From: Candidatus Woesearchaeota archaeon
GTDB taxonomy: Archaea; Nanobdellota; Nanobdellia; Woesearchaeales; GW2011-AR4
Assembly: GCA_016185945.1 (NCBI GenBank)
Contig: JACPMR010000015.1
Location: 217,543-281,542 of the forward strand
Length of the DNA: 64,000 nucleotides
Reading direction: 5' to 3'
Shown here: positions 1 through 64,000 of the stretch, in pieces
Layout of the letters: each line of letters opens with the position of its first letter
Numbering within the stretch: position 1 is the first letter of the stretch
The notes under the pieces: generated by a model
Told to the model about the DNA's origin: nothing
The model's input: the letters and a program-made list of their open reading frames with translations, nothing else
Databases searched by the model: none
Program-made: the position numbers and the translations under genes

Positions 1-249
1 TGTTGTAGGCATCAGAATAACATCATATTTTAGCATTTCTTTTGCTATTTTTAATGGCGGCCCAGTACCATGCGATTCTGGAATTGGAACAAGAAGTAAT
101 TTCGATTTTTTGGTTATGTTTAATGAGTTTTTGTATAATGCATATCCAATTTTATACAATTTTTTGTCGGTTACAACCAAGCAGCTTTCATTTTTCTTTA
201 AATGCATGCATTGGCTGAGAATTATTTTACATGATTTGCCTATGGACAT
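1..249 (-). CDS. Aminopeptidase, M29 (aminopeptidase T-like) family, N-terminal part; runs off the window
   Basis: Hand translation from ATG at 249: MSIGKSCKIILSQCMHLKKNESCLVVTDKK...HGTGPPLKIAKEMLKYDVILMPTT. This matches the M29 N-terminal pattern (E-x-x-LVVTD, HG-x-x-PP, DVI). It abuts the stop of the upstream M29-like gene. Confidence 0.7.
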   Translation of the reverse strand, partial: MSIGKSCKIILSQCMHLKKNESCLVVTDKKLYKIGYALYKNSLNITKKSKLLLVPIPESHGTGPPLKIAKEMLKYDVILMPTT

Positions 250-250
250 T

Positions 251-2041
251 TTAAGCTACAAACTCTCCATCCTTTAAAATCCAGTGTACTTTGTCATTAT
301 CATCTTTTCCGTAAACATCAAGCTTTTGCCTTGGGGCATTGAACACAATGTCCATGTGGTATTCTGTGCTTCTGTCCGGCTCAAATCCAGAGCCAAGCGC
401 TATATGCATCATTTTTGCAATCTTTTCATTTACAATTAAATACCCACATAACCTTGCCTTTGGATTTGTGTTTATTGCAAACTCTCCAATTCTTTCAAAA
501 TTTTTCTTTTTCAAGTCAATGATTTCCTGAGGCAAGCTCTTATTTTTTCCTGCCTCAAGCAAAAGTTTCATAGCATCGCTTTTCCTTTTTTTTATTTTAT
601 CTATAATATCTTTTGGACCGTCAATTATCTTGTAACTATCTCCATAGCATTCAACAACAAGTGGATTTTTTTCATTTAATGGGTAGCTCTGGTCAACATG
701 AACGACAACATCGCCAACAAAGATTCCTTTCATGTATTCTGGAGTTGTAAATGCTTCTCCACCTGGAATGTTGCCCATGCAGCCTGCTTTTATCCCTGTC
801 ATTTTCAAGTATTCTTTGTTTATTTTCTCTTTTACATCTGTGTCTGAGCGCCTAACCCATCTTCTTGAGCCATCTGGCTTTACTAATCCAACTTCCAATT
901 TTGCAACATATTTTTCTTTTAGCTTACCTTCAGCATAGATAATATCGCACTTGTCCATAATGTCTTTTATTTTCTGGTTTCTTGCTCTTATATCAGCCCA
1001 GTCCACTAAATTGGTTTCGATAAAAATGTCTATGGGAATTGTTTCTGTAAAAGCGACCCTTGCAATCGGCTCTCTGTCGTCATATTTTGTCTGTGGATAG
1101 AAATCAAGCTTGTAAATCATCTGCCCTGGGGCAAGCCATCTGGTTTTCTTGTTTAATGATGGGTAGCCAATTACTTCTCCGAACAAATGTTTTCCAGGGT
1201 AGCCCTTTGGGCTTACTGAGAAGGACAAGTCAACTGGATTTATTCTGTCTAATTTTAATAGTTTTGACAGTCTTTTGTATTTTTTGAATGGCTCTTCATC
1301 AATTTCCTTGCAAAGTTCGCAGCCAAGCAAAGTTGCTCTCAAGTCAGATGTTATTTCGCTTTTTTCAAGCATAGAAGCTCTGAAAGTATAAGCACTCATT
1401 ATCGGCTCTGCAGTTTTCTCAGCAGTTTGTGTCATTGCCCAGATTATTGAATAGGAATCAAGGTAATCTTCCAAAGGATGCCCAAGCAAAGATTGGGCAG
1501 GTATCAGCGGAAAGCCAATACCCACCCTCTCACCTTTTTTTAGAGAATAAACATCACGCCATAGAATTTCCGCTGTTTGCATTAGTTCTTGCATTCTGTA
1601 TTCCTTGAACCATTCTGTGTGGAAAGGCAAGTTTAATGCGCCTTCGAAACTTTTTTCTTTAGCCTCTAGAACAAATTCCGGCTTTTTGAATAATTTCTTG
1701 AACTCTCCTTTTGCCTTTTTATCAGCCTCTTCAACAAAATCTTTCAAAGCATTGGTTTTTTCGCTGTCGATTCCATTTTCTAAATCTTCAAAAGCCCGCC
1801 ATACATCTTTTAATGCATCCAATCCTTCAGATCCCTTTTTTATTCCGACACAGCTTACATCCTTATCCAGCTCGTGCAAAGCCCTTGACAACGGCGCAAT
1901 GGAATAGAAGGCGTTTTTGTTGCTTATATCAAAAATAATGAAGAAGTTTTTGCCTTTTGTATTCTTTAATTGTTTTTTATAGTCTTCAGCGGCAGAATTA
2001 AATACATTTTCATTATATTTCATAAAAAATGGCAAACTCAA
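251..2041 (-). CDS. M29-like metallo-aminopeptidase with long N-terminal region
   Basis: 596 aa; C-terminal motifs NIPGGEAF, IGEFAINTN, NEKIAKMMHIALG and HMDIV resemble M29 metal-binding segments. Confidence 0.65.
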   Translation of the reverse strand: MSLPFFMKYNENVFNSAAEDYKKQLKNTKGKNFFIIFDISNKNAFYSIAPLSRALHELDKDVSCVGIKKGSEGLDALKDVWRAFEDLENGIDSEKTNALKDFVEEADKKAKGEFKKLFKKPEFVLEAKEKSFEGALNLPFHTEWFKEYRMQELMQTAEILWRDVYSLKKGERVGIGFPLIPAQSLLGHPLEDYLDSYSIIWAMTQTAEKTAEPIMSAYTFRASMLEKSEITSDLRATLLGCELCKEIDEEPFKKYKRLSKLLKLDRINPVDLSFSVSPKGYPGKHLFGEVIGYPSLNKKTRWLAPGQMIYKLDFYPQTKYDDREPIARVAFTETIPIDIFIETNLVDWADIRARNQKIKDIMDKCDIIYAEGKLKEKYVAKLEVGLVKPDGSRRWVRRSDTDVKEKINKEYLKMTGIKAGCMGNIPGGEAFTTPEYMKGIFVGDVVVHVDQSYPLNEKNPLVVECYGDSYKIIDGPKDIIDKIKKRKSDAMKLLLEAGKNKSLPQEIIDLKKKNFERIGEFAINTNPKARLCGYLIVNEKIAKMMHIALGSGFEPDRSTEYHMDIVFNAPRQKLDVYGKDDNDKVHWILKDGEFVA

Positions 2042-3108
2042 ACAATTAATAAATCTTTTGATGTTTTTGTCAATAAAATTGGCTTTTGTCTGAGTAAAAC
2101 AGTATCTTCTATCCTTATTCCGAATTTTCTTGGAAAATAAATGCCCGGCTCTATTGTAAAAACCATGCTGTCTTTTATTTTGTCCTTTGAGTTTAATGTC
2201 AAGTTCGGCATTTCGTGGATTTCAACTCCCAGGCCATGCCCAAGCCCATGGATGAAGCTGTTTTTGTATTTGCCTAGGTTTTTGACAACGTATTCATACA
2301 ATTTTGAGCATTTTTTGTTTTGTTTTGCTTGATTTATTGCATTTTTTTGTATATTTAGTAACATATTGTATATTTCTTTTTCTTTTTGGGTTGGCTTTCC
2401 AATATATATTGTTCTTGTAATATCGGAGCAGTATCCCTTGTATTTAACCCCAAAATCAATGACACAAAAGCCATGCTTAATTTTTCCATTAGACGGCTCA
2501 TGGTGAGGCATGCTCCCGTTGCTGCCAGATGCGACAATCGGGCTGAAAGCGAGCTCCAAGCCATTCTTTCTTGCTTCATGCTCAAGAAATGCAGCTGCCT
2601 CTGACTCTGTCTCGAAATGTTTGAAATTTTTTATTAATTTTTGAAGTATTTTGTCGGCATAACTGCAAGATTTTTTGATTAATTTAATCTCTTTTTCTGT
2701 CTTTATTTGCCTCAATTTAATGCAATCCAATGATATGTCTTTTGCCTTTATTTTTTTGAATTGTTTTTTGAAATGCCCGTAAGAATTCAATGTGAAATTG
2801 TTTTTGTCAATTGCAAGATTTTTTGATTTTAATTTATTTTTCTTAACAACTTTGTATATAGATGGAAAAAACCTCTTTTTTTCCATTGAATATACTTTCT
2901 TAATCATTGACCTCTTGGCTCTTTGATATTCCATTTCAGGCACAATCAGAAATGGATGATTGTTTTTTGGGATAACTAACGCCCCCATCCCTTTATAGCC
3001 GGAGAAATAAAATAAATTTGGATTGACTCTTGCAGAGTCCAAGTTGTAGAACACGGCAAAGTCGAGATTTTTTTCATCAAGAATTGCTTTAAACTCATTT
3101 ATCCTCAT
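2038..3108 (-). CDS. pepQ: Xaa-Pro aminopeptidase/prolidase (M24B)
   Basis: Motifs PHH, VIDFG, YCSDITRT, HGLGHGLGVEIHE, TIEPGIY, GIRIEDTV. ATG at 3108 preferred because the longer start overlaps the divergent gene. Confidence 0.9.
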   Translation of the reverse strand: MRINEFKAILDEKNLDFAVFYNLDSARVNPNLFYFSGYKGMGALVIPKNNHPFLIVPEMEYQRAKRSMIKKVYSMEKKRFFPSIYKVVKKNKLKSKNLAIDKNNFTLNSYGHFKKQFKKIKAKDISLDCIKLRQIKTEKEIKLIKKSCSYADKILQKLIKNFKHFETESEAAAFLEHEARKNGLELAFSPIVASGSNGSMPHHEPSNGKIKHGFCVIDFGVKYKGYCSDITRTIYIGKPTQKEKEIYNMLLNIQKNAINQAKQNKKCSKLYEYVVKNLGKYKNSFIHGLGHGLGVEIHEMPNLTLNSKDKIKDSMVFTIEPGIYFPRKFGIRIEDTVLLRQKPILLTKTSKDLLIV

Positions 3109-3153
3109 TTTATTGAAATATTTATATATATGATATAAATTTTTCTTTTTAAG

Positions 3154-4365
3154 ATGCAAAGATACACACTAAAAAATGGCGTAACCTTGATTTTTGAGAA
3201 AAATTCCTCCAAATCAGTTGCAGTTGAGGTTATGTTCAAGGTTGGCTCTAATTTTGAAAGCGGGAATATGGCTGGCATCTCGCATTTTCTTGAGCACATG
3301 CTTTTTGAGGGCACAAAGAACAGAAGAGATTCAAGAGAGATTGCAAATGAAATTGAGAAGTATGGCGGGGAGTTTAATGCCTATACTGCAGGGTATAGAA
3401 CTGCATTCTTCATTAAAATAATACATAAAAGGCTTGATGTTGCTTTGGACATTCTTTCTGATATGATTGCAAACCCGATTTTTGAAATAAAGATTATAGA
3501 AAAAGAAAAGCAAGTTATTTTGAAGGAGATAAACATGATTACTGATGACTCAAGATTGTACCAGTGGATTTTGTTCCACAAAACATTATTTGAGAGGCAT
3601 CCTGCAAAGAATCCAACAATCGGATATGCAAAGACAGTTAAAAGCTTTGACAGGAAGCATGTTGCTGACTATTATTTCTCGCATTATATCCCAAACAATA
3701 TGGTTATTTCTGTTGTTGGAAATGTGTCTAATGTGAAAGATAAAATACAGAGATATTTTGGGCATTTGAAGCCGAAAAAGTCGGTTACTAGAAAACAGAT
3801 AAAAGAGCCGCTGCAAACAAGAATTAAAAAATATGTAGAGAAGAAAAAAACCCTTAACTCTTACATGGTGCTTGGCTATAAAACTGTGCATAGATTGCAC
3901 AAAGACAGTTTTGTGTTTGATGTAATAGGTGCAATACTTGGCAGAGGGCAGTCCGGATGGATATTTGATGAAATCAGAAACAAAAGAGGACTTGCTTACC
4001 AGGTTGGAGTTAATAATGAGCATGAAATTGACTATGGTGCTTTTGCTGTTTATACAAATTTGGACAAAAAGAATATAGAAAAGGCAAAAGAGATTATATT
4101 GCGGCAGTTCAGGAGACTGGAGGATTTAAATGAAAAAGATTTGAACGAGGCAAAAACCTATATCGAGGGCAATCATGCTTTGGAAACAGAGGATAATTTC
4201 CATCATGCCGATAATCTTGCTTTCTGGGAAGCTATAAAGGATGCAAAGCTTGCTGACTCTTATCTGAAAAATATAAGGAAAGTTAGTGTTGAGGATGTTA
4301 AAAGAATTGCAAAGAAGTATTTGAACGATAAGTATACAATGGTGGTTATAGAGCAAGAGGGATAA
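3154..4365 (+). CDS. M16 family zinc peptidase (insulinase-like)
   Basis: Inverted zinc motif HFLEH (HxxEH), NAYT, and C-terminal EIRNKRGLAY. Confidence 0.92.
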   Translation: MQRYTLKNGVTLIFEKNSSKSVAVEVMFKVGSNFESGNMAGISHFLEHMLFEGTKNRRDSREIANEIEKYGGEFNAYTAGYRTAFFIKIIHKRLDVALDILSDMIANPIFEIKIIEKEKQVILKEINMITDDSRLYQWILFHKTLFERHPAKNPTIGYAKTVKSFDRKHVADYYFSHYIPNNMVISVVGNVSNVKDKIQRYFGHLKPKKSVTRKQIKEPLQTRIKKYVEKKKTLNSYMVLGYKTVHRLHKDSFVFDVIGAILGRGQSGWIFDEIRNKRGLAYQVGVNNEHEIDYGAFAVYTNLDKKNIEKAKEIILRQFRRLEDLNEKDLNEAKTYIEGNHALETEDNFHHADNLAFWEAIKDAKLADSYLKNIRKVSVEDVKRIAKKYLNDKYTMVVIEQEG

Positions 4366-4382
4366 GTTTATATAGATGTTAT

Positions 4383-4931
4383 TTGAAAGTTGTAAATGGA
4401 ATGTTTGAAGAAAGTAAAGATGAATCAGCTGTTGTTGAAGATTTTTTAAGCGCACTTAAAGATATTCCCAAAGAAAGGCATGATATACTTATTAAGATTT
4501 TTGATGGTGAATTTAAAAGACATCGCGAATGGGTAAAACAATACTTATTAGGAATTCAAAATAGTACAGAATTCAGCAATGCCATTATACATATTCTTGA
4601 TCAATCTATAACTATAGCATCAGACTTACAGTATCCGCATTCTGACACTAACAGGGCAGAAACATTGGGCAAAGTTTTAGGTTATATTGTTGGGATTGTA
4701 GAATTTGGTGTTACATCAACAAAATTTAATTTAATTGATTACTATAAAAATGAATTATTAAAGAAGTTGAGATTGATAATAACTGTTATAAGGAGGTCGC
4801 CATACGTATCTTCTATGACTTTTGGACATACATCAATAAGGATTAAAGCGTTAGCAAGCCATGTTGAGAGGGATAGTTTAACTGATATAAGAGAGCATTT
4901 TATTCATGCTATTGCTAATATTTTTTCTTAA
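4383..4931 (+). CDS. Hypothetical protein, AT-rich, no recognised family
   Basis: 182-codon ORF filling the gap between the M16 gene and the tyrS 3' end; helical-looking sequence; start uncertain (TTG 4383 or ATG 4401). Confidence 0.5.
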   Translation: MKVVNGMFEESKDESAVVEDFLSALKDIPKERHDILIKIFDGEFKRHREWVKQYLLGIQNSTEFSNAIIHILDQSITIASDLQYPHSDTNRAETLGKVLGYIVGIVEFGVTSTKFNLIDYYKNELLKKLRLIITVIRRSPYVSSMTFGHTSIRIKALASHVERDSLTDIREHFIHAIANIFS

Positions 4932-4934
4932 GCT

Positions 4935-6005
4935 TTATCTCGTCACCTCAAACCCTTTTATCGTCTCGTGCAGTTTCTTCAGTTTTTCATCTTTATTGAA
5001 TGCTTCCCTAACTGGATTTACCATTTCATTTATGTAGTAAGCAACTGCATTTTTCAAATCAGCAGGGTGAATTTTTCCTTCCCTGTAGAGTTTTTCAAGC
5101 TCAGCATAATTTTCTATCACTAAATCTCCTCCAAATTTTTCAGCTCTTTTAATTTCGATTGTATTGAATTTCTCAAAGACAAGGTATTTGGAATACTCAA
5201 GCATGGGATTCTCTTCAACAATCTTTGCCGGGCAAGGTGCTTTGCCAATTTTCCTGCTTATCTCCTCTTCTGAGTCGTTCATGAAAATAGCCCTGTCAGG
5301 ATTGGTTTTTGACATTTTCAATTTCAAAATCCTGTCTTCATCATGCTCTTTTGGCGGCTCTCCTAAGCCAACAAGCATATGGTGGCTTATAACTACTGGC
5401 TTCCAGAAGCCTAAGCTATGACCAAGCTCCCTTGCAAGAACATTAACTTTTCTCTGGTCCATGCCGAGCTGTGTGATGTCTGCTTTGAGATGAAAAATAT
5501 CAGCGCATTGCATGCAGGGATATAAAATTTGAGAAGCCTGCTGCATTTCTCCTTCTTTTCTGCCCATTATCTGTCCTGTTCTTATGATTCTTTGCACTGT
5601 TGAATGCCTTGCAACCTGCATTACCTTTTTCCAGTATTCTGGCTCCTTGACAAAATCGTTAGCCCACAGAAAATCTATATTTTTTAAGTCCATTCCGCAT
5701 TTGCGCCAGACTTCTATCAAGTATTTCCCCACTGTCTGTATTTTCTCCAAGTCGCCGCCCATCTTGTTGTTAGCCCATGCATGCCAGTCAGCAACGAGCA
5801 TCTTGAACTTGATTCCTGCCTTTATCATTTTGTTGATATTAATTGTTCTTAGAATTCCCTGTGCAATATGAATGTCGCCGCTTGGCTCGAACCCGTCATA
5901 AGCAATTGGGTGCTCTTTTGTTTTCAATAAATTGACTAGCTCTTCTTCTGTCAGAATTTCCTCTCCAACCTGCTTTATCAGCTCTAGCTTAGTTTCTATA
6001 TCCAT
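4935..6005 (-). CDS. tyrS: Tyrosine-tRNA ligase (archaeal type)
   Basis: YDGFEPSGDIHIAQG (HIGH-like), YPCMQCAD, GMDQRK, KMSKT (KMSKS-like). Confidence 0.97.
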   Translation of the reverse strand: MDIETKLELIKQVGEEILTEEELVNLLKTKEHPIAYDGFEPSGDIHIAQGILRTININKMIKAGIKFKMLVADWHAWANNKMGGDLEKIQTVGKYLIEVWRKCGMDLKNIDFLWANDFVKEPEYWKKVMQVARHSTVQRIIRTGQIMGRKEGEMQQASQILYPCMQCADIFHLKADITQLGMDQRKVNVLARELGHSLGFWKPVVISHHMLVGLGEPPKEHDEDRILKLKMSKTNPDRAIFMNDSEEEISRKIGKAPCPAKIVEENPMLEYSKYLVFEKFNTIEIKRAEKFGGDLVIENYAELEKLYREGKIHPADLKNAVAYYINEMVNPVREAFNKDEKLKKLHETIKGFEVTR

Positions 6006-6125
6006 AAAACAAGAAATTATGATGTTAATATTTAAAGTTTGTGAGAAAACAAATTCAATTTTAATTTTTTATTTCAATCAGTGACTTTCCAACAAAAACA
6101 GAGATTAAATCCTTTTAATTCAATC

Positions 6126-6257
6126 ACGTGGGCTTCCCTGTAGCTGCTTTTGTGATGAGGGAGCCACAGCCTCTTCTGCTTGCACTTGATTGTTGGCGAT
6201 AAAGTGCATCTGTAGTATGCGGGGCACCCATTTTAGTTAGTTGTGCTAATGGGTCGC
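6126..6257 (+). repeat. Three-hairpin structured intergenic element (copy A)
   Basis: Stems gcttccct/agggagc, tgcactt/aagtgca and acccatt/aatgggt. 6181-6257 aligns almost colinearly with 29563-29636. Confidence 0.7.
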
Positions 6258-6290
6258 TAGTTTTTTTGAATTATTTTATAATTAAATTGT

Positions 6291-6554
6291 TTAGGGTTTA
6301 TTCTCTTGCACTTTCTTTAAAACCATTTGGCTGGCTGCACCGACAGAAATGCCCAATATTTCCAAAGCAAAGAAAACAATCATGCTAAATGGCAAATTGC
6401 TTACATAAGTGGCAAATCCAGTAGTGCTTGAGACAGCATTTCCTGTAGGGATTATTGTGGCTGGGGCTCCATTGTCGCCATAGATAGGGAGCATGAAATA
6501 GACAAGTAAAGCAACTAGTGCTCCTATATAGGCGCCTTCTTTCATAATCTTCAT
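6291..6554 (-). CDS. Small membrane protein with two TM segments and a TGNAV motif
   Basis: Two hydrophobic segments flank IPTGNAV; TGx(A/V)V motifs are common in DPANN surface proteins. Confidence 0.55.
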   Translation of the reverse strand: MKIMKEGAYIGALVALLVYFMLPIYGDNGAPATIIPTGNAVSSTTGFATYVSNLPFSMIVFFALEILGISVGAASQMVLKKVQENKP

Positions 6555-6589
6555 CTTTTAAAGGTTATTAAAATAGTTTGCGGTTGTTG

Positions 6590-6730
6590 CTTGTGAGCGT
6601 GCTGTTGCATGCGATTGACATGGTGAGTGAGTCTCGTGACATAAGCGAGCGAAAGCGAGCTTTCGCATGCCACTCGAGCCTCACATGTCACTGCTCGCAT
6701 GCTCGCTTTCCATGTCACAAGCTCGCACGC
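6590..6730. repeat. GC-rich palindromic (REP/MITE-like) element
   Basis: Built from self-complementary words (gtgacat/atgtcac, gaaagcgagc/gctcgctttc, gcgtgc/gcacgc). 6684-6706 matches 22180-22202 at 22 of 23 nt. Confidence 0.75.
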
Positions 6731-6788
6731 ATATACCACTGGACATCTCTGGGCAAACTATATAAACATATGTCTTAATTATTTGCAT

Positions 6789-7640
6789 ATGATACTACCT
6801 GTATCTTTATTGTCAACCTATTTGTACTGCTCAAGAAAGCTGTTTCTGGAAGAGGTATTGCTTCTTGAGGAGCCGCCAAAGGAAAGCATTGTAATGGGGG
6901 CTATAAGGCATGAGACATATGACAATATAAACAAGAAAGAAGAGGAAATAGTAACTTCATTAACAAAGAGGATGCCTTTAGGAAGCATTCAAGCATTATA
7001 TAAACAAAAATACCTTCAAGTACTAAGAAAAGCTATAGCGAACAACAGGAAAAGGCTGGAAGCAGTAAATCTCAACATGCTGGATGTCTACAAGAAAAGC
7101 TTCCAGTTCATTATAGATGAATCAGATATGAGGGCAAGCCATGTATTCAGCTTTATGGAAGCTAATAAGGTATTTGGGCAGGAATTATGGCAGAGATTAA
7201 CACCAAAAATCATATCTGAATTAAGGGTAGAATCAAAGCAATTAAGGTTAAGGGGCATTATAGACCAAGTTCATATTTATGAAGAGAATTATGTGCCATT
7301 CGAGCTTAAGACAGGGAGAGTGCCTCAGGATGGAGTTTGGCCTTCCCACAGGGTTCAGATAGCTGCTTATTCCATGCTATTGCAGGAAAAATTCAATAAG
7401 AAAGTAAAAGAGGGTTATGTTGTCTACCTTGACACAAAAGAGAAAAGGCAAATAACAATAAACCCCTTCATGAGGGAAGAAGTAAATCAAATAGTTGACG
7501 AAATAATAGCTTTGCTTGAAAGCAAGGAACTGCCTGATTTCTGCAACAATGAAAACAAGTGCAGGAAATGCGGATTAAAGCAGACATGCTACAATGAAGA
7601 GGAAGTGAATAATTTATTGAAGATTAGGGCTTCAAGCTGA
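6789..7640 (+). CDS. Stand-alone Cas4-like PD-(D/E)XK nuclease with Fe-S cysteines
   Basis: N-terminal YCSRK, GIIDQV...ELKTG, QIAAY, C-terminal C-x6-CRKC-x5-C. ATG 6789 follows a tatataaa box; no array nearby. Confidence 0.85.
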   Translation: MILPVSLLSTYLYCSRKLFLEEVLLLEEPPKESIVMGAIRHETYDNINKKEEEIVTSLTKRMPLGSIQALYKQKYLQVLRKAIANNRKRLEAVNLNMLDVYKKSFQFIIDESDMRASHVFSFMEANKVFGQELWQRLTPKIISELRVESKQLRLRGIIDQVHIYEENYVPFELKTGRVPQDGVWPSHRVQIAAYSMLLQEKFNKKVKEGYVVYLDTKEKRQITINPFMREEVNQIVDEIIALLESKELPDFCNNENKCRKCGLKQTCYNEEEVNNLLKIRASS

Positions 7641-7669
7641 CAGCGTATTGGGAGTATGTTTAAGGAAAA

Positions 7670-7688
7670 TTCCGCAACATTTAAATAT
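7670..7688 (+). promoter_or_regulatory. BRE-TATA promoter of the PRC-barrel gene
   Basis: ttccgcaacatttaaatat; an identical 19-mer lies at 19788-19806. Confidence 0.7.
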
Positions 7689-7733
7689 AACTTGCCCTAC
7701 AATCTTTAAGTATTAACTGCAGAGGGAAGAAAA

Positions 7734-7997
7734 ATGCCTGAAGATGATAAGAAATTCTCAAAACAATTGATCGGAAAAACAGTTGTAAGCAAAACTGGAA
7801 AAAGATTTGGAGAGGTTGGTGATATGATATTTGAGACACGCTCTGGAGAGCTTATCCATATGGTGCTTCACAACCCAACTTCTTATACAGAAAAGCTGGA
7901 GCTTGAGAAGGACAAGGAAGGGCACATACTTATTCCTTTCAGCGCAGTGATTGCCATTGGAGATTTCATGGTTGTTGCTGAAGAAGATATTATATAA
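7734..7997 (+). CDS. PRC-barrel domain protein (CdpB-like, possibly cell division)
   Basis: LIGKTVVSKTGKRFGEVGDMIFE...IPFSAVIAIGDFMVV fits the PRC-barrel pattern. Confidence 0.85.
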   Translation: MPEDDKKFSKQLIGKTVVSKTGKRFGEVGDMIFETRSGELIHMVLHNPTSYTEKLELEKDKEGHILIPFSAVIAIGDFMVVAEEDII

Positions 7998-8040
7998 ACA
8001 TTTTTAAACGATATTTGCTTTCTCTTGAAAGGGGGTTAAA

Positions 8041-9003
8041 TTGCAAGACAATGCTCTATGGACTGAGAAGTATCGCCCAGGAGATTTCTCTGAAATCAAA
8101 GGGCAGAAGGAGATAGTAAAGAGGGTAAAGGCATTTGTAGAGCAGCAGAACTTGCCTCATTTGCTTTTTGCAGGGCCTGCGGGAGTTGGCAAAACAAGCT
8201 TGGCATTGGTAATAGCAAAAAAGCTCTTTAAGGATTTATGGAGGCAGAATTTTTTGGAGTTAAATGCAAGCGACGAAAGGGGCATTGATGTCGTCAGAAA
8301 CAAGGTAAAGGATTTTGCAAGGACAAGGGCAATTGGAGATGTGCCTTTCAAGATAATCTATCTTGATGAGTGCGATGCGCTGACCAGAGAGGCGCAGCAG
8401 GCATTGAGAAGGACAATGGAGAATTACACTCAAACATGCAGATTCATTCTTTCGGCAAATTACTCTTCAAAAATAATCGAGCCAATCCAAAGCAGATGTG
8501 TGGTTTTCAGGTTCAAGCCATTGGATAAGAAAGATGTTATGGAGATTATAGAAAAAATTGCAAAGGATGAAAAATTAAAGATAGACGAGAAAGCAAAAGA
8601 TGCATTATGGGAGATTTCTGAGGGCGACTGCAGGAGATTGGAAAACATTTTGCAAAGCTCTGCTGCAATAACAAGCCATATCACAGAAGACATAGCACAT
8701 TCAACGGCTTCAATAGCAAAGCCAAAAGAAGTGAAAGAAGTTTTGGAACTGGCGTTGAAAAACAAATTTATCGATGCAAGAAACAAATTACTGGACTTGA
8801 TGCTGAATTATGGCTTGGCAGGCATTGATGTGATAAAACAAATGCAGAAAGAGATTTTGGAATTAAATTTAGATAACAAATCCAAGATGATTCTGATGGA
8901 AAAATGCGGCGAGATAGAATTCAGGATGACAGAAGGCTCAGATGAGTTTGTGCAGTTAGAAGCTTTACTAAGCCAGTTTGCCTTGGTTGGAAACAACCAA
9001 TAA
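8041..9003 (+). CDS. rfcS: Replication factor C small subunit
   Basis: WTEKYRP, Walker A GPAGVGKT, LNASDERG, Walker B LDECD, SRC motif; no intein. Confidence 0.97.
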   Translation: MQDNALWTEKYRPGDFSEIKGQKEIVKRVKAFVEQQNLPHLLFAGPAGVGKTSLALVIAKKLFKDLWRQNFLELNASDERGIDVVRNKVKDFARTRAIGDVPFKIIYLDECDALTREAQQALRRTMENYTQTCRFILSANYSSKIIEPIQSRCVVFRFKPLDKKDVMEIIEKIAKDEKLKIDEKAKDALWEISEGDCRRLENILQSSAAITSHITEDIAHSTASIAKPKEVKEVLELALKNKFIDARNKLLDLMLNYGLAGIDVIKQMQKEILELNLDNKSKMILMEKCGEIEFRMTEGSDEFVQLEALLSQFALVGNNQ

Positions 9004-9043
9004 GCGGGTTAAGAATTTGTTTTAAAATAAATTGTAATATGAA

Positions 9044-10069
9044 TTAAGAAGTATCTGCTAGATGCTTTACAAGCACCTTTGTTTCCTTGTTGTCGAGAAT
9101 ATTGTAAGATAGTGTTATGTCAAATGGCTTTTCAAGGTCTATTCTGTTTGTGTTCAAATCAGCTGTACAAGTCAATGTTCTTTTATTGCTTACTAAAGTC
9201 ACAACTCCTGAGTTTTGTGAGTCCAAGCCGCCGCACTTTATGTTTTCAACAATTGGGTCGCCTGTTGCTGTAATCTCAACCTTAACCTTATTTTCTACTT
9301 CCCTTCTCTTTCTTGCTTCTCTTGGGCAAGCTGCATCAAAGCTGCTTGAAGGGGTAGTGTCGCTTTTGTCCCTGAAAATGTCAAGATTGCCGCTAAGGGT
9401 TATGTCAAAGCTAAATGAAAGCTTATCCTTGCCAATTACGCTTTGTCTTAGGCTTGTTACTTGAACAGGTGCTGATGAGCTATGGACTGTCCTTGATTCC
9501 GTAGGCTTACACAAACTGCCATCTCTAACATTAATCATATCCTTCAATATGCACAATTTTGCATTTGCCCTTGTTTGATAAGCATAGCATACATCTGCCC
9601 TGAATGTGAATTCTGTGTTTCCTGTAAATTTTTTTGGAACAAAATCCTTGTTTTTTGGTATTGTCACAAAAGTTGTTGTTCCTTCTATCTGGTTGCCTTC
9701 TGCATCCATTTTTTTTGGCTCTAAATCGTCGTCTGGCACTTGCTCTGTGATTTCAGAAATTGTTGCGCCAAAGTCTTCAGGGTCAAATCCGACAATGTTT
9801 ACTTTTACATTATTTTTCTCAATTTTAGTTTCGCCTTCGTTCTTCAATTGAACAATAGCTTTGAAACCAAAGCTGGAATCGTCAGTCACTTCAGGCAGTG
9901 GGCTGTCTTTCACGAAGTTTATTGTCAGCCCTGAAGTACCTCCGATAAACGGCTTTCTAGGAGCTCCAGAGGTAGTTGTGCCACTCTGCTTACAGGCTGA
10001 AACTACAAGAACCAAGCATACAAGAAGCGCCAAAACGTAATATCTTTTGCTCATTTTGCCTCTTTCCAT
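9044..10069 (-). CDS. Predicted lipoprotein, paralogue 1 of the surface cluster
   Basis: Lipoprotein-type signal ending VVSA|C; conserved blocks FVKDSPLPEV, ADVCYAYQTRANAKLCI, SAPVQVT. Confidence 0.75.
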   Translation of the reverse strand: MERGKMSKRYYVLALLVCLVLVVSACKQSGTTTSGAPRKPFIGGTSGLTINFVKDSPLPEVTDDSSFGFKAIVQLKNEGETKIEKNNVKVNIVGFDPEDFGATISEITEQVPDDDLEPKKMDAEGNQIEGTTTFVTIPKNKDFVPKKFTGNTEFTFRADVCYAYQTRANAKLCILKDMINVRDGSLCKPTESRTVHSSSAPVQVTSLRQSVIGKDKLSFSFDITLSGNLDIFRDKSDTTPSSSFDAACPREARKRREVENKVKVEITATGDPIVENIKCGGLDSQNSGVVTLVSNKRTLTCTADLNTNRIDLEKPFDITLSYNILDNKETKVLVKHLADTS

Positions 10070-10129
10070 TTATTTATTTTATTTTAATGTTTGTATATAA
10101 AGTTTTTGGTTTGGTGTTTTGATTTAGCG

Positions 10130-11242
10130 TTATGGTGTTATTTTTACTGGTCCTGTTGTTCTATCAAAGCTTTCTTCGCTGCCTACACCTCCTATTGGGC
10201 TTCCGCTTGTTGTGCCTAAAGCGCTTATTTCTTTCTTTATTTGCAGTTTTCTCTCAATTGTGCTTCTGTAACCATAGCTAAGCTGTATAACTAAAGGTGT
10301 CGTATAAGCAGAAATTTTATTGCTGTATTCGCTGCTTGAAAGTTCGCAAATTACAAATCCTTCGCCATTGATAAGTCTTATCAAGCCGCCTGTTCCCTTT
10401 ACATTGCCCTCGGCAAAAGGTCCGCATTGCAAGAGCTTGTCGGCTGCCTTCACAGACATCAGATTTACTTTGTCTATGTCTTCCCTCTCAATTTTTTGTG
10501 TCCCGTGTGGATTGCATTTTTCAAGCGCAGCATCAGCTTTTAGCGCATCTCCGCCTCCTACATTTTTTATTGTTATTCTGAACTGTGTTTTTGTTGCAAA
10601 CGCCTCTTCGTCTATTTTTGTAACTGCGATTGAAGCTCCCTGGTCTGATAAAGTTGTGTCTTGTACTGTGCATACTTTTTTTTCTTTAACCGTAGAATAT
10701 GGATTCGGGTCTATGCACACAGACGGACCTGCTATGGTAAAATAATAATAACAGACAGTAGCAAGTAATGTCGGCTCGTATTTTTCAACATTAAGATTCT
10801 CGGCATTTATTTTGCCTTTGAATGTTAATAAATCTTGCCCCCCGTTTGGATTTATCGAACTCTTCCCTTCAAGTGCTTTTTGGCTTAAATCACTGTCAGT
10901 CTTATCAAAGGTTAATATGTTTGTATCGTATCCACTCAGAAAGACTTTGCCAAATCCTGGCGCTAATCCACTTACCCCCTCATCCGGCTGCGGATAGGCG
11001 CCTTTGTTTTTTAATTCCAAAACAACGTCAAAGCTGTTATCCGCTCCTGGCTCCACATGCAATTTTTCAGGCGGGGCATTTGCCAAGAAATTCATTACAA
11101 TGCCTTCTGTGCCTGCCCTTATTTCGTCTATTGACTTTTGGGTTTTTTTCGTATCTCCTTTTCCTTTTATCTTGCAGCCAGAAGCGGCAATTAGCAGAAC
11201 AAGCACTAAAACAAATATCAGCCTTCTTTTCAAGTTTATCAT
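10130..11242 (-). CDS. Predicted lipoprotein, paralogue 2
   Basis: Signal ending ASG|C; blocks FLANAPPEKL, ATVCYYYFTIAGPSVCID, ASIAVTKI. Confidence 0.75.
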   Translation of the reverse strand: MINLKRRLIFVLVLVLLIAASGCKIKGKGDTKKTQKSIDEIRAGTEGIVMNFLANAPPEKLHVEPGADNSFDVVLELKNKGAYPQPDEGVSGLAPGFGKVFLSGYDTNILTFDKTDSDLSQKALEGKSSINPNGGQDLLTFKGKINAENLNVEKYEPTLLATVCYYYFTIAGPSVCIDPNPYSTVKEKKVCTVQDTTLSDQGASIAVTKIDEEAFATKTQFRITIKNVGGGDALKADAALEKCNPHGTQKIEREDIDKVNLMSVKAADKLLQCGPFAEGNVKGTGGLIRLINGEGFVICELSSSEYSNKISAYTTPLVIQLSYGYRSTIERKLQIKKEISALGTTSGSPIGGVGSEESFDRTTGPVKITP

Positions 11243-11281
11243 TCTTCACTCGAAACTTGAAGTTTTAGTATATAAAACTTT

Positions 11282-12277
11282 TTAATATTTTAGCGGTTTT
11301 TGGATTAGGAAGTTTGTTGTAGTGGTGTGCACATAACCATAGTCTATCTCTACCTTTAGCGGGGCAGTATAAGCATCGGAGTTTCTTGATATGTCTTTTC
11401 CTTTGTAAGTGCACCTGACATAACTTTTTTTATCCCTGAATCTTAAAAATCCTATTGACTTGTCTGCTTTGTCATCTTCATTTGGATTGCATTCAAGTTG
11501 GATTTCAGTGCCTGGCATAGTTGCCTTCAAGAATGCAACATTCCACATTCTTTCATCTTTTGTTTCGGATTGCAGGCAGGCATCCTTGTACTTCTCTGGA
11601 CGAACCGGCACTCCTATTCCTTTGTTCTCAACAAATATCAAGAATTGAGGCATTATGCTATTTTCTTCAGGCACTATAACTGTTTCTATTTTTGTGATTG
11701 CTATTGGAGCTCCCTGGCTGTTAAATATCAAATCCTTTACATTGCACACCTTTTTTCCGGGCCTTATGCCTGGCACGTCTGGGTCTATGCATGTTGTGGT
11801 GCTTAAAGTTGTTTTGTAGGGATAGCATAAGGTTGCTGTTAGTGTAGAAAGCCTTTGCTCGCTTTGCGGCTCAAGCTTCCCTGTTTTACCCTTAAAGGGA
11901 ATTACTATTTCATCACCTTTGATGTTTAGTTCTGTTTTGCCGTCAATGTCAAAACTAGCTATATTCTCTTCGATTGAAGATTTGTGCTTATTGCCCTCAA
12001 CACTTAATTTAGGCACATAATCCCTTTCCCTTATCATATTCAGGTAAGCATTTTTAACATGAAATGCTCCATTGTTTTTTACCCTTAAAACGACAGGGAA
12101 TTCGCTATCCTGCAAAATTTTTGGCGGAGGCGCTCCTTTGACAAACTCTGATGTCAATCCTTCTATGCCAACAAAAACGTCTATAGTTTTGGTTTTAGAT
12201 GAAGAAGTAAGACTAGCTTTGCCGCAGCCTAGAATGAATAATGATAATATGAGCAAAAATAAAAAATTCCTCTTCAT
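11282..12277 (-). CDS. Predicted lipoprotein, paralogue 3
   Basis: Signal ending ILG|C; blocks FVKGAPPPKI, ATLCYPYKTTLSTTTCID, APIAITKI. Confidence 0.75.
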   Translation of the reverse strand: MKRNFLFLLILSLFILGCGKASLTSSSKTKTIDVFVGIEGLTSEFVKGAPPPKILQDSEFPVVLRVKNNGAFHVKNAYLNMIRERDYVPKLSVEGNKHKSSIEENIASFDIDGKTELNIKGDEIVIPFKGKTGKLEPQSEQRLSTLTATLCYPYKTTLSTTTCIDPDVPGIRPGKKVCNVKDLIFNSQGAPIAITKIETVIVPEENSIMPQFLIFVENKGIGVPVRPEKYKDACLQSETKDERMWNVAFLKATMPGTEIQLECNPNEDDKADKSIGFLRFRDKKSYVRCTYKGKDISRNSDAYTAPLKVEIDYGYVHTTTTNFLIQKPLKY

Positions 12278-12281
12278 TTTA

Positions 12282-15227
12282 TTAACCTATTGGAGATTGT
12301 TCTTCAGTTTGTGCTACTTGTGTGCCTGTGTCTGGCTCTAATACAACATTCAATTTTCTGAGGTCGTCTCTTATGCTGTTCATAACGTCAATTACTTTTC
12401 CCGGCCAGTCAGGGTTTGGGTTATATCCTGCTTGCCCAATCTTTCTGATCATTTCTTCTGGAGTATCTTTATATTTCAGTGTACCACTATATCTATCAGT
12501 TTTTGAGATAAGATTACCAAAATCTATTATTGAGTTGCAGTAGTTTGGATATGCTCTATAGCTCCATTCTTTACCGTTTTTATCTTTATATTTCACACAA
12601 CATTTTTCTTTATCAGTAAATGGACAGCGGTTTACGTAATCTTGAGAACATGTAATCCCAAATAGGGCATAATTAACTCTTGCTAAAGCAGATAACTTCC
12701 CAAAGTCTCCACTTTCCAGACGTCCGATTGAAAGTATTACAATAGCAGGAACACCTGTTTGCTGCTCAACATCCTTGAAGCATTGGCCATAACCATACAA
12801 TTCGCTGTTCTTGCTTTTAAAATAATTATCCAAGTCTATTTTAGATGGAAAGTTTGTTGGGAGCAGAGAAGGTGCCTGCCGTGCATATTTATTGCCTTCT
12901 TCATCAGTTATAGTTTCTTTTTCAGAAGCTAGTGCAAAAGGTTGCAAAACAACAATGCTGTAAGATTTATCAAGCAGATAATCATACTTAGCTTTTACTC
13001 TTATAAACTTTGTTGTAATTGGAGCTTTCTCAAGAATTTCTTGTGTCGGCTTTATTCTGCAAAGGAAATCTCTGTTCTTATCAATATCCTTATACCTGTT
13101 TCTAATGCTTGGATTCTCTTTTGAATACAACTTTTTTGTATCTAGTGCATATCCAACATAATCTTCTGCTCCTGTCTCGCCTTTGAACAGAACATTGCAG
13201 TCTTCAACACACTCTTCTTTGGATTTTTTGGCTTGCGGCTTTATCAATTGCTCCTTGCATTGTTTTTCGCAGTCAGTTCCAGACTGACATTCTTGTATGC
13301 AAAACTCATATACCCTATCATTAGTAACATCCACTATTTTATCGCATGACTTTATGCAGTCGTTTACGCCAATCTCTGTGAATGCCACTGGCTTGCAATT
13401 CTCTCCGTCAATTTTAATCTTGTTTGGGACTATAATCCAGAGCTCATTAATCCATAATATCTTGCCCTGCCATTCTCCAACTGGCTTGCCGTCTTTATCT
13501 GTTATCTTGTCCCTGTTCGCCAATCTTATTCCTATAGCAGGGCTTATTGGATCATCGGCTATCGGATCGGCGGATATTGGTATTGGGTGCTGAACATCTA
13601 CGCCAATTTCAACAGGGCCATTTGTAAATACTGTACGCGGGTTTCTATCCGCGATTCCAAATTCTTTTAATGGATCAAGCTCTTCCCTAATCATGGCTCG
13701 CTGTCTTGCCTTGTCTATAAAATATACTTTTTGATAAGCGCTTGTCTCAAAATTATATTCTGCAGACAATGTTAGGGTTTGCGTCCCTACATTAAAAGTG
13801 TCTTTATTGAATGTGCATTCAACGTCCTTGTCCTCAAGGGTAAATACTTCAAATGGCTTGTCTGGGATAATTTTGCCGTCTTTGGCAGTGCCGTCGTTCA
13901 ATAATAATGGTATTCTTTCATTGTTCTTGCTATATCTAAAACAATTAAAACGCACAATGACTGGGTCGCTTAGAGTTCTTGATTTGATAGTGGCCCATAT
14001 AGTAGCTTCTTCATCTTTATAGTATCTTGGTTGCGCTTGCCTCACCCTGTCAAAATAAACCCCTAACGGCTCGAACTGGTTCTTTTCAACAGAACTGAGA
14101 TATAATCCGCCAGTAGCATACTCCAGTTGGCGCTCAATATATTGCCCCAGTGTTTTAACCAGCGCTTGGCTCCTCTCTTTAAGTGCTGGCGACTTCTCAG
14201 CTGGCAGCCAGTCATACCCCAAATAAGCTGATACAGTACCTAGCGAGAATATCAAGAATACTGCAAATATTATAACAGCTGTCCAATTGGCAAAATCATT
14301 AGGAACTTTGCTTCTTACGTAAAATGCAACAGCAAATGTAAGAAATGAGACGTACTTAAAGCCTACCAATAAGTTTTTGAAAAAGTTGTAACCAAAGAAA
14401 TCTGCCATTAATATGCCAATTGTCCAAAGGTACCAGCTTGGTTTTCCTTCTTCTTTCTCCCTTATAAAAAGCACTCCAAAAAGGGTTATAAATCCAAAGT
14501 GCAATATTGCTTTCCATTGGTATATCCAACCGGTGTTAAGCAAAAAAAATGAGTAAACAAAAGTGAATATCAAGAATGCTATGTCGTCAAACGACACAAA
14601 TCCTTCCTTATTCATATTAAATTTGAATACATAAAATAAAACAAATACAATGACCAAACCAATAATCACAAAATAAAGATTAAAGGTGCCAAAATTAAAT
14701 GACTGCCCAAAGATTCTTCCGCCATAATTTATGACAAAAAAAAGTATTAACAGCAGCGCAAAATCAAATTTTTGATTGAAAAACCTGATGATGATGTTAA
14801 AAAATAAAAATGCAACGAAGACAGGTGAAGTAATGATTAAAAGCGCCCAGTTAAATGACACTCCCCACCATGCAAATGTAAACCCGGAGTATGTGCCCCC
14901 TAGCCATTCTTGAGTATCCAGTAAGAAGAATATCAATAGAGAGACTATAACCCAAAAAGTGCCGTCATCCCCCTGTCCTCCAATGTTTATTCCGCCGATT
15001 TTTATGTTTACGGGATTAATTGAACTTCCCCCTCTGCCAGTAGCTTGTTCTTGTTGTGGTGCTTCTTGTTGTGGAGATAACTCCTGCGTTCTTTCATGCA
15101 CTCGCCGCTCTCTTTCTGCAGTTGCAATTCTAGCTCTCGCTTCATCCTCTATAAGAGCTTCTCTCTCCGCTTCTTCAGAGTCTTCAATTCTACCTCTATT
15201 TCTAATCCTATCTAATACCGATGCCAT
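12282..15227 (-). CDS. Polytopic membrane protein with the cluster paralogue domain, a Cys-rich insert and a C-terminal GH73-like glucosaminidase/muramidase domain
   Basis: Roughly 9-10 hydrophobic segments in aa 90-340; AEYNFETSAYQKVYFID resembles the paralogue block. The C-terminus has LESG (Glu838), ALFGIT, YRAYPNYCNSIIDF...DRY and AGYNPNPDW, as in FlgJ/GH73 enzymes. Confidence 0.75.
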   Translation of the reverse strand: MASVLDRIRNRGRIEDSEEAEREALIEDEARARIATAERERRVHERTQELSPQQEAPQQEQATGRGGSSINPVNIKIGGINIGGQGDDGTFWVIVSLLIFFLLDTQEWLGGTYSGFTFAWWGVSFNWALLIITSPVFVAFLFFNIIIRFFNQKFDFALLLILFFVINYGGRIFGQSFNFGTFNLYFVIIGLVIVFVLFYVFKFNMNKEGFVSFDDIAFLIFTFVYSFFLLNTGWIYQWKAILHFGFITLFGVLFIREKEEGKPSWYLWTIGILMADFFGYNFFKNLLVGFKYVSFLTFAVAFYVRSKVPNDFANWTAVIIFAVFLIFSLGTVSAYLGYDWLPAEKSPALKERSQALVKTLGQYIERQLEYATGGLYLSSVEKNQFEPLGVYFDRVRQAQPRYYKDEEATIWATIKSRTLSDPVIVRFNCFRYSKNNERIPLLLNDGTAKDGKIIPDKPFEVFTLEDKDVECTFNKDTFNVGTQTLTLSAEYNFETSAYQKVYFIDKARQRAMIREELDPLKEFGIADRNPRTVFTNGPVEIGVDVQHPIPISADPIADDPISPAIGIRLANRDKITDKDGKPVGEWQGKILWINELWIIVPNKIKIDGENCKPVAFTEIGVNDCIKSCDKIVDVTNDRVYEFCIQECQSGTDCEKQCKEQLIKPQAKKSKEECVEDCNVLFKGETGAEDYVGYALDTKKLYSKENPSIRNRYKDIDKNRDFLCRIKPTQEILEKAPITTKFIRVKAKYDYLLDKSYSIVVLQPFALASEKETITDEEGNKYARQAPSLLPTNFPSKIDLDNYFKSKNSELYGYGQCFKDVEQQTGVPAIVILSIGRLESGDFGKLSALARVNYALFGITCSQDYVNRCPFTDKEKCCVKYKDKNGKEWSYRAYPNYCNSIIDFGNLISKTDRYSGTLKYKDTPEEMIRKIGQAGYNPNPDWPGKVIDVMNSIRDDLRKLNVVLEPDTGTQVAQTEEQSPIG

Positions 15228-15331
15228 TTTTCAATTGCTGGATTTCTTATTTTAGTGAAATATCTAAAAGAACTCTTCCAGTTCACCTCTTCTTTTTGAA
15301 CAAGCTGAAACAAATAAAGTAAGCATTATAA

Positions 15332-16504
15332 TTATGTTAATTCCACTTTTAATTCCACTACTTCCATGTCTTCAAGCGGCTCGAGCCTTACAAAATTGTT
15401 GCCTTCTGATATTTTGTTGCCTATATTTTTTGAAAAAGATGACTTGTCAGTCTCAATTGTTTCTATATGTCCATTCACATCAAGCTTGGCTCTTTTCTGC
15501 TTTTTGTCGTCAGCAAACTTAATTGTCAGGACTATATCCTCATTGTCATTTCTTATCTGCTTGAAGGCGTCTGAACTTATTTCAAAGTAATATGTTTTTA
15601 CAGCGGGCTCTTTGAATTCAAGCGATATTCTTATCTGCTCCACGCTGTAGCTTCCCTTATTTGTCTTAAAAACAATATTGTTTTCACCTTCATTCAAAGC
15701 GCTTTTTGGTACGCTCTGCCTATAGGAGTTATCGCAAACGGGAACCGAGGAAAACATTTTTTTATTATTCACAAATATGTTTAGAGCTCCCAGATCGTTG
15801 ACATTGCCGCAGTACGGAATAAATCTAAGCGTTGCTTTGTCCATGCTTGCAAACTCCGAATCGCTTAATGTGAAAATATTGGAGCTTTCCTGCCTGCTTG
15901 TGTCAGTTATATCGCCTATGATTTTTATATTCTCAAAGCTGTACTCGTTTGTTGTCCAGAATTTAAGTCCTATAGAGGAGACGCTGAACTCGAGGGAGTT
16001 TGCCTTTTGAAGCAATTTTTTATCAAGTTTTACCGGCTCTGTAATGTCGCTTGCAACTTCATTCTCAAAAATTACAACGCCGTTCATCTTTATGGCCAGA
16101 ATGCCTTGTCTTTTTTTTGCTGTGAATGTAAGAACAACATTGTCTGTGTTATCTGGATCTTCAAGATTAAAGTCAACCTTTTTGCTCTTTTTGTCAAACC
16201 ATCCGTTCCTTGCAATAAAGGGGTTGATATTTTCCAGTTCCTTTGCATTAGTTGTCTCAACAAGGAACACATTGGAGATGATTTTTTCATTTTCCAGATT
16301 TTTTGAGATGCTTAGCGTTCCAGGGGCAGCTCTCAGCAAAACATTTGACTTTTCCTCGCCAGTTATTGTCTTTGCCGGTTTTTCCTCTATCAATCTTTCC
16401 CTTTCAGATGTTGGCAAAAATATGATATAAAGGATTATCAAGCCTGCTATTATGGCTATCAAAACAGCGGCGTTTAAGCCGCCTTGGGACTTTTTTTGCA
16501 TCAT
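15332..16504 (-). CDS. Surface protein with class III (prepilin-like) signal peptide and repeated beta-rich domains
   Basis: MMQKKSQ followed by GGLNAAVLIAIIAGLIILYIIFLP; the remainder is beta-strand rich with internal similarity. Confidence 0.65.
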   Translation of the reverse strand: MMQKKSQGGLNAAVLIAIIAGLIILYIIFLPTSERERLIEEKPAKTITGEEKSNVLLRAAPGTLSISKNLENEKIISNVFLVETTNAKELENINPFIARNGWFDKKSKKVDFNLEDPDNTDNVVLTFTAKKRQGILAIKMNGVVIFENEVASDITEPVKLDKKLLQKANSLEFSVSSIGLKFWTTNEYSFENIKIIGDITDTSRQESSNIFTLSDSEFASMDKATLRFIPYCGNVNDLGALNIFVNNKKMFSSVPVCDNSYRQSVPKSALNEGENNIVFKTNKGSYSVEQIRISLEFKEPAVKTYYFEISSDAFKQIRNDNEDIVLTIKFADDKKQKRAKLDVNGHIETIETDKSSFSKNIGNKISEGNNFVRLEPLEDMEVVELKVELT

Positions 16505-16580
16505 GATACCTTTTTTAACTACAATTGTGTAAAGAAATTAACATAAACATATTTAAATGTTTTTATTTTAGTGTTTAGCT

Positions 16581-17645
16581 ATGAAATTATTGCATTCCAA
16601 CCTGAAAAAAGGCGAGATTAAAGTACTTACCCAGAACCTTGACGATTTGTGGTATTTAAGCACGTTGATTGAGCCAAATGACATAGCGCAGGGAAAAACC
16701 TTGAGAAAGATCAAAGCTGGCTCTAGCGAAGAAAGGGCAAAAGAAGCCATAAAAAAACCTGTTTTTATCAAGATTCAAGTTGAAAAGGTTGAGTTCAGCA
16801 AGCACACAAATGTGTTGAGAGTTTCTGGAGTCATAAAGGAAGCCCCTGAGGAAGTGCCTCTTGGAGAGCACCATACCTTTAGCATTGACGAGAATACAGC
16901 AATAGCCATAATAAAAGAAAATTGGCTTAAATATCAATTAGACAAATTAAAGGAAGCGTGTGCTGAAAAAAGATCGGCTTTGCTGATATGCGTGCATGAC
17001 AGGGAAGAAGCGTATTTTGCACTGTTCAAGAAGTATGGCTATGAAATCTTAACGCATATCCAGGGAGAAGTCCAAAAAAAGCGGGAAGAAAACATAAAGA
17101 AAGAAAATTTCTACTTGATTATTATAAACAAACTGAAAGAATATGTTGAGAGGTACAGAATAAAACAAATAATTCTGGCAAGCCCAGCCTTCTGGAAGGA
17201 AGATTTGATGAAGGAATTGAAAGATAATGAACTGAAGCAAAAAATACTACTTGCAACCTGCTCATCAGCAACAAAAAACGGAATTGAGGAAGTTATAAAA
17301 AGGCCTGAGGTTAGAGAAGCACTGAAGCAGGAGAGAACAGCAAAGGAAATCAACAAAGTTGAGGAACTATTAGTAGAAATTGCAAAAAGCAATCTTGCGG
17401 TGTATGGATTGAAAGAGACTCAAAATGCTGCATTAATGGGTGCTGTGAAAGAATTGCTGATAACCGACAATTTTATACAAAAATCAAGAATGAAAAATTT
17501 TTATATGGAAGTTGAAAATATGATGAAATCAGTTGACAAGACAAAAGGCGAGGTCGAGGTTATAAGCTCGGAGCACGAAGGCGGCAAAAAGCTTGATGGA
17601 TTGGGAGGAATTGCTGCCATATTGAGGTTTAAGTTGAACTATTGA
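16581..17645 (+). CDS. pelA: Pelota/Dom34 mRNA surveillance protein
   Basis: DDLWYL, GEHHTF, eRF1-like domains, C-terminal LDGLGGIAAILRF. Confidence 0.95.
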   Translation: MKLLHSNLKKGEIKVLTQNLDDLWYLSTLIEPNDIAQGKTLRKIKAGSSEERAKEAIKKPVFIKIQVEKVEFSKHTNVLRVSGVIKEAPEEVPLGEHHTFSIDENTAIAIIKENWLKYQLDKLKEACAEKRSALLICVHDREEAYFALFKKYGYEILTHIQGEVQKKREENIKKENFYLIIINKLKEYVERYRIKQIILASPAFWKEDLMKELKDNELKQKILLATCSSATKNGIEEVIKRPEVREALKQERTAKEINKVEELLVEIAKSNLAVYGLKETQNAALMGAVKELLITDNFIQKSRMKNFYMEVENMMKSVDKTKGEVEVISSEHEGGKKLDGLGGIAAILRFKLNY

Positions 17646-17688
17646 GATACTTTAAAATAACGAAATTAATGATAAAAGAGGTGCATAG

Positions 17689-19641
17689 ATGGCAGAATTT
17701 ATTGACTCTATTCTAAAAGAGCACAGAATATTCTATCCAAGCGACGAGTTCAGCAGAAAATCATATATCAAGCATATGAAAGAGTATTCTAAGATTTACA
17801 AAAAATCCATTGAAAATCCTGAGGCGTTCTGGGCGGATAAGGCAAATGGACTTGAGTGGATTAAGAAATGGGATATTGTATTAAGAAATGACATGGGATT
17901 TTTCAAGTGGTTTGAAGGCGGCTATCTTAATGTTAGTTATAATTGCCTTGACAGAATTGTTAAAGCCGGCAAAAAGGACAAAATAGCATTAATCTGGGAG
18001 CCAGAGTCAGGAGAGGAAAAAACTTATACTTATGGGCAATTGCTAAAAGAGGTCTGTAAATTTACAAATGTGCTGAAGAAATTCGGGGTAAAAAGAGGGC
18101 ATATTGTTGAGATATACTTGCCAATGATTCCTGAGCTGCCCATTGCGATGCTTGCATGCGCAAGAATTGGAGCCATACATTCTGTTGTGTTTGCTGGGTT
18201 CAGTTCTGATGCATTGAAAGACAGGATACAGGATTCAAAAGCAGAGTTATTGATCACAGCAGACGGCAGTTTTAGGAACGGCAAGATATTTCCGCTAAAA
18301 GACAATGCTGACGCTGCCTTGAAGGAATGCCCAACGATACAGAAAGTTGTTGTGGTAAAAAGGGCAGATAACAGCATTTACATGCAAGAAGGCAGAGATT
18401 TTTGGTGGCATGACTTAATGAATAAAAAAAATATAGCAGATTTTTGCGAGCCTGAAAGCATGCATGCTGAAGAGTCATTGTTTATTCTTTATACAAGCGG
18501 AACAACAGGCAAGCCAAAGGGAATACTGCACACGCAAGCTGGTTATCTGCTTTTTTCTTACTTGACGTTCAAATGGGTTTTTGACATTAAAGATAATGAT
18601 ATTTACTTCTGCACAGCAGATATTGGATGGATTACAGGACATAGCTATATTGTTTATGGACCTTTGTCAAATGGCGCGACTGTTGTGATGTATGAAGGGA
18701 GTCCTACTTACCCAAATCCTGACAGGTTCTGGAGGATTATTGAGAAATACAGAGTAACAATTTTTTACACAGCACCAACTGCAATAAGGGCATTGGCAAA
18801 AGAAGGTGATAGTTGGCCAAACAATTGCAATCTGAAAAGTTTACGATTGCTCGGCACTGTTGGAGAGCCAATAAATCCAGAAGCTTGGATGTGGTATTAC
18901 AATGCTATAGGAAAGGGGAGATGTCCTATTGTGGACACGTGGTGGCAGACAGAGACTGGTGGAATTTTGATAACTCCGCTGCCGGGGGCAACTCCATTGA
19001 AGCCAGGCTCTGCCACAAAACCATTTTTTGGCATAATAGCTGATGTCCTTAGAGAAGATGGAAGCAAAGCAAATGTAAATGAAGGCGGCTATTTGGTAAT
19101 CAGAAATGCTTGGCCTGGGATGCTAAGAACAATTTGGAATGATCCGCAAAGATACAAGGAAGCGTATTTTGAAAAATTTGGAGTTTATCTGACTGGGGAC
19201 AGCGCAAGAATTGATGAAGATGGCTATTTTTGGATTATGGGCAGGGTTGACGATGTGATTAAAGTTGCGGGGCACAGGATTGGAAGCGCAGAGGTTGAAA
19301 GCTCTCTGGTAAGCCATAAAGCTGTTGCAGAGGCTGCTGTTGTGCCGTTCCCGCATGAAATAAAAGGGCAGGCGATATATGCATTTGTTGTTTTGAAGAA
19401 AGGAGTAAAAAACAATGAGAATCTAAAAGAAGAGCTAAGACAGCATGTCGCCAATAGCGTAGGGCCGATTGCAAAACCCGACAAGATACAGTTTGCAGAT
19501 GACTTGCCAAAGACAAGAAGCGGCAAGATAATGAGAAGAATTCTGAAGGCGATAGCAGAAGGAGGTAAAGATTATGGCAACATAGCTACATTGGCTGATC
19601 CAGGCATTGTTGAGGTTCTTGTAAGGAGTAGGGTGAAATGA
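17689..19641 (+). CDS. acs: Acetyl-CoA synthetase (AMP-forming)
   Basis: [39 protein letters not shown]. Confidence 0.96.
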
Positions 19642-19787
19642 TAAGAATCACAACATACAAAATAAATTTTAAATAAATCAAAAATAAAACACTATGTGAC
19701 TCAATAAGAGCAATAGTTATATGGATCAGAATGATTGTATTGTTGGCTGAGTTTTTAAATTATAAATGTAATAATATACCTATATTT

Positions 19788-19806
19788 TTCCGCAACATTT
19801 AAATAT
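19788..19806 (+). promoter_or_regulatory. BRE-TATA promoter upstream of trmB
   Basis: Identical 19-mer to 7670-7688. Confidence 0.65.
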
Positions 19807-19954
19807 TAGCCCTATATATATTGTAATAACTATCCAGTTAGTATAAGTCATTACCATTTTATAATGAAATTACTACTGACTGGGCAAAAATAATAACATT
19901 TTAATAGTAGTGGTTTTTATCCCCTTACCAATAACAAAAGGGGGGTGTGTTTAA

Positions 19955-20773
19955 ATGATAGTTAAAGAAGAATTTTTGAGCAAACTGAGAAGGTTTTTCA
20001 GCCTCAATTTGTACGAGGTTAAAATATGGACGGCTCTGCTCAGCAGAGGGGTTTCCACAGCAGGAGAGCTTTCTGATATTGCAAATGTGCCGAGAAGCAG
20101 AAGCTACGATGTTCTCGAGTCATTGGAAAAGAAGGGCTTTGTCATAATGAAGCTTGGCAAGCCGATAAAGTACATTGCTGTTCCTCCAAAGGAGGTTGTT
20201 GAGAGAGTTAAAAAGAATGTTGAATCATATGCGAAAGAGGAAGTCAAAAAGCTTAGCGACTTGAAGAATACCGATGTTATCAATGAGCTGAGCGCATTGC
20301 ACACTCAGGGAGTTGAGCTTATCGAGCCAGCTGACTTGAGCGGTTCTTTGAGAGGAAGGCACAACTTATATAATCATCTTGAATTAACAATAAGAAATGC
20401 TGAGGAAAGCGTTACCTTGATGACAACAGCTCAGGGATTTATTAGAAAAATGGAGGGACTTAAGCCTACATTTGAAAAACTAAAGAAAAGGGGAGTGAAG
20501 ATAAGGGTTGCTGCCCCAATCACAAAAGAGGCATTGCCTGCTTTGAAAGAGATACAGGGGCTTGCAGAAATCAGGTATACTGACAATAAGGCAAGGTTCT
20601 GTGTTGTAGACAGCAAGGAGATAATCTTCATGATTCTGGACGACAATGAAGTTCATCCAACTTATGATGTTGGCATATGGGTTAACACGCCGTTCTTCGC
20701 AAATGCGCTGGAGAACTTATTTGACCTTGCGTGGAAGAACATGAAGCCGGCTGCAGAAGTTGTGAAGAGATAG
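19955..20773 (+). CDS. TrmB family transcriptional regulator (TrmBL2-like)
   Basis: LNLYEVKIW...TAGELSDIANVPRSRSYDVLESLEKKGFV winged HTH plus C-terminal PLD-like domain. Confidence 0.92.
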   Translation: MIVKEEFLSKLRRFFSLNLYEVKIWTALLSRGVSTAGELSDIANVPRSRSYDVLESLEKKGFVIMKLGKPIKYIAVPPKEVVERVKKNVESYAKEEVKKLSDLKNTDVINELSALHTQGVELIEPADLSGSLRGRHNLYNHLELTIRNAEESVTLMTTAQGFIRKMEGLKPTFEKLKKRGVKIRVAAPITKEALPALKEIQGLAEIRYTDNKARFCVVDSKEIIFMILDDNEVHPTYDVGIWVNTPFFANALENLFDLAWKNMKPAAEVVKR

Positions 20774-20844
20774 GATTTTTCTTTTTATTACTCCCTTCTT
20801 TATAATGCAAAAATATAAAAGAAGATATTGTTTCTAGTGATAGT

Positions 20845-21099
20845 ATGGATAAACTGAAACGTTACAGAAAGAGCATTGACTATACAGATAAAAAAATTGT
20901 TAAGTTGTTGCTATTAAGGTTTGATTTAGCTAAAAAGGTTTCGAAAGAAAAAAAATTGAATAGGGTAAAAATCATAGACAAAAAAAGGGAGTCTGAAATT
21001 ATGAAAAACATAAAAAAATATTCTAATAAAAAACATCAGCAATTTGTAAAAGATATTTTTAAAAATATTATAAATTATTCCAGAAAACTGCAAAGGTAA
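20845..21099 (+). CDS. aroQ: Chorismate mutase (AroQ type)
   Basis: LKRYRKSIDYTDKKIVKLLLLRF...K...IIDKKRE...Q pattern of AroQ. Confidence 0.85.
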   Translation: MDKLKRYRKSIDYTDKKIVKLLLLRFDLAKKVSKEKKLNRVKIIDKKRESEIMKNIKKYSNKKHQQFVKDIFKNIINYSRKLQR

Positions 21100-21945
21100 A
21101 TGGCAAAACAAAAATTGATTTTAAGCTTAAAGCAAAAAGCGAAAGAATTGCGCAAAGAAATTCTTGCAATAATTTACAATGCACAGTCCGGGCATCCTGG
21201 GGGCTCTTTAAGCGCAATAGATATGTTAGTTGGATTGTATTATTACAAGCTAAAAGTTGAGCCAAAAAATCCTATGTGGGAAGACAGAGATAGGTTTGTA
21301 TTGAGCAAAGGGCATTGCAGTCCTGCAATTTATGCTGTTTTGGCTGACAAGGGATATTTTCCAAAATCCGAGCTTGAAGGATACAGAAAAATCAACAGTA
21401 TGCTGCAGGGGCATCCAGAGCTAAGCATACCCGGAATAGATTTTGCAGGAGGCGCTCTTGGGCAGGGAATCTGCTTTGCGCTTGGAATTGCATTGGCGTG
21501 TAGGCTTGACAAAAGAAAATGCAATGTCTATGCAATGATTGGAGACGGAGAAGCGCAAGAAGGCGCTGTTTGGGAGGCCTCAATGGCTGCTGCCTTTTAC
21601 AAGATGGACAATTTGATTGCTGTTCTTGACAAAAACCAAGTGCAGCAAACAGGGAAAACAAAAGATATTATGGACATTGGCGATGCTGCTGCGAAATGGA
21701 AGGCATTTGGATGGAATGCTGTTGAGATCAACGGGCATGACATGGAGCAAATAGTCAAGGCATTAGATAGGGCATCTAAAATGAAAAACAAAAAGCCGAC
21801 AATGATAATTTCAAATACAATCAAAGGCAAAGGAGTTTCGTTCATGGAATTAAATCATAAGTTTCATGGAAAAGCCCCGAATGAGGAAGAATTCAAGAAG
21901 GCATTGATGGAAATAGACAAGATTAATGTTAAGACGTTTAAATAA
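21100..21945 (+). CDS. tktA: Transketolase, N-terminal (TPP-binding) subunit
   Basis: GHPGGSLS, DRFVLSKGH, LQGHP, GDGE...EG...N TPP motif. Confidence 0.95.
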   Translation: MAKQKLILSLKQKAKELRKEILAIIYNAQSGHPGGSLSAIDMLVGLYYYKLKVEPKNPMWEDRDRFVLSKGHCSPAIYAVLADKGYFPKSELEGYRKINSMLQGHPELSIPGIDFAGGALGQGICFALGIALACRLDKRKCNVYAMIGDGEAQEGAVWEASMAAAFYKMDNLIAVLDKNQVQQTGKTKDIMDIGDAAAKWKAFGWNAVEINGHDMEQIVKALDRASKMKNKKPTMIISNTIKGKGVSFMELNHKFHGKAPNEEEFKKALMEIDKINVKTFK

Positions 21946-22018
21946 AAATAATTAATTCAATAAATAAAAACCACATTAAGATAATAAAACATTAACAAAA
22001 AATAAATCAAACAAAAAC

Positions 22019-22263
22019 GAGAGCGACTTTTAGCTTCCATAGGCTAAGAAAGTAATCCGCTTTTGATTGAATTTGTGCATGCATAGGCGAGGCTTGAGCG
22101 ATTGGCAGAGAAGAGTGTGACATGCGAGTGAGCTCGACCTGCTTGCGTCCGACTTGTGAGCGAGTGATTCGCTCACTCGCATGTCACTGCTCGCAAGCTC
22201 GCATTCAACAGCGAACTCGCTCACAAGTCACCCGAGCTGTAAATATTGTTGCCGAAGGCAACA
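22019..22263. repeat. Composite structured insertion between the transketolase halves (copy B)
   Basis: 22019-22064 matches 29511-29556 at 36 of 46 nt. Perfect inverted repeats at 22117-33/22171-87 (17 bp) and 22151-65/22215-29 (15 bp); tgttgcc-gaa-ggcaaca hairpin at 22247-63. Confidence 0.75.
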
Positions 22264-22296
22264 GATTGAAGATAGAAATAATTAAATCAACTAAAA

Positions 22297-23232
22297 ATGG
22301 AAAAGATAGCCACTCGAGACGGTTATGGAAGGGCATTGGTTGAGTTAGGGAAGCAAAATCCGAATGTTGTTGCTTTAGATGCTGACCTGAGCGACAGCAC
22401 AAGGAGCGAGTATTTTGCAAAACAATTCCCCGAAAGATTTTTCTCAATGGGCATTGCAGAGCAGAACATGATAGGGGCTGCTGCCGGACTGGCTTTTTCA
22501 GGCAAGATTGTATATGCAAGCACTTTTGCAATTTTCAGCGAAAGGGCTTATGAGTTCGTGAGAAATGTTGTGTCAAGGAATAAACTGAATGTAAAGATTG
22601 CTGGAAGCCATGCAGGGATTTTTACAGGGGAAGATGGGAAGTCAGCACAGGCAATTGAGGACATTGCTGCTTATCGCGCATTGCCAAACATGATTGTGCT
22701 GCAGCCCTGCGATGCGGTTGAGACAGAGAAGATTGTTTTTGCGCTTGCTGGCTATAAAGGGCCTTCTTACATGAGAATGCACAGGAATCCTGTGCCTGTG
22801 ATTCACGATGCTAATTATAGATTTGAAATTGGAAAGGCAGAAGTTTTGAGGCAGGGCAAGGATGCTGTCATTTTTGCAACAGGCACTTTGGTTCATGAGG
22901 CGTTGAAAGCAGCTGAAATTTTAAAAAATGAGGGAATTGATGTTTTTGTTGTGAATATCCACACTATAAAGCCAATTGATGAGAAATTAATAATTGATTT
23001 GGCGAAGAAGACAAATTGCGTGATTACAGCAGAGGATCATAATGTGATTGGGGGCCTAGGAAGCGCTGTTGCAGAGGTTTTAGGTGAGAATTATCCTTGC
23101 ATTATGAAAAGGATTGGATTGAAGGATATGTATGCAGAGTCAGGCAAGCCGGATGAATTGTATAAGAAATATGGCTTGGATTCACAATCGATTGCTGAGG
23201 AAGTTATTAAGTTTGTAAGTAAGAAGAGATAA
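22297..23232 (+). CDS. tktB: Transketolase, C-terminal subunit
   Basis: ATRDGYG, GIAEQNM, GEDGKSAQAIED, TIKPID, EDHNVIGGLG. Confidence 0.95.
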   Translation: MEKIATRDGYGRALVELGKQNPNVVALDADLSDSTRSEYFAKQFPERFFSMGIAEQNMIGAAAGLAFSGKIVYASTFAIFSERAYEFVRNVVSRNKLNVKIAGSHAGIFTGEDGKSAQAIEDIAAYRALPNMIVLQPCDAVETEKIVFALAGYKGPSYMRMHRNPVPVIHDANYRFEIGKAEVLRQGKDAVIFATGTLVHEALKAAEILKNEGIDVFVVNIHTIKPIDEKLIIDLAKKTNCVITAEDHNVIGGLGSAVAEVLGENYPCIMKRIGLKDMYAESGKPDELYKKYGLDSQSIAEEVIKFVSKKR

Positions 23233-23269
23233 AATTTTAATAATGATATTATAAATATCAATTACAAAA

Positions 23270-23701
23270 ATGGTTAGCTGGATAGTTTATGGGCTGATTG
23301 CATTTGTTTGTTTTGCAGTTAATACCATAGTTTACAAAGTTGCGCAGCAGAAAGGAAATTTTTCTCCTTATTATGGTGCTTTGTTGTTCGGGCTTGGTGC
23401 TATATTGCTGTTTGGCTTTTTTCTTTTGTTTAACAAGCCTGATTTTAAGTTTGAATGGAAATCTGGCAGCTTGGCTTTGATTGCAGGAGTGATATGGGCA
23501 TTTGGCTTTCTTTCAATCGCGATAGCCATCGCGCAGAAAGCAGATGTTGCAAGATTGGCGCCAATTTATAATGCAAACACATTGCTTGCTGTTTTTCTGG
23601 GAATTGTGTTTCTGAAGGAAATTCCGGATGTCACACAAATATTCAGGGTGGTTGCTGGGGCTGTTTTGATTGTTATAGGCGCGATTTTGGTGAGTGTTTA
23701 A
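23270..23701 (+). CDS. EamA/DMT family transporter (single repeat)
   Basis: 143 aa with five hydrophobic segments; API...LAVFLGIVFLKE motif. Confidence 0.85.
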   Translation: MVSWIVYGLIAFVCFAVNTIVYKVAQQKGNFSPYYGALLFGLGAILLFGFFLLFNKPDFKFEWKSGSLALIAGVIWAFGFLSIAIAIAQKADVARLAPIYNANTLLAVFLGIVFLKEIPDVTQIFRVVAGAVLIVIGAILVSV

Positions 23702-23731
23702 TTTAATTAAAGGAAAATTAAACTATAGTCA

Positions 23732-23956
23732 ATGGAAAAATTAAAATCAAGTGAAATTGCATCTTATACCTTCTGTCCAGTATGTTGGTGGACTGAAAGG
23801 GTTAGAGGAGTTGTCATAACACAAGCAATAAGCAAAGGCGAGCAGTATCATAATACTATTGCTAAAAATCGATCAACTGCTAAATTTCTATACAATTCAG
23901 TTATAATTTTAACTTTTATTATTTTGATTCTTATTGTATACAGGGTTTTAGCATGA
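23732..23956 (+). CDS. N-terminal half of a split Cas4-like protein with C-terminal TM helix
   Basis: KSSEIASYTFCPVCWW...KGEQYH resembles the Cas4 N-terminus; ends in a hydrophobic helix; overlaps the next gene by 4 nt (ATGA). Confidence 0.7.
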   Translation: MEKLKSSEIASYTFCPVCWWTERVRGVVITQAISKGEQYHNTIAKNRSTAKFLYNSVIILTFIILILIVYRVLA

Positions 23957-24456
23957 TAGCTTTGGATATATTAATCATAGGGGCAATTGTCGTACTCTTT
24001 GCCTTGATTATATTATTAAAATTAACAAATGTTCCGGCAGAAATTTATAAGGGCAGATCAATCTACATTGACCATAAGGAAAAACCCATTGAAGCGCTTT
24101 TTTCTCCAAAGTACGGGTTGGTTGGGAAACCTGATTATATTTTGCATACAAAAGATGGATTGTTGCCCTTGGAAATAAAGCATTCGAAGAAGCCTATACA
24201 ACCTTATTTTTCACACGTAATACAATTAATTTCATATTGTTTGTTAATAGAAGAAACCAAAGGTGCAAAACCAAAGTATGGGTTTATCCAATACAAAGAG
24301 GGTAAGCCATTTTCAATTCCTTATACGGTTAATATGAAATTGCTTTTGATAAAAACAATGGAGGAGATGCGGAAGCAGATTGATTCAGGCCAATGCTCAA
24401 ATCCATCTGCAAGGCGTATTTGCAAAAAATGCAGAGAAAAGCTAATCAAAGAGTAA
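23953..24456 (+). CDS. Membrane-anchored Cas4-like PD-(D/E)XK nuclease (C-terminal half)
   Basis: N-terminal TM, GKPDYI...LEIKHS, QLISY, C-terminal C-x8-CKKC. Confidence 0.8.
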   Translation: MIALDILIIGAIVVLFALIILLKLTNVPAEIYKGRSIYIDHKEKPIEALFSPKYGLVGKPDYILHTKDGLLPLEIKHSKKPIQPYFSHVIQLISYCLLIEETKGAKPKYGFIQYKEGKPFSIPYTVNMKLLLIKTMEEMRKQIDSGQCSNPSARRICKKCREKLIKE

Positions 24457-24499
24457 ATATTATAAAGTTTAATCAATATCCTACATAAGGTGAATCGAA

Positions 24500-25150
24500 A
24501 TGGATTTATTCCTTGACACAGCTTCTGTCCAAGAAGTAAGACAAGGTGCTGAGACTGGATTGATTTCGGGTGTTACTACAAATCCCAGTTTGGCTTTAAA
24601 AGCAGGCGGAGACTACAACGATGTTCTAAAAGAAATCTGCTCTATTGTAAAAGGTCCAGTCAGCGCTGAGACTGTTTCCTTGGATGCAGATGGCATGGTA
24701 AAAGAAGGTGTTGCTTTCTCCAAGATTGCAAAGAACATTGTTGTAAAAGTGCCGATGACTGTTGAGGGGATGAAAGCCTGCCAGAGATTGACGAGAAAAG
24801 ACATAAAAGTCAATGTTACACTGTGCTTTTCCCCTAATCAAGCATTATTGGCAGCAAAATCAGGCGCTTTCATTGTAAGCCCGTTTGTCGGAAGATTGGA
24901 TGATATTGGAGAAGTCGGAATGAATTTGATCAAGGACATAAGATTAATCTATAATAATTACAAATTTACAACACAGATATTAGTTGCTTCCATCAGAAAC
25001 CCTATCCATGTGCTTGAGGCAGCAAAGATAGGGGCAGACATTGCAACAATGCCTTACTCTGTATTTGAGCAGTTGTTCAAGCACTCCTTGACTGATGTCG
25101 GGATTAAGAGATTTCTGGAAGACTGGGAGAAAGTGCTGAAGAGGAAATGA
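24500..25150 (+). CDS. tal: Transaldolase (FSA/TalC family)
   Basis: [19 protein letters not shown] Schiff-base Lys, [20 protein letters not shown]. Confidence 0.93.
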
Positions 25151-25152
25151 GT

Positions 25153-25887
25153 TTAGTTTAAATTTAATTTTTTTAAAATTTCTTCTTTACATTCTGCATA
25201 TGCTCTATTTATAGATTTTCTTTTTGAATTAATCAAAAATTGGTGCATTTCGTTATTAAAAATATAAATATGGTTATTTTTGGGGTCAGTCCCTTCATCC
25301 ATTCTAAATGGTGGATTTATATATCCCGCTTTTTCCCCAATTAATACAAATTCTTGATTAGTCTCTGATGGGTTTGAATAATGAAAATTGCACTTTATTT
25401 CGTCATATGTATCCCAATCTTTTCTCAATTTTGGGCTATCTTTAAGTTTCATATAAGCGAAAATGTAATATTGCTTTTTGTTCTTCTGTAATTCTTTGAT
25501 TTTATTAAAGGTGTAATCAGAATTATGAAGATCCTTAGGACATCGAAAGAATCCCGAATAAAATAATATAAAATCTCCTTTATTAAAATTCTTTAATATG
25601 TTATAATTTTTAATATCTCCATAAGTAAAACATTCAGAATTATATAAGAATGCTGGATCTTGATGAAATTCTAATTGATAGTATTTATTGGATGTAATGG
25701 CTGTCCCTTTAATTATTATTTTATCTTTAGGAAGATAGTTGGATATTTGAGAATAATAATCGGATTTATTTCTAATTTTAGGGAATGGTATAATTTTATA
25801 GTCATTGCTATCTAAATCTGACATAGGAGATACAAAACCGCCATTTGTAGTATCAATTCCTATTCTAATTAAAAATACTCTTGACAT
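25153..25887 (-). CDS. Nmad3-like (nucleotide modification-associated domain 3) protein
   Basis: IRIGIDTTNGGFVSP...IIPFP...HQDP...TYGD...KGDFILFYSG matches the Nmad3 pattern as I recall it; very AT-rich. Confidence 0.65.
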   Translation of the reverse strand: MSRVFLIRIGIDTTNGGFVSPMSDLDSNDYKIIPFPKIRNKSDYYSQISNYLPKDKIIIKGTAITSNKYYQLEFHQDPAFLYNSECFTYGDIKNYNILKNFNKGDFILFYSGFFRCPKDLHNSDYTFNKIKELQKNKKQYYIFAYMKLKDSPKLRKDWDTYDEIKCNFHYSNPSETNQEFVLIGEKAGYINPPFRMDEGTDPKNNHIYIFNNEMHQFLINSKRKSINRAYAECKEEILKKLNLN

Positions 25888-25958
25888 TTTATAAACATAA
25901 ATATTGTAGATTCAGCATGTAATTTAATAACCTTTTTATACCATTTTCTTTAACTTTA

Positions 25959-26522
25959 CTATAACTCTTCTAAAATATTTTTTTTATTGTAATTGATTTT
26001 ATTTCTTTTAAGTATTTCTTCAAATTCAAGTGAATGCTCAATAGGAATTTTAACAACTCCACTCATTAATCTTGTTCCATTCAAAAGTTCTATAATGCCT
26101 TTTTGGTTTCTGCCGGCAAGGATATAATTAAATTTGATTTTTTGCGTATGGCTAAGTCCTTTTAAATTGTACCAGAAAATTGTGTAAGAATTAAATCCCA
26201 AGATTTGGCAGAATTTTTTATTATGGAAAATACTGAATCCCTCCAGTAAAATTCCTGTTCTTGCCAAGAACTCAGTTGAAAACAAATCTTTCAGAAGACA
26301 TTGCTGCATATCAAGATTTATATCAATTATTCTTTTTACATTATTTTTAATGTCTTGAATTATACCTAGTCTCTCGCGCAAACTTCCTTCTAGAAAGATA
26401 ACCATTATATCTATATCTCTAGAGAACATCTTGCCTTTAACAGAAGAGCCGAAAACAATGATGTCAAAAATTGGCTCTTTTTTTTCATCCTTCAAGCATT
26501 TCTTTAATTTTTCCAATGTCAT
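25959..26522 (-). CDS. Minimal nucleotidyltransferase (MNT) antitoxin with C-terminal extension
   Basis: IIVFGSSVKG...DIDIMV (GS...DxD). ATG at 26522 overlaps the HEPN 3' end. Confidence 0.8.
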   Translation of the reverse strand: MTLEKLKKCLKDEKKEPIFDIIVFGSSVKGKMFSRDIDIMVIFLEGSLRERLGIIQDIKNNVKRIIDINLDMQQCLLKDLFSTEFLARTGILLEGFSIFHNKKFCQILGFNSYTIFWYNLKGLSHTQKIKFNYILAGRNQKGIIELLNGTRLMSGVVKIPIEHSLEFEEILKRNKINYNKKNILEEL

Positions 26523-26823
26523 CTTTAAGCAACTCTGCAGATTCTTTGTCCATCTTCTTGGTGTACGAATCCTGATAAAAAGGAAAATCCCTATCAAGGA
26601 TTTTGTAGATTGGAGAATATTTCTCTTCTATAGTTCTGAATCTGTCAGAATGTGAAGATGGAATTCTTCCTTCTTTTTTTAATAAAAATAAATCACATAA
26701 AGCGACAATTGCTTTAAAGAACAGCGTTGTTGCGCTGTTATATTTTTGCTCATTAAATGCTATTAAACCTAACTGGAAATATTCCTCAAAATTATCTATC
26801 AATATTTTCGCTCTTTCATCCAT
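26485..26823 (-). CDS. HEPN domain protein (toxin partner of MNT)
   Basis: Helical 112 aa with KYNSATTLFFKA and GRIPSSH (Rx4H); adjacent to MNT. Confidence 0.75.
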   Translation of the reverse strand: MDERAKILIDNFEEYFQLGLIAFNEQKYNSATTLFFKAIVALCDLFLLKKEGRIPSSHSDRFRTIEEKYSPIYKILDRDFPFYQDSYTKKMDKESAELLKDDIGKIKEMLEG

Positions 26824-26936
26824 GTTATATGGTACAACAAAAGCAGACTATTTAAATTTTTCTGTTGTATAGTATAACAAGGTTGTATAATGTAACAAAT
26901 AAAGCTAAATTAATGATTTAGGTTGTATAATACAAC
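26824..26936. promoter_or_regulatory. Array of four 15-bp palindromic operators GTTRTA-N3-TRYAAC
   Basis: gttatatggtacaac 26824-38, gttgtatagtataac 26864-78, gttgtataatgtaac 26882-96, gttgtataatacaac 26922-36; they flank the TATA tttaaat at 26851-57. Confidence 0.8.
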
Positions 26937-27020
26937 ATAGAGTGTTAAGATTTTGAAGAATAGATAAACATTTTACTTATTGTGCAAATATTTTTATATC
27001 GTCTATTTAATCTTTATCCT

Positions 27021-28157
27021 ATGGCACAGCAATACAGCGTGAAAGGGGCAAAGCACCATGAATCTTCGTATGAAAGGAAGGTAAAGGAGCTAGAGGAAGA
27101 GCTTTCAACCACGAAGTACAATAAAAAAACACAAGGACATATAGGGCTAGTCAAGGCAAAGCTTGCAAATATTAGGAAAGAATATCAAAGAAAGGCAGCA
27201 GCAAAAGGCAAGGGAGAAGGCTTCTCTGTCAAAAGAACAGGGGATGCAACTGCAATTCTTGTTGGGTTTCCTTCTGTCGGCAAGTCAACTTTGCTGAATG
27301 CAATAACAAATGCAAATTCTCCAGTAGGGGCTTATGCTTTCACGACATTAACCTGCATTCCCGGCTTGCTTGAGTACAATCATGCAAAAATACAAGTTTT
27401 AGACGTGCCTGGAGTTGTTGAAGGCGCTGCAACCGGCAGGGGAAGAGGAAGAGAAGTTCTTGCATGCGCGCAAAGCGCTGATTTTGTGATTATTCTGCTT
27501 GATGTGTTTCATCCAGAGCATTTGGAAGTTGTGAAAAAAGAAATCTATGAAACCGGGCTGAGGATAAATGAAAAGCCGCCATTGGTTAGGATAACAAAAA
27601 AGCCAAGAGGCGGCATAGATATTGGGTATACAGTAAGGTTGACGAAGCTGAATCAAGAAACAATCAAGGCAATATTAAAGGAATTCAGGCTGGAGAACAG
27701 CAGCATTGTAATAAGGGAAGACATTACAGACGATCAGCTGATAGATGCAATTGAAGGTAATAAAAAGTATGTGTCTGGAATAGTTGTTTTGAACAAAATA
27801 GACATGGTTGATGAAAAAGAATTGGAAAGAATAAAGAAGATTGTAAAGCCGGACATCTGCGTTTCTGCTGAGAGAAAAATAAACACAGTGGAATTGAAGG
27901 AATTGATTTTTAAGAGACTGGATTTCATAAGGGTTTACTGCAAGGAAGTTGGCAAAAAAGCAGACACGAATGTTCCTTTAATAATGAGAAAAGGAAACAC
28001 ATTAAGGGATGTTTGCCTGAAACTGCATAAAGATTTCATTTCGAAATTCAGGTTTGCAAGGATTTGGGGTAAGTCAGTAAAATTCGACGGCATGGTTTTA
28101 AGAAGATTGGAGCATATTGTTCAAGATAACGATATTGTGGAGATACATTTGAGTTGA
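27021..28157 (+). CDS. DRG/OBG-family GTPase with TGS domain
   Basis: GFPSVGKST, YAFTTL, DVPG, NKID, C-terminal TGS domain. Confidence 0.93.
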   Translation: MAQQYSVKGAKHHESSYERKVKELEEELSTTKYNKKTQGHIGLVKAKLANIRKEYQRKAAAKGKGEGFSVKRTGDATAILVGFPSVGKSTLLNAITNANSPVGAYAFTTLTCIPGLLEYNHAKIQVLDVPGVVEGAATGRGRGREVLACAQSADFVIILLDVFHPEHLEVVKKEIYETGLRINEKPPLVRITKKPRGGIDIGYTVRLTKLNQETIKAILKEFRLENSSIVIREDITDDQLIDAIEGNKKYVSGIVVLNKIDMVDEKELERIKKIVKPDICVSAERKINTVELKELIFKRLDFIRVYCKEVGKKADTNVPLIMRKGNTLRDVCLKLHKDFISKFRFARIWGKSVKFDGMVLRRLEHIVQDNDIVEIHLS

Positions 28158-28209
28158 AAAACCAGTAACCTTTAAATACTACTTATTCTTACTAAACCGC
28201 TTAAATCAA

Positions 28210-28305
28210 ATGAAAAAACTAGAAAACTTAATGGCAAACATTGGATTTGCTTTCTACAGGTTGTTTTCCGGCTTCAAGTATTTCTTTTTTTACTTTAAGT
28301 ACTGA
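28210..28305 (+). CDS. Putative Phe/Tyr-rich leader peptide MKKLENLMANIGFAFYRLFSGFKYFFFYFKY
   Basis: Hand-translated 31-aa ORF, below the ORF-track cutoff; 8 Phe and 4 Tyr in the last 19 codons. It lies downstream of TATA tttaaata (28171-78) and directly upstream of DAHP synthase. Confidence 0.75.
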   Translation: MKKLENLMANIGFAFYRLFSGFKYFFFYFKY

Positions 28306-28349
28306 TTAGCTTCTTTATATTTCTGAAGAAGAAAGCTAATCTCATTTTC
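28304..28349 (+). terminator. Hairpin after the leader peptide (attenuator-like)
   Basis: gattagctt (28304-12) pairs with aagctaatc (28333-41) and extends past a bulge; followed by tcattttct. Confidence 0.55.
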
Positions 28350-28400
28350 TAAACATTTTAAAACTCTAGAATGTTACAAACAATATCCAAAGGTGAGAAC

Positions 28401-29414
28401 ATGATTGTGGTGATGAAGAAGGGCGCAGGCGAAAAACAGCTTGCCAAGGTAATTGAAAAAATAAAGGAAAATGGGTTGAAGGCACATATCTCGAAAGGAG
28501 ATTTTGTGACAGTAATAGGGATTTTAGGAGATGAAAGCAAAGTTCCTGAAGCGCAGATAAGGGCATTGGAGGGAGTAGAAAAGCTGATGCCTGTTTTGTC
28601 TCCTTACAAGCTTGTAAGCAAGGATTTTCATCCTGAAAAGACTGTTGTGACTGTTGATGGTGTTAAAATAGGAGGCAATGAAGCTGTTGTGATGGCAGGG
28701 CCTTGCACTGTTGAAAGCAAAGAGCAGATACTTGAGACAGCAAGGGCTGTGAAGAAAGCAGGAGCAAGAATACTAAGAGGAGGCGCTTTCAAGCCAAGAA
28801 CATCTCCTTATTCTTTCCAAGGACTGGGGGAGGAAGGTTTAAAGCTGTTAAAACTTGCAAAAGAAGAAACCGGACTGCCAATCATAACAGAGGTTATGGA
28901 CACTAGAAATGTCCCATTAGTTTGCAAGTATGCTGATATTTTGCAGGTTGGAGCGAGAAACATGCAAAACTTTGATTTGCTGAAGGAAGTTGGCAAATGC
29001 AGTCATCCTGTTCTGCTGAAAAGAGGAATTTCAGCAACAATTACGGAATGGTTTATGAGCGCAGAATACATAATGGCAGAAGGCAATCATAACATCATCT
29101 TATGTGAAAGAGGGATAAGAACTTTTGAGACATACACAAGAAATACTCTTGACTTGAATGCTGTGCCTGCTGTCAAGGAATTGACACATCTACCGATTAT
29201 TGTAGATCCGAGTCATGGTACTGGGAGATACAGCTTAGTCAGCCCAATGAGCAAGGCGGCAATTGCAGCAGGCGCAGATGGATTATTAATTGAGGTTCAT
29301 CCAAGCCCTGAAAAATCAGTGAGCGACGCAGACCAGACAATAAGCACGAAAAGGTTTGAGAAATTGATGGAAGAATTAAAGTTAATAGCGCATGCAATAG
29401 GAAGGAAAATATAA
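28401..29414 (+). CDS. aroF: DAHP synthase type I-beta with N-terminal regulatory domain
   Basis: [51 protein letters not shown]; SD aggtga precedes ATG 28401. Confidence 0.95.
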
Positions 29415-29510
29415 GAAAATTGATTAGGTTGAAGACGATTAACAAATTCAATCAACAAACACGAGAGCTTCCTTTAAATAAAAGCAATATTGTAAAAATT
29501 AATCAATCCA

Positions 29511-29636
29511 GAGAGCGACTTTTGGAAGTCAAAGGAGAAGAAAGTGAACCGCTTTTACATAATGCACTTAAAGTCAAACAATATAGTGCAACAGCAATTG
29601 CGGGGCGCCCATTTTAACTAGCAGTGCTTGGGTCGC
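29511..29636 (+). repeat. Three-hairpin structured element (copy C) between aroF and aroB
   Basis: The 5' part matches 22019-22064 and the 3' part matches 6181-6257. Confidence 0.7.
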
Positions 29637-29671
29637 CTGATTGTTTTAAAAAATAGTATATTATATCAGAA

Positions 29672-30751
29672 ATGGAAACTATTAGAGTAAATTTGAAAGA
29701 AGAGATTGACAATTCTTATGTCATTTTAATAGATGAGGGGTTATTTGATAATCTGGCAAATGAGTTAAAACAAAAGCCGCTTGGAAATTATTATGCAATA
29801 ATAACTGACACTAATGTTGGGAAAGTTTACGGTAAAAAGTTGTTGGAAAATTTGCAAAGCAAAAATATCAATGCACATTTGATAACATCCCAAGCAGGAG
29901 AAAAAGGCAAAACAAGAAAGACAAAGGAAAAAATCGAGGATGAGATGCTTGAGCTCGGCTTGGGCAGAGACTCCTGCATCATTGCTCTTGGCGGCGGTGT
30001 TGTTGGCGACTTGGCGGGGTTTGTTGCTGCAACATACATGAGGGGAATTCCATACATTCAAGTTCCCACAAGCTTGCTTGCAATGGGTGACAGTTCAATA
30101 GGTGGCAAAGTTGCAGTAGATACACTGCATGCAAAGAATGTGATTGGCGCTTTCTACCAGCCGAAAAAAGTGATTATTGACTTGAATTTTCTGAGAACAT
30201 TACCAAAAAGCGAATTGGCGAATGGAATGGCTGAAGTAATCAAGCACGCTCTAATTAAAGACAAGGATTTCTTCCATTTTCTAGAAAAAAACATTGACAA
30301 GATTATGGATTTGGAGATATTAAAAAAAACAATTAAAAGGAGCTGCGAGATTAAGGCGGATATTATAATGCAAGATGAAAAGGAAAAAGGGCTTAGGAGA
30401 ATTCTCAATTATGGGCATACAATCGGGCATGCAATCGAAGCAGCATTGAGCTACAAAATAAGCCATGGAAATGCAATTGCGATTGGCATGAGCTATGCTG
30501 CAAAATTATCCGCAAAGAAGGGCTTTCTGCATGAAGGTTCTGTTATAAGGCAGAATAATCTGATGGAGTATATTGGCTTGCCGCACAGATTAAGCCATCA
30601 TAAATTGAAACCAAGAAAAATTCTGGGAAATATACAATATGACAAGAAAATCGTGGATGGAAAGATAAATTTTGTATTGTTGAATTCAATTGGAGATGCC
30701 TTTGTTTCTGATGAAATAACTTTGGACGATATTAAGCAAATATTGGAATAA
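29672..30751 (+). CDS. aroB: 3-dehydroquinate synthase
   Basis: ALGGGVVGDLAGF, RGIPYIQVPTSL, DSSIGGK, EVIKH, LNYGHTIGHAIE. Confidence 0.96.
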   Translation: METIRVNLKEEIDNSYVILIDEGLFDNLANELKQKPLGNYYAIITDTNVGKVYGKKLLENLQSKNINAHLITSQAGEKGKTRKTKEKIEDEMLELGLGRDSCIIALGGGVVGDLAGFVAATYMRGIPYIQVPTSLLAMGDSSIGGKVAVDTLHAKNVIGAFYQPKKVIIDLNFLRTLPKSELANGMAEVIKHALIKDKDFFHFLEKNIDKIMDLEILKKTIKRSCEIKADIIMQDEKEKGLRRILNYGHTIGHAIEAALSYKISHGNAIAIGMSYAAKLSAKKGFLHEGSVIRQNNLMEYIGLPHRLSHHKLKPRKILGNIQYDKKIVDGKINFVLLNSIGDAFVSDEITLDDIKQILE

Positions 30752-30758
30752 AAATAAA

Positions 30759-32234
30759 ATGATTGCTGCTGTTATAACTGAAAGAGATGAAAAAGACGCA
30801 CTTAATGCTATTAAGAAAATCAAAGACGCTGATTTGATTGAATTAAGACTGGATTATATCAAAAATTTAGATGATAAAAAATTAAAAAATCTAATCAAAA
30901 ATTGCAGAAAACCGGTTATTGCAACCTGCAGAAAGAAAAGCGAAGGTGGATTTTTTAGTGGAAGTGAAAATGAAAGAATTAATATATTAAAAAATGCTGT
31001 AAAATTAGGAGCGGATTATGTTGACATTGAATATTCTTCTGATAAAAATGTAATAAAAGATATTATAAAAAATAAAACTAAAGCAATTGTTTCCTGCCAT
31101 GATTTCAAACAAACTCCAAGCAATCTAGGAGATATTTACAATAACATAAAAAAATTAAATCCGGATTTAATCAAAATAGTCACGTATGCCAATTCTGTAA
31201 CAGATAACTTCAAGATTTTTGATTTGATAAAAACCGCAAACGAAGAAAACAAAAAAATAATTGCATTCTGCATGGGCTCTTATGGGCAGTTCAGCAGGAT
31301 TTTAAGCGCGATTCTTGGTTCACAAATAACATATAGCTCGATAGAAGAAGGTAAGGAATCAGCAGATTGTCAATTAACGATGAATGAAATGGTAAATTAT
31401 TACAGAATTAAAAAATTAAACAAAAATACAAAAGTTGTTGGATTGATTGGAAATCCAGTAGAGCATTCTTGGTCACATATAATACATAATTCTGCATTTG
31501 ACAAATTAAACATTAATGCTGTTTATTTAAAGTTTCAAGTGGATAAATTGAAAAAATTTATTGAGTATATGAAACCCCTGAATCTTATTGGATTTAGCGT
31601 CACAATCCCGCACAAAGTCGAGATTATGATGTATATTGATGGATTAGATAAGCAGGCAAAGGGGATTGGTGCTGTAAATACTCTTGTTGTTAAAAATGGT
31701 AAATTAATCGGATATAATACAGATTGCCCAGGAGCTATAAGAGCATTGAAGCAAAAAACAGAATTAAAAAACAAGAATGCTGTTGTTTTAGGAGCAGGCG
31801 GGGCAGCAAGGGCAATGGTTTATGGCTTAATAGAGAATAAATCAAATGTTACAATATTGAACAGGACTGTTGAAAAGGCAAAACTGCTTGCTGATTATTT
31901 TAAATGTGATTATGGCTCTTTGGATGATTTAAAAGATATTGATTATGATATTCTAATCAACACAACATCTGTTGGGATGTATCCAAAAGCTAATGAATTA
32001 CCTATTGGCAAAAATTCAATAAAAAATAACAAAATTGTTTTTGATATGGTTTTCAATCCCTTCAAGACAAAACTTCTTGTTGAGGCTGAAAAAAGAAACT
32101 GCACAATAATTAATGGTTTTGAGATGCTGATTTATGGAGCTTTGCTGCAGTTTAAATTATGGACTGGAAAAGATGCTCCGGAACAACTAATGAGGCAAAA
32201 AGTTATGGAATTTTTGAAAAATGCTAGCCATTAA
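30759..32234 (+). CDS. aroDE: Fused type I 3-dehydroquinase and shikimate dehydrogenase
   Basis: IELRLD, IVSCHDF and IKIV (AroD), then GNPVEHSWS, SVTIPHK, GAVNT, NTD and GAGGAA (AroE). Confidence 0.92.
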   Translation: MIAAVITERDEKDALNAIKKIKDADLIELRLDYIKNLDDKKLKNLIKNCRKPVIATCRKKSEGGFFSGSENERINILKNAVKLGADYVDIEYSSDKNVIKDIIKNKTKAIVSCHDFKQTPSNLGDIYNNIKKLNPDLIKIVTYANSVTDNFKIFDLIKTANEENKKIIAFCMGSYGQFSRILSAILGSQITYSSIEEGKESADCQLTMNEMVNYYRIKKLNKNTKVVGLIGNPVEHSWSHIIHNSAFDKLNINAVYLKFQVDKLKKFIEYMKPLNLIGFSVTIPHKVEIMMYIDGLDKQAKGIGAVNTLVVKNGKLIGYNTDCPGAIRALKQKTELKNKNAVVLGAGGAARAMVYGLIENKSNVTILNRTVEKAKLLADYFKCDYGSLDDLKDIDYDILINTTSVGMYPKANELPIGKNSIKNNKIVFDMVFNPFKTKLLVEAEKRNCTIINGFEMLIYGALLQFKLWTGKDAPEQLMRQKVMEFLKNASH

Positions 32235-33477
32235 AACAAAAAAATACATTAATGCAGTAATTGAAGCTCCGCCATCAAAAAGCTATACACAAAGGGCTTT
32301 GATAGTTGCAGCTTTGGCTAATGGAAAGTCAATAATAAAAAATCCTTTATTTAGTGATGACACTAATTACATGGTTTCTGCGCTGAAGCAATTCGGAGTT
32401 GAAATCAAGAAAAAAGGGAAAAATCTTGTTGTTTATGGAATAAATGGAAGGTTAAAAACCCCTGATAAGAATGTCTTTGTAGGAAATGCAGGCACTGCGA
32501 TGAGGTTTCTTGCTACATTTGCATCGCTTGCTGATGGTGATACTATAATAACAGGAGACAAGCGAATGCAGCAAAGACCCATACAGGACTTGCTTTATGC
32601 ACTGCAGCAGATTGGGGTGAACAGCAAAAGCAGTGATGGGTTTCCTCCTGTGAAGATTTTTGGCGGCTCTTTTAACGGAGGCAATATAAGGTTAAAGGGA
32701 GATTTAAGCAGCCAGTACTTGACATCAATTTTATTATGCGCTCCTTATGCAAAAAATAGTATTACAATGAACATAACGGAAAATCTAACTTCAAAGCCAT
32801 ATGTCGATATCACGCTTGATGTGATGAAAAAATTTGGAGTTGATGTCAAAAATATCAACTACAAAAAATTCATGATAAAAAATAATCAGAAATACAAGGC
32901 AAGAAACTATGCAATTGAAGGGGATGCTTCCAGCGCAAGCTATTTCTTTGCAGCAGCTGCAATTGCAAAGGGAAAGGTAATGGTAAAGAATATAAATCCA
33001 GCCTCAAAACAAGGTGATATTAAGTTTGTTGATATATTGAAGAAGATGGGGTGTGGCGTGAAGAAAGGCAAGAACTACATACAAATAGAAGGATATAGCT
33101 TGAAAAGCGTTGATGTTGACATGAATGAAATGCCCGATGTCGTACCTACGCTTGCTGTCACAAGCGTTTTTGCTGAAGGTACTACAACTATAAGAGATGT
33201 TCCTAATTTAAGATTAAAGGAGACTGATAGATTAAAGGCATTGGCCTTTGAATTAAGAAAGATTGGCGCTAATGTAGAAGAAATGCAGGACGGCTTGAAA
33301 ATAAAAAGAAGGAGGGTGCAGAAAGCGATAATTGAAACTTACAATGATCATAGAATGTCTATGAGCTTTGCAGTTGCTGGATTGGGAATAAATGGTATAA
33401 GGATAAAAAATCCTGCTTGTGTTAAAAAGTCATTTCCTGATTTTTGGGAAAAATTCAATGAGCTGTATAAAAAATGA
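32221..33477 (+). CDS. aroA: EPSP synthase
   Basis: PPSKSYTQR, GNAGTAMR, SSQY, EGDASSA, KETDR, DHRMSM. Confidence 0.96.
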   Translation: MLAIKTKKYINAVIEAPPSKSYTQRALIVAALANGKSIIKNPLFSDDTNYMVSALKQFGVEIKKKGKNLVVYGINGRLKTPDKNVFVGNAGTAMRFLATFASLADGDTIITGDKRMQQRPIQDLLYALQQIGVNSKSSDGFPPVKIFGGSFNGGNIRLKGDLSSQYLTSILLCAPYAKNSITMNITENLTSKPYVDITLDVMKKFGVDVKNINYKKFMIKNNQKYKARNYAIEGDASSASYFFAAAAIAKGKVMVKNINPASKQGDIKFVDILKKMGCGVKKGKNYIQIEGYSLKSVDVDMNEMPDVVPTLAVTSVFAEGTTTIRDVPNLRLKETDRLKALAFELRKIGANVEEMQDGLKIKRRRVQKAIIETYNDHRMSMSFAVAGLGINGIRIKNPACVKKSFPDFWEKFNELYKK

Positions 33478-33989
33478 ATATTGCTCTTATCGGCTTTAGG
33501 GGGGCTGGAAAGACAACTATTGCAAAATTGCTTTCAAGAAAATTGGGCAAAAAATTGATTTCAACAGATGGGGAAATTGAAAAAAGGACGAGAATGAGCA
33601 TTGCGAAGTTTGTTAAAAAATACGGCTGGGACAAATTCAGGGAAGTTGAATCAGATGTGATAGAATATATAAGTGATTTTGATGATTGCGTTTTTGACAC
33701 TGGCGGCGGCATAGTTATGAGAAATGAAAATGTAATTAATTTAAAGAAAAATGGGTTGGTGGTCCTGCTGACAGCAGATATAAAGACAACCACAAACAGG
33801 CTGAAGGCAGGCAAAGGCAGGCCTGCATTGACAAAAAAAGGAAATTTTCTTGAGGAAATAAAGGATGTTCTGAAAGAAAGAGAGGAAAGATACAAGAGGG
33901 CTGCTGATTACACAATCGATACTTCGAGATTAAAGCCAGAAGAGGCATGCGACTTGATAATGCATTATGTTCAGATGGAGATGCAGTAA
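33474..33989 (+). CDS. aroK: Shikimate kinase (bacterial AroK type)
   Basis: GFRGAGKTT, STD, FREVE, TGGGIV, RP...R; not the archaeal GHMP-type enzyme. Confidence 0.93.
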   Translation: MNIALIGFRGAGKTTIAKLLSRKLGKKLISTDGEIEKRTRMSIAKFVKKYGWDKFREVESDVIEYISDFDDCVFDTGGGIVMRNENVINLKKNGLVVLLTADIKTTTNRLKAGKGRPALTKKGNFLEEIKDVLKEREERYKRAADYTIDTSRLKPEEACDLIMHYVQMEMQ

Positions 33990-33990
33990 A

Positions 33991-35070
33991 ATGAATTCAT
34001 TCGGAACCTTGCTCAGGATAACAACATGGGGGGAAAGCCATGGCAAGGCAATTGGAGTTGTTGTAGATGGATGTCCTGCAGGGCTTGAGCTTAATGAAGA
34101 AGATGTGCAACAAGAGCTTGACAAAAGAGCGCCTGGGCAGAGCGAAGTAATGAGTCCAAGAAAAGAAGCTGACAAGGTAGAGATTCTTTCAGGAGTTTTT
34201 GAAGGCAAGACGACCGGAATGCCAATCTCAATGACTATCTACAACAAGGATGCTGATTCCTCAAAATATGAGAAAATAAAGCACTTGCTAAGGCCAGGGC
34301 ATGCTGATTTTACTTACCAGATTAAATACAAGCATCGAGATTACAGAGGCGGTGGCAGAAGCTCTGCTAGGGAAACAGCTGCAAGGGTTGCAGCAGGAGC
34401 AATTGCAAAGAAATTATTGGCAAAATATGAAATTAAAATAATCGCTTATGTAAAAGAAATTGCTGGAATAAAGGCTAATAAGATTAATTACAATGAAATT
34501 TACAAAAATAATGTAAGATGTCCTGACAAGACTGCTGCAAAGAAAATGGAAAAGGTAATTTTGAAAGCAAAAAATGAAGGTGATTCTGTAGGGGGCATAT
34601 GCGAGATTGTTGCATTGAACGTGCCTGCTGGACTTGGCAAGCCAATCTACAACAAGCTGGAATCGGATTTGGGCTCTGCAATTCTTGGCATTAATGCTGT
34701 AAAGGGGGTTGAATTTGGAGCTGGCTTTGGATTAGCTAATATGAAGGGCAGCCAATCAAATGATGAGTTTATATTAAAAAACAATAAAATTGTTACAAAA
34801 ACAAACAATCATGGAGGAATTTTGGGAGGAATATCAACAGGAATGCCTATTGTAATGCGGGCAGTTGTGAAGCCGGCATCCAGCATCTTAAAGAAACAAA
34901 AAACGATAAACTACAAGACAATGAAGCAGGAAACAATATCTGTTGAAGGAAGGCATGATCCTGCAACTATAGTGAGATTCCCGCCAATTGCAGAGGCAAT
35001 GACAGCTATTGTGCTTGCAGACCACATGCTTATGGCTGGCAAAATAAATCCTGATACATTATTGAAGTGA
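33991..35070 (+). CDS. aroC: Chorismate synthase
   Basis: GESHG, RPGHAD, GGGRSSARET, NNHGGILGGISTG, GRHDP. Confidence 0.96.
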   Translation: MNSFGTLLRITTWGESHGKAIGVVVDGCPAGLELNEEDVQQELDKRAPGQSEVMSPRKEADKVEILSGVFEGKTTGMPISMTIYNKDADSSKYEKIKHLLRPGHADFTYQIKYKHRDYRGGGRSSARETAARVAAGAIAKKLLAKYEIKIIAYVKEIAGIKANKINYNEIYKNNVRCPDKTAAKKMEKVILKAKNEGDSVGGICEIVALNVPAGLGKPIYNKLESDLGSAILGINAVKGVEFGAGFGLANMKGSQSNDEFILKNNKIVTKTNNHGGILGGISTGMPIVMRAVVKPASSILKKQKTINYKTMKQETISVEGRHDPATIVRFPPIAEAMTAIVLADHMLMAGKINPDTLLK

Positions 35071-35906
35071 GTTCTATGGTGAAAGTCGGCATTATTGGAG
35101 GAACAGGGCAAATTGGACAGTTTTTCAGGAAAATTTTTGAAAAAAATAATTGTGAAGTTTTGGTTTCATCAAGGACAACAAAATTAAAGCCAGAAGATTG
35201 CGCAAGGCAAAGCGACATAGTATTGGTTTCAGTGCCGATTGAGGTTACTGTTGATGTAATCAAAAGACTCTCTCCTTATATCAACAAAAATTCTTTGCTG
35301 ATGGACACAACATCAATAAAAAAAGAGCCAGTTGATGCTATGCTTCGCTATTCAAAATGTGAAGTAATTGGCATGCATCCGGTTTTCGGGCCTGGGGTTG
35401 AGTCATTAAAGAATCAAACAATTGTTTTGTGCCCAGCAAGAACAAAAAAATGGCTTAAATGGATTGTTGATATTTTTGAGAAAGATGGTGCAAAAATCAA
35501 GATAACAACTCCGGAAAAGCATGATGAGATGATGTCTGTAATACAAGGGTTAAACCATTTCAGCACTTTAAGCGTGGCGCATGCAATGAAAAATTTAGGA
35601 GTAAGCTTGAAAGAAAGCTTGGAATACACTAGCCCTATTTACAAGTTGAGGATGATTATGGTCGGAAGAATTTTGAATCAGGATGCAAACTTGTATGCAA
35701 GCATTGAGATAAAAAATTCTGAAAATAAAAAAATTTTGAAGATTTATGAAAAATCATCAAAAAAACTGCAAAGAATTATCGAGACAAAAAACACAAAAGA
35801 GTTTGTAAAATACTTCAATGAATGTGCTGAGTTTTTTGGCGGCTTCAAGAAAGAGGCTGAGGAGGTAAGCAATTATCTTATTAAGCAAATGGTTGATATG
35901 AAATGA
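35067..35906 (+). CDS. tyrA: Prephenate dehydrogenase
   Basis: GGTGQIG, DTTSIK, GMHPVFGP, HDEMMSVIQGLNH. Confidence 0.93.
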   Translation: MSSMVKVGIIGGTGQIGQFFRKIFEKNNCEVLVSSRTTKLKPEDCARQSDIVLVSVPIEVTVDVIKRLSPYINKNSLLMDTTSIKKEPVDAMLRYSKCEVIGMHPVFGPGVESLKNQTIVLCPARTKKWLKWIVDIFEKDGAKIKITTPEKHDEMMSVIQGLNHFSTLSVAHAMKNLGVSLKESLEYTSPIYKLRMIMVGRILNQDANLYASIEIKNSENKKILKIYEKSSKKLQRIIETKNTKEFVKYFNECAEFFGGFKKEAEEVSNYLIKQMVDMK

Positions 35907-36712
35907 AAATAGCGACTTTAGGCCCGGAAGGAACTTTCAGCCATGAAGCTGTGCTCAGATACAACAGCAAAGCAGGCATTTTGTTTACAGAGACTGTGAT
36001 GGATGCTTTTGAGGAAGTTGCTGACGGCAAGGCAGATTTTGGGATTGTGCCGATTGAGAATTCAATTGCAGGCACTGTTGGGCAGACTCTTGACTATTTG
36101 ATGAAGTTTGAGCTGAAAATTAAAGCTGAAGAGTTGGTTCCGATAAGCCATAATCTTTCTGGGTTTGGGAAGATAAGTGACATTAAAGTGCTGTATCTGC
36201 ATCCGCAAACCTATGAGCAATGCGAGTTATTTATTAAAGAAAATCTTCCAAAAGCTGAGATAATACAGACATCAAGCAACGGCAAGTCAGCAGAGATAAT
36301 TGCAAAATCAAAAGACAAGGCAAAGGCATCAATTATTCCGAAAATTGCAGCTGATATTTACAAGTTGAAGATACTTAAAAAAGATGTGCAGGACAACAGA
36401 TTCAATATAACAAGGTTTTTTGTAATAGGGCATGAAGACAGCAAGAAAACCGGGTATGACAGGACAAGCATTGCTGTATATCCGCAAGTTGACAGGCCTG
36501 GATTATTGCATGAAATGCTTGGCGAGTTTGCAAATAGAAAGATAAATTTGACCAAAATTGAGTCAAGGCCTTCAAAAGGAAAGCTTGGCGATTATATTTT
36601 TTACATTGATTTTCAGGGCCATAAATCAGAGAAGCATGTTGCAGAAGCATTAAAGAAATTAGAAGAGACTGCTTTTGTGACAGTGCTTGGGAGTTATCCG
36701 AGGAAATACTAA
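35903..36712 (+). CDS. pheA: Prephenate dehydratase with ACT domain
   Basis: LGPEGTFS, PIENS, NITRF, LTKIESRP. Confidence 0.94.
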   Translation: MKIATLGPEGTFSHEAVLRYNSKAGILFTETVMDAFEEVADGKADFGIVPIENSIAGTVGQTLDYLMKFELKIKAEELVPISHNLSGFGKISDIKVLYLHPQTYEQCELFIKENLPKAEIIQTSSNGKSAEIIAKSKDKAKASIIPKIAADIYKLKILKKDVQDNRFNITRFFVIGHEDSKKTGYDRTSIAVYPQVDRPGLLHEMLGEFANRKINLTKIESRPSKGKLGDYIFYIDFQGHKSEKHVAEALKKLEETAFVTVLGSYPRKY

Positions 36713-36713
36713 C

Positions 36714-38234
36714 ATGGATATCAAAAAATTAGCAGAAAGCCTTAATCCATTTGAAAGAAAGGTATTGAAAGTTTTGGATAATTTCAGCTCTTTTAATGAC
36801 ATTATGAAAGTAACTGGATTGAAGGATGTTGAAGTCATGCGGGCATTGCAATGGCTGCAGAATAAGAATGTTGTAAAGCTGAAAGAAGAACAGAAAGAGC
36901 TTGTTTATCTTGATGAAAATGGGCAGAAGTATTTGAAGTATGGCTTGCCTGAAAGAAGGTTTTTAGAAGTGATTGAAAAGCCTGCAAGAATAAGCGATGT
37001 TGCCAAAAAGACAGGGTTAAGCAATGATGAGATAACAATATCGCTTGGCGCTTTAAAATCAAAAGCAGCCATTGACATAACAAAAGAAAAGGAATTAATT
37101 ATTTCAATAACAGAGCAGGGAAAAAATATTCTAAAGCGGGGATTGCTTGAAGAGCAGTTCCTAAAAGAGCATTTTCCAAAAGAGGCTGCAAGCTTAAATG
37201 AAGAGGAAAAGTTTGTTTTTGAAAGCTTAAGAAAAAGAAAGAAAATAATCAAAGTTGAAAGAGCAAAGGTTATCAGCGCAGAGATTACAGAAATTGGAAA
37301 AAAATTATTTAAGGAAAAGATTGAAGAGGATTTGATAGAAAGGGTGACTCCTAGTTTAATCAAGACTGGCTCTTGGAAAGGAAAAAAATTCAGAAGATTT
37401 GATGTAAAGATCAATGTCCCTCCCATATTTGCAGGAAGAAAACAGCATTACAGAAAATTTCTTGAAGAAGTGAGGCAGAAATTTGTTGCTCTTGGCTTTA
37501 AGGAGATGGACGGCCCAATAATTGAGAGCGATTTCTGGGATATGGATGCTTTGTTCATGCCCCAGTTTCATTCTGCAAGGGACATACACCAAGGTTATTA
37601 CATAAAAGAGCCGAAGTATTCCAAAGATATCCCTGAAAATGTCTTGAAAAATGTAAAGGCAGCGCATGAAAATGGTTTTGATACAGGCTCGAAGGGCTGG
37701 AGATATGATTTTGACGTCAAAAGGACTCAAAGGCATATTTTAAGGACACATGACACTTCAATTTCAGCAAGGACACTTGCTTCCAAGGAATTGAAAATTC
37801 CAGGCAAGTATTTCCAGATTTCAAGATGCTTCAGGTATGATGTGGTTGATGCAACACATTTGCCTGACTTCAACCAAGTTGGAGGGTTTGTCATTGAAGA
37901 AGGCATTCATTTCGGGCATTTGAAAGCGCTACTAAGAATGTTTGCAGAGGAGTTTGCGGATGCCGAAGAAGTGAGGATAAAGCCGAGCTATTTTCCATTC
38001 ACAGAGCCAAGCGCTGAGCTGCAGGCAAAGCACCCGGAGTTTGGATGGATTGAGTTGGCGGGCTCTGGAATTTTCAGGCCTGAATTGGTTAAGCCCCTTG
38101 TTGGAAGAGAAGTGCCTGTTATTGCATGGGGTGTTGGCTTGGACAGACTGGCAATGTTCAAGCTTGGCATTAAGGATATAAGGCAATTGTTCAGCCATGA
38201 CTTGAAAGTGTTGAGGAATGCAAGGGCAATATGA
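36714..38234 (+). CDS. pheS: Phenylalanine-tRNA ligase alpha subunit
   Basis: FWDMDALF..QFHSARD, LRTH, FRYD...H..F.Q, FPFTEPS, G.GIFRPE, GLDRLAM. Confidence 0.96.
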   Translation: MDIKKLAESLNPFERKVLKVLDNFSSFNDIMKVTGLKDVEVMRALQWLQNKNVVKLKEEQKELVYLDENGQKYLKYGLPERRFLEVIEKPARISDVAKKTGLSNDEITISLGALKSKAAIDITKEKELIISITEQGKNILKRGLLEEQFLKEHFPKEAASLNEEEKFVFESLRKRKKIIKVERAKVISAEITEIGKKLFKEKIEEDLIERVTPSLIKTGSWKGKKFRRFDVKINVPPIFAGRKQHYRKFLEEVRQKFVALGFKEMDGPIIESDFWDMDALFMPQFHSARDIHQGYYIKEPKYSKDIPENVLKNVKAAHENGFDTGSKGWRYDFDVKRTQRHILRTHDTSISARTLASKELKIPGKYFQISRCFRYDVVDATHLPDFNQVGGFVIEEGIHFGHLKALLRMFAEEFADAEEVRIKPSYFPFTEPSAELQAKHPEFGWIELAGSGIFRPELVKPLVGREVPVIAWGVGLDRLAMFKLGIKDIRQLFSHDLKVLRNARAI

Positions 38235-38419
38235 AAGGGAAAAAACAATTCATAAAGATATGCCCGAAATGTGGGAATATAGACATTCCAGTAAAGACTG
38301 GATTTATCGAAATGCTTGCCCCAGTGCCGGAAAAATGCAGGAAATGCAGCTACACTGGGTTGTTTCCTGAGATAGATATAAGCGAGGTTGAAGAATTTAG
38401 GAGAGATTTGAAAAGATAA
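38231..38419 (+). CDS. Small zinc-ribbon protein
   Basis: CPKC and CRKC pairs; tightly packed between pheS and pheT. Confidence 0.65.
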   Translation: MKGKKQFIKICPKCGNIDIPVKTGFIEMLAPVPEKCRKCSYTGLFPEIDISEVEEFRRDLKR

Positions 38420-38420
38420 A

Positions 38421-40079
38421 ATGCCTACAATAACCTTTTCACTGAAAGATTTGCAGCATTTGGTCGGAAAGAAATTAAGCATTGAAGGAGTTAACGAGCT
38501 TGCTCACTATGGGAAAGGTGACTTGGAAGGCTATGATAAGGAAGCTGATGAAGTAAAAATAGATTTTGGCGACACTAATTTACCTTATCTATGGAGTGTT
38601 GAGGGTTTTGCAAGGCTGATTAAGGGAATTTTGGGATTGCAGAAAGGAGTTCCTGAGATAAAAGTGCATAAAAGAGATTATCAAGTTGTGGTCGATAAAT
38701 CTGTTATCAAATATCGTCCTTATATTGCATGCTTTGCTGCAAAGGGGAAGAGAGTTGACGATTATTTGATAAAGCAGATTGTGCAGTTGCAGGAGAAGTT
38801 TTGCGAGGGCTATGGCAGGAGAAGGCAGAAAGTTTCTATTGGTTTATATTCCTACAAAAGGTTAAAATTTCCTGTGCATTACAAGGCAGTTGAGCCATTG
38901 TCGGTTGAATTTGTACCGCTTGAGTTTAAAGCCAAGATGAATTTGAAAGAAATATTGGCAGAGCACCCCAAAGGCAAAGACTATTCATTGGTTCTTGAGG
39001 GCTTTGACAAATACCCCTTGCTTATGGACGACAAGAATGAGGTGATGAGCTTAGTGCCGATTATAAACTCTAACTTTACAGGCAAGATTGAGATTGGGGA
39101 TGAAAACATATTTTTTGAAGCAACAGGCACTGATGAAGAGGCTGTTAATCTTGCAGCAGTCATATTTGCATACGCGCTATTTGAGAGGGGGTTTGAGGTT
39201 TTTTCTGTTGAAATCAAGTATCCAAACAAAAAAGTTACGAGTCCTGATTTAAGCATTGAGACAGTTGCAATAAAAAACGAGCAGATAAAACATTTGTTTG
39301 GATTGGAATTAAAAGAAAGTGAAGTGAAGCACTTGCTTGAGAAAGCCCAGTTTGAATTTGGTGATTGGAAAGTTAAAGTGCCTCCTTACAGGAAGGATAT
39401 ATTGCATCCTTATGACATAATTGAAGACATAGGCATTATGTATGGATTTGATAAAACTCCAGAAGCTCCTTTGAAAACTTATACAATCGGCTCGGCATTA
39501 AGGATAAATGATTTCATTGACAAAGTAAGGGAGATAGTTATTGGATTGGGCTATCAGGAAGTTATGAGCGCGGTATTGACAAATAAGGAATTCTTGTACA
39601 AAAAAATGAATATTGAGGACGTTGGGACAATTGAAATAGAGGATTTCATGTCAGAAACTTATTCTGTTGTGAGAAGCTGGGTTTTGCCGAATATTATGGA
39701 AGTTTTTTCCAAGAACAAGCATGTAGAGTTTCCGCAGAAAATTTTTGAGGAAGGCTTGATTAATATCAGGAAGGGTAATTATATCCTAGAGCATAGCAGG
39801 ATTGCAATTGCAAGCTCCCATGACGAAGCAAACTACACAGAAATGAGGCAGGTGCTTGATTTAATAATGAAATGCTTTGGATTAAGCTATGACATTGAAG
39901 AAGCGGAGCATGGTTCTTTCATTGAAGGCAGATGCGCAAGGGCGATTGTAAAAGGAAAGAAGATTGCTTATTTGGGGGAAATAAATCCTGAAGTTTTACA
40001 GAATTGGGGGCTTGAAATGCCAGTTGCTGCTTTGGAGCTGAATTTGACGGAGTTGTTTGAAGTAATTGAAAAGAAATGA
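38421..40079 (+). CDS. pheT: Phenylalanine-tRNA ligase beta subunit (archaeal)
   Basis: DTNLPYLWSVEG, RKDILHPYDIIEDI, IFEEG, ELNL. Confidence 0.95.
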   Translation: MPTITFSLKDLQHLVGKKLSIEGVNELAHYGKGDLEGYDKEADEVKIDFGDTNLPYLWSVEGFARLIKGILGLQKGVPEIKVHKRDYQVVVDKSVIKYRPYIACFAAKGKRVDDYLIKQIVQLQEKFCEGYGRRRQKVSIGLYSYKRLKFPVHYKAVEPLSVEFVPLEFKAKMNLKEILAEHPKGKDYSLVLEGFDKYPLLMDDKNEVMSLVPIINSNFTGKIEIGDENIFFEATGTDEEAVNLAAVIFAYALFERGFEVFSVEIKYPNKKVTSPDLSIETVAIKNEQIKHLFGLELKESEVKHLLEKAQFEFGDWKVKVPPYRKDILHPYDIIEDIGIMYGFDKTPEAPLKTYTIGSALRINDFIDKVREIVIGLGYQEVMSAVLTNKEFLYKKMNIEDVGTIEIEDFMSETYSVVRSWVLPNIMEVFSKNKHVEFPQKIFEEGLINIRKGNYILEHSRIAIASSHDEANYTEMRQVLDLIMKCFGLSYDIEEAEHGSFIEGRCARAIVKGKKIAYLGEINPEVLQNWGLEMPVAALELNLTELFEVIEKK

Positions 40080-40327
40080 AACCGAAAAATGATTTTAGAA
40101 ATCCTTATTTATGGTTGATTATGTTTATATCAGTTATACCTTCTATTCCTGCCCATTACCTATTCTATTATTTTAACATTGATGATTTTTTGCGCCAAAA
40201 TTTTGGTTGGTTTATTTGGAGCAGTAAATTCTGTTATGTTACCAATAGCTATTACATTTTGGATATTTTGGAATAAGTACAAAAAATCTGAAGATTACAA
40301 AAAAGATATAAAATTAAAAAATAAAAA

Positions 40328-40840
40328 TCACTCTTTTTTCTTAGCTGTTTTCTTCGTCCCAGTTTTCTTTTCCTTTTGTTTTACTTCCTCTGCCTTTTCT
40401 TTTGCCTCTGCTTTCTCTTCTGCTTTTATTTCTTCCTTCCCCTCTTCAGCCAACCCAGCCTTTTCCTCCAAAGTCACTTCTTTTTCTTCCTTTTTCTTTG
40501 GCTTGAATATGTCTCTGAACTTTCTTTTTTCTTCTTTTTGCACCCTTAACTGCTCGGGTGTTTTTCTTTTTGCCTTTGGTTTCTGAGTTTTGGGCTTTGG
40601 CTTTGTAAATCTTGCCTTTATCCCTAATTCGTCAAGTGCTTTTGCAACAACTTCATGAGAAGCATTTTTTCCTATCTTTATAACCTGATTTAATGGCTCA
40701 ATGTGAAGAATATTGACTTTTCTCCTTCTTGTTTCGCCGTCAATCAAAACATATTTGTCATCAAGAATTTCTACAATAACTCCCTTTTTGCCAGCGTCTC
40801 TGCCTGCTATTTTGACACATAATCTCCCAATCTCTATCAT
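40328..40840 (-). CDS. rpl14e: Ribosomal protein L14e with long K/E-rich C-terminal tail
   Basis: IEIGRLCVKIAGRDAGKKGVIV...RRKVNILHIEP. Confidence 0.93.
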   Translation of the reverse strand: MIEIGRLCVKIAGRDAGKKGVIVEILDDKYVLIDGETRRRKVNILHIEPLNQVIKIGKNASHEVVAKALDELGIKARFTKPKPKTQKPKAKRKTPEQLRVQKEEKRKFRDIFKPKKKEEKEVTLEEKAGLAEEGKEEIKAEEKAEAKEKAEEVKQKEKKTGTKKTAKKKE

Positions 40841-40939
40841 TTTATTCCTCCAATCACTTTCAAAAGTGCTGTGTCACCATCAGCCCAAGTGATTTTATTG
40901 TTGTTTTTTAATTTATTGAACTTGAATTATTATTTAAAT

Positions 40940-41092
40940 CCGTCTGCGACGCACTATAGTGCGCGTCGGCATTCTGCTGTAGAGGTAGCATTCCTTTGTG
41001 CTCCTCCTCCGCACCAATTTATTTACCACTGCTCGGCAAACTTTCCTGAGCTGGGTTCCCATATGATGCTTACAGATTCTGGGAAGCGACGT
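40940..41092 (-). ncRNA. Candidate structured RNA or repeat (copy D) between rpl34e and rpl14e
   Basis: GC-rich island in an AT-rich spacer with several hairpins and the perfect palindrome cgcactatagtgcg (40950-63). Its first hairpin resembles copy A. No family recognised. Confidence 0.45.
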
Positions 41093-41221
41093 TGTTTGAA
41101 AATTTTAATTATATTTTAAAATTTAATGTTTTAGTTAAAGTTACTTTAGTTAATGTTTTTGTGCTTCTTGCCTTTTAAATTAGGGCAATTTCAATGAAAT
41201 AATTATTTTTTCAAAAACGAA

Positions 41222-41488
41222 TTATTGCCTAACTTTATTGATAATCTCTTGTCTCATACACTTACTGCATAAAACACCGCCAAATGGACGTTCTGGTCTT
41301 TTCTTTGTCTTTGCCATGCTCCTCATCTTATAAGGCAGTTCCCTTGGCACACCTTTTAATACAGCGCCGCAATTACCGCAATGTGCAGCTTTGGGTTTTC
41401 TTTTCTTATAGTGTATGCTAACCCTGCCTCCCGAGACTTTCCTGTAAACTTTTCTTAAGCTTCTTGACCTTAATCTTGGCGCTGGCAT
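41222..41488 (-). CDS. rpl34e: Ribosomal protein L34e
   Basis: PAPRLRSRS...CGNC...RPERPFGGVLC. Confidence 0.95.
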   Translation of the reverse strand: MPAPRLRSRSLRKVYRKVSGGRVSIHYKKRKPKAAHCGNCGAVLKGVPRELPYKMRSMAKTKKRPERPFGGVLCSKCMRQEIINKVRQ

Positions 41489-41565
41489 GCTTTCTGGAAA
41501 AGTATGTCAATTTATAAACCTTAGCATAATCTTTAAATACAAATACTTTGAAACAAATATCAACT

Positions 41566-42057
41566 ATGCTTAGAGTTTTCCGTTCAAAAAAAGGGGTTTC
41601 GCCATTAATAGCTACTATTCTATTGATTGCCTTTGCTGTTGCGCTTGGCTCTGTTGTGATGAACTGGGGCTTAAGCTTGAACTTAGGCAAATCGACAGAC
41701 AAGTGCAGGAATGTAGAAATTAAAATAAGAAACATAGATGTTGCTGAAATTTGCTATGGCGGATTTGGAACAAATGGTTACATTAACTTTATCATTGACA
41801 ATGTCGGTGCTGCTGACATTAATGGATTAGCAATATGGATTGTTGGCGACAAAGGCACAAGACTTTTTGACATAGACGACATATTGATTAAGAAGGGCAC
41901 TTTGTATGATAAAAAGGACAAGGAAGTGGGTTATGATTTTACAAAATACGGCAACATAAAGCAAGTCCAGTTTATACCAAAGATAAAGCCAGAGCAAACA
42001 ACTGAAATATGCCCAAAGAATGCCATAAAAGCAGAGAAGATTGGGATTTGCGCTTAA
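41566..42057 (+). CDS. Archaeal type IV pilin/archaellin-like protein
   Basis: Class III signal KKG|VSPLIATILLIAFAVALGSVV. Confidence 0.88.
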   Translation: MLRVFRSKKGVSPLIATILLIAFAVALGSVVMNWGLSLNLGKSTDKCRNVEIKIRNIDVAEICYGGFGTNGYINFIIDNVGAADINGLAIWIVGDKGTRLFDIDDILIKKGTLYDKKDKEVGYDFTKYGNIKQVQFIPKIKPEQTTEICPKNAIKAEKIGICA

Positions 42058-42824
42058 TAAACCTTCATGAATTTTCTCAGAACAGAAGTAAACAATATTG
42101 AAAATATTATATAAGTCCCAAGCCAGCCGATTTTCCATCCGAATATATTAAGTATTTTCTTTGGCTTGTATTCAATCTGTACATTCCTTACCATTCCATT
42201 ATAATTCCTGCTTGGCTCGATATATTTTGCATTGTCAATCAAAACGCTTTTCTGCTGTTTTTCATCATTGTACAATATTTCAATAATATGCTCGCCTTCT
42301 TGCCCCTTCAATGTCCACATAGCTGCCCTATCAAAATTCTTTTTATTAATAGCGGCTGGAGCTAAATTCACTTTTTTATCACCTATAATTTCTAATCCTT
42401 CAGGCACAATAATATCCGCTTCTCCATTAGCTGCTTTGTCGAATATGGCATAGACATTAAATTCCTGCTGAGGTGCGATGCCTTCATGTGCAAAGTTTGC
42501 ATTCATCCATCCAAAAATGAGGATAATAGGAAGAAGGGTTATTAGCGTTGGCTTAAGCGAATGGGACATATATTTCATGTTGGCTTCCATTGCTTTTTTC
42601 TGCACCTCCATCGCTTTTGCAGGATTATTCTTAAGCTCCTTGATTTGCTTTTGCTGCTCGTTTATTTCCTCTTTTAATGTCTTCATCAATTCTTGATTAG
42701 TGGTGTATTTTGTGATTAGAATTACTATAAGAGATATGATTAGTGATATTACAATGACTGCCAATAAAGGTGGCATCTTTAATAAAGGCGATAATACAAA
42801 ATTCAAAACGTCAAAGTAAGCCAT
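42054..42824 (-). CDS. DUF106 / EMC3-TMCO1 family membrane insertase with inserted soluble domain
   Basis: TM1, coiled coil (MKTLKEE...QKKAME), KPTLIT.LPI, C-terminal GWLGTYIIFS; located after secY. Confidence 0.88.
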   Translation of the reverse strand: MAYFDVLNFVLSPLLKMPPLLAVIVISLIISLIVILITKYTTNQELMKTLKEEINEQQKQIKELKNNPAKAMEVQKKAMEANMKYMSHSLKPTLITLLPIILIFGWMNANFAHEGIAPQQEFNVYAIFDKAANGEADIIVPEGLEIIGDKKVNLAPAAINKKNFDRAAMWTLKGQEGEHIIEILYNDEKQQKSVLIDNAKYIEPSRNYNGMVRNVQIEYKPKKILNIFGWKIGWLGTYIIFSILFTSVLRKFMKVY

Positions 42825-44240
42825 CTAGCCACCCATAAATTTTCTTAACATTGGATTCATGTCCATCATATGCTGTCTTGCTATATCTTCATAAAGCCTG
42901 TAAACAATCATCACCGCAAGCAATATTCCTGTTCCGCTGCCTAATGCTCCTGTTATGTCTGCAAACGCTGCAAGAAAACCGACTGTGATTGCCCCCATTA
43001 TCGTCAATGGCCAGATGTATCTGTTGAGCAGTCTTTCAAGCACTCTTTCGTCTTTCCTGAAGCCTGGAATCTGCAATCCGCTTGAAATCATCTGCTGCGC
43101 TTGGCTTCTTGCGTCCATGCCAGCTGTCTGCACCCAAAAAATACTGAAAACCACACTGCCAAAAATGAAAAATAGGATATAGAAAAACGCTTGAAGATAA
43201 GGCTTCCATCCGATAAGCAAAGTGTGCTGCTGTATTATACTTCTGACGATGTCAGGACCTTGAAGCCAATACACAAAGCCAGAAAGTGGTTGTCCTGTTG
43301 ATGCGCTGAAAACTCCAAGCAAAGGGAAGCCGGCATTCTGCAGCAGTCTTCCCCATAATTGGAAATTTGCAATCAGAGCAGCAACCAGAATGACCGGGAT
43401 GTTTGATGTGTAAATGAAAGACAAAGGCCATCTTATGCCATGCCCTCTTATCATCCCAAAGGAGAGCGGAATTTCAATCTTCATTGACTGGGCATAAACC
43501 GCTATAACAAAAACAAGCACAGTGGCAAGCACAGCAGATATCATCACCAGCGCTGTAGTGACATCACCGTTGACCAAGCTTTGAAAAAATGCAGGTATGG
43601 CTCCTGCTGAATATGTAACTCCGGCTAGTCCGCTTGGGCCAGGAAGCCAGTTGAATGCCTGTATAAACAAACTTTTGCTTACGCCTGCTGCTATGAACAG
43701 GCTTATCCCAGAGCCAAAGCCCCACTTGCTTACAACTTCGTCCAAAAACAAAATCAGCAAGCCGCCTAAAAATAATTGAAAGATTAGAATAAGCTGCAAT
43801 TGAAAATAAAATCCACTTCCTTTGAATTGCTCAGCAGGGGCTAATCCTCCTAAAAATACGTAGACTGCACTCTCAAACAGAATGAAAAACAAGGATAAGA
43901 ATTTTTGAGTGCCCTGAAAGCTTCTCTTGCCTTCTGGCGTAGTCAAATCAAATTTCCATATGCCTGAGCCGTTAAGCAATTGCAAAACTATAGAAGCAGT
44001 TACAATCGGACCTATGCCAAGCGATATCAATGAGCCGAATTCTGCACCCAAAATAATAGACAATGTTTCAAATCTTTGCAGCGCGTTTATGCCTAGCCCG
44101 AATAAGGGCATCAAACCCAATACAAAGAATATGATTAGCGTTATGCTTGTCCATTTAAGTTTCTCCCGGAAAGAAAGCGTTTTTTGTGTTGGGCCCTCTA
44201 CTTCTGGAAGATTTGAGATTATGCTTTGCCAAATTGACAT
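42825..44240 (-). CDS. secY: Preprotein translocase SecY
   Basis: LGIGPIVTASIVLQLL, SKWGFGSGISLFI, YTSNIPVIL, IPGFR, SGTGILL. Confidence 0.98.
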   Translation of the reverse strand: MSIWQSIISNLPEVEGPTQKTLSFREKLKWTSITLIIFFVLGLMPLFGLGINALQRFETLSIILGAEFGSLISLGIGPIVTASIVLQLLNGSGIWKFDLTTPEGKRSFQGTQKFLSLFFILFESAVYVFLGGLAPAEQFKGSGFYFQLQLILIFQLFLGGLLILFLDEVVSKWGFGSGISLFIAAGVSKSLFIQAFNWLPGPSGLAGVTYSAGAIPAFFQSLVNGDVTTALVMISAVLATVLVFVIAVYAQSMKIEIPLSFGMIRGHGIRWPLSFIYTSNIPVILVAALIANFQLWGRLLQNAGFPLLGVFSASTGQPLSGFVYWLQGPDIVRSIIQQHTLLIGWKPYLQAFFYILFFIFGSVVFSIFWVQTAGMDARSQAQQMISSGLQIPGFRKDERVLERLLNRYIWPLTIMGAITVGFLAAFADITGALGSGTGILLAVMIVYRLYEDIARQHMMDMNPMLRKFMGG

Positions 44241-44282
44241 TTTAGTAAAAGAAAACCTGACAATTTTTAAATTTATTGAAGA

Positions 44283-44741
44283 TTATTCCTTAACCTCAAT
44301 CAAGCCGGTTACTTCGCCGCCTGCTTCCTTGACTTTCTCGACAGCTGTTTTTGAAGCATAGGGTGTTGTTATTTTAAACTTCATAGAAACGCCACCATCA
44401 CCAAGCAATTTATTAAACCCCAGTTTCTTTAATTCAACAGAATAAACATTGTTCTCTTTCTTTGCCAAACCCTCCAAGACAAATTTATTTATATGCTCTT
44501 CAATGTAACTTATATTGACTGGATTTATTTTTACTTTTGGCGTCTTGCTTACAAATCCAAACTTGCCAAAATATCTCTCCTTCCACAAGCTTGGCTTTTT
44601 GCTGTCAGCCCTTTTGCCAGAGCCTGCCATGCCTGCCCCGCCTTGGTGTCCTTTGCCTCGATGCTTTTTCTTGGCGCCCCAGCCGTGTGTTTTGCTGCCT
44701 CGCTGTCTTGTGTTTTTCTTTCTTCGGTTGAATGCCATCAT
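44283..44741 (-). CDS. rpl15: Ribosomal protein uL15
   Basis: RGSKTHGWG...GGAGMAG...KLLG.G. Confidence 0.95.
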   Translation of the reverse strand: MMAFNRRKKNTRQRGSKTHGWGAKKKHRGKGHQGGAGMAGSGKRADSKKPSLWKERYFGKFGFVSKTPKVKINPVNISYIEEHINKFVLEGLAKKENNVYSVELKKLGFNKLLGDGGVSMKFKITTPYASKTAVEKVKEAGGEVTGLIEVKE

Positions 44742-45169
44742 ACCATCCTCTTAATCAAATCATTTATTGCGCTGCCCCTATAGCCAAGTGCGCCGCCTTG
44801 CTTGAAAGAATGCTTTATGCCCTTTCTTCCAAAACCTTTCTTAGGGGCATTCAGTCTAAAGTACTCTTTTATTTTTTTGTCGCCAATAATCATGAATCCT
44901 TTGTACTTTATTTTTCCTTTTGAATCAGTTTCCCTGCCTTTGAACTCTTCTCCCCTCTTATCAACGAGTATTTTAAATGTGTCTTCACTAATTTCCCCCC
45001 AGGTTAAGTAGTCCTTTGCCTCCTTCAACATTCCTTCGTAAATCTTGTTGCTTGGAAGTACGCAGCAATAATTTTTTTTATAAAGTCTTAACATTCTCAA
45101 AGTGCTTTCAACTTGCGACTTTATTCCTACTATTCCCCTTACACGTATTGCCGCTAGTCTTTGTTCCAT
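44738..45169 (-). CDS. rpl30: Ribosomal protein uL30
   Basis: AAIRVRG...TLRMLRL...FRLNAPKKGF...GGALGYRG. Confidence 0.95.
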   Translation of the reverse strand: MEQRLAAIRVRGIVGIKSQVESTLRMLRLYKKNYCCVLPSNKIYEGMLKEAKDYLTWGEISEDTFKILVDKRGEEFKGRETDSKGKIKYKGFMIIGDKKIKEYFRLNAPKKGFGRKGIKHSFKQGGALGYRGSAINDLIKRMV

Positions 45170-45170
45170 A

Positions 45171-46052
45171 TTACACCGCTATTTTAGATGAGCCCTCAAT
45201 TACACTTAGTGTTTCTGCAGCTCTTTGGTTTACCTTGAACTGCATTAATTCCTTTAAAGCGTCAAAGCATGCATACAAAACATTCAGCTTGCTTCTTGTT
45301 TGCCCCTCTGTTCTTGACCATATGTCCTTGATGCCTGCCAGCCTCAAAATTTTTTGGCATTCTTTCTCCACTATAAGTCCTGTCCCTTTCGGCGCAGGCA
45401 TTAATGTTATCACCACTGAGCCTGCTTTCCCGCTTACTTTGAAAGGAACCGTGTGGATATCACCGCAACCGCAGCGCCAATGCCCGCAGCCCCTTCTTAT
45501 CTTTATTATATTCAGCTTTGCCTGCCTTATCGCCTTTTCTCTTGCTGGAACTGTTTCCTTTGATTTACCATACCCAACGCCAACATAGCCGTCTTCGTTG
45601 CCTACGACTGCGAAAGTTGCAAATTTTGGTTTATTGCCTTCTTGGGTTTTTTTCTGTGTTTGCTTGAATATTCTTTTCTGTCCGCCGCCAAATTTTCCTT
45701 TTGCCTGCCCTACCATCAATAGCTCTGTGGCGAGATTCGGGAGCAAAGCGTCTACTATCTCTGGCTCCAGTATCTTTATTCTCCCGTCTAGGATGTTATC
45801 AATCGAATTGATTCCGCTATTTTTAACCTTCATGCCAAGGGACGTTTTTGGCTTCCATGTTCCTTTTTCGAAAGCTCCTTTCTTTTTTATTTCTTCGACT
45901 ATTTCTTCTTCGAGCTCTTTTACCTCGCCTAGCTCTACAGCCAAGCCTTCTTTTGGCTTCTCAATCAAAGCCTCTTCGTCTGGGAGGGCTTCTGCTTCTA
46001 AAGACTCTGGCTTTTCCTCTATTTGTTTTTTTTCTTCCTTTTTCTTAGCCAT
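45171..46052 (-). CDS. rps5: Ribosomal protein uS5 with acidic N-terminal extension
   Basis: WKPKTSLG, VVGNEDGYVG, PAPKGTG; ATG 46052 follows an SD-like ggagg. Confidence 0.95.
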   Translation of the reverse strand: MAKKKEEKKQIEEKPESLEAEALPDEEALIEKPKEGLAVELGEVKELEEEIVEEIKKKGAFEKGTWKPKTSLGMKVKNSGINSIDNILDGRIKILEPEIVDALLPNLATELLMVGQAKGKFGGGQKRIFKQTQKKTQEGNKPKFATFAVVGNEDGYVGVGYGKSKETVPAREKAIRQAKLNIIKIRRGCGHWRCGCGDIHTVPFKVSGKAGSVVITLMPAPKGTGLIVEKECQKILRLAGIKDIWSRTEGQTRSKLNVLYACFDALKELMQFKVNQRAAETLSVIEGSSKIAV

Positions 46053-46623
46053 ATATCCTCCCTTTGATTTCATTAAAGTGCTCTATTATATTTTCAGGAT
46101 TAAGTCCTTTTTTTATGTAACTGGAAAACCGTGCTTCGTATCCAGCTTTGTCTGTCTTCAAAATTAGCGCATATTTCGCTATATGCTCGCCCGATATTCT
46201 TTCTTTTGAAGGTAGAATTTCTTGATTGAATGGTATTTTTAATCCTGCGTCTATTGCGCCTGCAAGTGCCGCATACAGTCTTGAGCCTTTTACAGATTCA
46301 TTAAAACCCAAGTCTAAAATTGCTTCTGTTATTCCTTTTTCCATGGCTTTTTTACCGGCAAGCAATCCAGTCAAGTAAGCGCTTGGCAAATTTCCGTTGC
46401 CTGCTTTCCACCCAAGCTTGGAAAGCGCCTTTGAATCTAACGTAAATAATACCTTGTCGCCTTTTTCATCATACTCCACAACAGATATTCTTAGGTTACT
46501 CAAAGATTTTCTGACAACGAATCTGAATTTGTTTGAAAGTAGCATCTTTAATCTCTTTTTGTAATATGTTTTACCTTCTCTTTTCCTTCTGAACGGCACT
46601 GTATAAATTTTACCTTTTTTCAT
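46045..46623 (-). CDS. rpl18: Ribosomal protein uL18
   Basis: RRKREGKTYY...NLPSAYLTG...GAIDAGL. Confidence 0.95.
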   Translation of the reverse strand: MKKGKIYTVPFRRKREGKTYYKKRLKMLLSNKFRFVVRKSLSNLRISVVEYDEKGDKVLFTLDSKALSKLGWKAGNGNLPSAYLTGLLAGKKAMEKGITEAILDLGFNESVKGSRLYAALAGAIDAGLKIPFNQEILPSKERISGEHIAKYALILKTDKAGYEARFSSYIKKGLNPENIIEHFNEIKGRIYG

Positions 46624-47065
46624 CTTTTACTAATCCCCTCTCATTTAGATATAACTTTAAATGCCTCAGGCTTCTGAAGAACCCGCCTTTGCTTTTCATG
46701 TAAAGTTCGTGATAAGAATGAGTAGCTATCGCATTTGAGTCCCTTAATGATTTTAAATATCTTCTCTGGAGTCTTATTTTATTGATCCATGTTCTTTTTG
46801 AGTTTAGTCTTGCTGTCCTTTTCCCTTTTCTTGAGCCATGACCTTTTTGCTTGTTGTAGCTTTTCTGCTCTTTCCTCAGTCTAGCCCAAAATCTTGATGC
46901 ATTTAACCCTCTTCCCTTGGATATCGCTCCGCTACTGATAAGCGACTTTACATCGCGTTTAGTGATGGCTTCTTTTATGTCATCCATCCTAGACGAATCA
47001 AACTTTACCCTGTTTATTCCGCATTTCATGATTTGCGCAGCCAGTCTTCTTTGCACTTTGAGCAT
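46610..47065 (-). CDS. rpl19e: Ribosomal protein L19e
   Basis: QRRLAA..MKCG...AITKRDV...GSRKGK..AR...KGGFF. Confidence 0.95.
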   Translation of the reverse strand: MLKVQRRLAAQIMKCGINRVKFDSSRMDDIKEAITKRDVKSLISSGAISKGRGLNASRFWARLRKEQKSYNKQKGHGSRKGKRTARLNSKRTWINKIRLQRRYLKSLRDSNAIATHSYHELYMKSKGGFFRSLRHLKLYLNERGLVKDEKR

Positions 47066-47066
47066 T

Positions 47067-47627
47067 TTACACCCTCTTTATCAATACCCTGTCTTTTTCT
47101 TTTTTATCCGCTTCCTTTTTTTGCTCGTCAGTCATTTCCGTTTCTTTTTGTTCTTTTTTTGATTCTTTGTCTTCTTTTGGTTTTTCTTTTCTATCTTCTG
47201 CGATTTTTCCTTTTTTTGATTTAAGGAACTCCTCAATTTTTTTGATTTGCTCGTCAATATTCAGGTTCAGGACGTTAATTTCGAGCTCTTTCGCCTTTTT
47301 CATTATCAAATACCTTTTTTTGTTTCCTACTGTCTTGGATATTACAACGCCTTGATTCTCCTTTTTTATTTTTGACAAATCTTCAACTGAATTGACTTTA
47401 ACCATTTTTAGCCCTAAAGAGTGAAGTCCTCTGGCTTTTAGGGGTGATTTATAGCCTGGCGAAGGCATTTTTCTTCTTCCCTTGAAGTGATGCCTTATCT
47501 TTGAGTGTATTCCTTTCGGCTTTCTCCATTTCATGCTGAGCTTTTTTCTTTTGCCATAGTCTTGCCTGATGAATTCTGGCTTTCTGCCCTTTAACTCTTT
47601 CCTTAACTCCAATAGTTTTGCCATCAT
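47067..47627 (-). CDS. rpl32e: Ribosomal protein L32e with charged C-terminal tail
   Basis: KPEFIRQD...WRKPKGIHSKIR...PSPGY.SP...GLH. Confidence 0.95.
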   Translation of the reverse strand: MMAKLLELRKELKGRKPEFIRQDYGKRKKLSMKWRKPKGIHSKIRHHFKGRRKMPSPGYKSPLKARGLHSLGLKMVKVNSVEDLSKIKKENQGVVISKTVGNKKRYLIMKKAKELEINVLNLNIDEQIKKIEEFLKSKKGKIAEDRKEKPKEDKESKKEQKETEMTDEQKKEADKKEKDRVLIKRV

Positions 47628-48175
47628 TTCAGTTCCTTGCCGTCCTTGTTTATTATATGAATGCCGTCTTGGAATATTCTTGTGTCGTATCCCGGTCTTC
47701 TTGTCATCTGTTCTATATCTGCGCTGGCTTGTCCTGCAATTTCTTTATTTAGGCTTGTGACACGTATCATATCGCCCTCTACCTTTACATCAACACCCTC
47801 CTTTAAGTCTAGGACTCTTGGGACTTTCTCCCCGAGAAAATTCTTGACAACCAGCTTTTTGCCAGATACGCTTACGTTCATTGGAAAGTGTCCTGAGCAT
47901 ATCTTTAAAATATAAGTATGGCCTTGCGCGCTTCCCTTCACCATATTTTTAAGATGCGCTGCCAAGGAGCCGATTGTTTTTTTGTTTTCTTTAGTATGTC
48001 CCTTTGATTCAAAAATTATTTTTTTTTCATAAATTTTTATGAAGATGTTGTGGTGTTTGATTTGTCTTTTCACTTCGCCTTTCGGACCTTTAATTACCAA
48101 TAGTTGCCCATTGAAGGATGCTGCGATGTTTTCGGGCAGTTCTATCTCTTTGGTTATTTTTTCTTTTGCTTTCAT
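47624..48175 (-). CDS. rpl6: Ribosomal protein uL6
   Basis: KGPKG, HFPM, NFLGEK, DTRIFQDGI. Confidence 0.95.
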   Translation of the reverse strand: MKAKEKITKEIELPENIAASFNGQLLVIKGPKGEVKRQIKHHNIFIKIYEKKIIFESKGHTKENKKTIGSLAAHLKNMVKGSAQGHTYILKICSGHFPMNVSVSGKKLVVKNFLGEKVPRVLDLKEGVDVKVEGDMIRVTSLNKEIAGQASADIEQMTRRPGYDTRIFQDGIHIINKDGKELK

Positions 48176-48180
48176 TCTTG

Positions 48181-48570
48181 TCAATAGCAATAAGCTAAAA
48201 GCTTCCCCCCTGTCTTTTTCGCTTTAGCATTGTAATGTGTTATGATGCCTCTCGGGGTTGAAACAAATAATATGCCTATATCCTTGGCAGGCAGGTATCT
48301 TCTTTCAAACTTTTCAAATTCGTTGCTTTTTACGCTGTATCTTGGCTTTATAACCCCGCATTTGTTTATACCCCCAATCAAGCTGAGCTTGATGTAGTTT
48401 CCTCTGCTGTCTTCGACTTCTGTGAAGTCGCCTACATATCCGTTTTCTTTCATTACCTTCAGCAATTCTTTGATTACCTTTGATGAAGGCTTTATCAAAC
48501 ATTCTGCTCTGCCAATTAGCTCGTTGTTCAATATCATCGACATGACGTTTGCTAATGGGTCGTTCAGCAT
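48181..48570 (-). CDS. rps8: Ribosomal protein uS8
   Basis: DPLAN, INKCGVIKPR, VSTPRG, GKLLAY. Confidence 0.96.
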   Translation of the reverse strand: MLNDPLANVMSMILNNELIGRAECLIKPSSKVIKELLKVMKENGYVGDFTEVEDSRGNYIKLSLIGGINKCGVIKPRYSVKSNEFEKFERRYLPAKDIGILFVSTPRGIITHYNAKAKKTGGKLLAYCY

Positions 48571-48578
48571 TTTTTATC

Positions 48579-48809
48579 TCAACTGTATTTCTTGAAACCT
48601 AAATTTGTCGCAATTTCCCTGAAGCATGTTCTGCAGAGTCCCAAGCCGTATTTGCTTATATACCCACCAGGCCTTCCGCATCGCCTGCATTTTTTGGTTG
48701 CTCTGCCATATTTTCTCTGTTTAGGGGAATTATGCCTGATATATTTCTGCATCTTAACCGGCTTTGCTTTCAGCTGTTTGAAAACTTTCCTGTAATCGCT
48801 GTAAGTCAT
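48579..48809 (-). CDS. rps14: Ribosomal protein uS14
   Basis: CRRCG...LCRTCFRE...GFKKY. Confidence 0.94.
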
Positions 48810-49322
48810 TTACTCCCCACCGATTTTTATTTTGAAATTGTTAGCCATGAAGTCTATCGCTTCCTGCTTTGATATTCTGTGTCTTGCAGGTATTTTCCTT
48901 GACAATAGCTTTCTTCTCTTAATTCTGTAGCCAGGCCTCTCAAGAGTGATGCATACCTCTAACCCCATGATGCCTATTTTTGGATCATATTTCACTCCTG
49001 AAATTTCTATGTATTCGTGTATACCGAATGCTATGTTGCCGCTGTTGTCAAACTGCTTTTCCTGCAGGCTATTGTCTATGGCGCCAAGCAGCCTAGGGAG
49101 TATCTTAATTGCCTTGTCTTTTCTCAAAGTTAGCTTGCATCCTATAGGCAACCCCGGCCTTAAACCCCACTCCTGGATTCTTTTATTTGTTACAGTCTTT
49201 ATCGGGGTTGCGTTTCCAATCGAACTAAGCAAGGATATTCCTTTCTCTAATCTGTTCTGGTCTTTTCCAGCGCCGATATTCAATGTTACTTTTTCTATCC
49301 TTATGTTTTTCATGGTATCCAT
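48810..49322 (-). CDS. rpl5: Ribosomal protein uL5
   Basis: KVTLNIG, PIGCKLTLR, FGI.E, YDPKIGIMG, RPGYR. Confidence 0.96.
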   Translation of the reverse strand: MDTMKNIRIEKVTLNIGAGKDQNRLEKGISLLSSIGNATPIKTVTNKRIQEWGLRPGLPIGCKLTLRKDKAIKILPRLLGAIDNSLQEKQFDNSGNIAFGIHEYIEISGVKYDPKIGIMGLEVCITLERPGYRIKRRKLLSRKIPARHRISKQEAIDFMANNFKIKIGGE

Positions 49323-49327
49323 CTTTG

Positions 49328-50014
49328 TTAAAGTGTGATCAGCGGTTTGCTATCGCCTATCACAAAAGCATATTTTTTTGATGTTTCAACCAAATCTCCT
49401 TTGGAGTCCTTATAGATTATCTTGTTCTCTATAATGTCTTCAACATTACCCACTTCCCCCATGTGTTTGCCTCCTGTCAGGAATATCACGGATTTTTTAT
49501 CGAGTTTCAGGTGTTTGTTTATTTCTTGTTCAGGCAGCGATAAAACAATAGTGTCTCCTACCCTGTAGTTATTTTTGTCAACAAATATGTTTTTCCCGTC
49601 ATAAAGGTTTACCTGCAACTTTCCGTTTACTATTGTTTTTCCAACAATCTTGCATGGCTTTAGACTTGATTCCTCTTTCTTTATCCTGATTACATCTATC
49701 TTTCCCTTTTTGTTTAGTATCACCCTAAAGTGTTCTCCAGTGCTTGTGAATTCTATTGTATCAAAAAGCCCGACTGGAAGTTTGGAGTTCTTCCTGGCTT
49801 TGCCGTCGACTTTTATTTCATTTGACTGCAATAATTTTTTAACTTCCCTAGTTGTTACGGCGTAGCTAAGCACTTCCTTAATCAACACGCTAAAAGCGAC
49901 ACTTTTGTCCAGGCTGTGGGAGCCTGGAGTTGGCTTTGTAACAAACTTTATTCCCTTTCTCCTCACGTTCCAAGTCTTTGGCGCTGCCAGCCTTTTAAGA
50001 TGGTCTTTACCCAT
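49328..50014 (-). CDS. rps4e: Ribosomal protein S4e
   Basis: HLKRLAAP, PGSH, VDGKAR, TGGKHMG. Confidence 0.96.
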   Translation of the reverse strand: MGKDHLKRLAAPKTWNVRRKGIKFVTKPTPGSHSLDKSVAFSVLIKEVLSYAVTTREVKKLLQSNEIKVDGKARKNSKLPVGLFDTIEFTSTGEHFRVILNKKGKIDVIRIKKEESSLKPCKIVGKTIVNGKLQVNLYDGKNIFVDKNNYRVGDTIVLSLPEQEINKHLKLDKKSVIFLTGGKHMGEVGNVEDIIENKIIYKDSKGDLVETSKKYAFVIGDSKPLITL

Positions 50015-50390
50015 TTTTCTTCTCCAATATTTCCTGCCTGAATTTATCGTCGAGGTTTAATTCGATTATCATGAGGTTAGAAGGGTGTAATGCTATTGAT
50101 TTTTTGGTTCCGTCTTTTTTAGTGATTTCCACGCCACTTACAAATACTTTCGCTCTCCTAAGGTTAACCATCTCAATTTTTCCTTCCTGTTTCCTGAATT
50201 GCCCCCTCATAATTTTTACTTTGTCTCCTTTTCTCAGGCCAGTGCTTCTCTTTTTGTATTTCTTTCTTAATTCCTTTGAAAGGTGCGAGTGCACAAATTT
50301 CTGTTTCACGTGCAGAGGAGCCTTTAGCATATATTTTCTCTGCTTTCTTGGCTTACTGCTGCCCTTCCACGAACTTGAAAAATCTTTCAT
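50007..50390 (-). CDS. rpl24: Ribosomal protein uL24
   Basis: PRKQRK...APLH...GDKVKIMRG...HPSNLMI. Confidence 0.95.
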   Translation of the reverse strand: MKDFSSSWKGSSKPRKQRKYMLKAPLHVKQKFVHSHLSKELRKKYKKRSTGLRKGDKVKIMRGQFRKQEGKIEMVNLRRAKVFVSGVEITKKDGTKKSIALHPSNLMIIELNLDDKFRQEILEKKNG

Positions 50391-50395
50391 GTTAA

Positions 50396-50797
50396 TCAAA
50401 CTACAATGCTTGCTATCTTAGCTATGCCAGGCCATCTTTCGCACGCCTCTTTTGCAATTGCTCCCTTGAAGATTGTTCCTTTTGGATTGCCTTTGTCATC
50501 TTTTAAAACAACAGCTGAATTGTCCTCAAATTTTATTCTCATGCCGTCTGGCCTCCTGTATTCTTTTTTCTGCCTTACAATGACTGCAAACACCACCTGC
50601 TTCCTCATATCGGGCTTTCCGCTGACAACAGAAGCCTGAACCAAATCCCCGACACCGCAGCTTCCGATTCTCCCCTTTGTTGTTTTTAACCCTACAACTG
50701 TGAATATCTTGATTATTTTTGCCCCTGAATTGTCGCATGTTTCAATTTTGCATCCAACCGGGAGCGCCCTTGTAATTCTGGCTTTAAGCGGTTGCAT
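50396..50797 (-). CDS. rpl14: Ribosomal protein uL14
   Basis: CDNSGAK, VGD, FEDNSAV, PKGT. Confidence 0.96.
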   Translation of the reverse strand: MQPLKARITRALPVGCKIETCDNSGAKIIKIFTVVGLKTTKGRIGSCGVGDLVQASVVSGKPDMRKQVVFAVIVRQKKEYRRPDGMRIKFEDNSAVVLKDDKGNPKGTIFKGAIAKEACERWPGIAKIASIVV

Positions 50798-50799
50798 TC

Positions 50800-51225
50800 T
50801 TATCCTGCCTCTGCTGCTTCGTCTTCTTTTTTCGGCTTCTCTATTTTTGCTGCTTCCCTCGCTTGCATTTTTTCCTTAAACCCTTTCTCTGCACCCAGGT
50901 TTTGGACTGCCACAAAATTTTTTGTCTTGCTCAATGGCCTGCACTCAACTACATTAACAATGTCGCCGTCTTTTGCATCTATGCATTCTGGATTGTGAAC
51001 CTTTAATTTTGTCCTTCTTTTCTCGTATCTTCCGTATTTTTTCAAAAAATAGAGTCTTTCGAATTCCACTACGGCTGTCTTTCTCATTTTTGTTGAAACT
51101 ACTGTGCCAATAAATTGCCTTCCTCTTACACTTAATGCCCCGTGGAACGGGCATTTGACATCATTGCATCTGCCTTTTGGCAATTCTACTGCCACTCCGA
51201 TGTTTGTTGCACTTGATTTTGCCAT
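50800..51225 (-). CDS. rps17: Ribosomal protein uS17
   Basis: CNDVKCPFHG.LSVRG...HNPEC...ECRPLSKTK.F. Confidence 0.96.
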   Translation of the reverse strand: MAKSSATNIGVAVELPKGRCNDVKCPFHGALSVRGRQFIGTVVSTKMRKTAVVEFERLYFLKKYGRYEKRRTKLKVHNPECIDAKDGDIVNVVECRPLSKTKNFVAVQNLGAEKGFKEKMQAREAAKIEKPKKEDEAAEAG

Positions 51226-51270
51226 TTTACTTATTTATGATGTGTTATATATTCTGGAATAATATACTCA

Positions 51271-51353
51271 CGGGCAAATATAATTGAGCAATTGTTGCCC
51301 GTTCGTAATAAGTAAAGGCAATAATTTATGCTCAATTATTTGTTGCCTTTACT
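51271..51353. other. Paired hairpins with complementary loops in the slot normally holding rnp1
   Basis: Stems cgggcaa/ttgcccg and agtaaaggcaa/ttgcctttact; loop segments ataattgagca (51280-90) and tgctcaattat (51329-39) are perfect complements. Confidence 0.6.
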
Positions 51354-51383
51354 ATATTTTGGTGTTTATTTCTCATTTTGTGC

Positions 51384-51692
51384 TTATCTTATATCTATAC
51401 TGCTTGGCGCAAACCCGTTATCAATCAAAATCTTCTTGACTTTTTGCTTGTGTTCGCCCTGCAATTCTATTTTGCCGTCTTTAATTGTGCCGCCGCATGC
51501 AAGCTGGGACTTAAGCCTTTTCGCCAATTCCTTAAGGTCTATTTCCTTCTCGTCTATGCCTTCAACAATTGTGTAGTTCTTGTTGAATTTCTTCCTCTCA
51601 ATGTAAACCAAAATCTTTTGGCTTTCTTTTGCTATTATCTCACAAACGCATAGCTCCTTCACCAAGCCGCATACTGTGCAAATTTCGCTCAT
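51384..51692 (-). CDS. sui1: Translation initiation factor SUI1/aIF1
   Basis: CTVCGL..ELC.CE, LKSQLACGGT, IELQGEH. Confidence 0.95.
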   Translation of the reverse strand: MSEICTVCGLVKELCVCEIIAKESQKILVYIERKKFNKNYTIVEGIDEKEIDLKELAKRLKSQLACGGTIKDGKIELQGEHKQKVKKILIDNGFAPSSIDIR

Positions 51693-51892
51693 TCCTTTTT
51701 GCTTCCTCCTTTTTGCCTTTTTATGGTGAATATTTTTGCGATTGTTTGTTTGATTTGTTTGACTTTGCCCGGGCTTTTGGGAATCGTCCCTATTGCTATC
51801 TGAGAATTTATTTTCATCAGTTCCTTTTTCAGCTCGATTGTCTTGTTTTCTAAATCCAGATTACTCATTACCTTCAATTCTTTCGCTTTCAT
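51689..51892 (-). CDS. rpl29: Ribosomal protein uL29
   Basis: ELKVMS...ELKKEL...PGKVKQIKQTIAKIFT; conserved operon position. Confidence 0.92.
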   Translation of the reverse strand: MKAKELKVMSNLDLENKTIELKKELMKINSQIAIGTIPKSPGKVKQIKQTIAKIFTIKRQKGGSKKE

Positions 51893-52565
51893 CTTTCTTT
51901 TTTCTTTTCCGCTTTGGTTTTTCCCGTGTTTCCTTTTGCTCCTCTTTTATTTCCTCTATCTTTGTTTCTCTCTGCTCGACTATTTCTATGTCGTCTGGGA
52001 GCTTTATGTCGGGAGGCATTATGCTCACTTTAACCCCTATGATTCCCGTTTTTAATTGGGCTTGGGCGTTTGCTTTTCTCACGCTTAAGGCAATATCGCC
52101 GCATTTTTTGAGGTAGCCCGAGTAAAAGCGCCATGATTTGGCTCTTGCGCTTGGCACTTTGCCGCTTATGACTATTTCTATGCCGAGTGCGTCTGATTTC
52201 CTAACATCAGTCATTATTTTGTGTCCTATGGCTTTGAACTTTTCAGAGCCAAACTTCTCAAGAGCGTCTACAATCTTTTCCGCCACTATGCTTGCGTCTA
52301 AATTTGGGTTTTCAACTTCGCTGATTTCTATTTGCGGGTTTTCCATCTCGAATTTTTTCTTCAATGTTCTTGTAAGTTGCTTGATATTGTGACCCTTTCT
52401 TCCGACGATAAGTCCGGGCCTTGAGGCGTATATGATGATTTTTTCGCCTAGCGGGGTTTTTACCATCTTGGTATGGCTATGCCCTACATTTTCCAGGTTT
52501 TGTGTTATGTATTCCTGTATCTGGAATTCCTTGATTTTTTGAGCGACAAATTTTCTTTCTATCAA
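51861..52565 (-). CDS. rps3: Ribosomal protein uS3 with charged C-terminal tail
   Basis: TTG start 52565 after SD GGAGGTGA; IERKFV, RPGLIVGRKG, ISGK, GIIGVKV. Confidence 0.94.
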   Translation of the reverse strand: MIERKFVAQKIKEFQIQEYITQNLENVGHSHTKMVKTPLGEKIIIYASRPGLIVGRKGHNIKQLTRTLKKKFEMENPQIEISEVENPNLDASIVAEKIVDALEKFGSEKFKAIGHKIMTDVRKSDALGIEIVISGKVPSARAKSWRFYSGYLKKCGDIALSVRKANAQAQLKTGIIGVKVSIMPPDIKLPDDIEIVEQRETKIEEIKEEQKETREKPKRKRKKKDESERIEGNE

Positions 52566-52671
52566 AATTTCACCTCCGTGAAATCTTGGGAGTTCCAAAT
52601 ACCAAAAATTTTGATTTTTTTGAACAACTGAAAATCCGAGATTTTCGATGAACTGGAGATTTTTGCGGCAA

Positions 52672-53148
52672 TCATTTTTCCATCTGTTGTTTTGTTTTTG
52701 ATTCCACGTTCTTGACTGCTTTCTCTTCAACAACAACCTCTATGCTTGTCCTTTTCATTTTTCTTCTCTGTTTTCTGCCAAAATGCCATGCTTTCCCCGA
52801 TTTATGCGAGCTGATGTGTGTGATAACCAAATTTGAGGTGTTCAATCCTTTGAATTGGGCATTAGCCTCTACAGCTTCAATCAATTTCAGTATCTGCATT
52901 GATGCTTTCTGCGGGTATCTTGCCGGACCTATCTTTGTTTTATGTCCTAAATCTCTGTTGTATTTTTTAAATGGTATTGCTGCTTTTCCTTCTATTACGT
53001 TGTGCAAAATTTTTTTTGTTTCCCTTACATTCTTATCTTTGATATAACTGCATATCTCTACGCTCTGCTTAAGCGATATCGGCAAATCTATTCCAATTGC
53101 CCTTGCCATGTGCCCCTTATTGTAATTCCCAAAGGCATATCCTTTCAT
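52672..53148 (-). CDS. rpl22: Ribosomal protein uL22
   Basis: ISLKQSVEIC, ARYPQKA, EANAQFKGL. Confidence 0.95.
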   Translation of the reverse strand: MKGYAFGNYNKGHMARAIGIDLPISLKQSVEICSYIKDKNVRETKKILHNVIEGKAAIPFKKYNRDLGHKTKIGPARYPQKASMQILKLIEAVEANAQFKGLNTSNLVITHISSHKSGKAWHFGRKQRRKMKRTSIEVVVEEKAVKNVESKTKQQMEK

Positions 53149-53150
53149 TT

Positions 53151-53534
53151 TTATTTCACCGATAGGCTGGCGCTTGACCTTGTGGCACCTATACCCGGGG
53201 CACTATGCGCAACCTTCTTTCTTGTCAAAACAAACTCACCAAGATAGTGCCCTACCATATCCAGCTCTATAACAACAGGCACAAATTCCTTGCCGCGGTG
53301 AACCTTTATTGTTGTTCCAGTCATCTCCGGTAGGATTATCATATCCCTGCAATGTGTCTCTATGTTTTTCTGATTGGACTTTATTTTTTTAAGCAGGATT
53401 TTTTGCTGCTCTGTGAATCCCCTTTTTATCGTTCTTCTCTGCCTAGCTGTCAGGATTTTTGCTAACTCGTTCAGGCTCATTTTATTCAATTCTTCTATTG
53501 TTTTCCCCTTGAAAGTAAATTCTTTTTTAGCCAT
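53151..53534 (-). CDS. rps19: Ribosomal protein uS19
   Basis: FTFKG, ETHCRDMIILPEM, GHYLGEF, PGIGATRSS; the longer ORF start overlaps rpl2. Confidence 0.95.
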   Translation of the reverse strand: MAKKEFTFKGKTIEELNKMSLNELAKILTARQRRTIKRGFTEQQKILLKKIKSNQKNIETHCRDMIILPEMTGTTIKVHRGKEFVPVVIELDMVGHYLGEFVLTRKKVAHSAPGIGATRSSASLSVK

Positions 53535-53536
53535 AT

Positions 53537-54256
53537 TTACCTCTTGTGCCTTCCTGTTCTTTTCGGTGCTATTTTTCCTACTTTTCTTCCCGGAGGAGCG
53601 TTTCTTGATGCCTGCGTTGGAATTCCTTTTGCGTGCGAGCTTGAACCCCCAAACGGGTGGCTTACCGAGTTCATTGATGTCCCACTTACATTCGGCCATA
53701 ATTTGTTCTTCATTTTCATTGCGTAAAATCTGCTGCCTGCCTTCAAAAACGGCTTTTCAGTTCTGCCAGAGCCCGCTATAGTTCCTATAGTTGCTTTGCA
53801 TTCGGGTAAAAACGTCCTTCTTTTGTAAGAGGGAAGCTGCACAACTATGCCTTCTTGTGTTTTTGTTATTATTTTAGCGAAAGCCCCGCACGTCCTCACG
53901 AACTTGCCCCCATCTCCCGGATTTGATTCTATATTGTAAATCGAAGTCCCTTCAGGGATGTTTTTTAATGGTAGAATATTCCCGGCTTTTATTTCAACAT
54001 CTGTTCCTATTTCTATCTTGTCGCCTATTTTTATTCCTTCAGGCGCTTGCAGCAAACCAACTTCTCCATTGCTGTATTTTAATTCCATTAAAGGGGCGGT
54101 ATGCCCTCTGCTATGCACTATATCGGCAACATTAGCTGTTATCACTTTGCCTTCTTCGTATCTGGAGAAGCTTGCCTTTCCTTTATACCTAAAGCTTGGT
54201 GCCCTGTATCTCGGGCTTCCTTTTCCCCTTTTCTGTTGAATTAAGCTTTTTCCCAT
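53537..54256 (-). CDS. rpl2: Ribosomal protein uL2
   Basis: QQKRGKG, GDGGKFVR, LPS, MNSVSHPFGG, GRKVG.IA. Confidence 0.96.
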   Translation of the reverse strand: MGKSLIQQKRGKGSPRYRAPSFRYKGKASFSRYEEGKVITANVADIVHSRGHTAPLMELKYSNGEVGLLQAPEGIKIGDKIEIGTDVEIKAGNILPLKNIPEGTSIYNIESNPGDGGKFVRTCGAFAKIITKTQEGIVVQLPSYKRRTFLPECKATIGTIAGSGRTEKPFLKAGSRFYAMKMKNKLWPNVSGTSMNSVSHPFGGSSSHAKGIPTQASRNAPPGRKVGKIAPKRTGRHKR

Positions 54257-54268
54257 TTTGCATCACTT

Positions 54269-54529
54269 TTACATTAAACCCAGCTGGGTTGCAATATCAA
54301 TAGCCGGATTTTTTGCAGAGAACCTGACATATGCCCTTTTCTCCCCGTTTTGATTGATAAATGTATTGACTTCATCAACCTCTGCCTTAAACATTTCCTC
54401 CAGGGCTTTTTTTATCTCTTTCTTTGTTGCTGTTTTATTCACTACAAAAATCAGCTTGTTCTCTGCTTCCATTAACCTTATTGACTTTTCTGTTGACAGC
54501 GGGTATTTTATTATATTATAAGTGTCCAT
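54269..54529 (-). CDS. rpl23: Ribosomal protein uL23
   Basis: PLSTEK, ENKLIF, VNT, KRAYV. Confidence 0.95.
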   Translation of the reverse strand: MDTYNIIKYPLSTEKSIRLMEAENKLIFVVNKTATKKEIKKALEEMFKAEVDEVNTFINQNGEKRAYVRFSAKNPAIDIATQLGLM

Positions 54530-54530
54530 T

Positions 54531-55337
54531 TTAATTGAATAAATTCTCCTTTTCTAAAATTTTTATGGCCGTATTTGTCCATAATGTTGGCCTGCCTGCC
54601 TTTCCGCCGGGTGCCAGCATTTCTGCGTTTAAGTTTTTGACTTCGACGATGTCTATTCCGGGTATATTCCTAACTGCCCTGAACAGCCTGTCTTTTTTTG
54701 AAACTACCAACAAGATGCCTTTTTTCTTTTTGTATTTTCTTCCTCTTGATTTTCCTTTGCCCGCCCTTACTTTTTTATTTTCGGTTCTAACTAGCTCATT
54801 TTCAAATCCTAATTTGCTAAGCGCTTCTAATGCTTCATTTGTTTTTTCTATTGATTCAAACTTGTCGTCCAATGCAAAAGGATAGTTGCTTGGAATCCTA
54901 TGCCCACTCCCCGTAACGATGTCTTTCAAAATTGTTGCGGCAATTGCGCTTCTAATTGCTTTTGCTCTTTCCTTTTCGTTTATCTTTTTTCTCCATTTCT
55001 TTTCTGTTTTTGGCGGATGCGCCCTCCTGCCACCGACTGTGCCTGGTGCAAATGCCCCAACCCAATTCATTCTTGCCCCTCTTCTAGACAATATCTTTCT
55101 TGGAACCCTCGATATTCCATAACCATAAGCCCCCTTGTAGTCCCTTCTTCTTCTCGACAATTTTGCTGACACTCTTTTTCCTGCTTCCTCCTTAGATGCG
55201 TAGGCTTGTCTTTTGCTGCTTTGTATGACTAATACTGCCCTTTGTATCAGATCCGGCCTGAACTCTTCTTCAAACTGGGGCGGCAGCTTGATTTCCCCAA
55301 CTTTGTTTTTTGCAACATCTAAAATGTCTATCTTCAT
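54531..55337 (-). CDS. rpl4: Ribosomal protein uL4
   Basis: RPDLI.RAV, GGRRAHPP, RAGKGK.RGR, LAPGG.AGR.T.W. Confidence 0.96.
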   Translation of the reverse strand: MKIDILDVAKNKVGEIKLPPQFEEEFRPDLIQRAVLVIQSSKRQAYASKEEAGKRVSAKLSRRRRDYKGAYGYGISRVPRKILSRRGARMNWVGAFAPGTVGGRRAHPPKTEKKWRKKINEKERAKAIRSAIAATILKDIVTGSGHRIPSNYPFALDDKFESIEKTNEALEALSKLGFENELVRTENKKVRAGKGKSRGRKYKKKKGILLVVSKKDRLFRAVRNIPGIDIVEVKNLNAEMLAPGGKAGRPTLWTNTAIKILEKENLFN

Positions 55338-55338
55338 C

Positions 55339-56316
55339 TTACTTTCCCTGCTTCGACTCCAGACTGGTATAGGTTATCTGCGGGGCTTCGATTGTTTTTT
55401 TCTGTCTTGTTGGCTCTGTGAGCCTTATCAATCTTTTTTGCGTCCCTACGATTGTTCCTTTAAGGATAATGTATTGATTTTTAACATTGCCGTAATGCAA
55501 AAATCCGCCTTTTGGGATTATTTCCTCTGGCTTGTTTCCTATTTTTATCAGCCATTTGTTGTACTCCGTCCTTAAGTGATGCCCTGTTTTGCCAGCATGG
55601 GCAGTCCTCCACATTATATGCCCTTGCGCATTCCATGCTCCTAAAGAGCCTGGGTTTCTCCTGCTTTTTTCTGACTTGTGCTGCCTCAATTGTATTCCAA
55701 ATCTTCTTACAGGCCCCTGAAGTCCTTTTTCTCTTGTCAGAGAGTGCACATCGAGCATCTGTCCTTCTTTAAATGATTCATTCACGTTGATTTCCTTTCC
55801 GAGTTTTTCTTTTGCATATGCAAGTTGCTGCTCTTTTCCGCCGCCTATTGCTATTTCAAATATGTCTGCTTTCTTTTTGCCGATTGTCGTCAACTTTGGT
55901 TGAGTGCAGCACAACAACCTTACATAGTCAAAGTTTTCTGATTGTGGGAATTCTTTTCGTTTCTTTTTTGGGATTGTAATCTTCCTTTCCAATTCCTTAT
56001 CGAGAGAATCGGCGAAAATTTCATCAACAATCTTTGAAATGTTTTGTGTTTTTTTGTAAAATCTTATAGAAAAAGTTTTGAGCGGGGGGCACTCCAAAAT
56101 TGTAACTGGGCAGAAAATTTCTGTGCCTTTTGTTAAAGAGTGTTGGCGGTTGTCGCTAATCAGCAGATGTGTCATTCCGACCTTGTAACCTGCAAACCCA
56201 AGGGGCTTTGCTTCGCTGCTTGATGACCAATTCCTTATCCTCGCATAACTATACCTAGCTCTAACTCTTGGCCAAAACTGCATGCTTCCTGCTCTTGGTT
56301 TTCTTGTCCTTGGCAT
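55339..56316 (-). CDS. rpl3: Ribosomal protein uL3
   Basis: PRAGSMQFWPR, GYKVGMTH, KGLQGPVRRFG, G.HLRTEYNK. Confidence 0.97.
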   Translation of the reverse strand: MPRTRKPRAGSMQFWPRVRARYSYARIRNWSSSSEAKPLGFAGYKVGMTHLLISDNRQHSLTKGTEIFCPVTILECPPLKTFSIRFYKKTQNISKIVDEIFADSLDKELERKITIPKKKRKEFPQSENFDYVRLLCCTQPKLTTIGKKKADIFEIAIGGGKEQQLAYAKEKLGKEINVNESFKEGQMLDVHSLTREKGLQGPVRRFGIQLRQHKSEKSRRNPGSLGAWNAQGHIMWRTAHAGKTGHHLRTEYNKWLIKIGNKPEEIIPKGGFLHYGNVKNQYIILKGTIVGTQKRLIRLTEPTRQKKTIEAPQITYTSLESKQGK

Positions 56317-56505
56317 TTGGCTGCTGCTACCACCTCAATAGTCCATTCATAGACTGCTCTGTCTATGCTTGGGTTGTGCAAAATAAGCCTTTTGTTGAAT
56401 GCCTTTTGTAGAAAACAGTTTAAACAACTGTACTGAAAAGGCAATCTTTTCAGGCTCGTTATGCTTCGTGTTTAATTGAACGAACACGTGTTTGATAGGG
56501 TATAT
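56317..56505 (-). promoter_or_regulatory. Structured 5' leader of the rpl3 operon (candidate r-leader)
   Basis: TATA on the minus strand at 56531-40. Four hairpins: 56348-67, 56415-31, 56433-53 and 56467-88; SD gaggtg near the start. Confidence 0.5.
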
Positions 56506-56585
56506 GATATGCTCCAAGAAATTGTGTGAGATTTATAAAGGTTGTGGTGGGGTGGAGAAATAATTTTTCGCTGAATGTTGTTGTT

Positions 56586-56760
56586 TAGACTCACCTTCCC
56601 ACGTCTTTTGATAAAGGGGGATCAATCCAAATGCAAGCGTCATAAGATGGGGAATGACTTTCTCATCCATAATCATAAATAACAACAACTCGCCGCTCGT
56701 GGCTAACTGCACCCTAAAGGTGAGGTATTACGCCTCTCTCCAATAATAGGCGAGTTGTCG
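56586..56760. mobile_element. Possible IS200/IS605-family end remnant or structured RNA
   Basis: 10-bp stem acaactcgcc/ggcgagttgt encloses caccctaaaggtgagg, which recalls CCC-TAAA-GGG subterminal hairpins; no transposase present. Confidence 0.3.
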
Positions 56761-57184
56761 GGATTGAAAATTCAAGCTAAAGCATGAGGTGTCAAAACCG
56801 CAATTTACTATAATTTATTAACGGTTTTTGAGCATGCTCGGAAATCATAATGAATTATGTTAAGTTTGTGATTTCCGACATATTAAACCTTGAATTTTCA
56901 ATAATAATCTTTTGTCATCCACTATGCTAAGCCTCGCTTTGTTGTTTGAGTGCGATTTCTGTAAATTCTTCCCTTTCGTCTTAAAATCCTTTGCCATATA
57001 ATCAAACCTTGGAGTGGTTGTTGATATGACCACCTTTCCTTTTGCCCCTTTTAAGACCACTCCAAGCTGATTGTAACGGGGTTTTGGGTTGTTTTTCTAT
57101 TGCTAATGTAGGTATTTGAGGGAGGTAGTTGTATAATTTAAACACCCTGTGTTTTTATTATTATTGGGTAATAAATTTAGTGTA

Positions 57185-57380
57185 CCCTACACCATGTTTT
57201 CTACTGGAACTTCTTTTTTCTTATTATGGGTGTATAATATTTATTATTATATTTCTATATAGAAAAATAATAAAATAAATAAAAAAACAATAACAAACAA
57301 TAAACAACAGACATTTCCACACGAAACGAAGGGGTTGCACGAATAAAGCAAAACCTTAAATACCAGCATTTCGTTTGGAA
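57185..57380. other. Replication origin (oriC) with ORB elements and AT-rich unwinding element
   Basis: Minus-strand GTTCCAGTAGAAAACATGGTGTAGGG (57185-210), plus-strand TTTCCACACGAAACGAAGGGGT (57314-35) and minus-strand TTCCAAACGAAAT (57368-80). AT-rich spacer 57215-57305; immediately upstream of cdc6. Confidence 0.8.
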
Positions 57381-57384
57381 TCTT

Positions 57385-58593
57385 ATGATAGAAGGGGGTT
57401 TGGACGTGTTTTTTGAGGCGTTTTTGAGAAAAGATAGTGTTTTTTTTGAGAAAAGAACACTCCAAACCCCCTATATTCCCGAAATAATTCTTTACAGGGA
57501 AGAACAGACAAAACAGATAGCAAATATACTCGCACCCTCATTGAAGGGAGACAAACCCTCTAATATCTTTATTTACGGAAAGACGGGCACAGGCAAGACT
57601 TTGACAGTTAAGCACACCACAAAAAAATTAATGGAGGCGGCAGAAAGGGAAAACACACCACTAAAAATAATTTATGTTAACTGCAAACTGAAAAGAAGCG
57701 CAGACACGGAATACAGGCTGATTGCACATCTTGCAACAGAACTTGGTAAATCAATACCGCCCACGGGGCTGCCGACAGAAGAAGTGTACAAGGCTTTTCT
57801 AAGAGCACTAAACACACAAAAACAAAACTATATATTTGTTTTAGATGAAATAGACCAGCTAATCAACAAAACCGGCGACAACGTACTCTACAACCTGACA
57901 CGCATAAATGAAGAAGCCGCAGATTCGCAAATATCCATAATAGGAATATCAAACGACATCATGTTTGTCGACAACCTTGACCCAAGAGTCAGGTCCTCAC
58001 TTTCAGAAGAAGAGGTTGTTTTTCCGCCGTACAATGCTTTGCAAATTCAGGCAATACTAAGGCAAAGAGCAGAGATAGCATTCAACAAAGACGTTTTAGA
58101 GCAAGGAGTGATAGAGAAGTGCGCAGCTTATGCAGCCCGGGACCATGGCGATGCAAGAAGGGCGTTAGAGCTTTTAAGAGTTGCAGGCGAAGTTGCTGAC
58201 AGGAAAAATTCAAAAAAAATAACAATAGGGCATATAGACGAAGCAGAGGAAAAAATTGACAGGGACAGGATAATAGACATCATAACCACACAACCAAAGC
58301 AGTATCAACTTGTCTTATATTCAATACTTTCACTTAACCCCAACAGAAACAAAAATATGTTTACTGGGGAGGTTTACGAAGTGTATAAATCTTTATGCAG
58401 GAAAACAAACACGAGCATCTTAACACAGCGCCGCATTTCTGACATACTCTCTGAGTTTGATATGCTCGGCATAGTCAACGCAAAAGTAATATCAAAAGGA
58501 AGATACGGGAGGACAAGGGACATATCCCTGGGAATTTCAGAAGCAATTTTGCCAAAAATAAAAACCCTGCTAGAAGAGAACATGCGTGTTTAA
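57385..58593 (+). CDS. cdc6: Orc1/Cdc6 replication initiator
   Basis: GKTGTGKT, LDEID, LDPRVRSSL, FPPY, GDARRAL, winged-helix GRYGRTR. Confidence 0.97.
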   Translation: MIEGGLDVFFEAFLRKDSVFFEKRTLQTPYIPEIILYREEQTKQIANILAPSLKGDKPSNIFIYGKTGTGKTLTVKHTTKKLMEAAERENTPLKIIYVNCKLKRSADTEYRLIAHLATELGKSIPPTGLPTEEVYKAFLRALNTQKQNYIFVLDEIDQLINKTGDNVLYNLTRINEEAADSQISIIGISNDIMFVDNLDPRVRSSLSEEEVVFPPYNALQIQAILRQRAEIAFNKDVLEQGVIEKCAAYAARDHGDARRALELLRVAGEVADRKNSKKITIGHIDEAEEKIDRDRIIDIITTQPKQYQLVLYSILSLNPNRNKNMFTGEVYEVYKSLCRKTNTSILTQRRISDILSEFDMLGIVNAKVISKGRYGRTRDISLGISEAILPKIKTLLEENMRV

Positions 58594-58594
58594 C

Positions 58595-60097
58595 ATGCAA
58601 CAGGAAATTATTAAAAAGAAATTAGAAATTGTTGATATTTTTCTAAAGAGGGGGATTTTAGTAAGCTCAGATTTATTGAGCAAAATCAGCGACGAGAGCA
58701 TCACTAAGATAACAGATACATTAGAATCAAAACAAGTCAACTACGAGGCAATAGCGGATTTAGACATATATGGGCTAATCAGCGGACGGGAGAAACCAAA
58801 GACGGAAAATAAAGACACACAACAAAAAAACAACGAAAACGCCGTTAAGGTTGTAAGCTTATACAAAGAAGAGCCAAAAAAAAGAGAACCACAAGATTTT
58901 GTTGATTATTTCAACAACAGATACAAATCAGTGGAAAAAATTCTGAAGCAACATCAAGAACTCAAAAACACGGTTTCAATCAACAAGATACAAAACAAAC
59001 AAGAAAGAGAAAACCTCTCAATAATAGGAATAGTCAGCGACAAACAAACAACAAAAAATGGAAACTTGATACTCACACTTGAAGACCCAACCGGACAAAA
59101 AAGGATTATCATCAATAAAAACAAACCACAGCTGTTTAATGAAGCCAAAGACATAGTTCTGGATGAAGTGATAGGTGTTACAGGAGTGAACTCAGATACA
59201 ATAATGTTCATAAACAACATCATTTGGCCAGACATACCAACAAACAAAGAGCTGAAGAAATCAGATAATGAAAAATATGCCCTCTTCTTATCAGATATGC
59301 ACGTAGGCTCTTCAAAATTCTTGCCAGACGACTTTGAAAGATTCCTGAAATGGATAAACGGCGAAATCGGAAATGAGCAGCAAAAACACATTGCGAAAAA
59401 TATCGGCTACATTTTTATTGCAGGAGATTTAGTTGATGGGTGCGGCATATACCCAGAGCAGGATAAAGAACTTTTGATAAAGGATATTTACAAACAATAT
59501 AAAGAATGCGCAGAGCTCCTAAAACAAATCCCAAATCATATCCCTTTGATAATCTGCCCAGGGAATCACGACGCTTTACGCATATCAGAGCCACAGCCGC
59601 CTTTGTCAAAAGAATTTGCCAAGCCATTGCACGAAATGAACAACGTAGTTATGGTTTCAAACCCCTCTATAGTCAACATAGATTCCACAAACAACTTTAG
59701 CGGCTTTGACGTTTTAATGTACCACGGCTATTCTTTTGATTATTTTGTAGCAGAAGTTGATTCACTGAGAAATCAAGGGGGATATGACAGGGCAGATTCG
59801 ATAATGAAATTTTTATTAAAAAGAAGACATCTGGCACCCACACATTTGTCAACCTTATATGTACCAGATGCACTAAGAGACCCGCTAGTTATAGAGAAAG
59901 TACCAGACTTCTTTCTGAGCGGGCACATCCATAAGACAGCAACAGCAAACTATAGAAATATTACCTTAATATGTGGAAGCTGCTGGCAGAGCAAAACGGC
60001 ATTTCAAGAGAAAGTAGGGCACAACCCAGAGCCAAGCAGGGTGCCTATAGTAAACCTGCAAACGAGGGATGTTAAAATATTAAAATTTGAGCAATAA
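58595..60097 (+). CDS. polB: DNA polymerase D small subunit (DP1)
   Basis: OB fold (LEDPTG), SDMHVGS, AGDLVDG, PGNHD, YHG, GHIH. Confidence 0.96.
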   Translation: MQQEIIKKKLEIVDIFLKRGILVSSDLLSKISDESITKITDTLESKQVNYEAIADLDIYGLISGREKPKTENKDTQQKNNENAVKVVSLYKEEPKKREPQDFVDYFNNRYKSVEKILKQHQELKNTVSINKIQNKQERENLSIIGIVSDKQTTKNGNLILTLEDPTGQKRIIINKNKPQLFNEAKDIVLDEVIGVTGVNSDTIMFINNIIWPDIPTNKELKKSDNEKYALFLSDMHVGSSKFLPDDFERFLKWINGEIGNEQQKHIAKNIGYIFIAGDLVDGCGIYPEQDKELLIKDIYKQYKECAELLKQIPNHIPLIICPGNHDALRISEPQPPLSKEFAKPLHEMNNVVMVSNPSIVNIDSTNNFSGFDVLMYHGYSFDYFVAEVDSLRNQGGYDRADSIMKFLLKRRHLAPTHLSTLYVPDALRDPLVIEKVPDFFLSGHIHKTATANYRNITLICGSCWQSKTAFQEKVGHNPEPSRVPIVNLQTRDVKILKFEQ

Positions 60098-60107
60098 AAT
60101 CAATAAA

Positions 60108-63100
60108 ATGACGGAAGAAAACCACACAAAAGACACACAAGAAAAAGTGGACTACGCTTATAAAATTGCAAATGAAGCAAGAGCAAAAGGTTACGACCCA
60201 GAGGACACAGTCAGCATACTTCTTGCAAAAAATCTGGCAGAACGTGTAGAAGGATTGGTTAGCGTGGCAGCGCCACAAATAATGAACACAGGCATACCGC
60301 AAAGGATAAAAGAACTGGAAGGGGTTTACGGGAAGTTAGACTGGAGGGTTGCGCTTAGGATATCTTTAGAAACAGCGCAGGAAAAATTCTGCAAATTTGA
60401 AACTCAAAAAGAAGCTATTGAAACCGGAATAAGAATTGGGTTAGCATACCTGACGCTGGGTATTGTGGCATCACCGTTGGAGGGTTTTGTAGGATTAAAA
60501 CTTAAAAAAAGAATGGATGGAAAAGAGTATTTTGCTTTGATGTACTCCGGACCAATAAGGAGCGCAGGCGGAACAGCTGGAACAGTCAGCGTCATTATTG
60601 CAGATTATATACGCAAGTGCATGGGTTATGACGTCTACGATGCAACTGAGAGGGAGAGAAGAAGAATGGTTGCCGAGCTTTACGATTATCATGAAAGAGT
60701 CACCAATTTGCAATACTTGCCGAACGAAAGCGAGATCATGTTTCTTGTCAGCAATCTGCCAGTCCAAATAGATGGTGACGCATCCGAAGAAATGGAAGTT
60801 TCGAACTATAAGGATATAGAAAGAATAGAGACAAACAGGATAAGAAGCGGGCCCTGCCTTGTGCTCGGGGAATGCATAGCGCAAAAAGCAGCAAAAGTCT
60901 TGCCGCAGATTAAAAAATGGGGGAAAGAATTTGATTTAGAGCATTGGTTGTTCCTGCAGGAATTTGTACAGTTGCAAAAAGAAACAAAAACAAGAGAAAA
61001 ACGAGAAAAGAAAAAAATCACACCTAACTACACTTTTATACAGGATCTTGTTGCAGGCAGGCCTGTACTGACACACCCGCTGGCCGCTGGCGGCTTTCGC
61101 TTGAGATACGGAAGATGCAGAACATCAGGGTACTCGGCATCAGCAATACATCCGGCAACCATGATAATTCTCAACAAATACATAGCAATAGGCACTCAAC
61201 TAAAAGTTGAAAGGCCAGGGAAGGCAACAGCAGTTACATTGTGCGACTCAATAGAAGGACCAATTGTAAAATTAAATGATGAAAGCGTTGTTAAAGTTGA
61301 TACAGAACAAAAAGCAAGGGACGTAGCGCATTCTATCAAAGAAATTTTGTTTTTAGGCGACATACTAATAAATTATGGGGATTTTTTTAACAGAGCACAT
61401 GCATTGGCACCAGCAGGCTACTGCGAAGAATGGTGGGCACTTGAAGCGACAAAATCAATAATAAATCTGCTTGGCTCATTAGATTACGATAAATTATCAC
61501 AACTGACAGATATCGATGCAAACCATCTGGAAAAATTGACAAAAGACTTTTTTTTTGAGAAGCCGGACGGGAAAACAGCAATTACCCTAAGCAAGCTTCT
61601 CCAGATACCTTTGCACCCATACTACACATATCACTGGAGAACAATATCCAAAGAAGATTTTCTTGAGATGCTGAAATGGTTCAAAACAGCAAGAATAGAA
61701 TCTGACAAAAGTGGCGTAAACAAAATTGTACTGCCAAAAAACGAAGCTGCAAAAAGAGTTCTCGAATTGCTCGGGGTGCCACATATGTTTGTAAATAATG
61801 AATTTACAATAATAGAAAAGAATGATGCACTCGTGTTACACACATTGCTAAACCCCGACAAAGAGGATTCCCACAAACTATACGAGAAAATTGAAATAGA
61901 AAACCCATTAGACCTCATAAATCATTTTTCTGATGTAAAGATGAGAGACAAATCAGGCACATTTATCGGTGCAAGAATGGGCAGACCCGAAAAAGCCAAA
62001 GTCAGAAAGCTCGAAGGAGAGCCACATACATTATTCCCAATAGGCAAAGAAGGCGGCAAGCTGAGATCATTCCAAAGCGCAATGGATATAGGCTATGTTG
62101 AAGCAGAATTCCCGACATACTATTGCAAGCAATGCAAAAAAGAAACGATTTTTGGAGTATGCGAACAATGCAATGCAAGAACGCAAAAAATTGGAAATTG
62201 CAGCATATGCGGCTCAGTGGAGGGCGCTAAATGCAAACATGGCGAAGCTCCCCAGTATAAAGCACAAAGAATAGACATTAATTATTATTTTAAGAACATA
62301 TTAAAAAAAATTGCTATGCAGCAATACCCGGATTTAATAAAAGGAGTCAGAGGAACATCCAACAAGAGCCACATACCAGAGCATTTTGCAAAGGGCGTAT
62401 TGAGGGCTAAACACGACATACCAGTAAACAGAGACGGCACTACAAGGTACGATATGACTCAGCTTCCTATAACCCACTTTAAGCCCAAAGAGATAGAAAC
62501 TTCAGTTGAGGAGTTGCATAATCTCGGTTATCATAAAGACATGAATGGGGAAGATTTGACAAACCCTGAGCAAATTTTGGAGTTAAAGCCGCAAGACATC
62601 ATACTCCCAAAGTGCGAAGATGCACCAGAACCGGGCGCCCACAAAATACTTTTTAGTTTGAGCCTATTTATTGATGAACTTCTAACTTTATTATACGGCT
62701 TAAAAAAATTTTATAATTTAAGCTCAGAGAAAGACTTGGTTGGGCACTTGGTTGTTGCATTAGCGCCACACACATCAGCAGGCATAGTCGGCAGAATAAT
62801 AGGGTTTTCCAAAACACAGGCGTTGTATGCGCACCCAATGTTCCACGCAGCAACAAGAAGGGACTGTGATGGAGATGAAGCATCAGTCACATTATTGATG
62901 GATGTTTTGCTGAACTTTTCTAGACAATTTTTGCCTGACTCAAGGGGCTCAACGCAAGACGCACCTTTAGTTTTGACATCCAGGCTAATACCAACAGAAA
63001 TAGATGATATGGTATTTGACTTGGACGTAGTCAAGAATTACCCTCTTGAATTTTATGATGCCTCACAACAATACGAGATGCCGTGGAGCATAAAAATAGA

Positions 63101-63617
63101 AAGACTAGCTAACATACTGCTGGGCACAGAGCCCAACAATACACCAATAAAATATACACATCCGGTCGGCAATATCAACTCAGGCGTTAAGTGCTCATCT
63201 TATAAAACAATTCCCTCCATGGAAGACAAGCTGAAAGGACAGATGGAACTCGCTGACAAGATAAGGGCTGTCGATGCAGCAGACGTGGCTAGACTCGTCA
63301 TAGAAAAGCACCTTTTAAGGGACATCAGAGGCAACCTGAGAAAATTTTCAATGCAGCAGTTCAGATGCAGCAAATGTCCTGGGAAATACAGAAGACCACC
63401 ATTAACCGGAAAATGCCTAGCGTGCGGCGGCAGGCTAATCTTCACAGTCTCAGAGGGCACAATAACAAAGTACCTAGAGCCGGCAATTTCGCTATCAGAC
63501 AAATACAATCTTCCATCTTACTTGAGGCAAGTTCTAGAACTAACCAAAGACAGGGTCGAAGGTGTTTTTGGAAAAGAAAAAGACAAGCAGGAAGGACTGA
63601 ACAGGTGGTTTGGATAG
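60108..63617 (+). CDS. polC: DNA polymerase D large subunit (DP2)
   Basis: GPIRSAGGT, GGFRLRYGR, GARMGRPEK, RRDCDGDE, C-terminal Zn fingers; no intein apparent. Confidence 0.97.
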   Translation: MTEENHTKDTQEKVDYAYKIANEARAKGYDPEDTVSILLAKNLAERVEGLVSVAAPQIMNTGIPQRIKELEGVYGKLDWRVALRISLETAQEKFCKFETQKEAIETGIRIGLAYLTLGIVASPLEGFVGLKLKKRMDGKEYFALMYSGPIRSAGGTAGTVSVIIADYIRKCMGYDVYDATERERRRMVAELYDYHERVTNLQYLPNESEIMFLVSNLPVQIDGDASEEMEVSNYKDIERIETNRIRSGPCLVLGECIAQKAAKVLPQIKKWGKEFDLEHWLFLQEFVQLQKETKTREKREKKKITPNYTFIQDLVAGRPVLTHPLAAGGFRLRYGRCRTSGYSASAIHPATMIILNKYIAIGTQLKVERPGKATAVTLCDSIEGPIVKLNDESVVKVDTEQKARDVAHSIKEILFLGDILINYGDFFNRAHALAPAGYCEEWWALEATKSIINLLGSLDYDKLSQLTDIDANHLEKLTKDFFFEKPDGKTAITLSKLLQIPLHPYYTYHWRTISKEDFLEMLKWFKTARIESDKSGVNKIVLPKNEAAKRVLELLGVPHMFVNNEFTIIEKNDALVLHTLLNPDKEDSHKLYEKIEIENPLDLINHFSDVKMRDKSGTFIGARMGRPEKAKVRKLEGEPHTLFPIGKEGGKLRSFQSAMDIGYVEAEFPTYYCKQCKKETIFGVCEQCNARTQKIGNCSICGSVEGAKCKHGEAPQYKAQRIDINYYFKNILKKIAMQQYPDLIKGVRGTSNKSHIPEHFAKGVLRAKHDIPVNRDGTTRYDMTQLPITHFKPKEIETSVEELHNLGYHKDMNGEDLTNPEQILELKPQDIILPKCEDAPEPGAHKILFSLSLFIDELLTLLYGLKKFYNLSSEKDLVGHLVVALAPHTSAGIVGRIIGFSKTQALYAHPMFHAATRRDCDGDEASVTLLMDVLLNFSRQFLPDSRGSTQDAPLVLTSRLIPTEIDDMVFDLDVVKNYPLEFYDASQQYEMPWSIKIERLANILLGTEPNNTPIKYTHPVGNINSGVKCSSYKTIPSMEDKLKGQMELADKIRAVDAADVARLVIEKHLLRDIRGNLRKFSMQQFRCSKCPGKYRRPPLTGKCLACGGRLIFTVSEGTITKYLEPAISLSDKYNLPSYLRQVLELTKDRVEGVFGKEKDKQEGLNRWFG

Positions 63618-63754
63618 AAATTACATAACACAAAACAAAAAATTATTTTTCAATAAAAACAACTCTATAATAGAACCCAAAAAAACAAATAAGTCGTCAG
63701 ATAATTGCTTATTTTAATTAAATAGAATCAACAAAATAAACTAAATAACAAATC

Positions 63755-64000
63755 CTATATTTTCACCTTTACGACATTCTTTGCACCGCAGGCAGTGCAT
63801 TTCATGTAAGTCAAGCCCTCTTCTTTCATTATTGTCGTGTCGGGCTTGCCGCACTCAAAACAAAGCACAAATTCGTTCGCATACAACCTTATTTTTTCAT
63901 TAACTCTTGACGCAGAAACTTTTGTTCCTAAGATCAACGCACCGCTTTTCTTTATCTCGCCGGGCGTTGCCAATTCCTTAAGAACGTACTTGAGCAAATG
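63755..64000 (-). CDS. eif2b: Translation initiation factor aIF2 beta, C-terminal part (starts beyond the window)
   Basis: KELATPG, YANEFVLCFECGKPDT, CTACGA. Confidence 0.92.
   Translation of the reverse strand, partial: HLLKYVLKELATPGEIKKSGALILGTKVSASRVNEKIRLYANEFVLCFECGKPDTTIMKEEGLTYMKCTACGAKNVVKVKI

Follow-up and report, generated by a model that had tools for sequence, protein, structure and literature searches.

We propose that the array of aromatic amino acid and PheRS genes described here, from a tiny groundwater archaeon of the Woesearchaeota (DPANN), is a Woesearchaeal aromatic 'supraoperon' that is old within its order, often lost, modular and linked to pheST, and that a recent bacterial insertion was not its origin; we would put the probability of this reading at roughly 60%. 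Positions are those of the window, the whole 64-kb stretch of DNA that was analysed.

Gene content of the array and its surroundings

The array runs along the + strand from 28401 to 40079, in the order aroF, aroB, aroD-E fusion, aroA, aroK, aroC, tyrA, pheA, pheS, Zn-ribbon ORF and pheT (Table 1). All eleven genes were found (Pfam and NCBIfam profiles) as a preliminary description of this DNA had named and ordered them, with profile matches that bear out the DAHP synthase I-beta, AroB and AroK enzyme types it had given; its 'mostly overlapping or abutting' spacing holds from aroB onwards, each junction down to pheT lying between -14 and +7 nt. The aroF start stays at 28401, as first given, its ATG preceded by GGTGAG, and starts were re-set for three genes (aroC, 33991; tyrA, 35076; pheS, 36714). 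The genome (G000) holds a single match to pheS, making this the sole copy. Family profile searches gave no match for the Zn-ribbon ORF, homologues of which occupy the same position in 12 loci of the genus and are missing from others.

The FXD domain of the Thermotoga maritima DAHP synthase binds Tyr and Phe. AroF matches that enzyme over its full length (PDB 1RZM; also 3PG9), residues 1-337 aligning at 389 bits with the FXD domain included, but its catalytic core resembles two unregulated archaeal enzymes, 1ZCO and 1VS1, to about the same degree, and allostery here is predicted.

The preliminary description had called the pathway within the operon 'complete', which is too strong: the profiles find no chorismate mutase domain in either TyrA or PheA, and the mutase, AroQ, is encoded 7 kb upstream of the array, abutting a split transketolase. 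It was recognised by its Pfam profile, the NCBIfam chorismate mutase models scoring below their own cut-offs. The nearby transaldolase gene is retained upstream of the locus in relatives, and upstream of tkt or aro genes in G153, G033, G376, G111, G305, G249 and G277 lie homologues of the TrmB-family protein that share its N-terminus (MIVKEEFLSKLR or MIVKDEFLSKLR); this putative regulator keeps its place ahead of the aromatic clusters of related families. The operon has no aminotransferase, as had been noted, and a search of the genome found three class-I/II candidates elsewhere (AspAT-like, DapL-like and HisC-HAD); a genome search for trp genes found none.

Table 1. Features of the locus, by position in the window.
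Feature	Position	Strand	Evidence or remark
TrmB-family regulator	19955..20773	+	PF01978, 68.6 bits
Chorismate mutase AroQ, monofunctional, 84 aa	20845..21099	+	PF01817, 59.7 bits, cut-off 27
Transketolase, N-terminal half	21100..21945	+	PF00456, 196 bits; begins one base past AroQ stop
Transketolase, C-terminal half	22297..23232	+	PF02779, 153 bits; PF02780, 122 bits
Transaldolase / fructose-6-phosphate aldolase	24500..25150	+	PF00923, 206 bits
TATA/BRE-like box CCTTTAAATA	28169..28178	+	32 nt before leader ATG
Leader peptide ORF MKKLENLMANIGFAFYRLFSGFKYFFFYFKY*	28210..28305	+	
RNA hairpin over leader stop codon	28304..28341	+	RNAalifold, 11 sequences
aroF: DAHP synthase I-beta with N-terminal FXD (allosteric) domain	28401..29414	+	NF006421, 535 bits, cut-off 335
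Inserted repeat cassette	29415..29671		257 nt; TATA-like box at 29471-29480
aroB: 3-dehydroquinate synthase	29672..30751	+	TIGR01357, 396 bits, cut-off 305
aroD-aroE fusion: type I dehydroquinase and shikimate dehydrogenase	30759..32234	+	TIGR01093, 177 vs cut-off 139; TIGR00507, 279 vs cut-off 200
aroA: EPSP synthase	32221..33477	+	TIGR01356, 467 bits, cut-off 287
aroK: P-loop shikimate kinase	33474..33989	+	PF01202, 145 bits; motifs intact (alignment)
aroC: chorismate synthase	33991..35070	+	TIGR00033, 474 bits, cut-off 212
tyrA: prephenate (or arogenate) dehydrogenase	35076..35906	+	PF02153 (PDH_N) and PF20463 (PDH_C)
pheA: prephenate dehydratase (PDT) with C-terminal ACT domain	35903..36712	+	NF008865, 280 bits, cut-off 219
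pheS: archaeal PheRS alpha subunit, sequence 'type A'	36714..38234	+	NF003210, 540 bits, cut-off 350
Zn-ribbon ORF, 62 aa, four cysteines, between pheS and pheT	38231..38419	+	
pheT: archaeal PheRS beta subunit	38421..40079	+	TIGR00471, 502 bits, cut-off 283

Distribution of the locus

The genome is that of a DPANN archaeon, as the preliminary description had presumed: its close relatives of matching synteny carry the name Candidatus Woesearchaeota in the databases. The pathway is as unusual in this setting as it had supposed, with chorismate synthase present in only 27/401 sampled genomes of the phylum. Linkage of aro genes to pheST was found in seven Woesearchaeal families including our own (f1), at the same site beside SecY: arrays of the form aro...pheA-pheS-pheT occur in G153 and G277 (f55), G033 (f10), G249 (f70), G288 (f73), and G111 and G305 (f36), and the same array in G376 (f83) ends in tyrA-pheS, its pheA lying a few kb upstream. 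The order pheT-KOW-EMC3-SecY is conserved with or without aro genes. In relatives the AroD-E fusion can be larger still, as AroK-AroD-E or as AroA-AroK-AroD-E of about 1090 aa.

It is scarcely credible that an artefact of assembly or binning, either a contig from a bacterium or a chimeric join, set the aro genes beside archaeal ones; nothing beyond the general risk of metagenome-assembled genomes speaks for it, whilst the operon lies within a 311-kb contig among an archaeal DRG GTPase, PheRS, SecY, the ribosomal-protein cluster and Cdc6, and more than ten genomes from independent assemblies repeat the arrangement.

The locus is polymorphic among members of the genus. In nine of the species sampled only leader/aroK*-pheS-pheT is left at the site, the leader still preceding the reduced locus in eight of the nine, and seven of them have neither chorismate synthase nor chorismate mutase; these reduced loci are a natural deletion series. 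Four species carry a second, foreign cluster, of a type whose transfer into the genus as a whole cluster is documented.

Ancestry of the aro genes

The origin first suggested, horizontal gain of a bacterial shikimate/Phe-Tyr operon upstream of native archaeal pheST, here read as a fairly recent gain of a single block, now seems quite improbable. The rarity of the pathway, missing from the four other genera of its own family, does speak for such a gain, as do the P-loop shikimate kinase (no GHMP-type enzyme reaches cut-off in 51 related genomes) and the AroD-E fusion, for which anammox Planctomycetes supply the nearest named relatives outside DPANN, at 45-48% identity. The PDB matches of AroK that we recognised belong to bacterial enzymes or to eukaryotic AROM, along with one designed protein. 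Against this, gene order and pheST linkage are repeated in six other families, the composition is ordinary (operon GC 0.33-0.39 vs 0.345-0.381 for the contigs) and the 64-kb window holds no tRNA gene. Nor do DAHP synthase I-beta and AroB serve as the bacterial markers they were taken for: the DAHP synthase core scores about as high against the Pyrococcus and Aeropyrum enzymes as against that of Thermotoga. In two related operons the aroF-aroB slot is filled by the archaeal DHQ synthase II, and AroC, at 60-63% identity to bacteria, stands no nearer to them than to other archaea.

The gene trees also argue against a recent or a single insertion, although they do not tell one story. AroF, AroB, TyrA and PheA have their nearest non-genus sequences in f36, f55, f10 and f70, together with f83, and a single starred clade of the ribosomal-protein tree unites f1, f36, f55, f10 and f70; AroA, AroK and AroC group instead with f83 and f25, and the cluster is a mosaic. 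The AroC and AroD-E trees have poorly resolved deep nodes, with archaea and bacteria intermixed. 'Vertical' descent, with four sister genera lacking the pathway, would entail at least two losses among them. A bacterial link is possible for AroK and the AroD-E fusion. AroD-AroE fusions are on record from Planctomycetes, Acidobacteria and some methanogens (PMC11237513); the same pairing of domains occurs here, and Woesearchaeota are not among the carriers listed in that survey.

A conflicting history for PheRS

The 'native archaeal pheST' of the preliminary description stands as regards its conserved place beside SecY, and is not borne out as regards its sequence type, which conflicts with the ribosomal-protein tree. 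PheS and PheT together form two deep clades, type A and type B, each with support of 100/100, and monophyly of the family is rejected (AU test, delta lnL 836, p = 2e-6). Our PheS is 56-62% identical to those of other-family aro genomes and just 44-48% to those of same-family genera, to which SecY is 73-79% identical. Type A is over-represented where AroC is present (10/52 vs 16/348; odds ratio 4.9, p = 6e-4).

These observations speak for an en-bloc replacement within the order, in which the family ancestor was pathway-less with type B, and the ancestor of the genus regained aro genes and type A pheST from another Woesearchaeon through homologous recombination within conserved flanking genes, TAL/DRG at one end and KOW/EMC3/SecY at the other. 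The second cluster type, which moved whole into the genus, and at least three changes of locus state among eight species point the same way. We nonetheless hold this to be doubtful: no single donor fits, because the nearest relatives of PheST (f25, f73, f20) differ from those of the aro genes (f55, f10, f36, f83), chorismate synthase is missing from the genomes with the nearest type-A PheS (G025, G109, G040, G043), and type B also adjoins aro genes (G111, G305, G376).

A candidate Phe/Tyr leader

The preliminary description had placed the array under a Phe/Tyr sensor, and a conserved, Phe/Tyr-rich leader ORF is indeed found at its head. The ORF is conserved in 16 relatives, eight with the full cluster and eight with the reduced locus; its codons vary at 23/24 third positions vs 15 first and 13 second, with 810 synonymous vs 967 non-synonymous pairwise differences. 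At least eight F/Y within the last ten codons occur in only 4/78,599 frames genome-wide. The upstream box has equivalents in relatives, and its motif class has only six copies in the window, five upstream of gene starts and one inside the aroF-aroB insert. Stem pairs of the hairpin are maintained via G-U changes, with compensatory changes at the top pairs; it is missing in 5/17 leaders, and only a weak U tract follows it. The leader region as a whole folds no better than shuffles (z = -0.8) and has no match in Rfam. Clusters of other families are headed by unrelated F/Y/W-tailed leaders, several of which, with trpE nearby, contain Trp codons. The leader peptide is plausibly the array's expression-level sensor of Phe/Tyr.

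The aroF-aroB 'gap' reported earlier is real as spacing, but it is an insertion of repeat modules, which recur as dispersed repeats on many contigs of the genome. The insert is absent from the eight relatives compared, and in relatives aroF overlaps or abuts aroB. Its promoter-like box may free aroB-pheT from leader control in this genome.

Comparison with known systems

The pheM-pheST and pheL-pheA systems of Escherichia coli are leader-peptide attenuators. A review covers pheL (PMC3082878). As in those systems, the short ORF here ends in a run of Phe codons (with Tyr), has a putative promoter upstream and a hairpin just after, and in reduced relatives of the genus it precedes pheST, as pheM does. 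The differences are that the host here is archaeal, that a single candidate leader stands ahead of biosynthesis genes and PheRS alike, and that neither an antiterminator/terminator pair nor a strong U tract was seen. A literature search found no published archaeal leader-peptide case of this kind.

The aromatic supraoperon of Bacillus subtilis reads aroF-aroB-aroH-trpEDCFBA-hisC-tyrA-aroE. Both arrays bring common-pathway and terminal-branch genes into one long run, but that of Bacillus has trp genes and an aminotransferase, no aminoacyl-tRNA synthetase, and TRAP control in place of a leader peptide. Thermococcales, too, group their transketolase halves with aro genes; their shikimate kinase is of the GHMP type and their pheST lies outside the aro operon. 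Their aro cluster and ours are alike in having a regulator gene of their own at or within the cluster, although theirs is Tar (TK0271; PMC6737238, in which transketolase is unmentioned) and ours a TrmB-family protein.

A proposed model

We suggest, from the gene families, that erythrose-4-phosphate would come from the split transketolase and the transaldolase encoded a few kb upstream, that AroF, AroB, AroD-E, AroK, AroA and AroC would lead to chorismate, and that the separate AroQ would convert this to prephenate. PheA would then yield phenylpyruvate and TyrA 4-hydroxyphenylpyruvate, with Phe and Tyr probably completed by one of the three aminotransferases, while the final genes of this close-packed run code for PheRS, of which the cell has no other. 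Control is predicted to be layered, with feedback at the enzyme level through the AroF FXD and PheA ACT domains and, given cotranscription, sensing at the level of expression through the Phe/Tyr-rich leader with the hairpin at its stop, which lies between the promoter-like box and aroF.

On this reading the array, like its link to pheST, is old within the Woesearchaeales, keeps one constant site next to the SecY/ribosomal-protein cluster, and in this genus is mostly inherited from an ancestor shared with f55, f10, f36 and f70. Single parts, namely AroK and the AroD-E fusion, may be of bacterial ancestry, in which case it would be ancient; the array as a whole would be a set of exchangeable modules that has been lost many times.

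Results

The operon and the steps encoded outside it

ORF listing, together with Pfam and NCBIfam scans, recovered, on the forward strand, all eleven genes that the preliminary description had listed, and the enzyme types that it had named (DAHP synthase I-beta, AroB and a P-loop AroK) were borne out by the family scores. With gene starts set by comparison with relatives and by inspection of ribosome-binding sites, neighbouring genes from aroB through to pheT overlap by 14 nt at most or are separated by no more than 7 nt. The alignment of AroK shows the motif set of shikimate kinases, namely Walker A, STD/DTD, GGG and the lid Arg-Pro. PheS and PheT both exceed the archaeal equivalog cut-offs, confirming a PheRS of the archaeal (alpha2 beta2) type, and pheS is single-copy, with one match across the genome. 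The small Zn-ribbon ORF between them was found in 12 loci of the genus and is missing elsewhere (from G014 and G024, for example); family searches with it returned no match. As to the alternative archaeal route, DHQ synthase II (PF01959) is not present in this genome, and the GHMP shikimate kinase model TIGR01920 was never above cut-off in the 51 related genomes searched.

Features of the aromatic locus and of related loci. Positions are those of the window unless a contig is named; G, L and C numbers denote sampled genomes (G000, the genome under study), fetched loci and contigs.
Feature	Position or locus	Strand	Remarks
TrmB-family regulator	19955-20773		precedes chorismate mutase gene
AroQ-type chorismate mutase	20845-21099		abuts first transketolase half
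Split transketolase halves	21100-21945, 22297-23232
Transaldolase	24500-25150
Nmad3-domain protein and Pol-beta-type nucleotidyltransferase	25153-26597	-	between transaldolase and DRG
TATA-like box	32 nt upstream of leader
Leader ORF	28210-28305		31 codons, ending ...GFKYFFFYFKY; within 213 nt upstream of longest aroF frame
Hairpin	28304-28341		opened by leader stop codon
aroF, DAHP synthase I-beta	start 28401	+	NF006421 535 (cut-off 335); N-terminal ferredoxin-like FXD domain
aroF-aroB spacer	29415-29671		257 nt, mosaic of repeat modules
TATA-like box in spacer	29471-29480
aroB, DHQ synthase		+	TIGR01357 396 (cut-off 305)
aroD-aroE fusion, DHQ dehydratase half		+	TIGR01093 177 (cut-off 139)
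aroD-aroE fusion, shikimate dehydrogenase half		+	TIGR00507 279 (cut-off 200)
aroA, EPSP synthase		+	TIGR01356 467 (cut-off 287)
aroK, P-loop shikimate kinase		+	PF01202 145 bits; NCBIfam equivalog 150, below cut-off 204
aroC, chorismate synthase	start 33991	+	TIGR00033 474 (cut-off 212)
tyrA	start 35076	+
pheA		+	C-terminal ACT domain
pheS, archaeal	start 36714	+	NF003210 540 (cut-off 350)
Zn-ribbon ORF	38231-38419	+	62 aa, CxxC...CxxC (four cysteines); 4-nt overlap with pheS
pheT, archaeal		+	TIGR00471 502 (cut-off 283)
Cdc6/Orc1; DNA_pol_E_B and phosphoesterase-domain protein (DNA polymerase small-subunit-like); 1176-aa ORF	57385-63617		in this order
HisC-HAD fusion (histidinol-phosphate aminotransferase and HAD-type hydrolase)	G000 C8:139957-141672		572-aa frame
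DHQ synthase II	G249:C1:236300-237286 (L072); G277:C26:14691-15677 (L084)		preceded by 268-274-aa ORF
Reduced loci of congeners	L091 (G012), L092 (G020), L094 (G009), L096 (G005), L097 (G016), L105 (G021), L106 (G019), L107 (G023), L108 (G007)
Second cluster of four congeners	L095 (G009:C13), L102 (G017:C11), L093 (G020:C22), L104 (G006:C108)
trp operons of congeners	L163 (G001:C54), L165 (G014:C42)

The pathway had been called complete within one operon. This holds for the shikimate steps and fails for chorismate mutase: the Pfam and NCBIfam scans found no mutase domain in AroF, TyrA or PheA, so the operon alone stops short of prephenate. A single AroQ-type mutase was found genome-wide, 7.3 kb upstream of the operon, and none of the AroH type in 51 genomes. 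Together with the split transketolase, the TrmB-family regulator and the transaldolase, this gene extends the functional unit to roughly 19955-40079. The Nmad3-domain and nucleotidyltransferase genes, possibly a toxin-antitoxin-like pair, divide that unit into a transketolase part and an aroF part. A near-identical TrmB N-terminus (MIVKEEFLSKLR or MIVKDEFLSKLR) occurs in L064, L072, L073, L075, L081, L082 and L084, and regulators with it stand first in the transketolase/aromatic clusters of six or more further families, making this protein a candidate dedicated regulator of aromatic metabolism; the order in related families is TrmB regulator, leader (where one was recognised, in G153 and G249), transketolase halves, and then aroF or DHQ synthase II.

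As the preliminary description had noted, the operon holds no aminotransferase; the three class-I/II enzymes (AspAT-like on C1, DapL-like on C3 and HisC-HAD on C8) are all encoded elsewhere in the genome, and any of them could, by family, perform the final step to Phe and Tyr. Several congeners, as well as a genome of one other family, also have long frames resembling HisC-HAD (565-589 aa). We found in this genome neither chorismate-binding enzymes of the TrpE kind nor a counterpart of the trp operons of two congeners, so Trp synthesis is probably absent; contig C4 (about 11.4-26.9 kb) has, 11 kb apart, the genes that flank the trp operon of these congeners, and all of the trp ORFs are missing. 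Judged by its genes, this archaeon probably makes Phe and Tyr and not Trp.

The organism and the rarity of the pathway

DPANN archaea are commonly described as host-dependent for amino acids. The genome considered here (1.5 Mb in 24 contigs, 90.7 % complete, the window's contig being 311 kb) is indeed DPANN, as had been supposed: the classification of relatives with the same synteny (groundwater MAGs recorded under Candidatus Woesearchaeota or Nanoarchaeota, with AroC 82-95 % identical), SecY identity (82-89 % within the genus) and a ribosomal-protein tree all agree. The sign of GC skew flips near 56-58 kb of the window, and a replication origin is therefore probably nearby.

The premise that the pathway is rare in DPANN also stood up. 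Among 400 high-quality genomes evenly drawn from the phylum, 26 have chorismate synthase (27/401 with this genome), spread over 23 of 280 genera and, with one exception, confined to the same order; neither chorismate synthase nor chorismate mutase was found in the four other genera of the organism's own family. Published surveys likewise describe most Woesearchaeota MAGs as being without the shikimate pathway (PMC10936187).

A candidate leader peptide ahead of the operon

Upstream of aroF sits a short ORF in which eight of the last ten codons specify Phe or Tyr; tails equally rich in these residues occur in only 4 of 78,599 frames genome-wide. Eight relatives with the full cluster share the peptide IGFAFYRLFSSF[KR]YFFFYF..., and in an alignment of 17 leaders the conservation has the pattern of a translated frame, in that variation touches 23 of the 24 third codon positions, 15 of the first and 13 of the second, and synonymous codon differences between pairs number 810. 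Unrelated leaders ending in runs of Phe and Tyr head the clusters of other families and the second cluster type described below, and several of those belonging to clusters with trpE nearby also contain a Trp codon.

Pairing in the hairpin at the leader's stop codon is preserved through G-U and compensatory changes, and the hairpin is absent from 5 of the 17 leaders. The region folds no better than shuffled sequences, with this single hairpin and no defined antiterminator; nor did Rfam give a match, either for the window at gathering thresholds or, at relaxed thresholds, for the leader, aroF and the aroF-aroB gap. As in the pheL and pheM attenuators, a short reading frame with clustered codons for the amino acids under control stands between promoter and first gene. 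A literature search brought up no published case of leader-peptide attenuation in archaea. The shared Phe/Tyr sensor that the preliminary description had postulated thus has a candidate at the head of the array, its regulatory effect being presumed; cotranscription of the operon and its regulation by the leader are what we would predict from this arrangement.

The one long gap in the array, between aroF and aroB, is an assembly of repeat modules that recur on many of the genome's contigs, and the spacer is absent from the eight relatives compared. Six YNTTTAAATA boxes occur in the window, one of them in the spacer and the other five all upstream of genes, and in this genome the spacer may provide aroB-pheT with a promoter independent of the leader. 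A 65-aa ORF in this gap was considered as a hidden chorismate mutase and ruled out, the gap being a repeat cassette.

Age and site of the aro-pheST linkage

About 100 fetched loci were mapped by phmmer with the window's proteins, and an order of aro...tyrA-pheA-pheS-pheT emerged that is common to the organism's genus and to families f55, f10, f70, f73 and f36; G376, of family f83, has the same array with tyrA next to pheS and pheA a few kb upstream. The downstream neighbourhood (pheT, KOW protein, EMC3/YidC-like protein, SecY) is kept with or without aro genes: the four sister genera have pheS-pheT beside SecY or KOW and no aro genes there, as would be expected of a recently acquired island, and within the genus, too, the aro locus is polymorphic at this same site. 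In the species tree (SecY plus 19 ribosomal proteins, 4016 columns) the organism's own family, f1, comprising the genus and the four aro-less genera, falls into one clade with f36, f55, f10 and f70 (support 100), and it is these families, plus f83, that provide the nearest AroF, AroB, TyrA and PheA from outside the genus in both single and concatenated trees. GC content in 2-kb windows across the operon (0.33-0.39) is close to that of the contigs (0.345-0.381), with no genomic-island signature by base composition.

The preliminary description had proposed that bacterial-type genes were inserted upstream of a native archaeal pheST. The shared gene order, the fixed site, the grouping with species-tree neighbours and the ordinary GC content together argue against a recent insertion from bacteria; we favour, on this comparative evidence, descent of the aro-pheST array from a Woesearchaeal common ancestor, followed by repeated loss.

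Replacement of PheRS

PheS is 44-48 % identical to that of genera of the same family and 56-62 % identical to that of several other families, the opposite of the ranking given by SecY. The combined PheS and PheT tree resolves two deep clades (each 100/100): type B, to which the aro-less sister genera belong, follows the species tree, and type A unites this genus with f10, f70, f55, f73, f20 and f25. The log-likelihood drops by 836 units when f1 is constrained to be monophyletic on this tree (AU p = 2e-6), and the conflict with the species tree implies one or more in-situ replacements of pheST. The pheST of this locus is thus archaeal in type, as had been stated; 'native' is too simple, its sequence type being at odds with the species tree.

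Joint transfer of pheST with the aro genes is possible, though not required. Type A occurs in 52 of 400 genomes, 10 of which carry AroC, against 16 of the remaining 348 (odds ratio 4.9, with shared ancestry ignored). A rule that type-A PheRS always travels with the aro cluster is rejected, since the closest type-A genomes lack AroC and type-B PheRS also adjoins aro genes. Both types are scattered across families and even into another order (f91), and this scatter, set against the ribosomal-protein tree, indicates that an essential synthetase has been repeatedly replaced among DPANN lineages.

Loss of the biosynthetic genes within the genus

Nine congeners have solely aroK, pheS, the Zn ribbon (in some) and pheT downstream of DRG, with the leader in front in eight of them. 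Seven of these species have neither chorismate synthase nor chorismate mutase, and a tblastn search of the reduced loci for remnants of aroF, aroB, aroD-E, aroA, aroC, tyrA and pheA gave no match with an E below 0.3. On the ribosomal-protein tree, the distribution of full and reduced states over eight species requires three or more changes. The pattern at the site is that of a recombining presence/absence polymorphism.

The lone AroK copies of these loci, here AroK*, nest on longer branches within the AroK of full clusters. None of the nine keeps the lid Arg-Pro; the GGG motif and the C-terminal Arg are likewise missing from most of them, and two species have a degenerate Walker A. Between the closest pairs dN/dS is 0.05-0.09. 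Low dN/dS despite the loss of shikimate-site residues suggests a new function, and we consider that AroK* is maintained as a protein, though probably not as a shikimate kinase.

That the leader still precedes pheST in species without the biosynthetic genes is the strongest sign so far that it serves PheRS too, and suggests that the synthetase is a genuine, and perhaps the primary, client. In the last ten codons of reduced leaders Tyr falls from about 2.6 to 1.5 and Phe holds steady at 4.4-5.0, a weak trend.

Exchangeable modules and possible bacterial parts

The history of the array is not uniform along its length. Trees place AroF, AroB, TyrA and PheA with neighbouring families, and the nearest relatives of the genus's AroA, AroK and AroC are in f83 and f25, not f55 or f10. 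DHQ synthase II occurs in only two of 401 genomes, G249 and G277, in the aroF-aroB slot of the operon; the ORF before it is taken to be ADH synthase, and the swap has the appearance of a non-orthologous displacement within a single operon. The aro-pheST clusters of G153 (L081), G033 (L082) and G277 (L084), from families f55 and f10, have no aroK, and leave the shikimate kinase step without a recognisable gene: GHMP-type kinases are below cut-off in all three, and G033, alone of the three searched genome-wide for a P-loop shikimate kinase, has none.

Four congeners carry, elsewhere, a divergent second cluster with its own leader (...FYFWQ) and an AroA-AroK-AroD-E fusion of ~1090 aa (764 aa in L093, cut by the contig end); in G009 and G020 a chorismate mutase domain opens a 345-355-aa frame. 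AroF, AroB, TyrA and PheA of this cluster, from G009 and G017, in which all four are complete, join family f37 (support 98/95), which stands far from this genus on the species tree; by its trees, this is a clear case of whole-cluster transfer within the order.

The I-beta type of DAHP synthase, offered earlier as a bacterial marker, does not discriminate: the catalytic core of AroF scores 341 bits with the Pyrococcus enzyme, 338 with that of Aeropyrum and 328 with the catalytic domain alone of T. maritima (which we take to be the organisms behind the PDB codes), and the full-length Thermotoga enzyme, with its FXD domain, scores 389. AroC is 60-63 % identical to bacterial and archaeal sequences alike, and its tree with database hits is an undiagnostic polytomy of Nitrospinota, Chloroflexota, ANME-type archaea and several Woesearchaeal groups. 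The PDB relatives of AroK, among those recognised, are bacterial enzymes or eukaryotic AROM, and in a search of 1.8 billion representatives just one of the ten top clusters examined had a label naming an organism ('bacterium'). The nearest named relatives of AroD-E outside DPANN are anammox Planctomycetes (45-48 % identity), which form one tight clade amid the Woesearchaeal fusions, in an exact position that is weakly supported. These relationships of AroK and AroD-E make an ancient exchange of parts between domains plausible. Per-gene phylogenies point to horizontal movement of some modules within the order.

Discussion

Synthesising gene order, site and trees, we conclude that the locus is most probably an old Woesearchaeal supraoperon of exchangeable modules. 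The observation made in the preliminary description is confirmed with corrections; its interpretation is supported in part, the timing and source of the array being judged wrong.

We speculate that one ribosome-read Phe/Tyr leader governs both aromatic synthesis and the essential PheRS, a reading to which we would assign a probability of roughly one in three. If true, the leader would be an archaeal counterpart of the pheM-pheST attenuation of E. coli, and the reduced species would form a natural deletion series for testing leader-peptide control in Archaea. Comparisons for leader control and gene loss can be made within one genus, in which the full cluster, the leader with only aroK* and pheST, and a foreign second cluster all occur.

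A sole PheRS at the end of a biosynthetic array, behind a Phe/Tyr leader, joins the supply and the charging of one amino acid, a linkage that we did not find described for archaea in the literature. The locus marks a defined group of Woesearchaeota that, as read from its genes, is able to make Phe and Tyr, and provides a single chromosomal site at which this ability can be seen being kept, swapped and lost.
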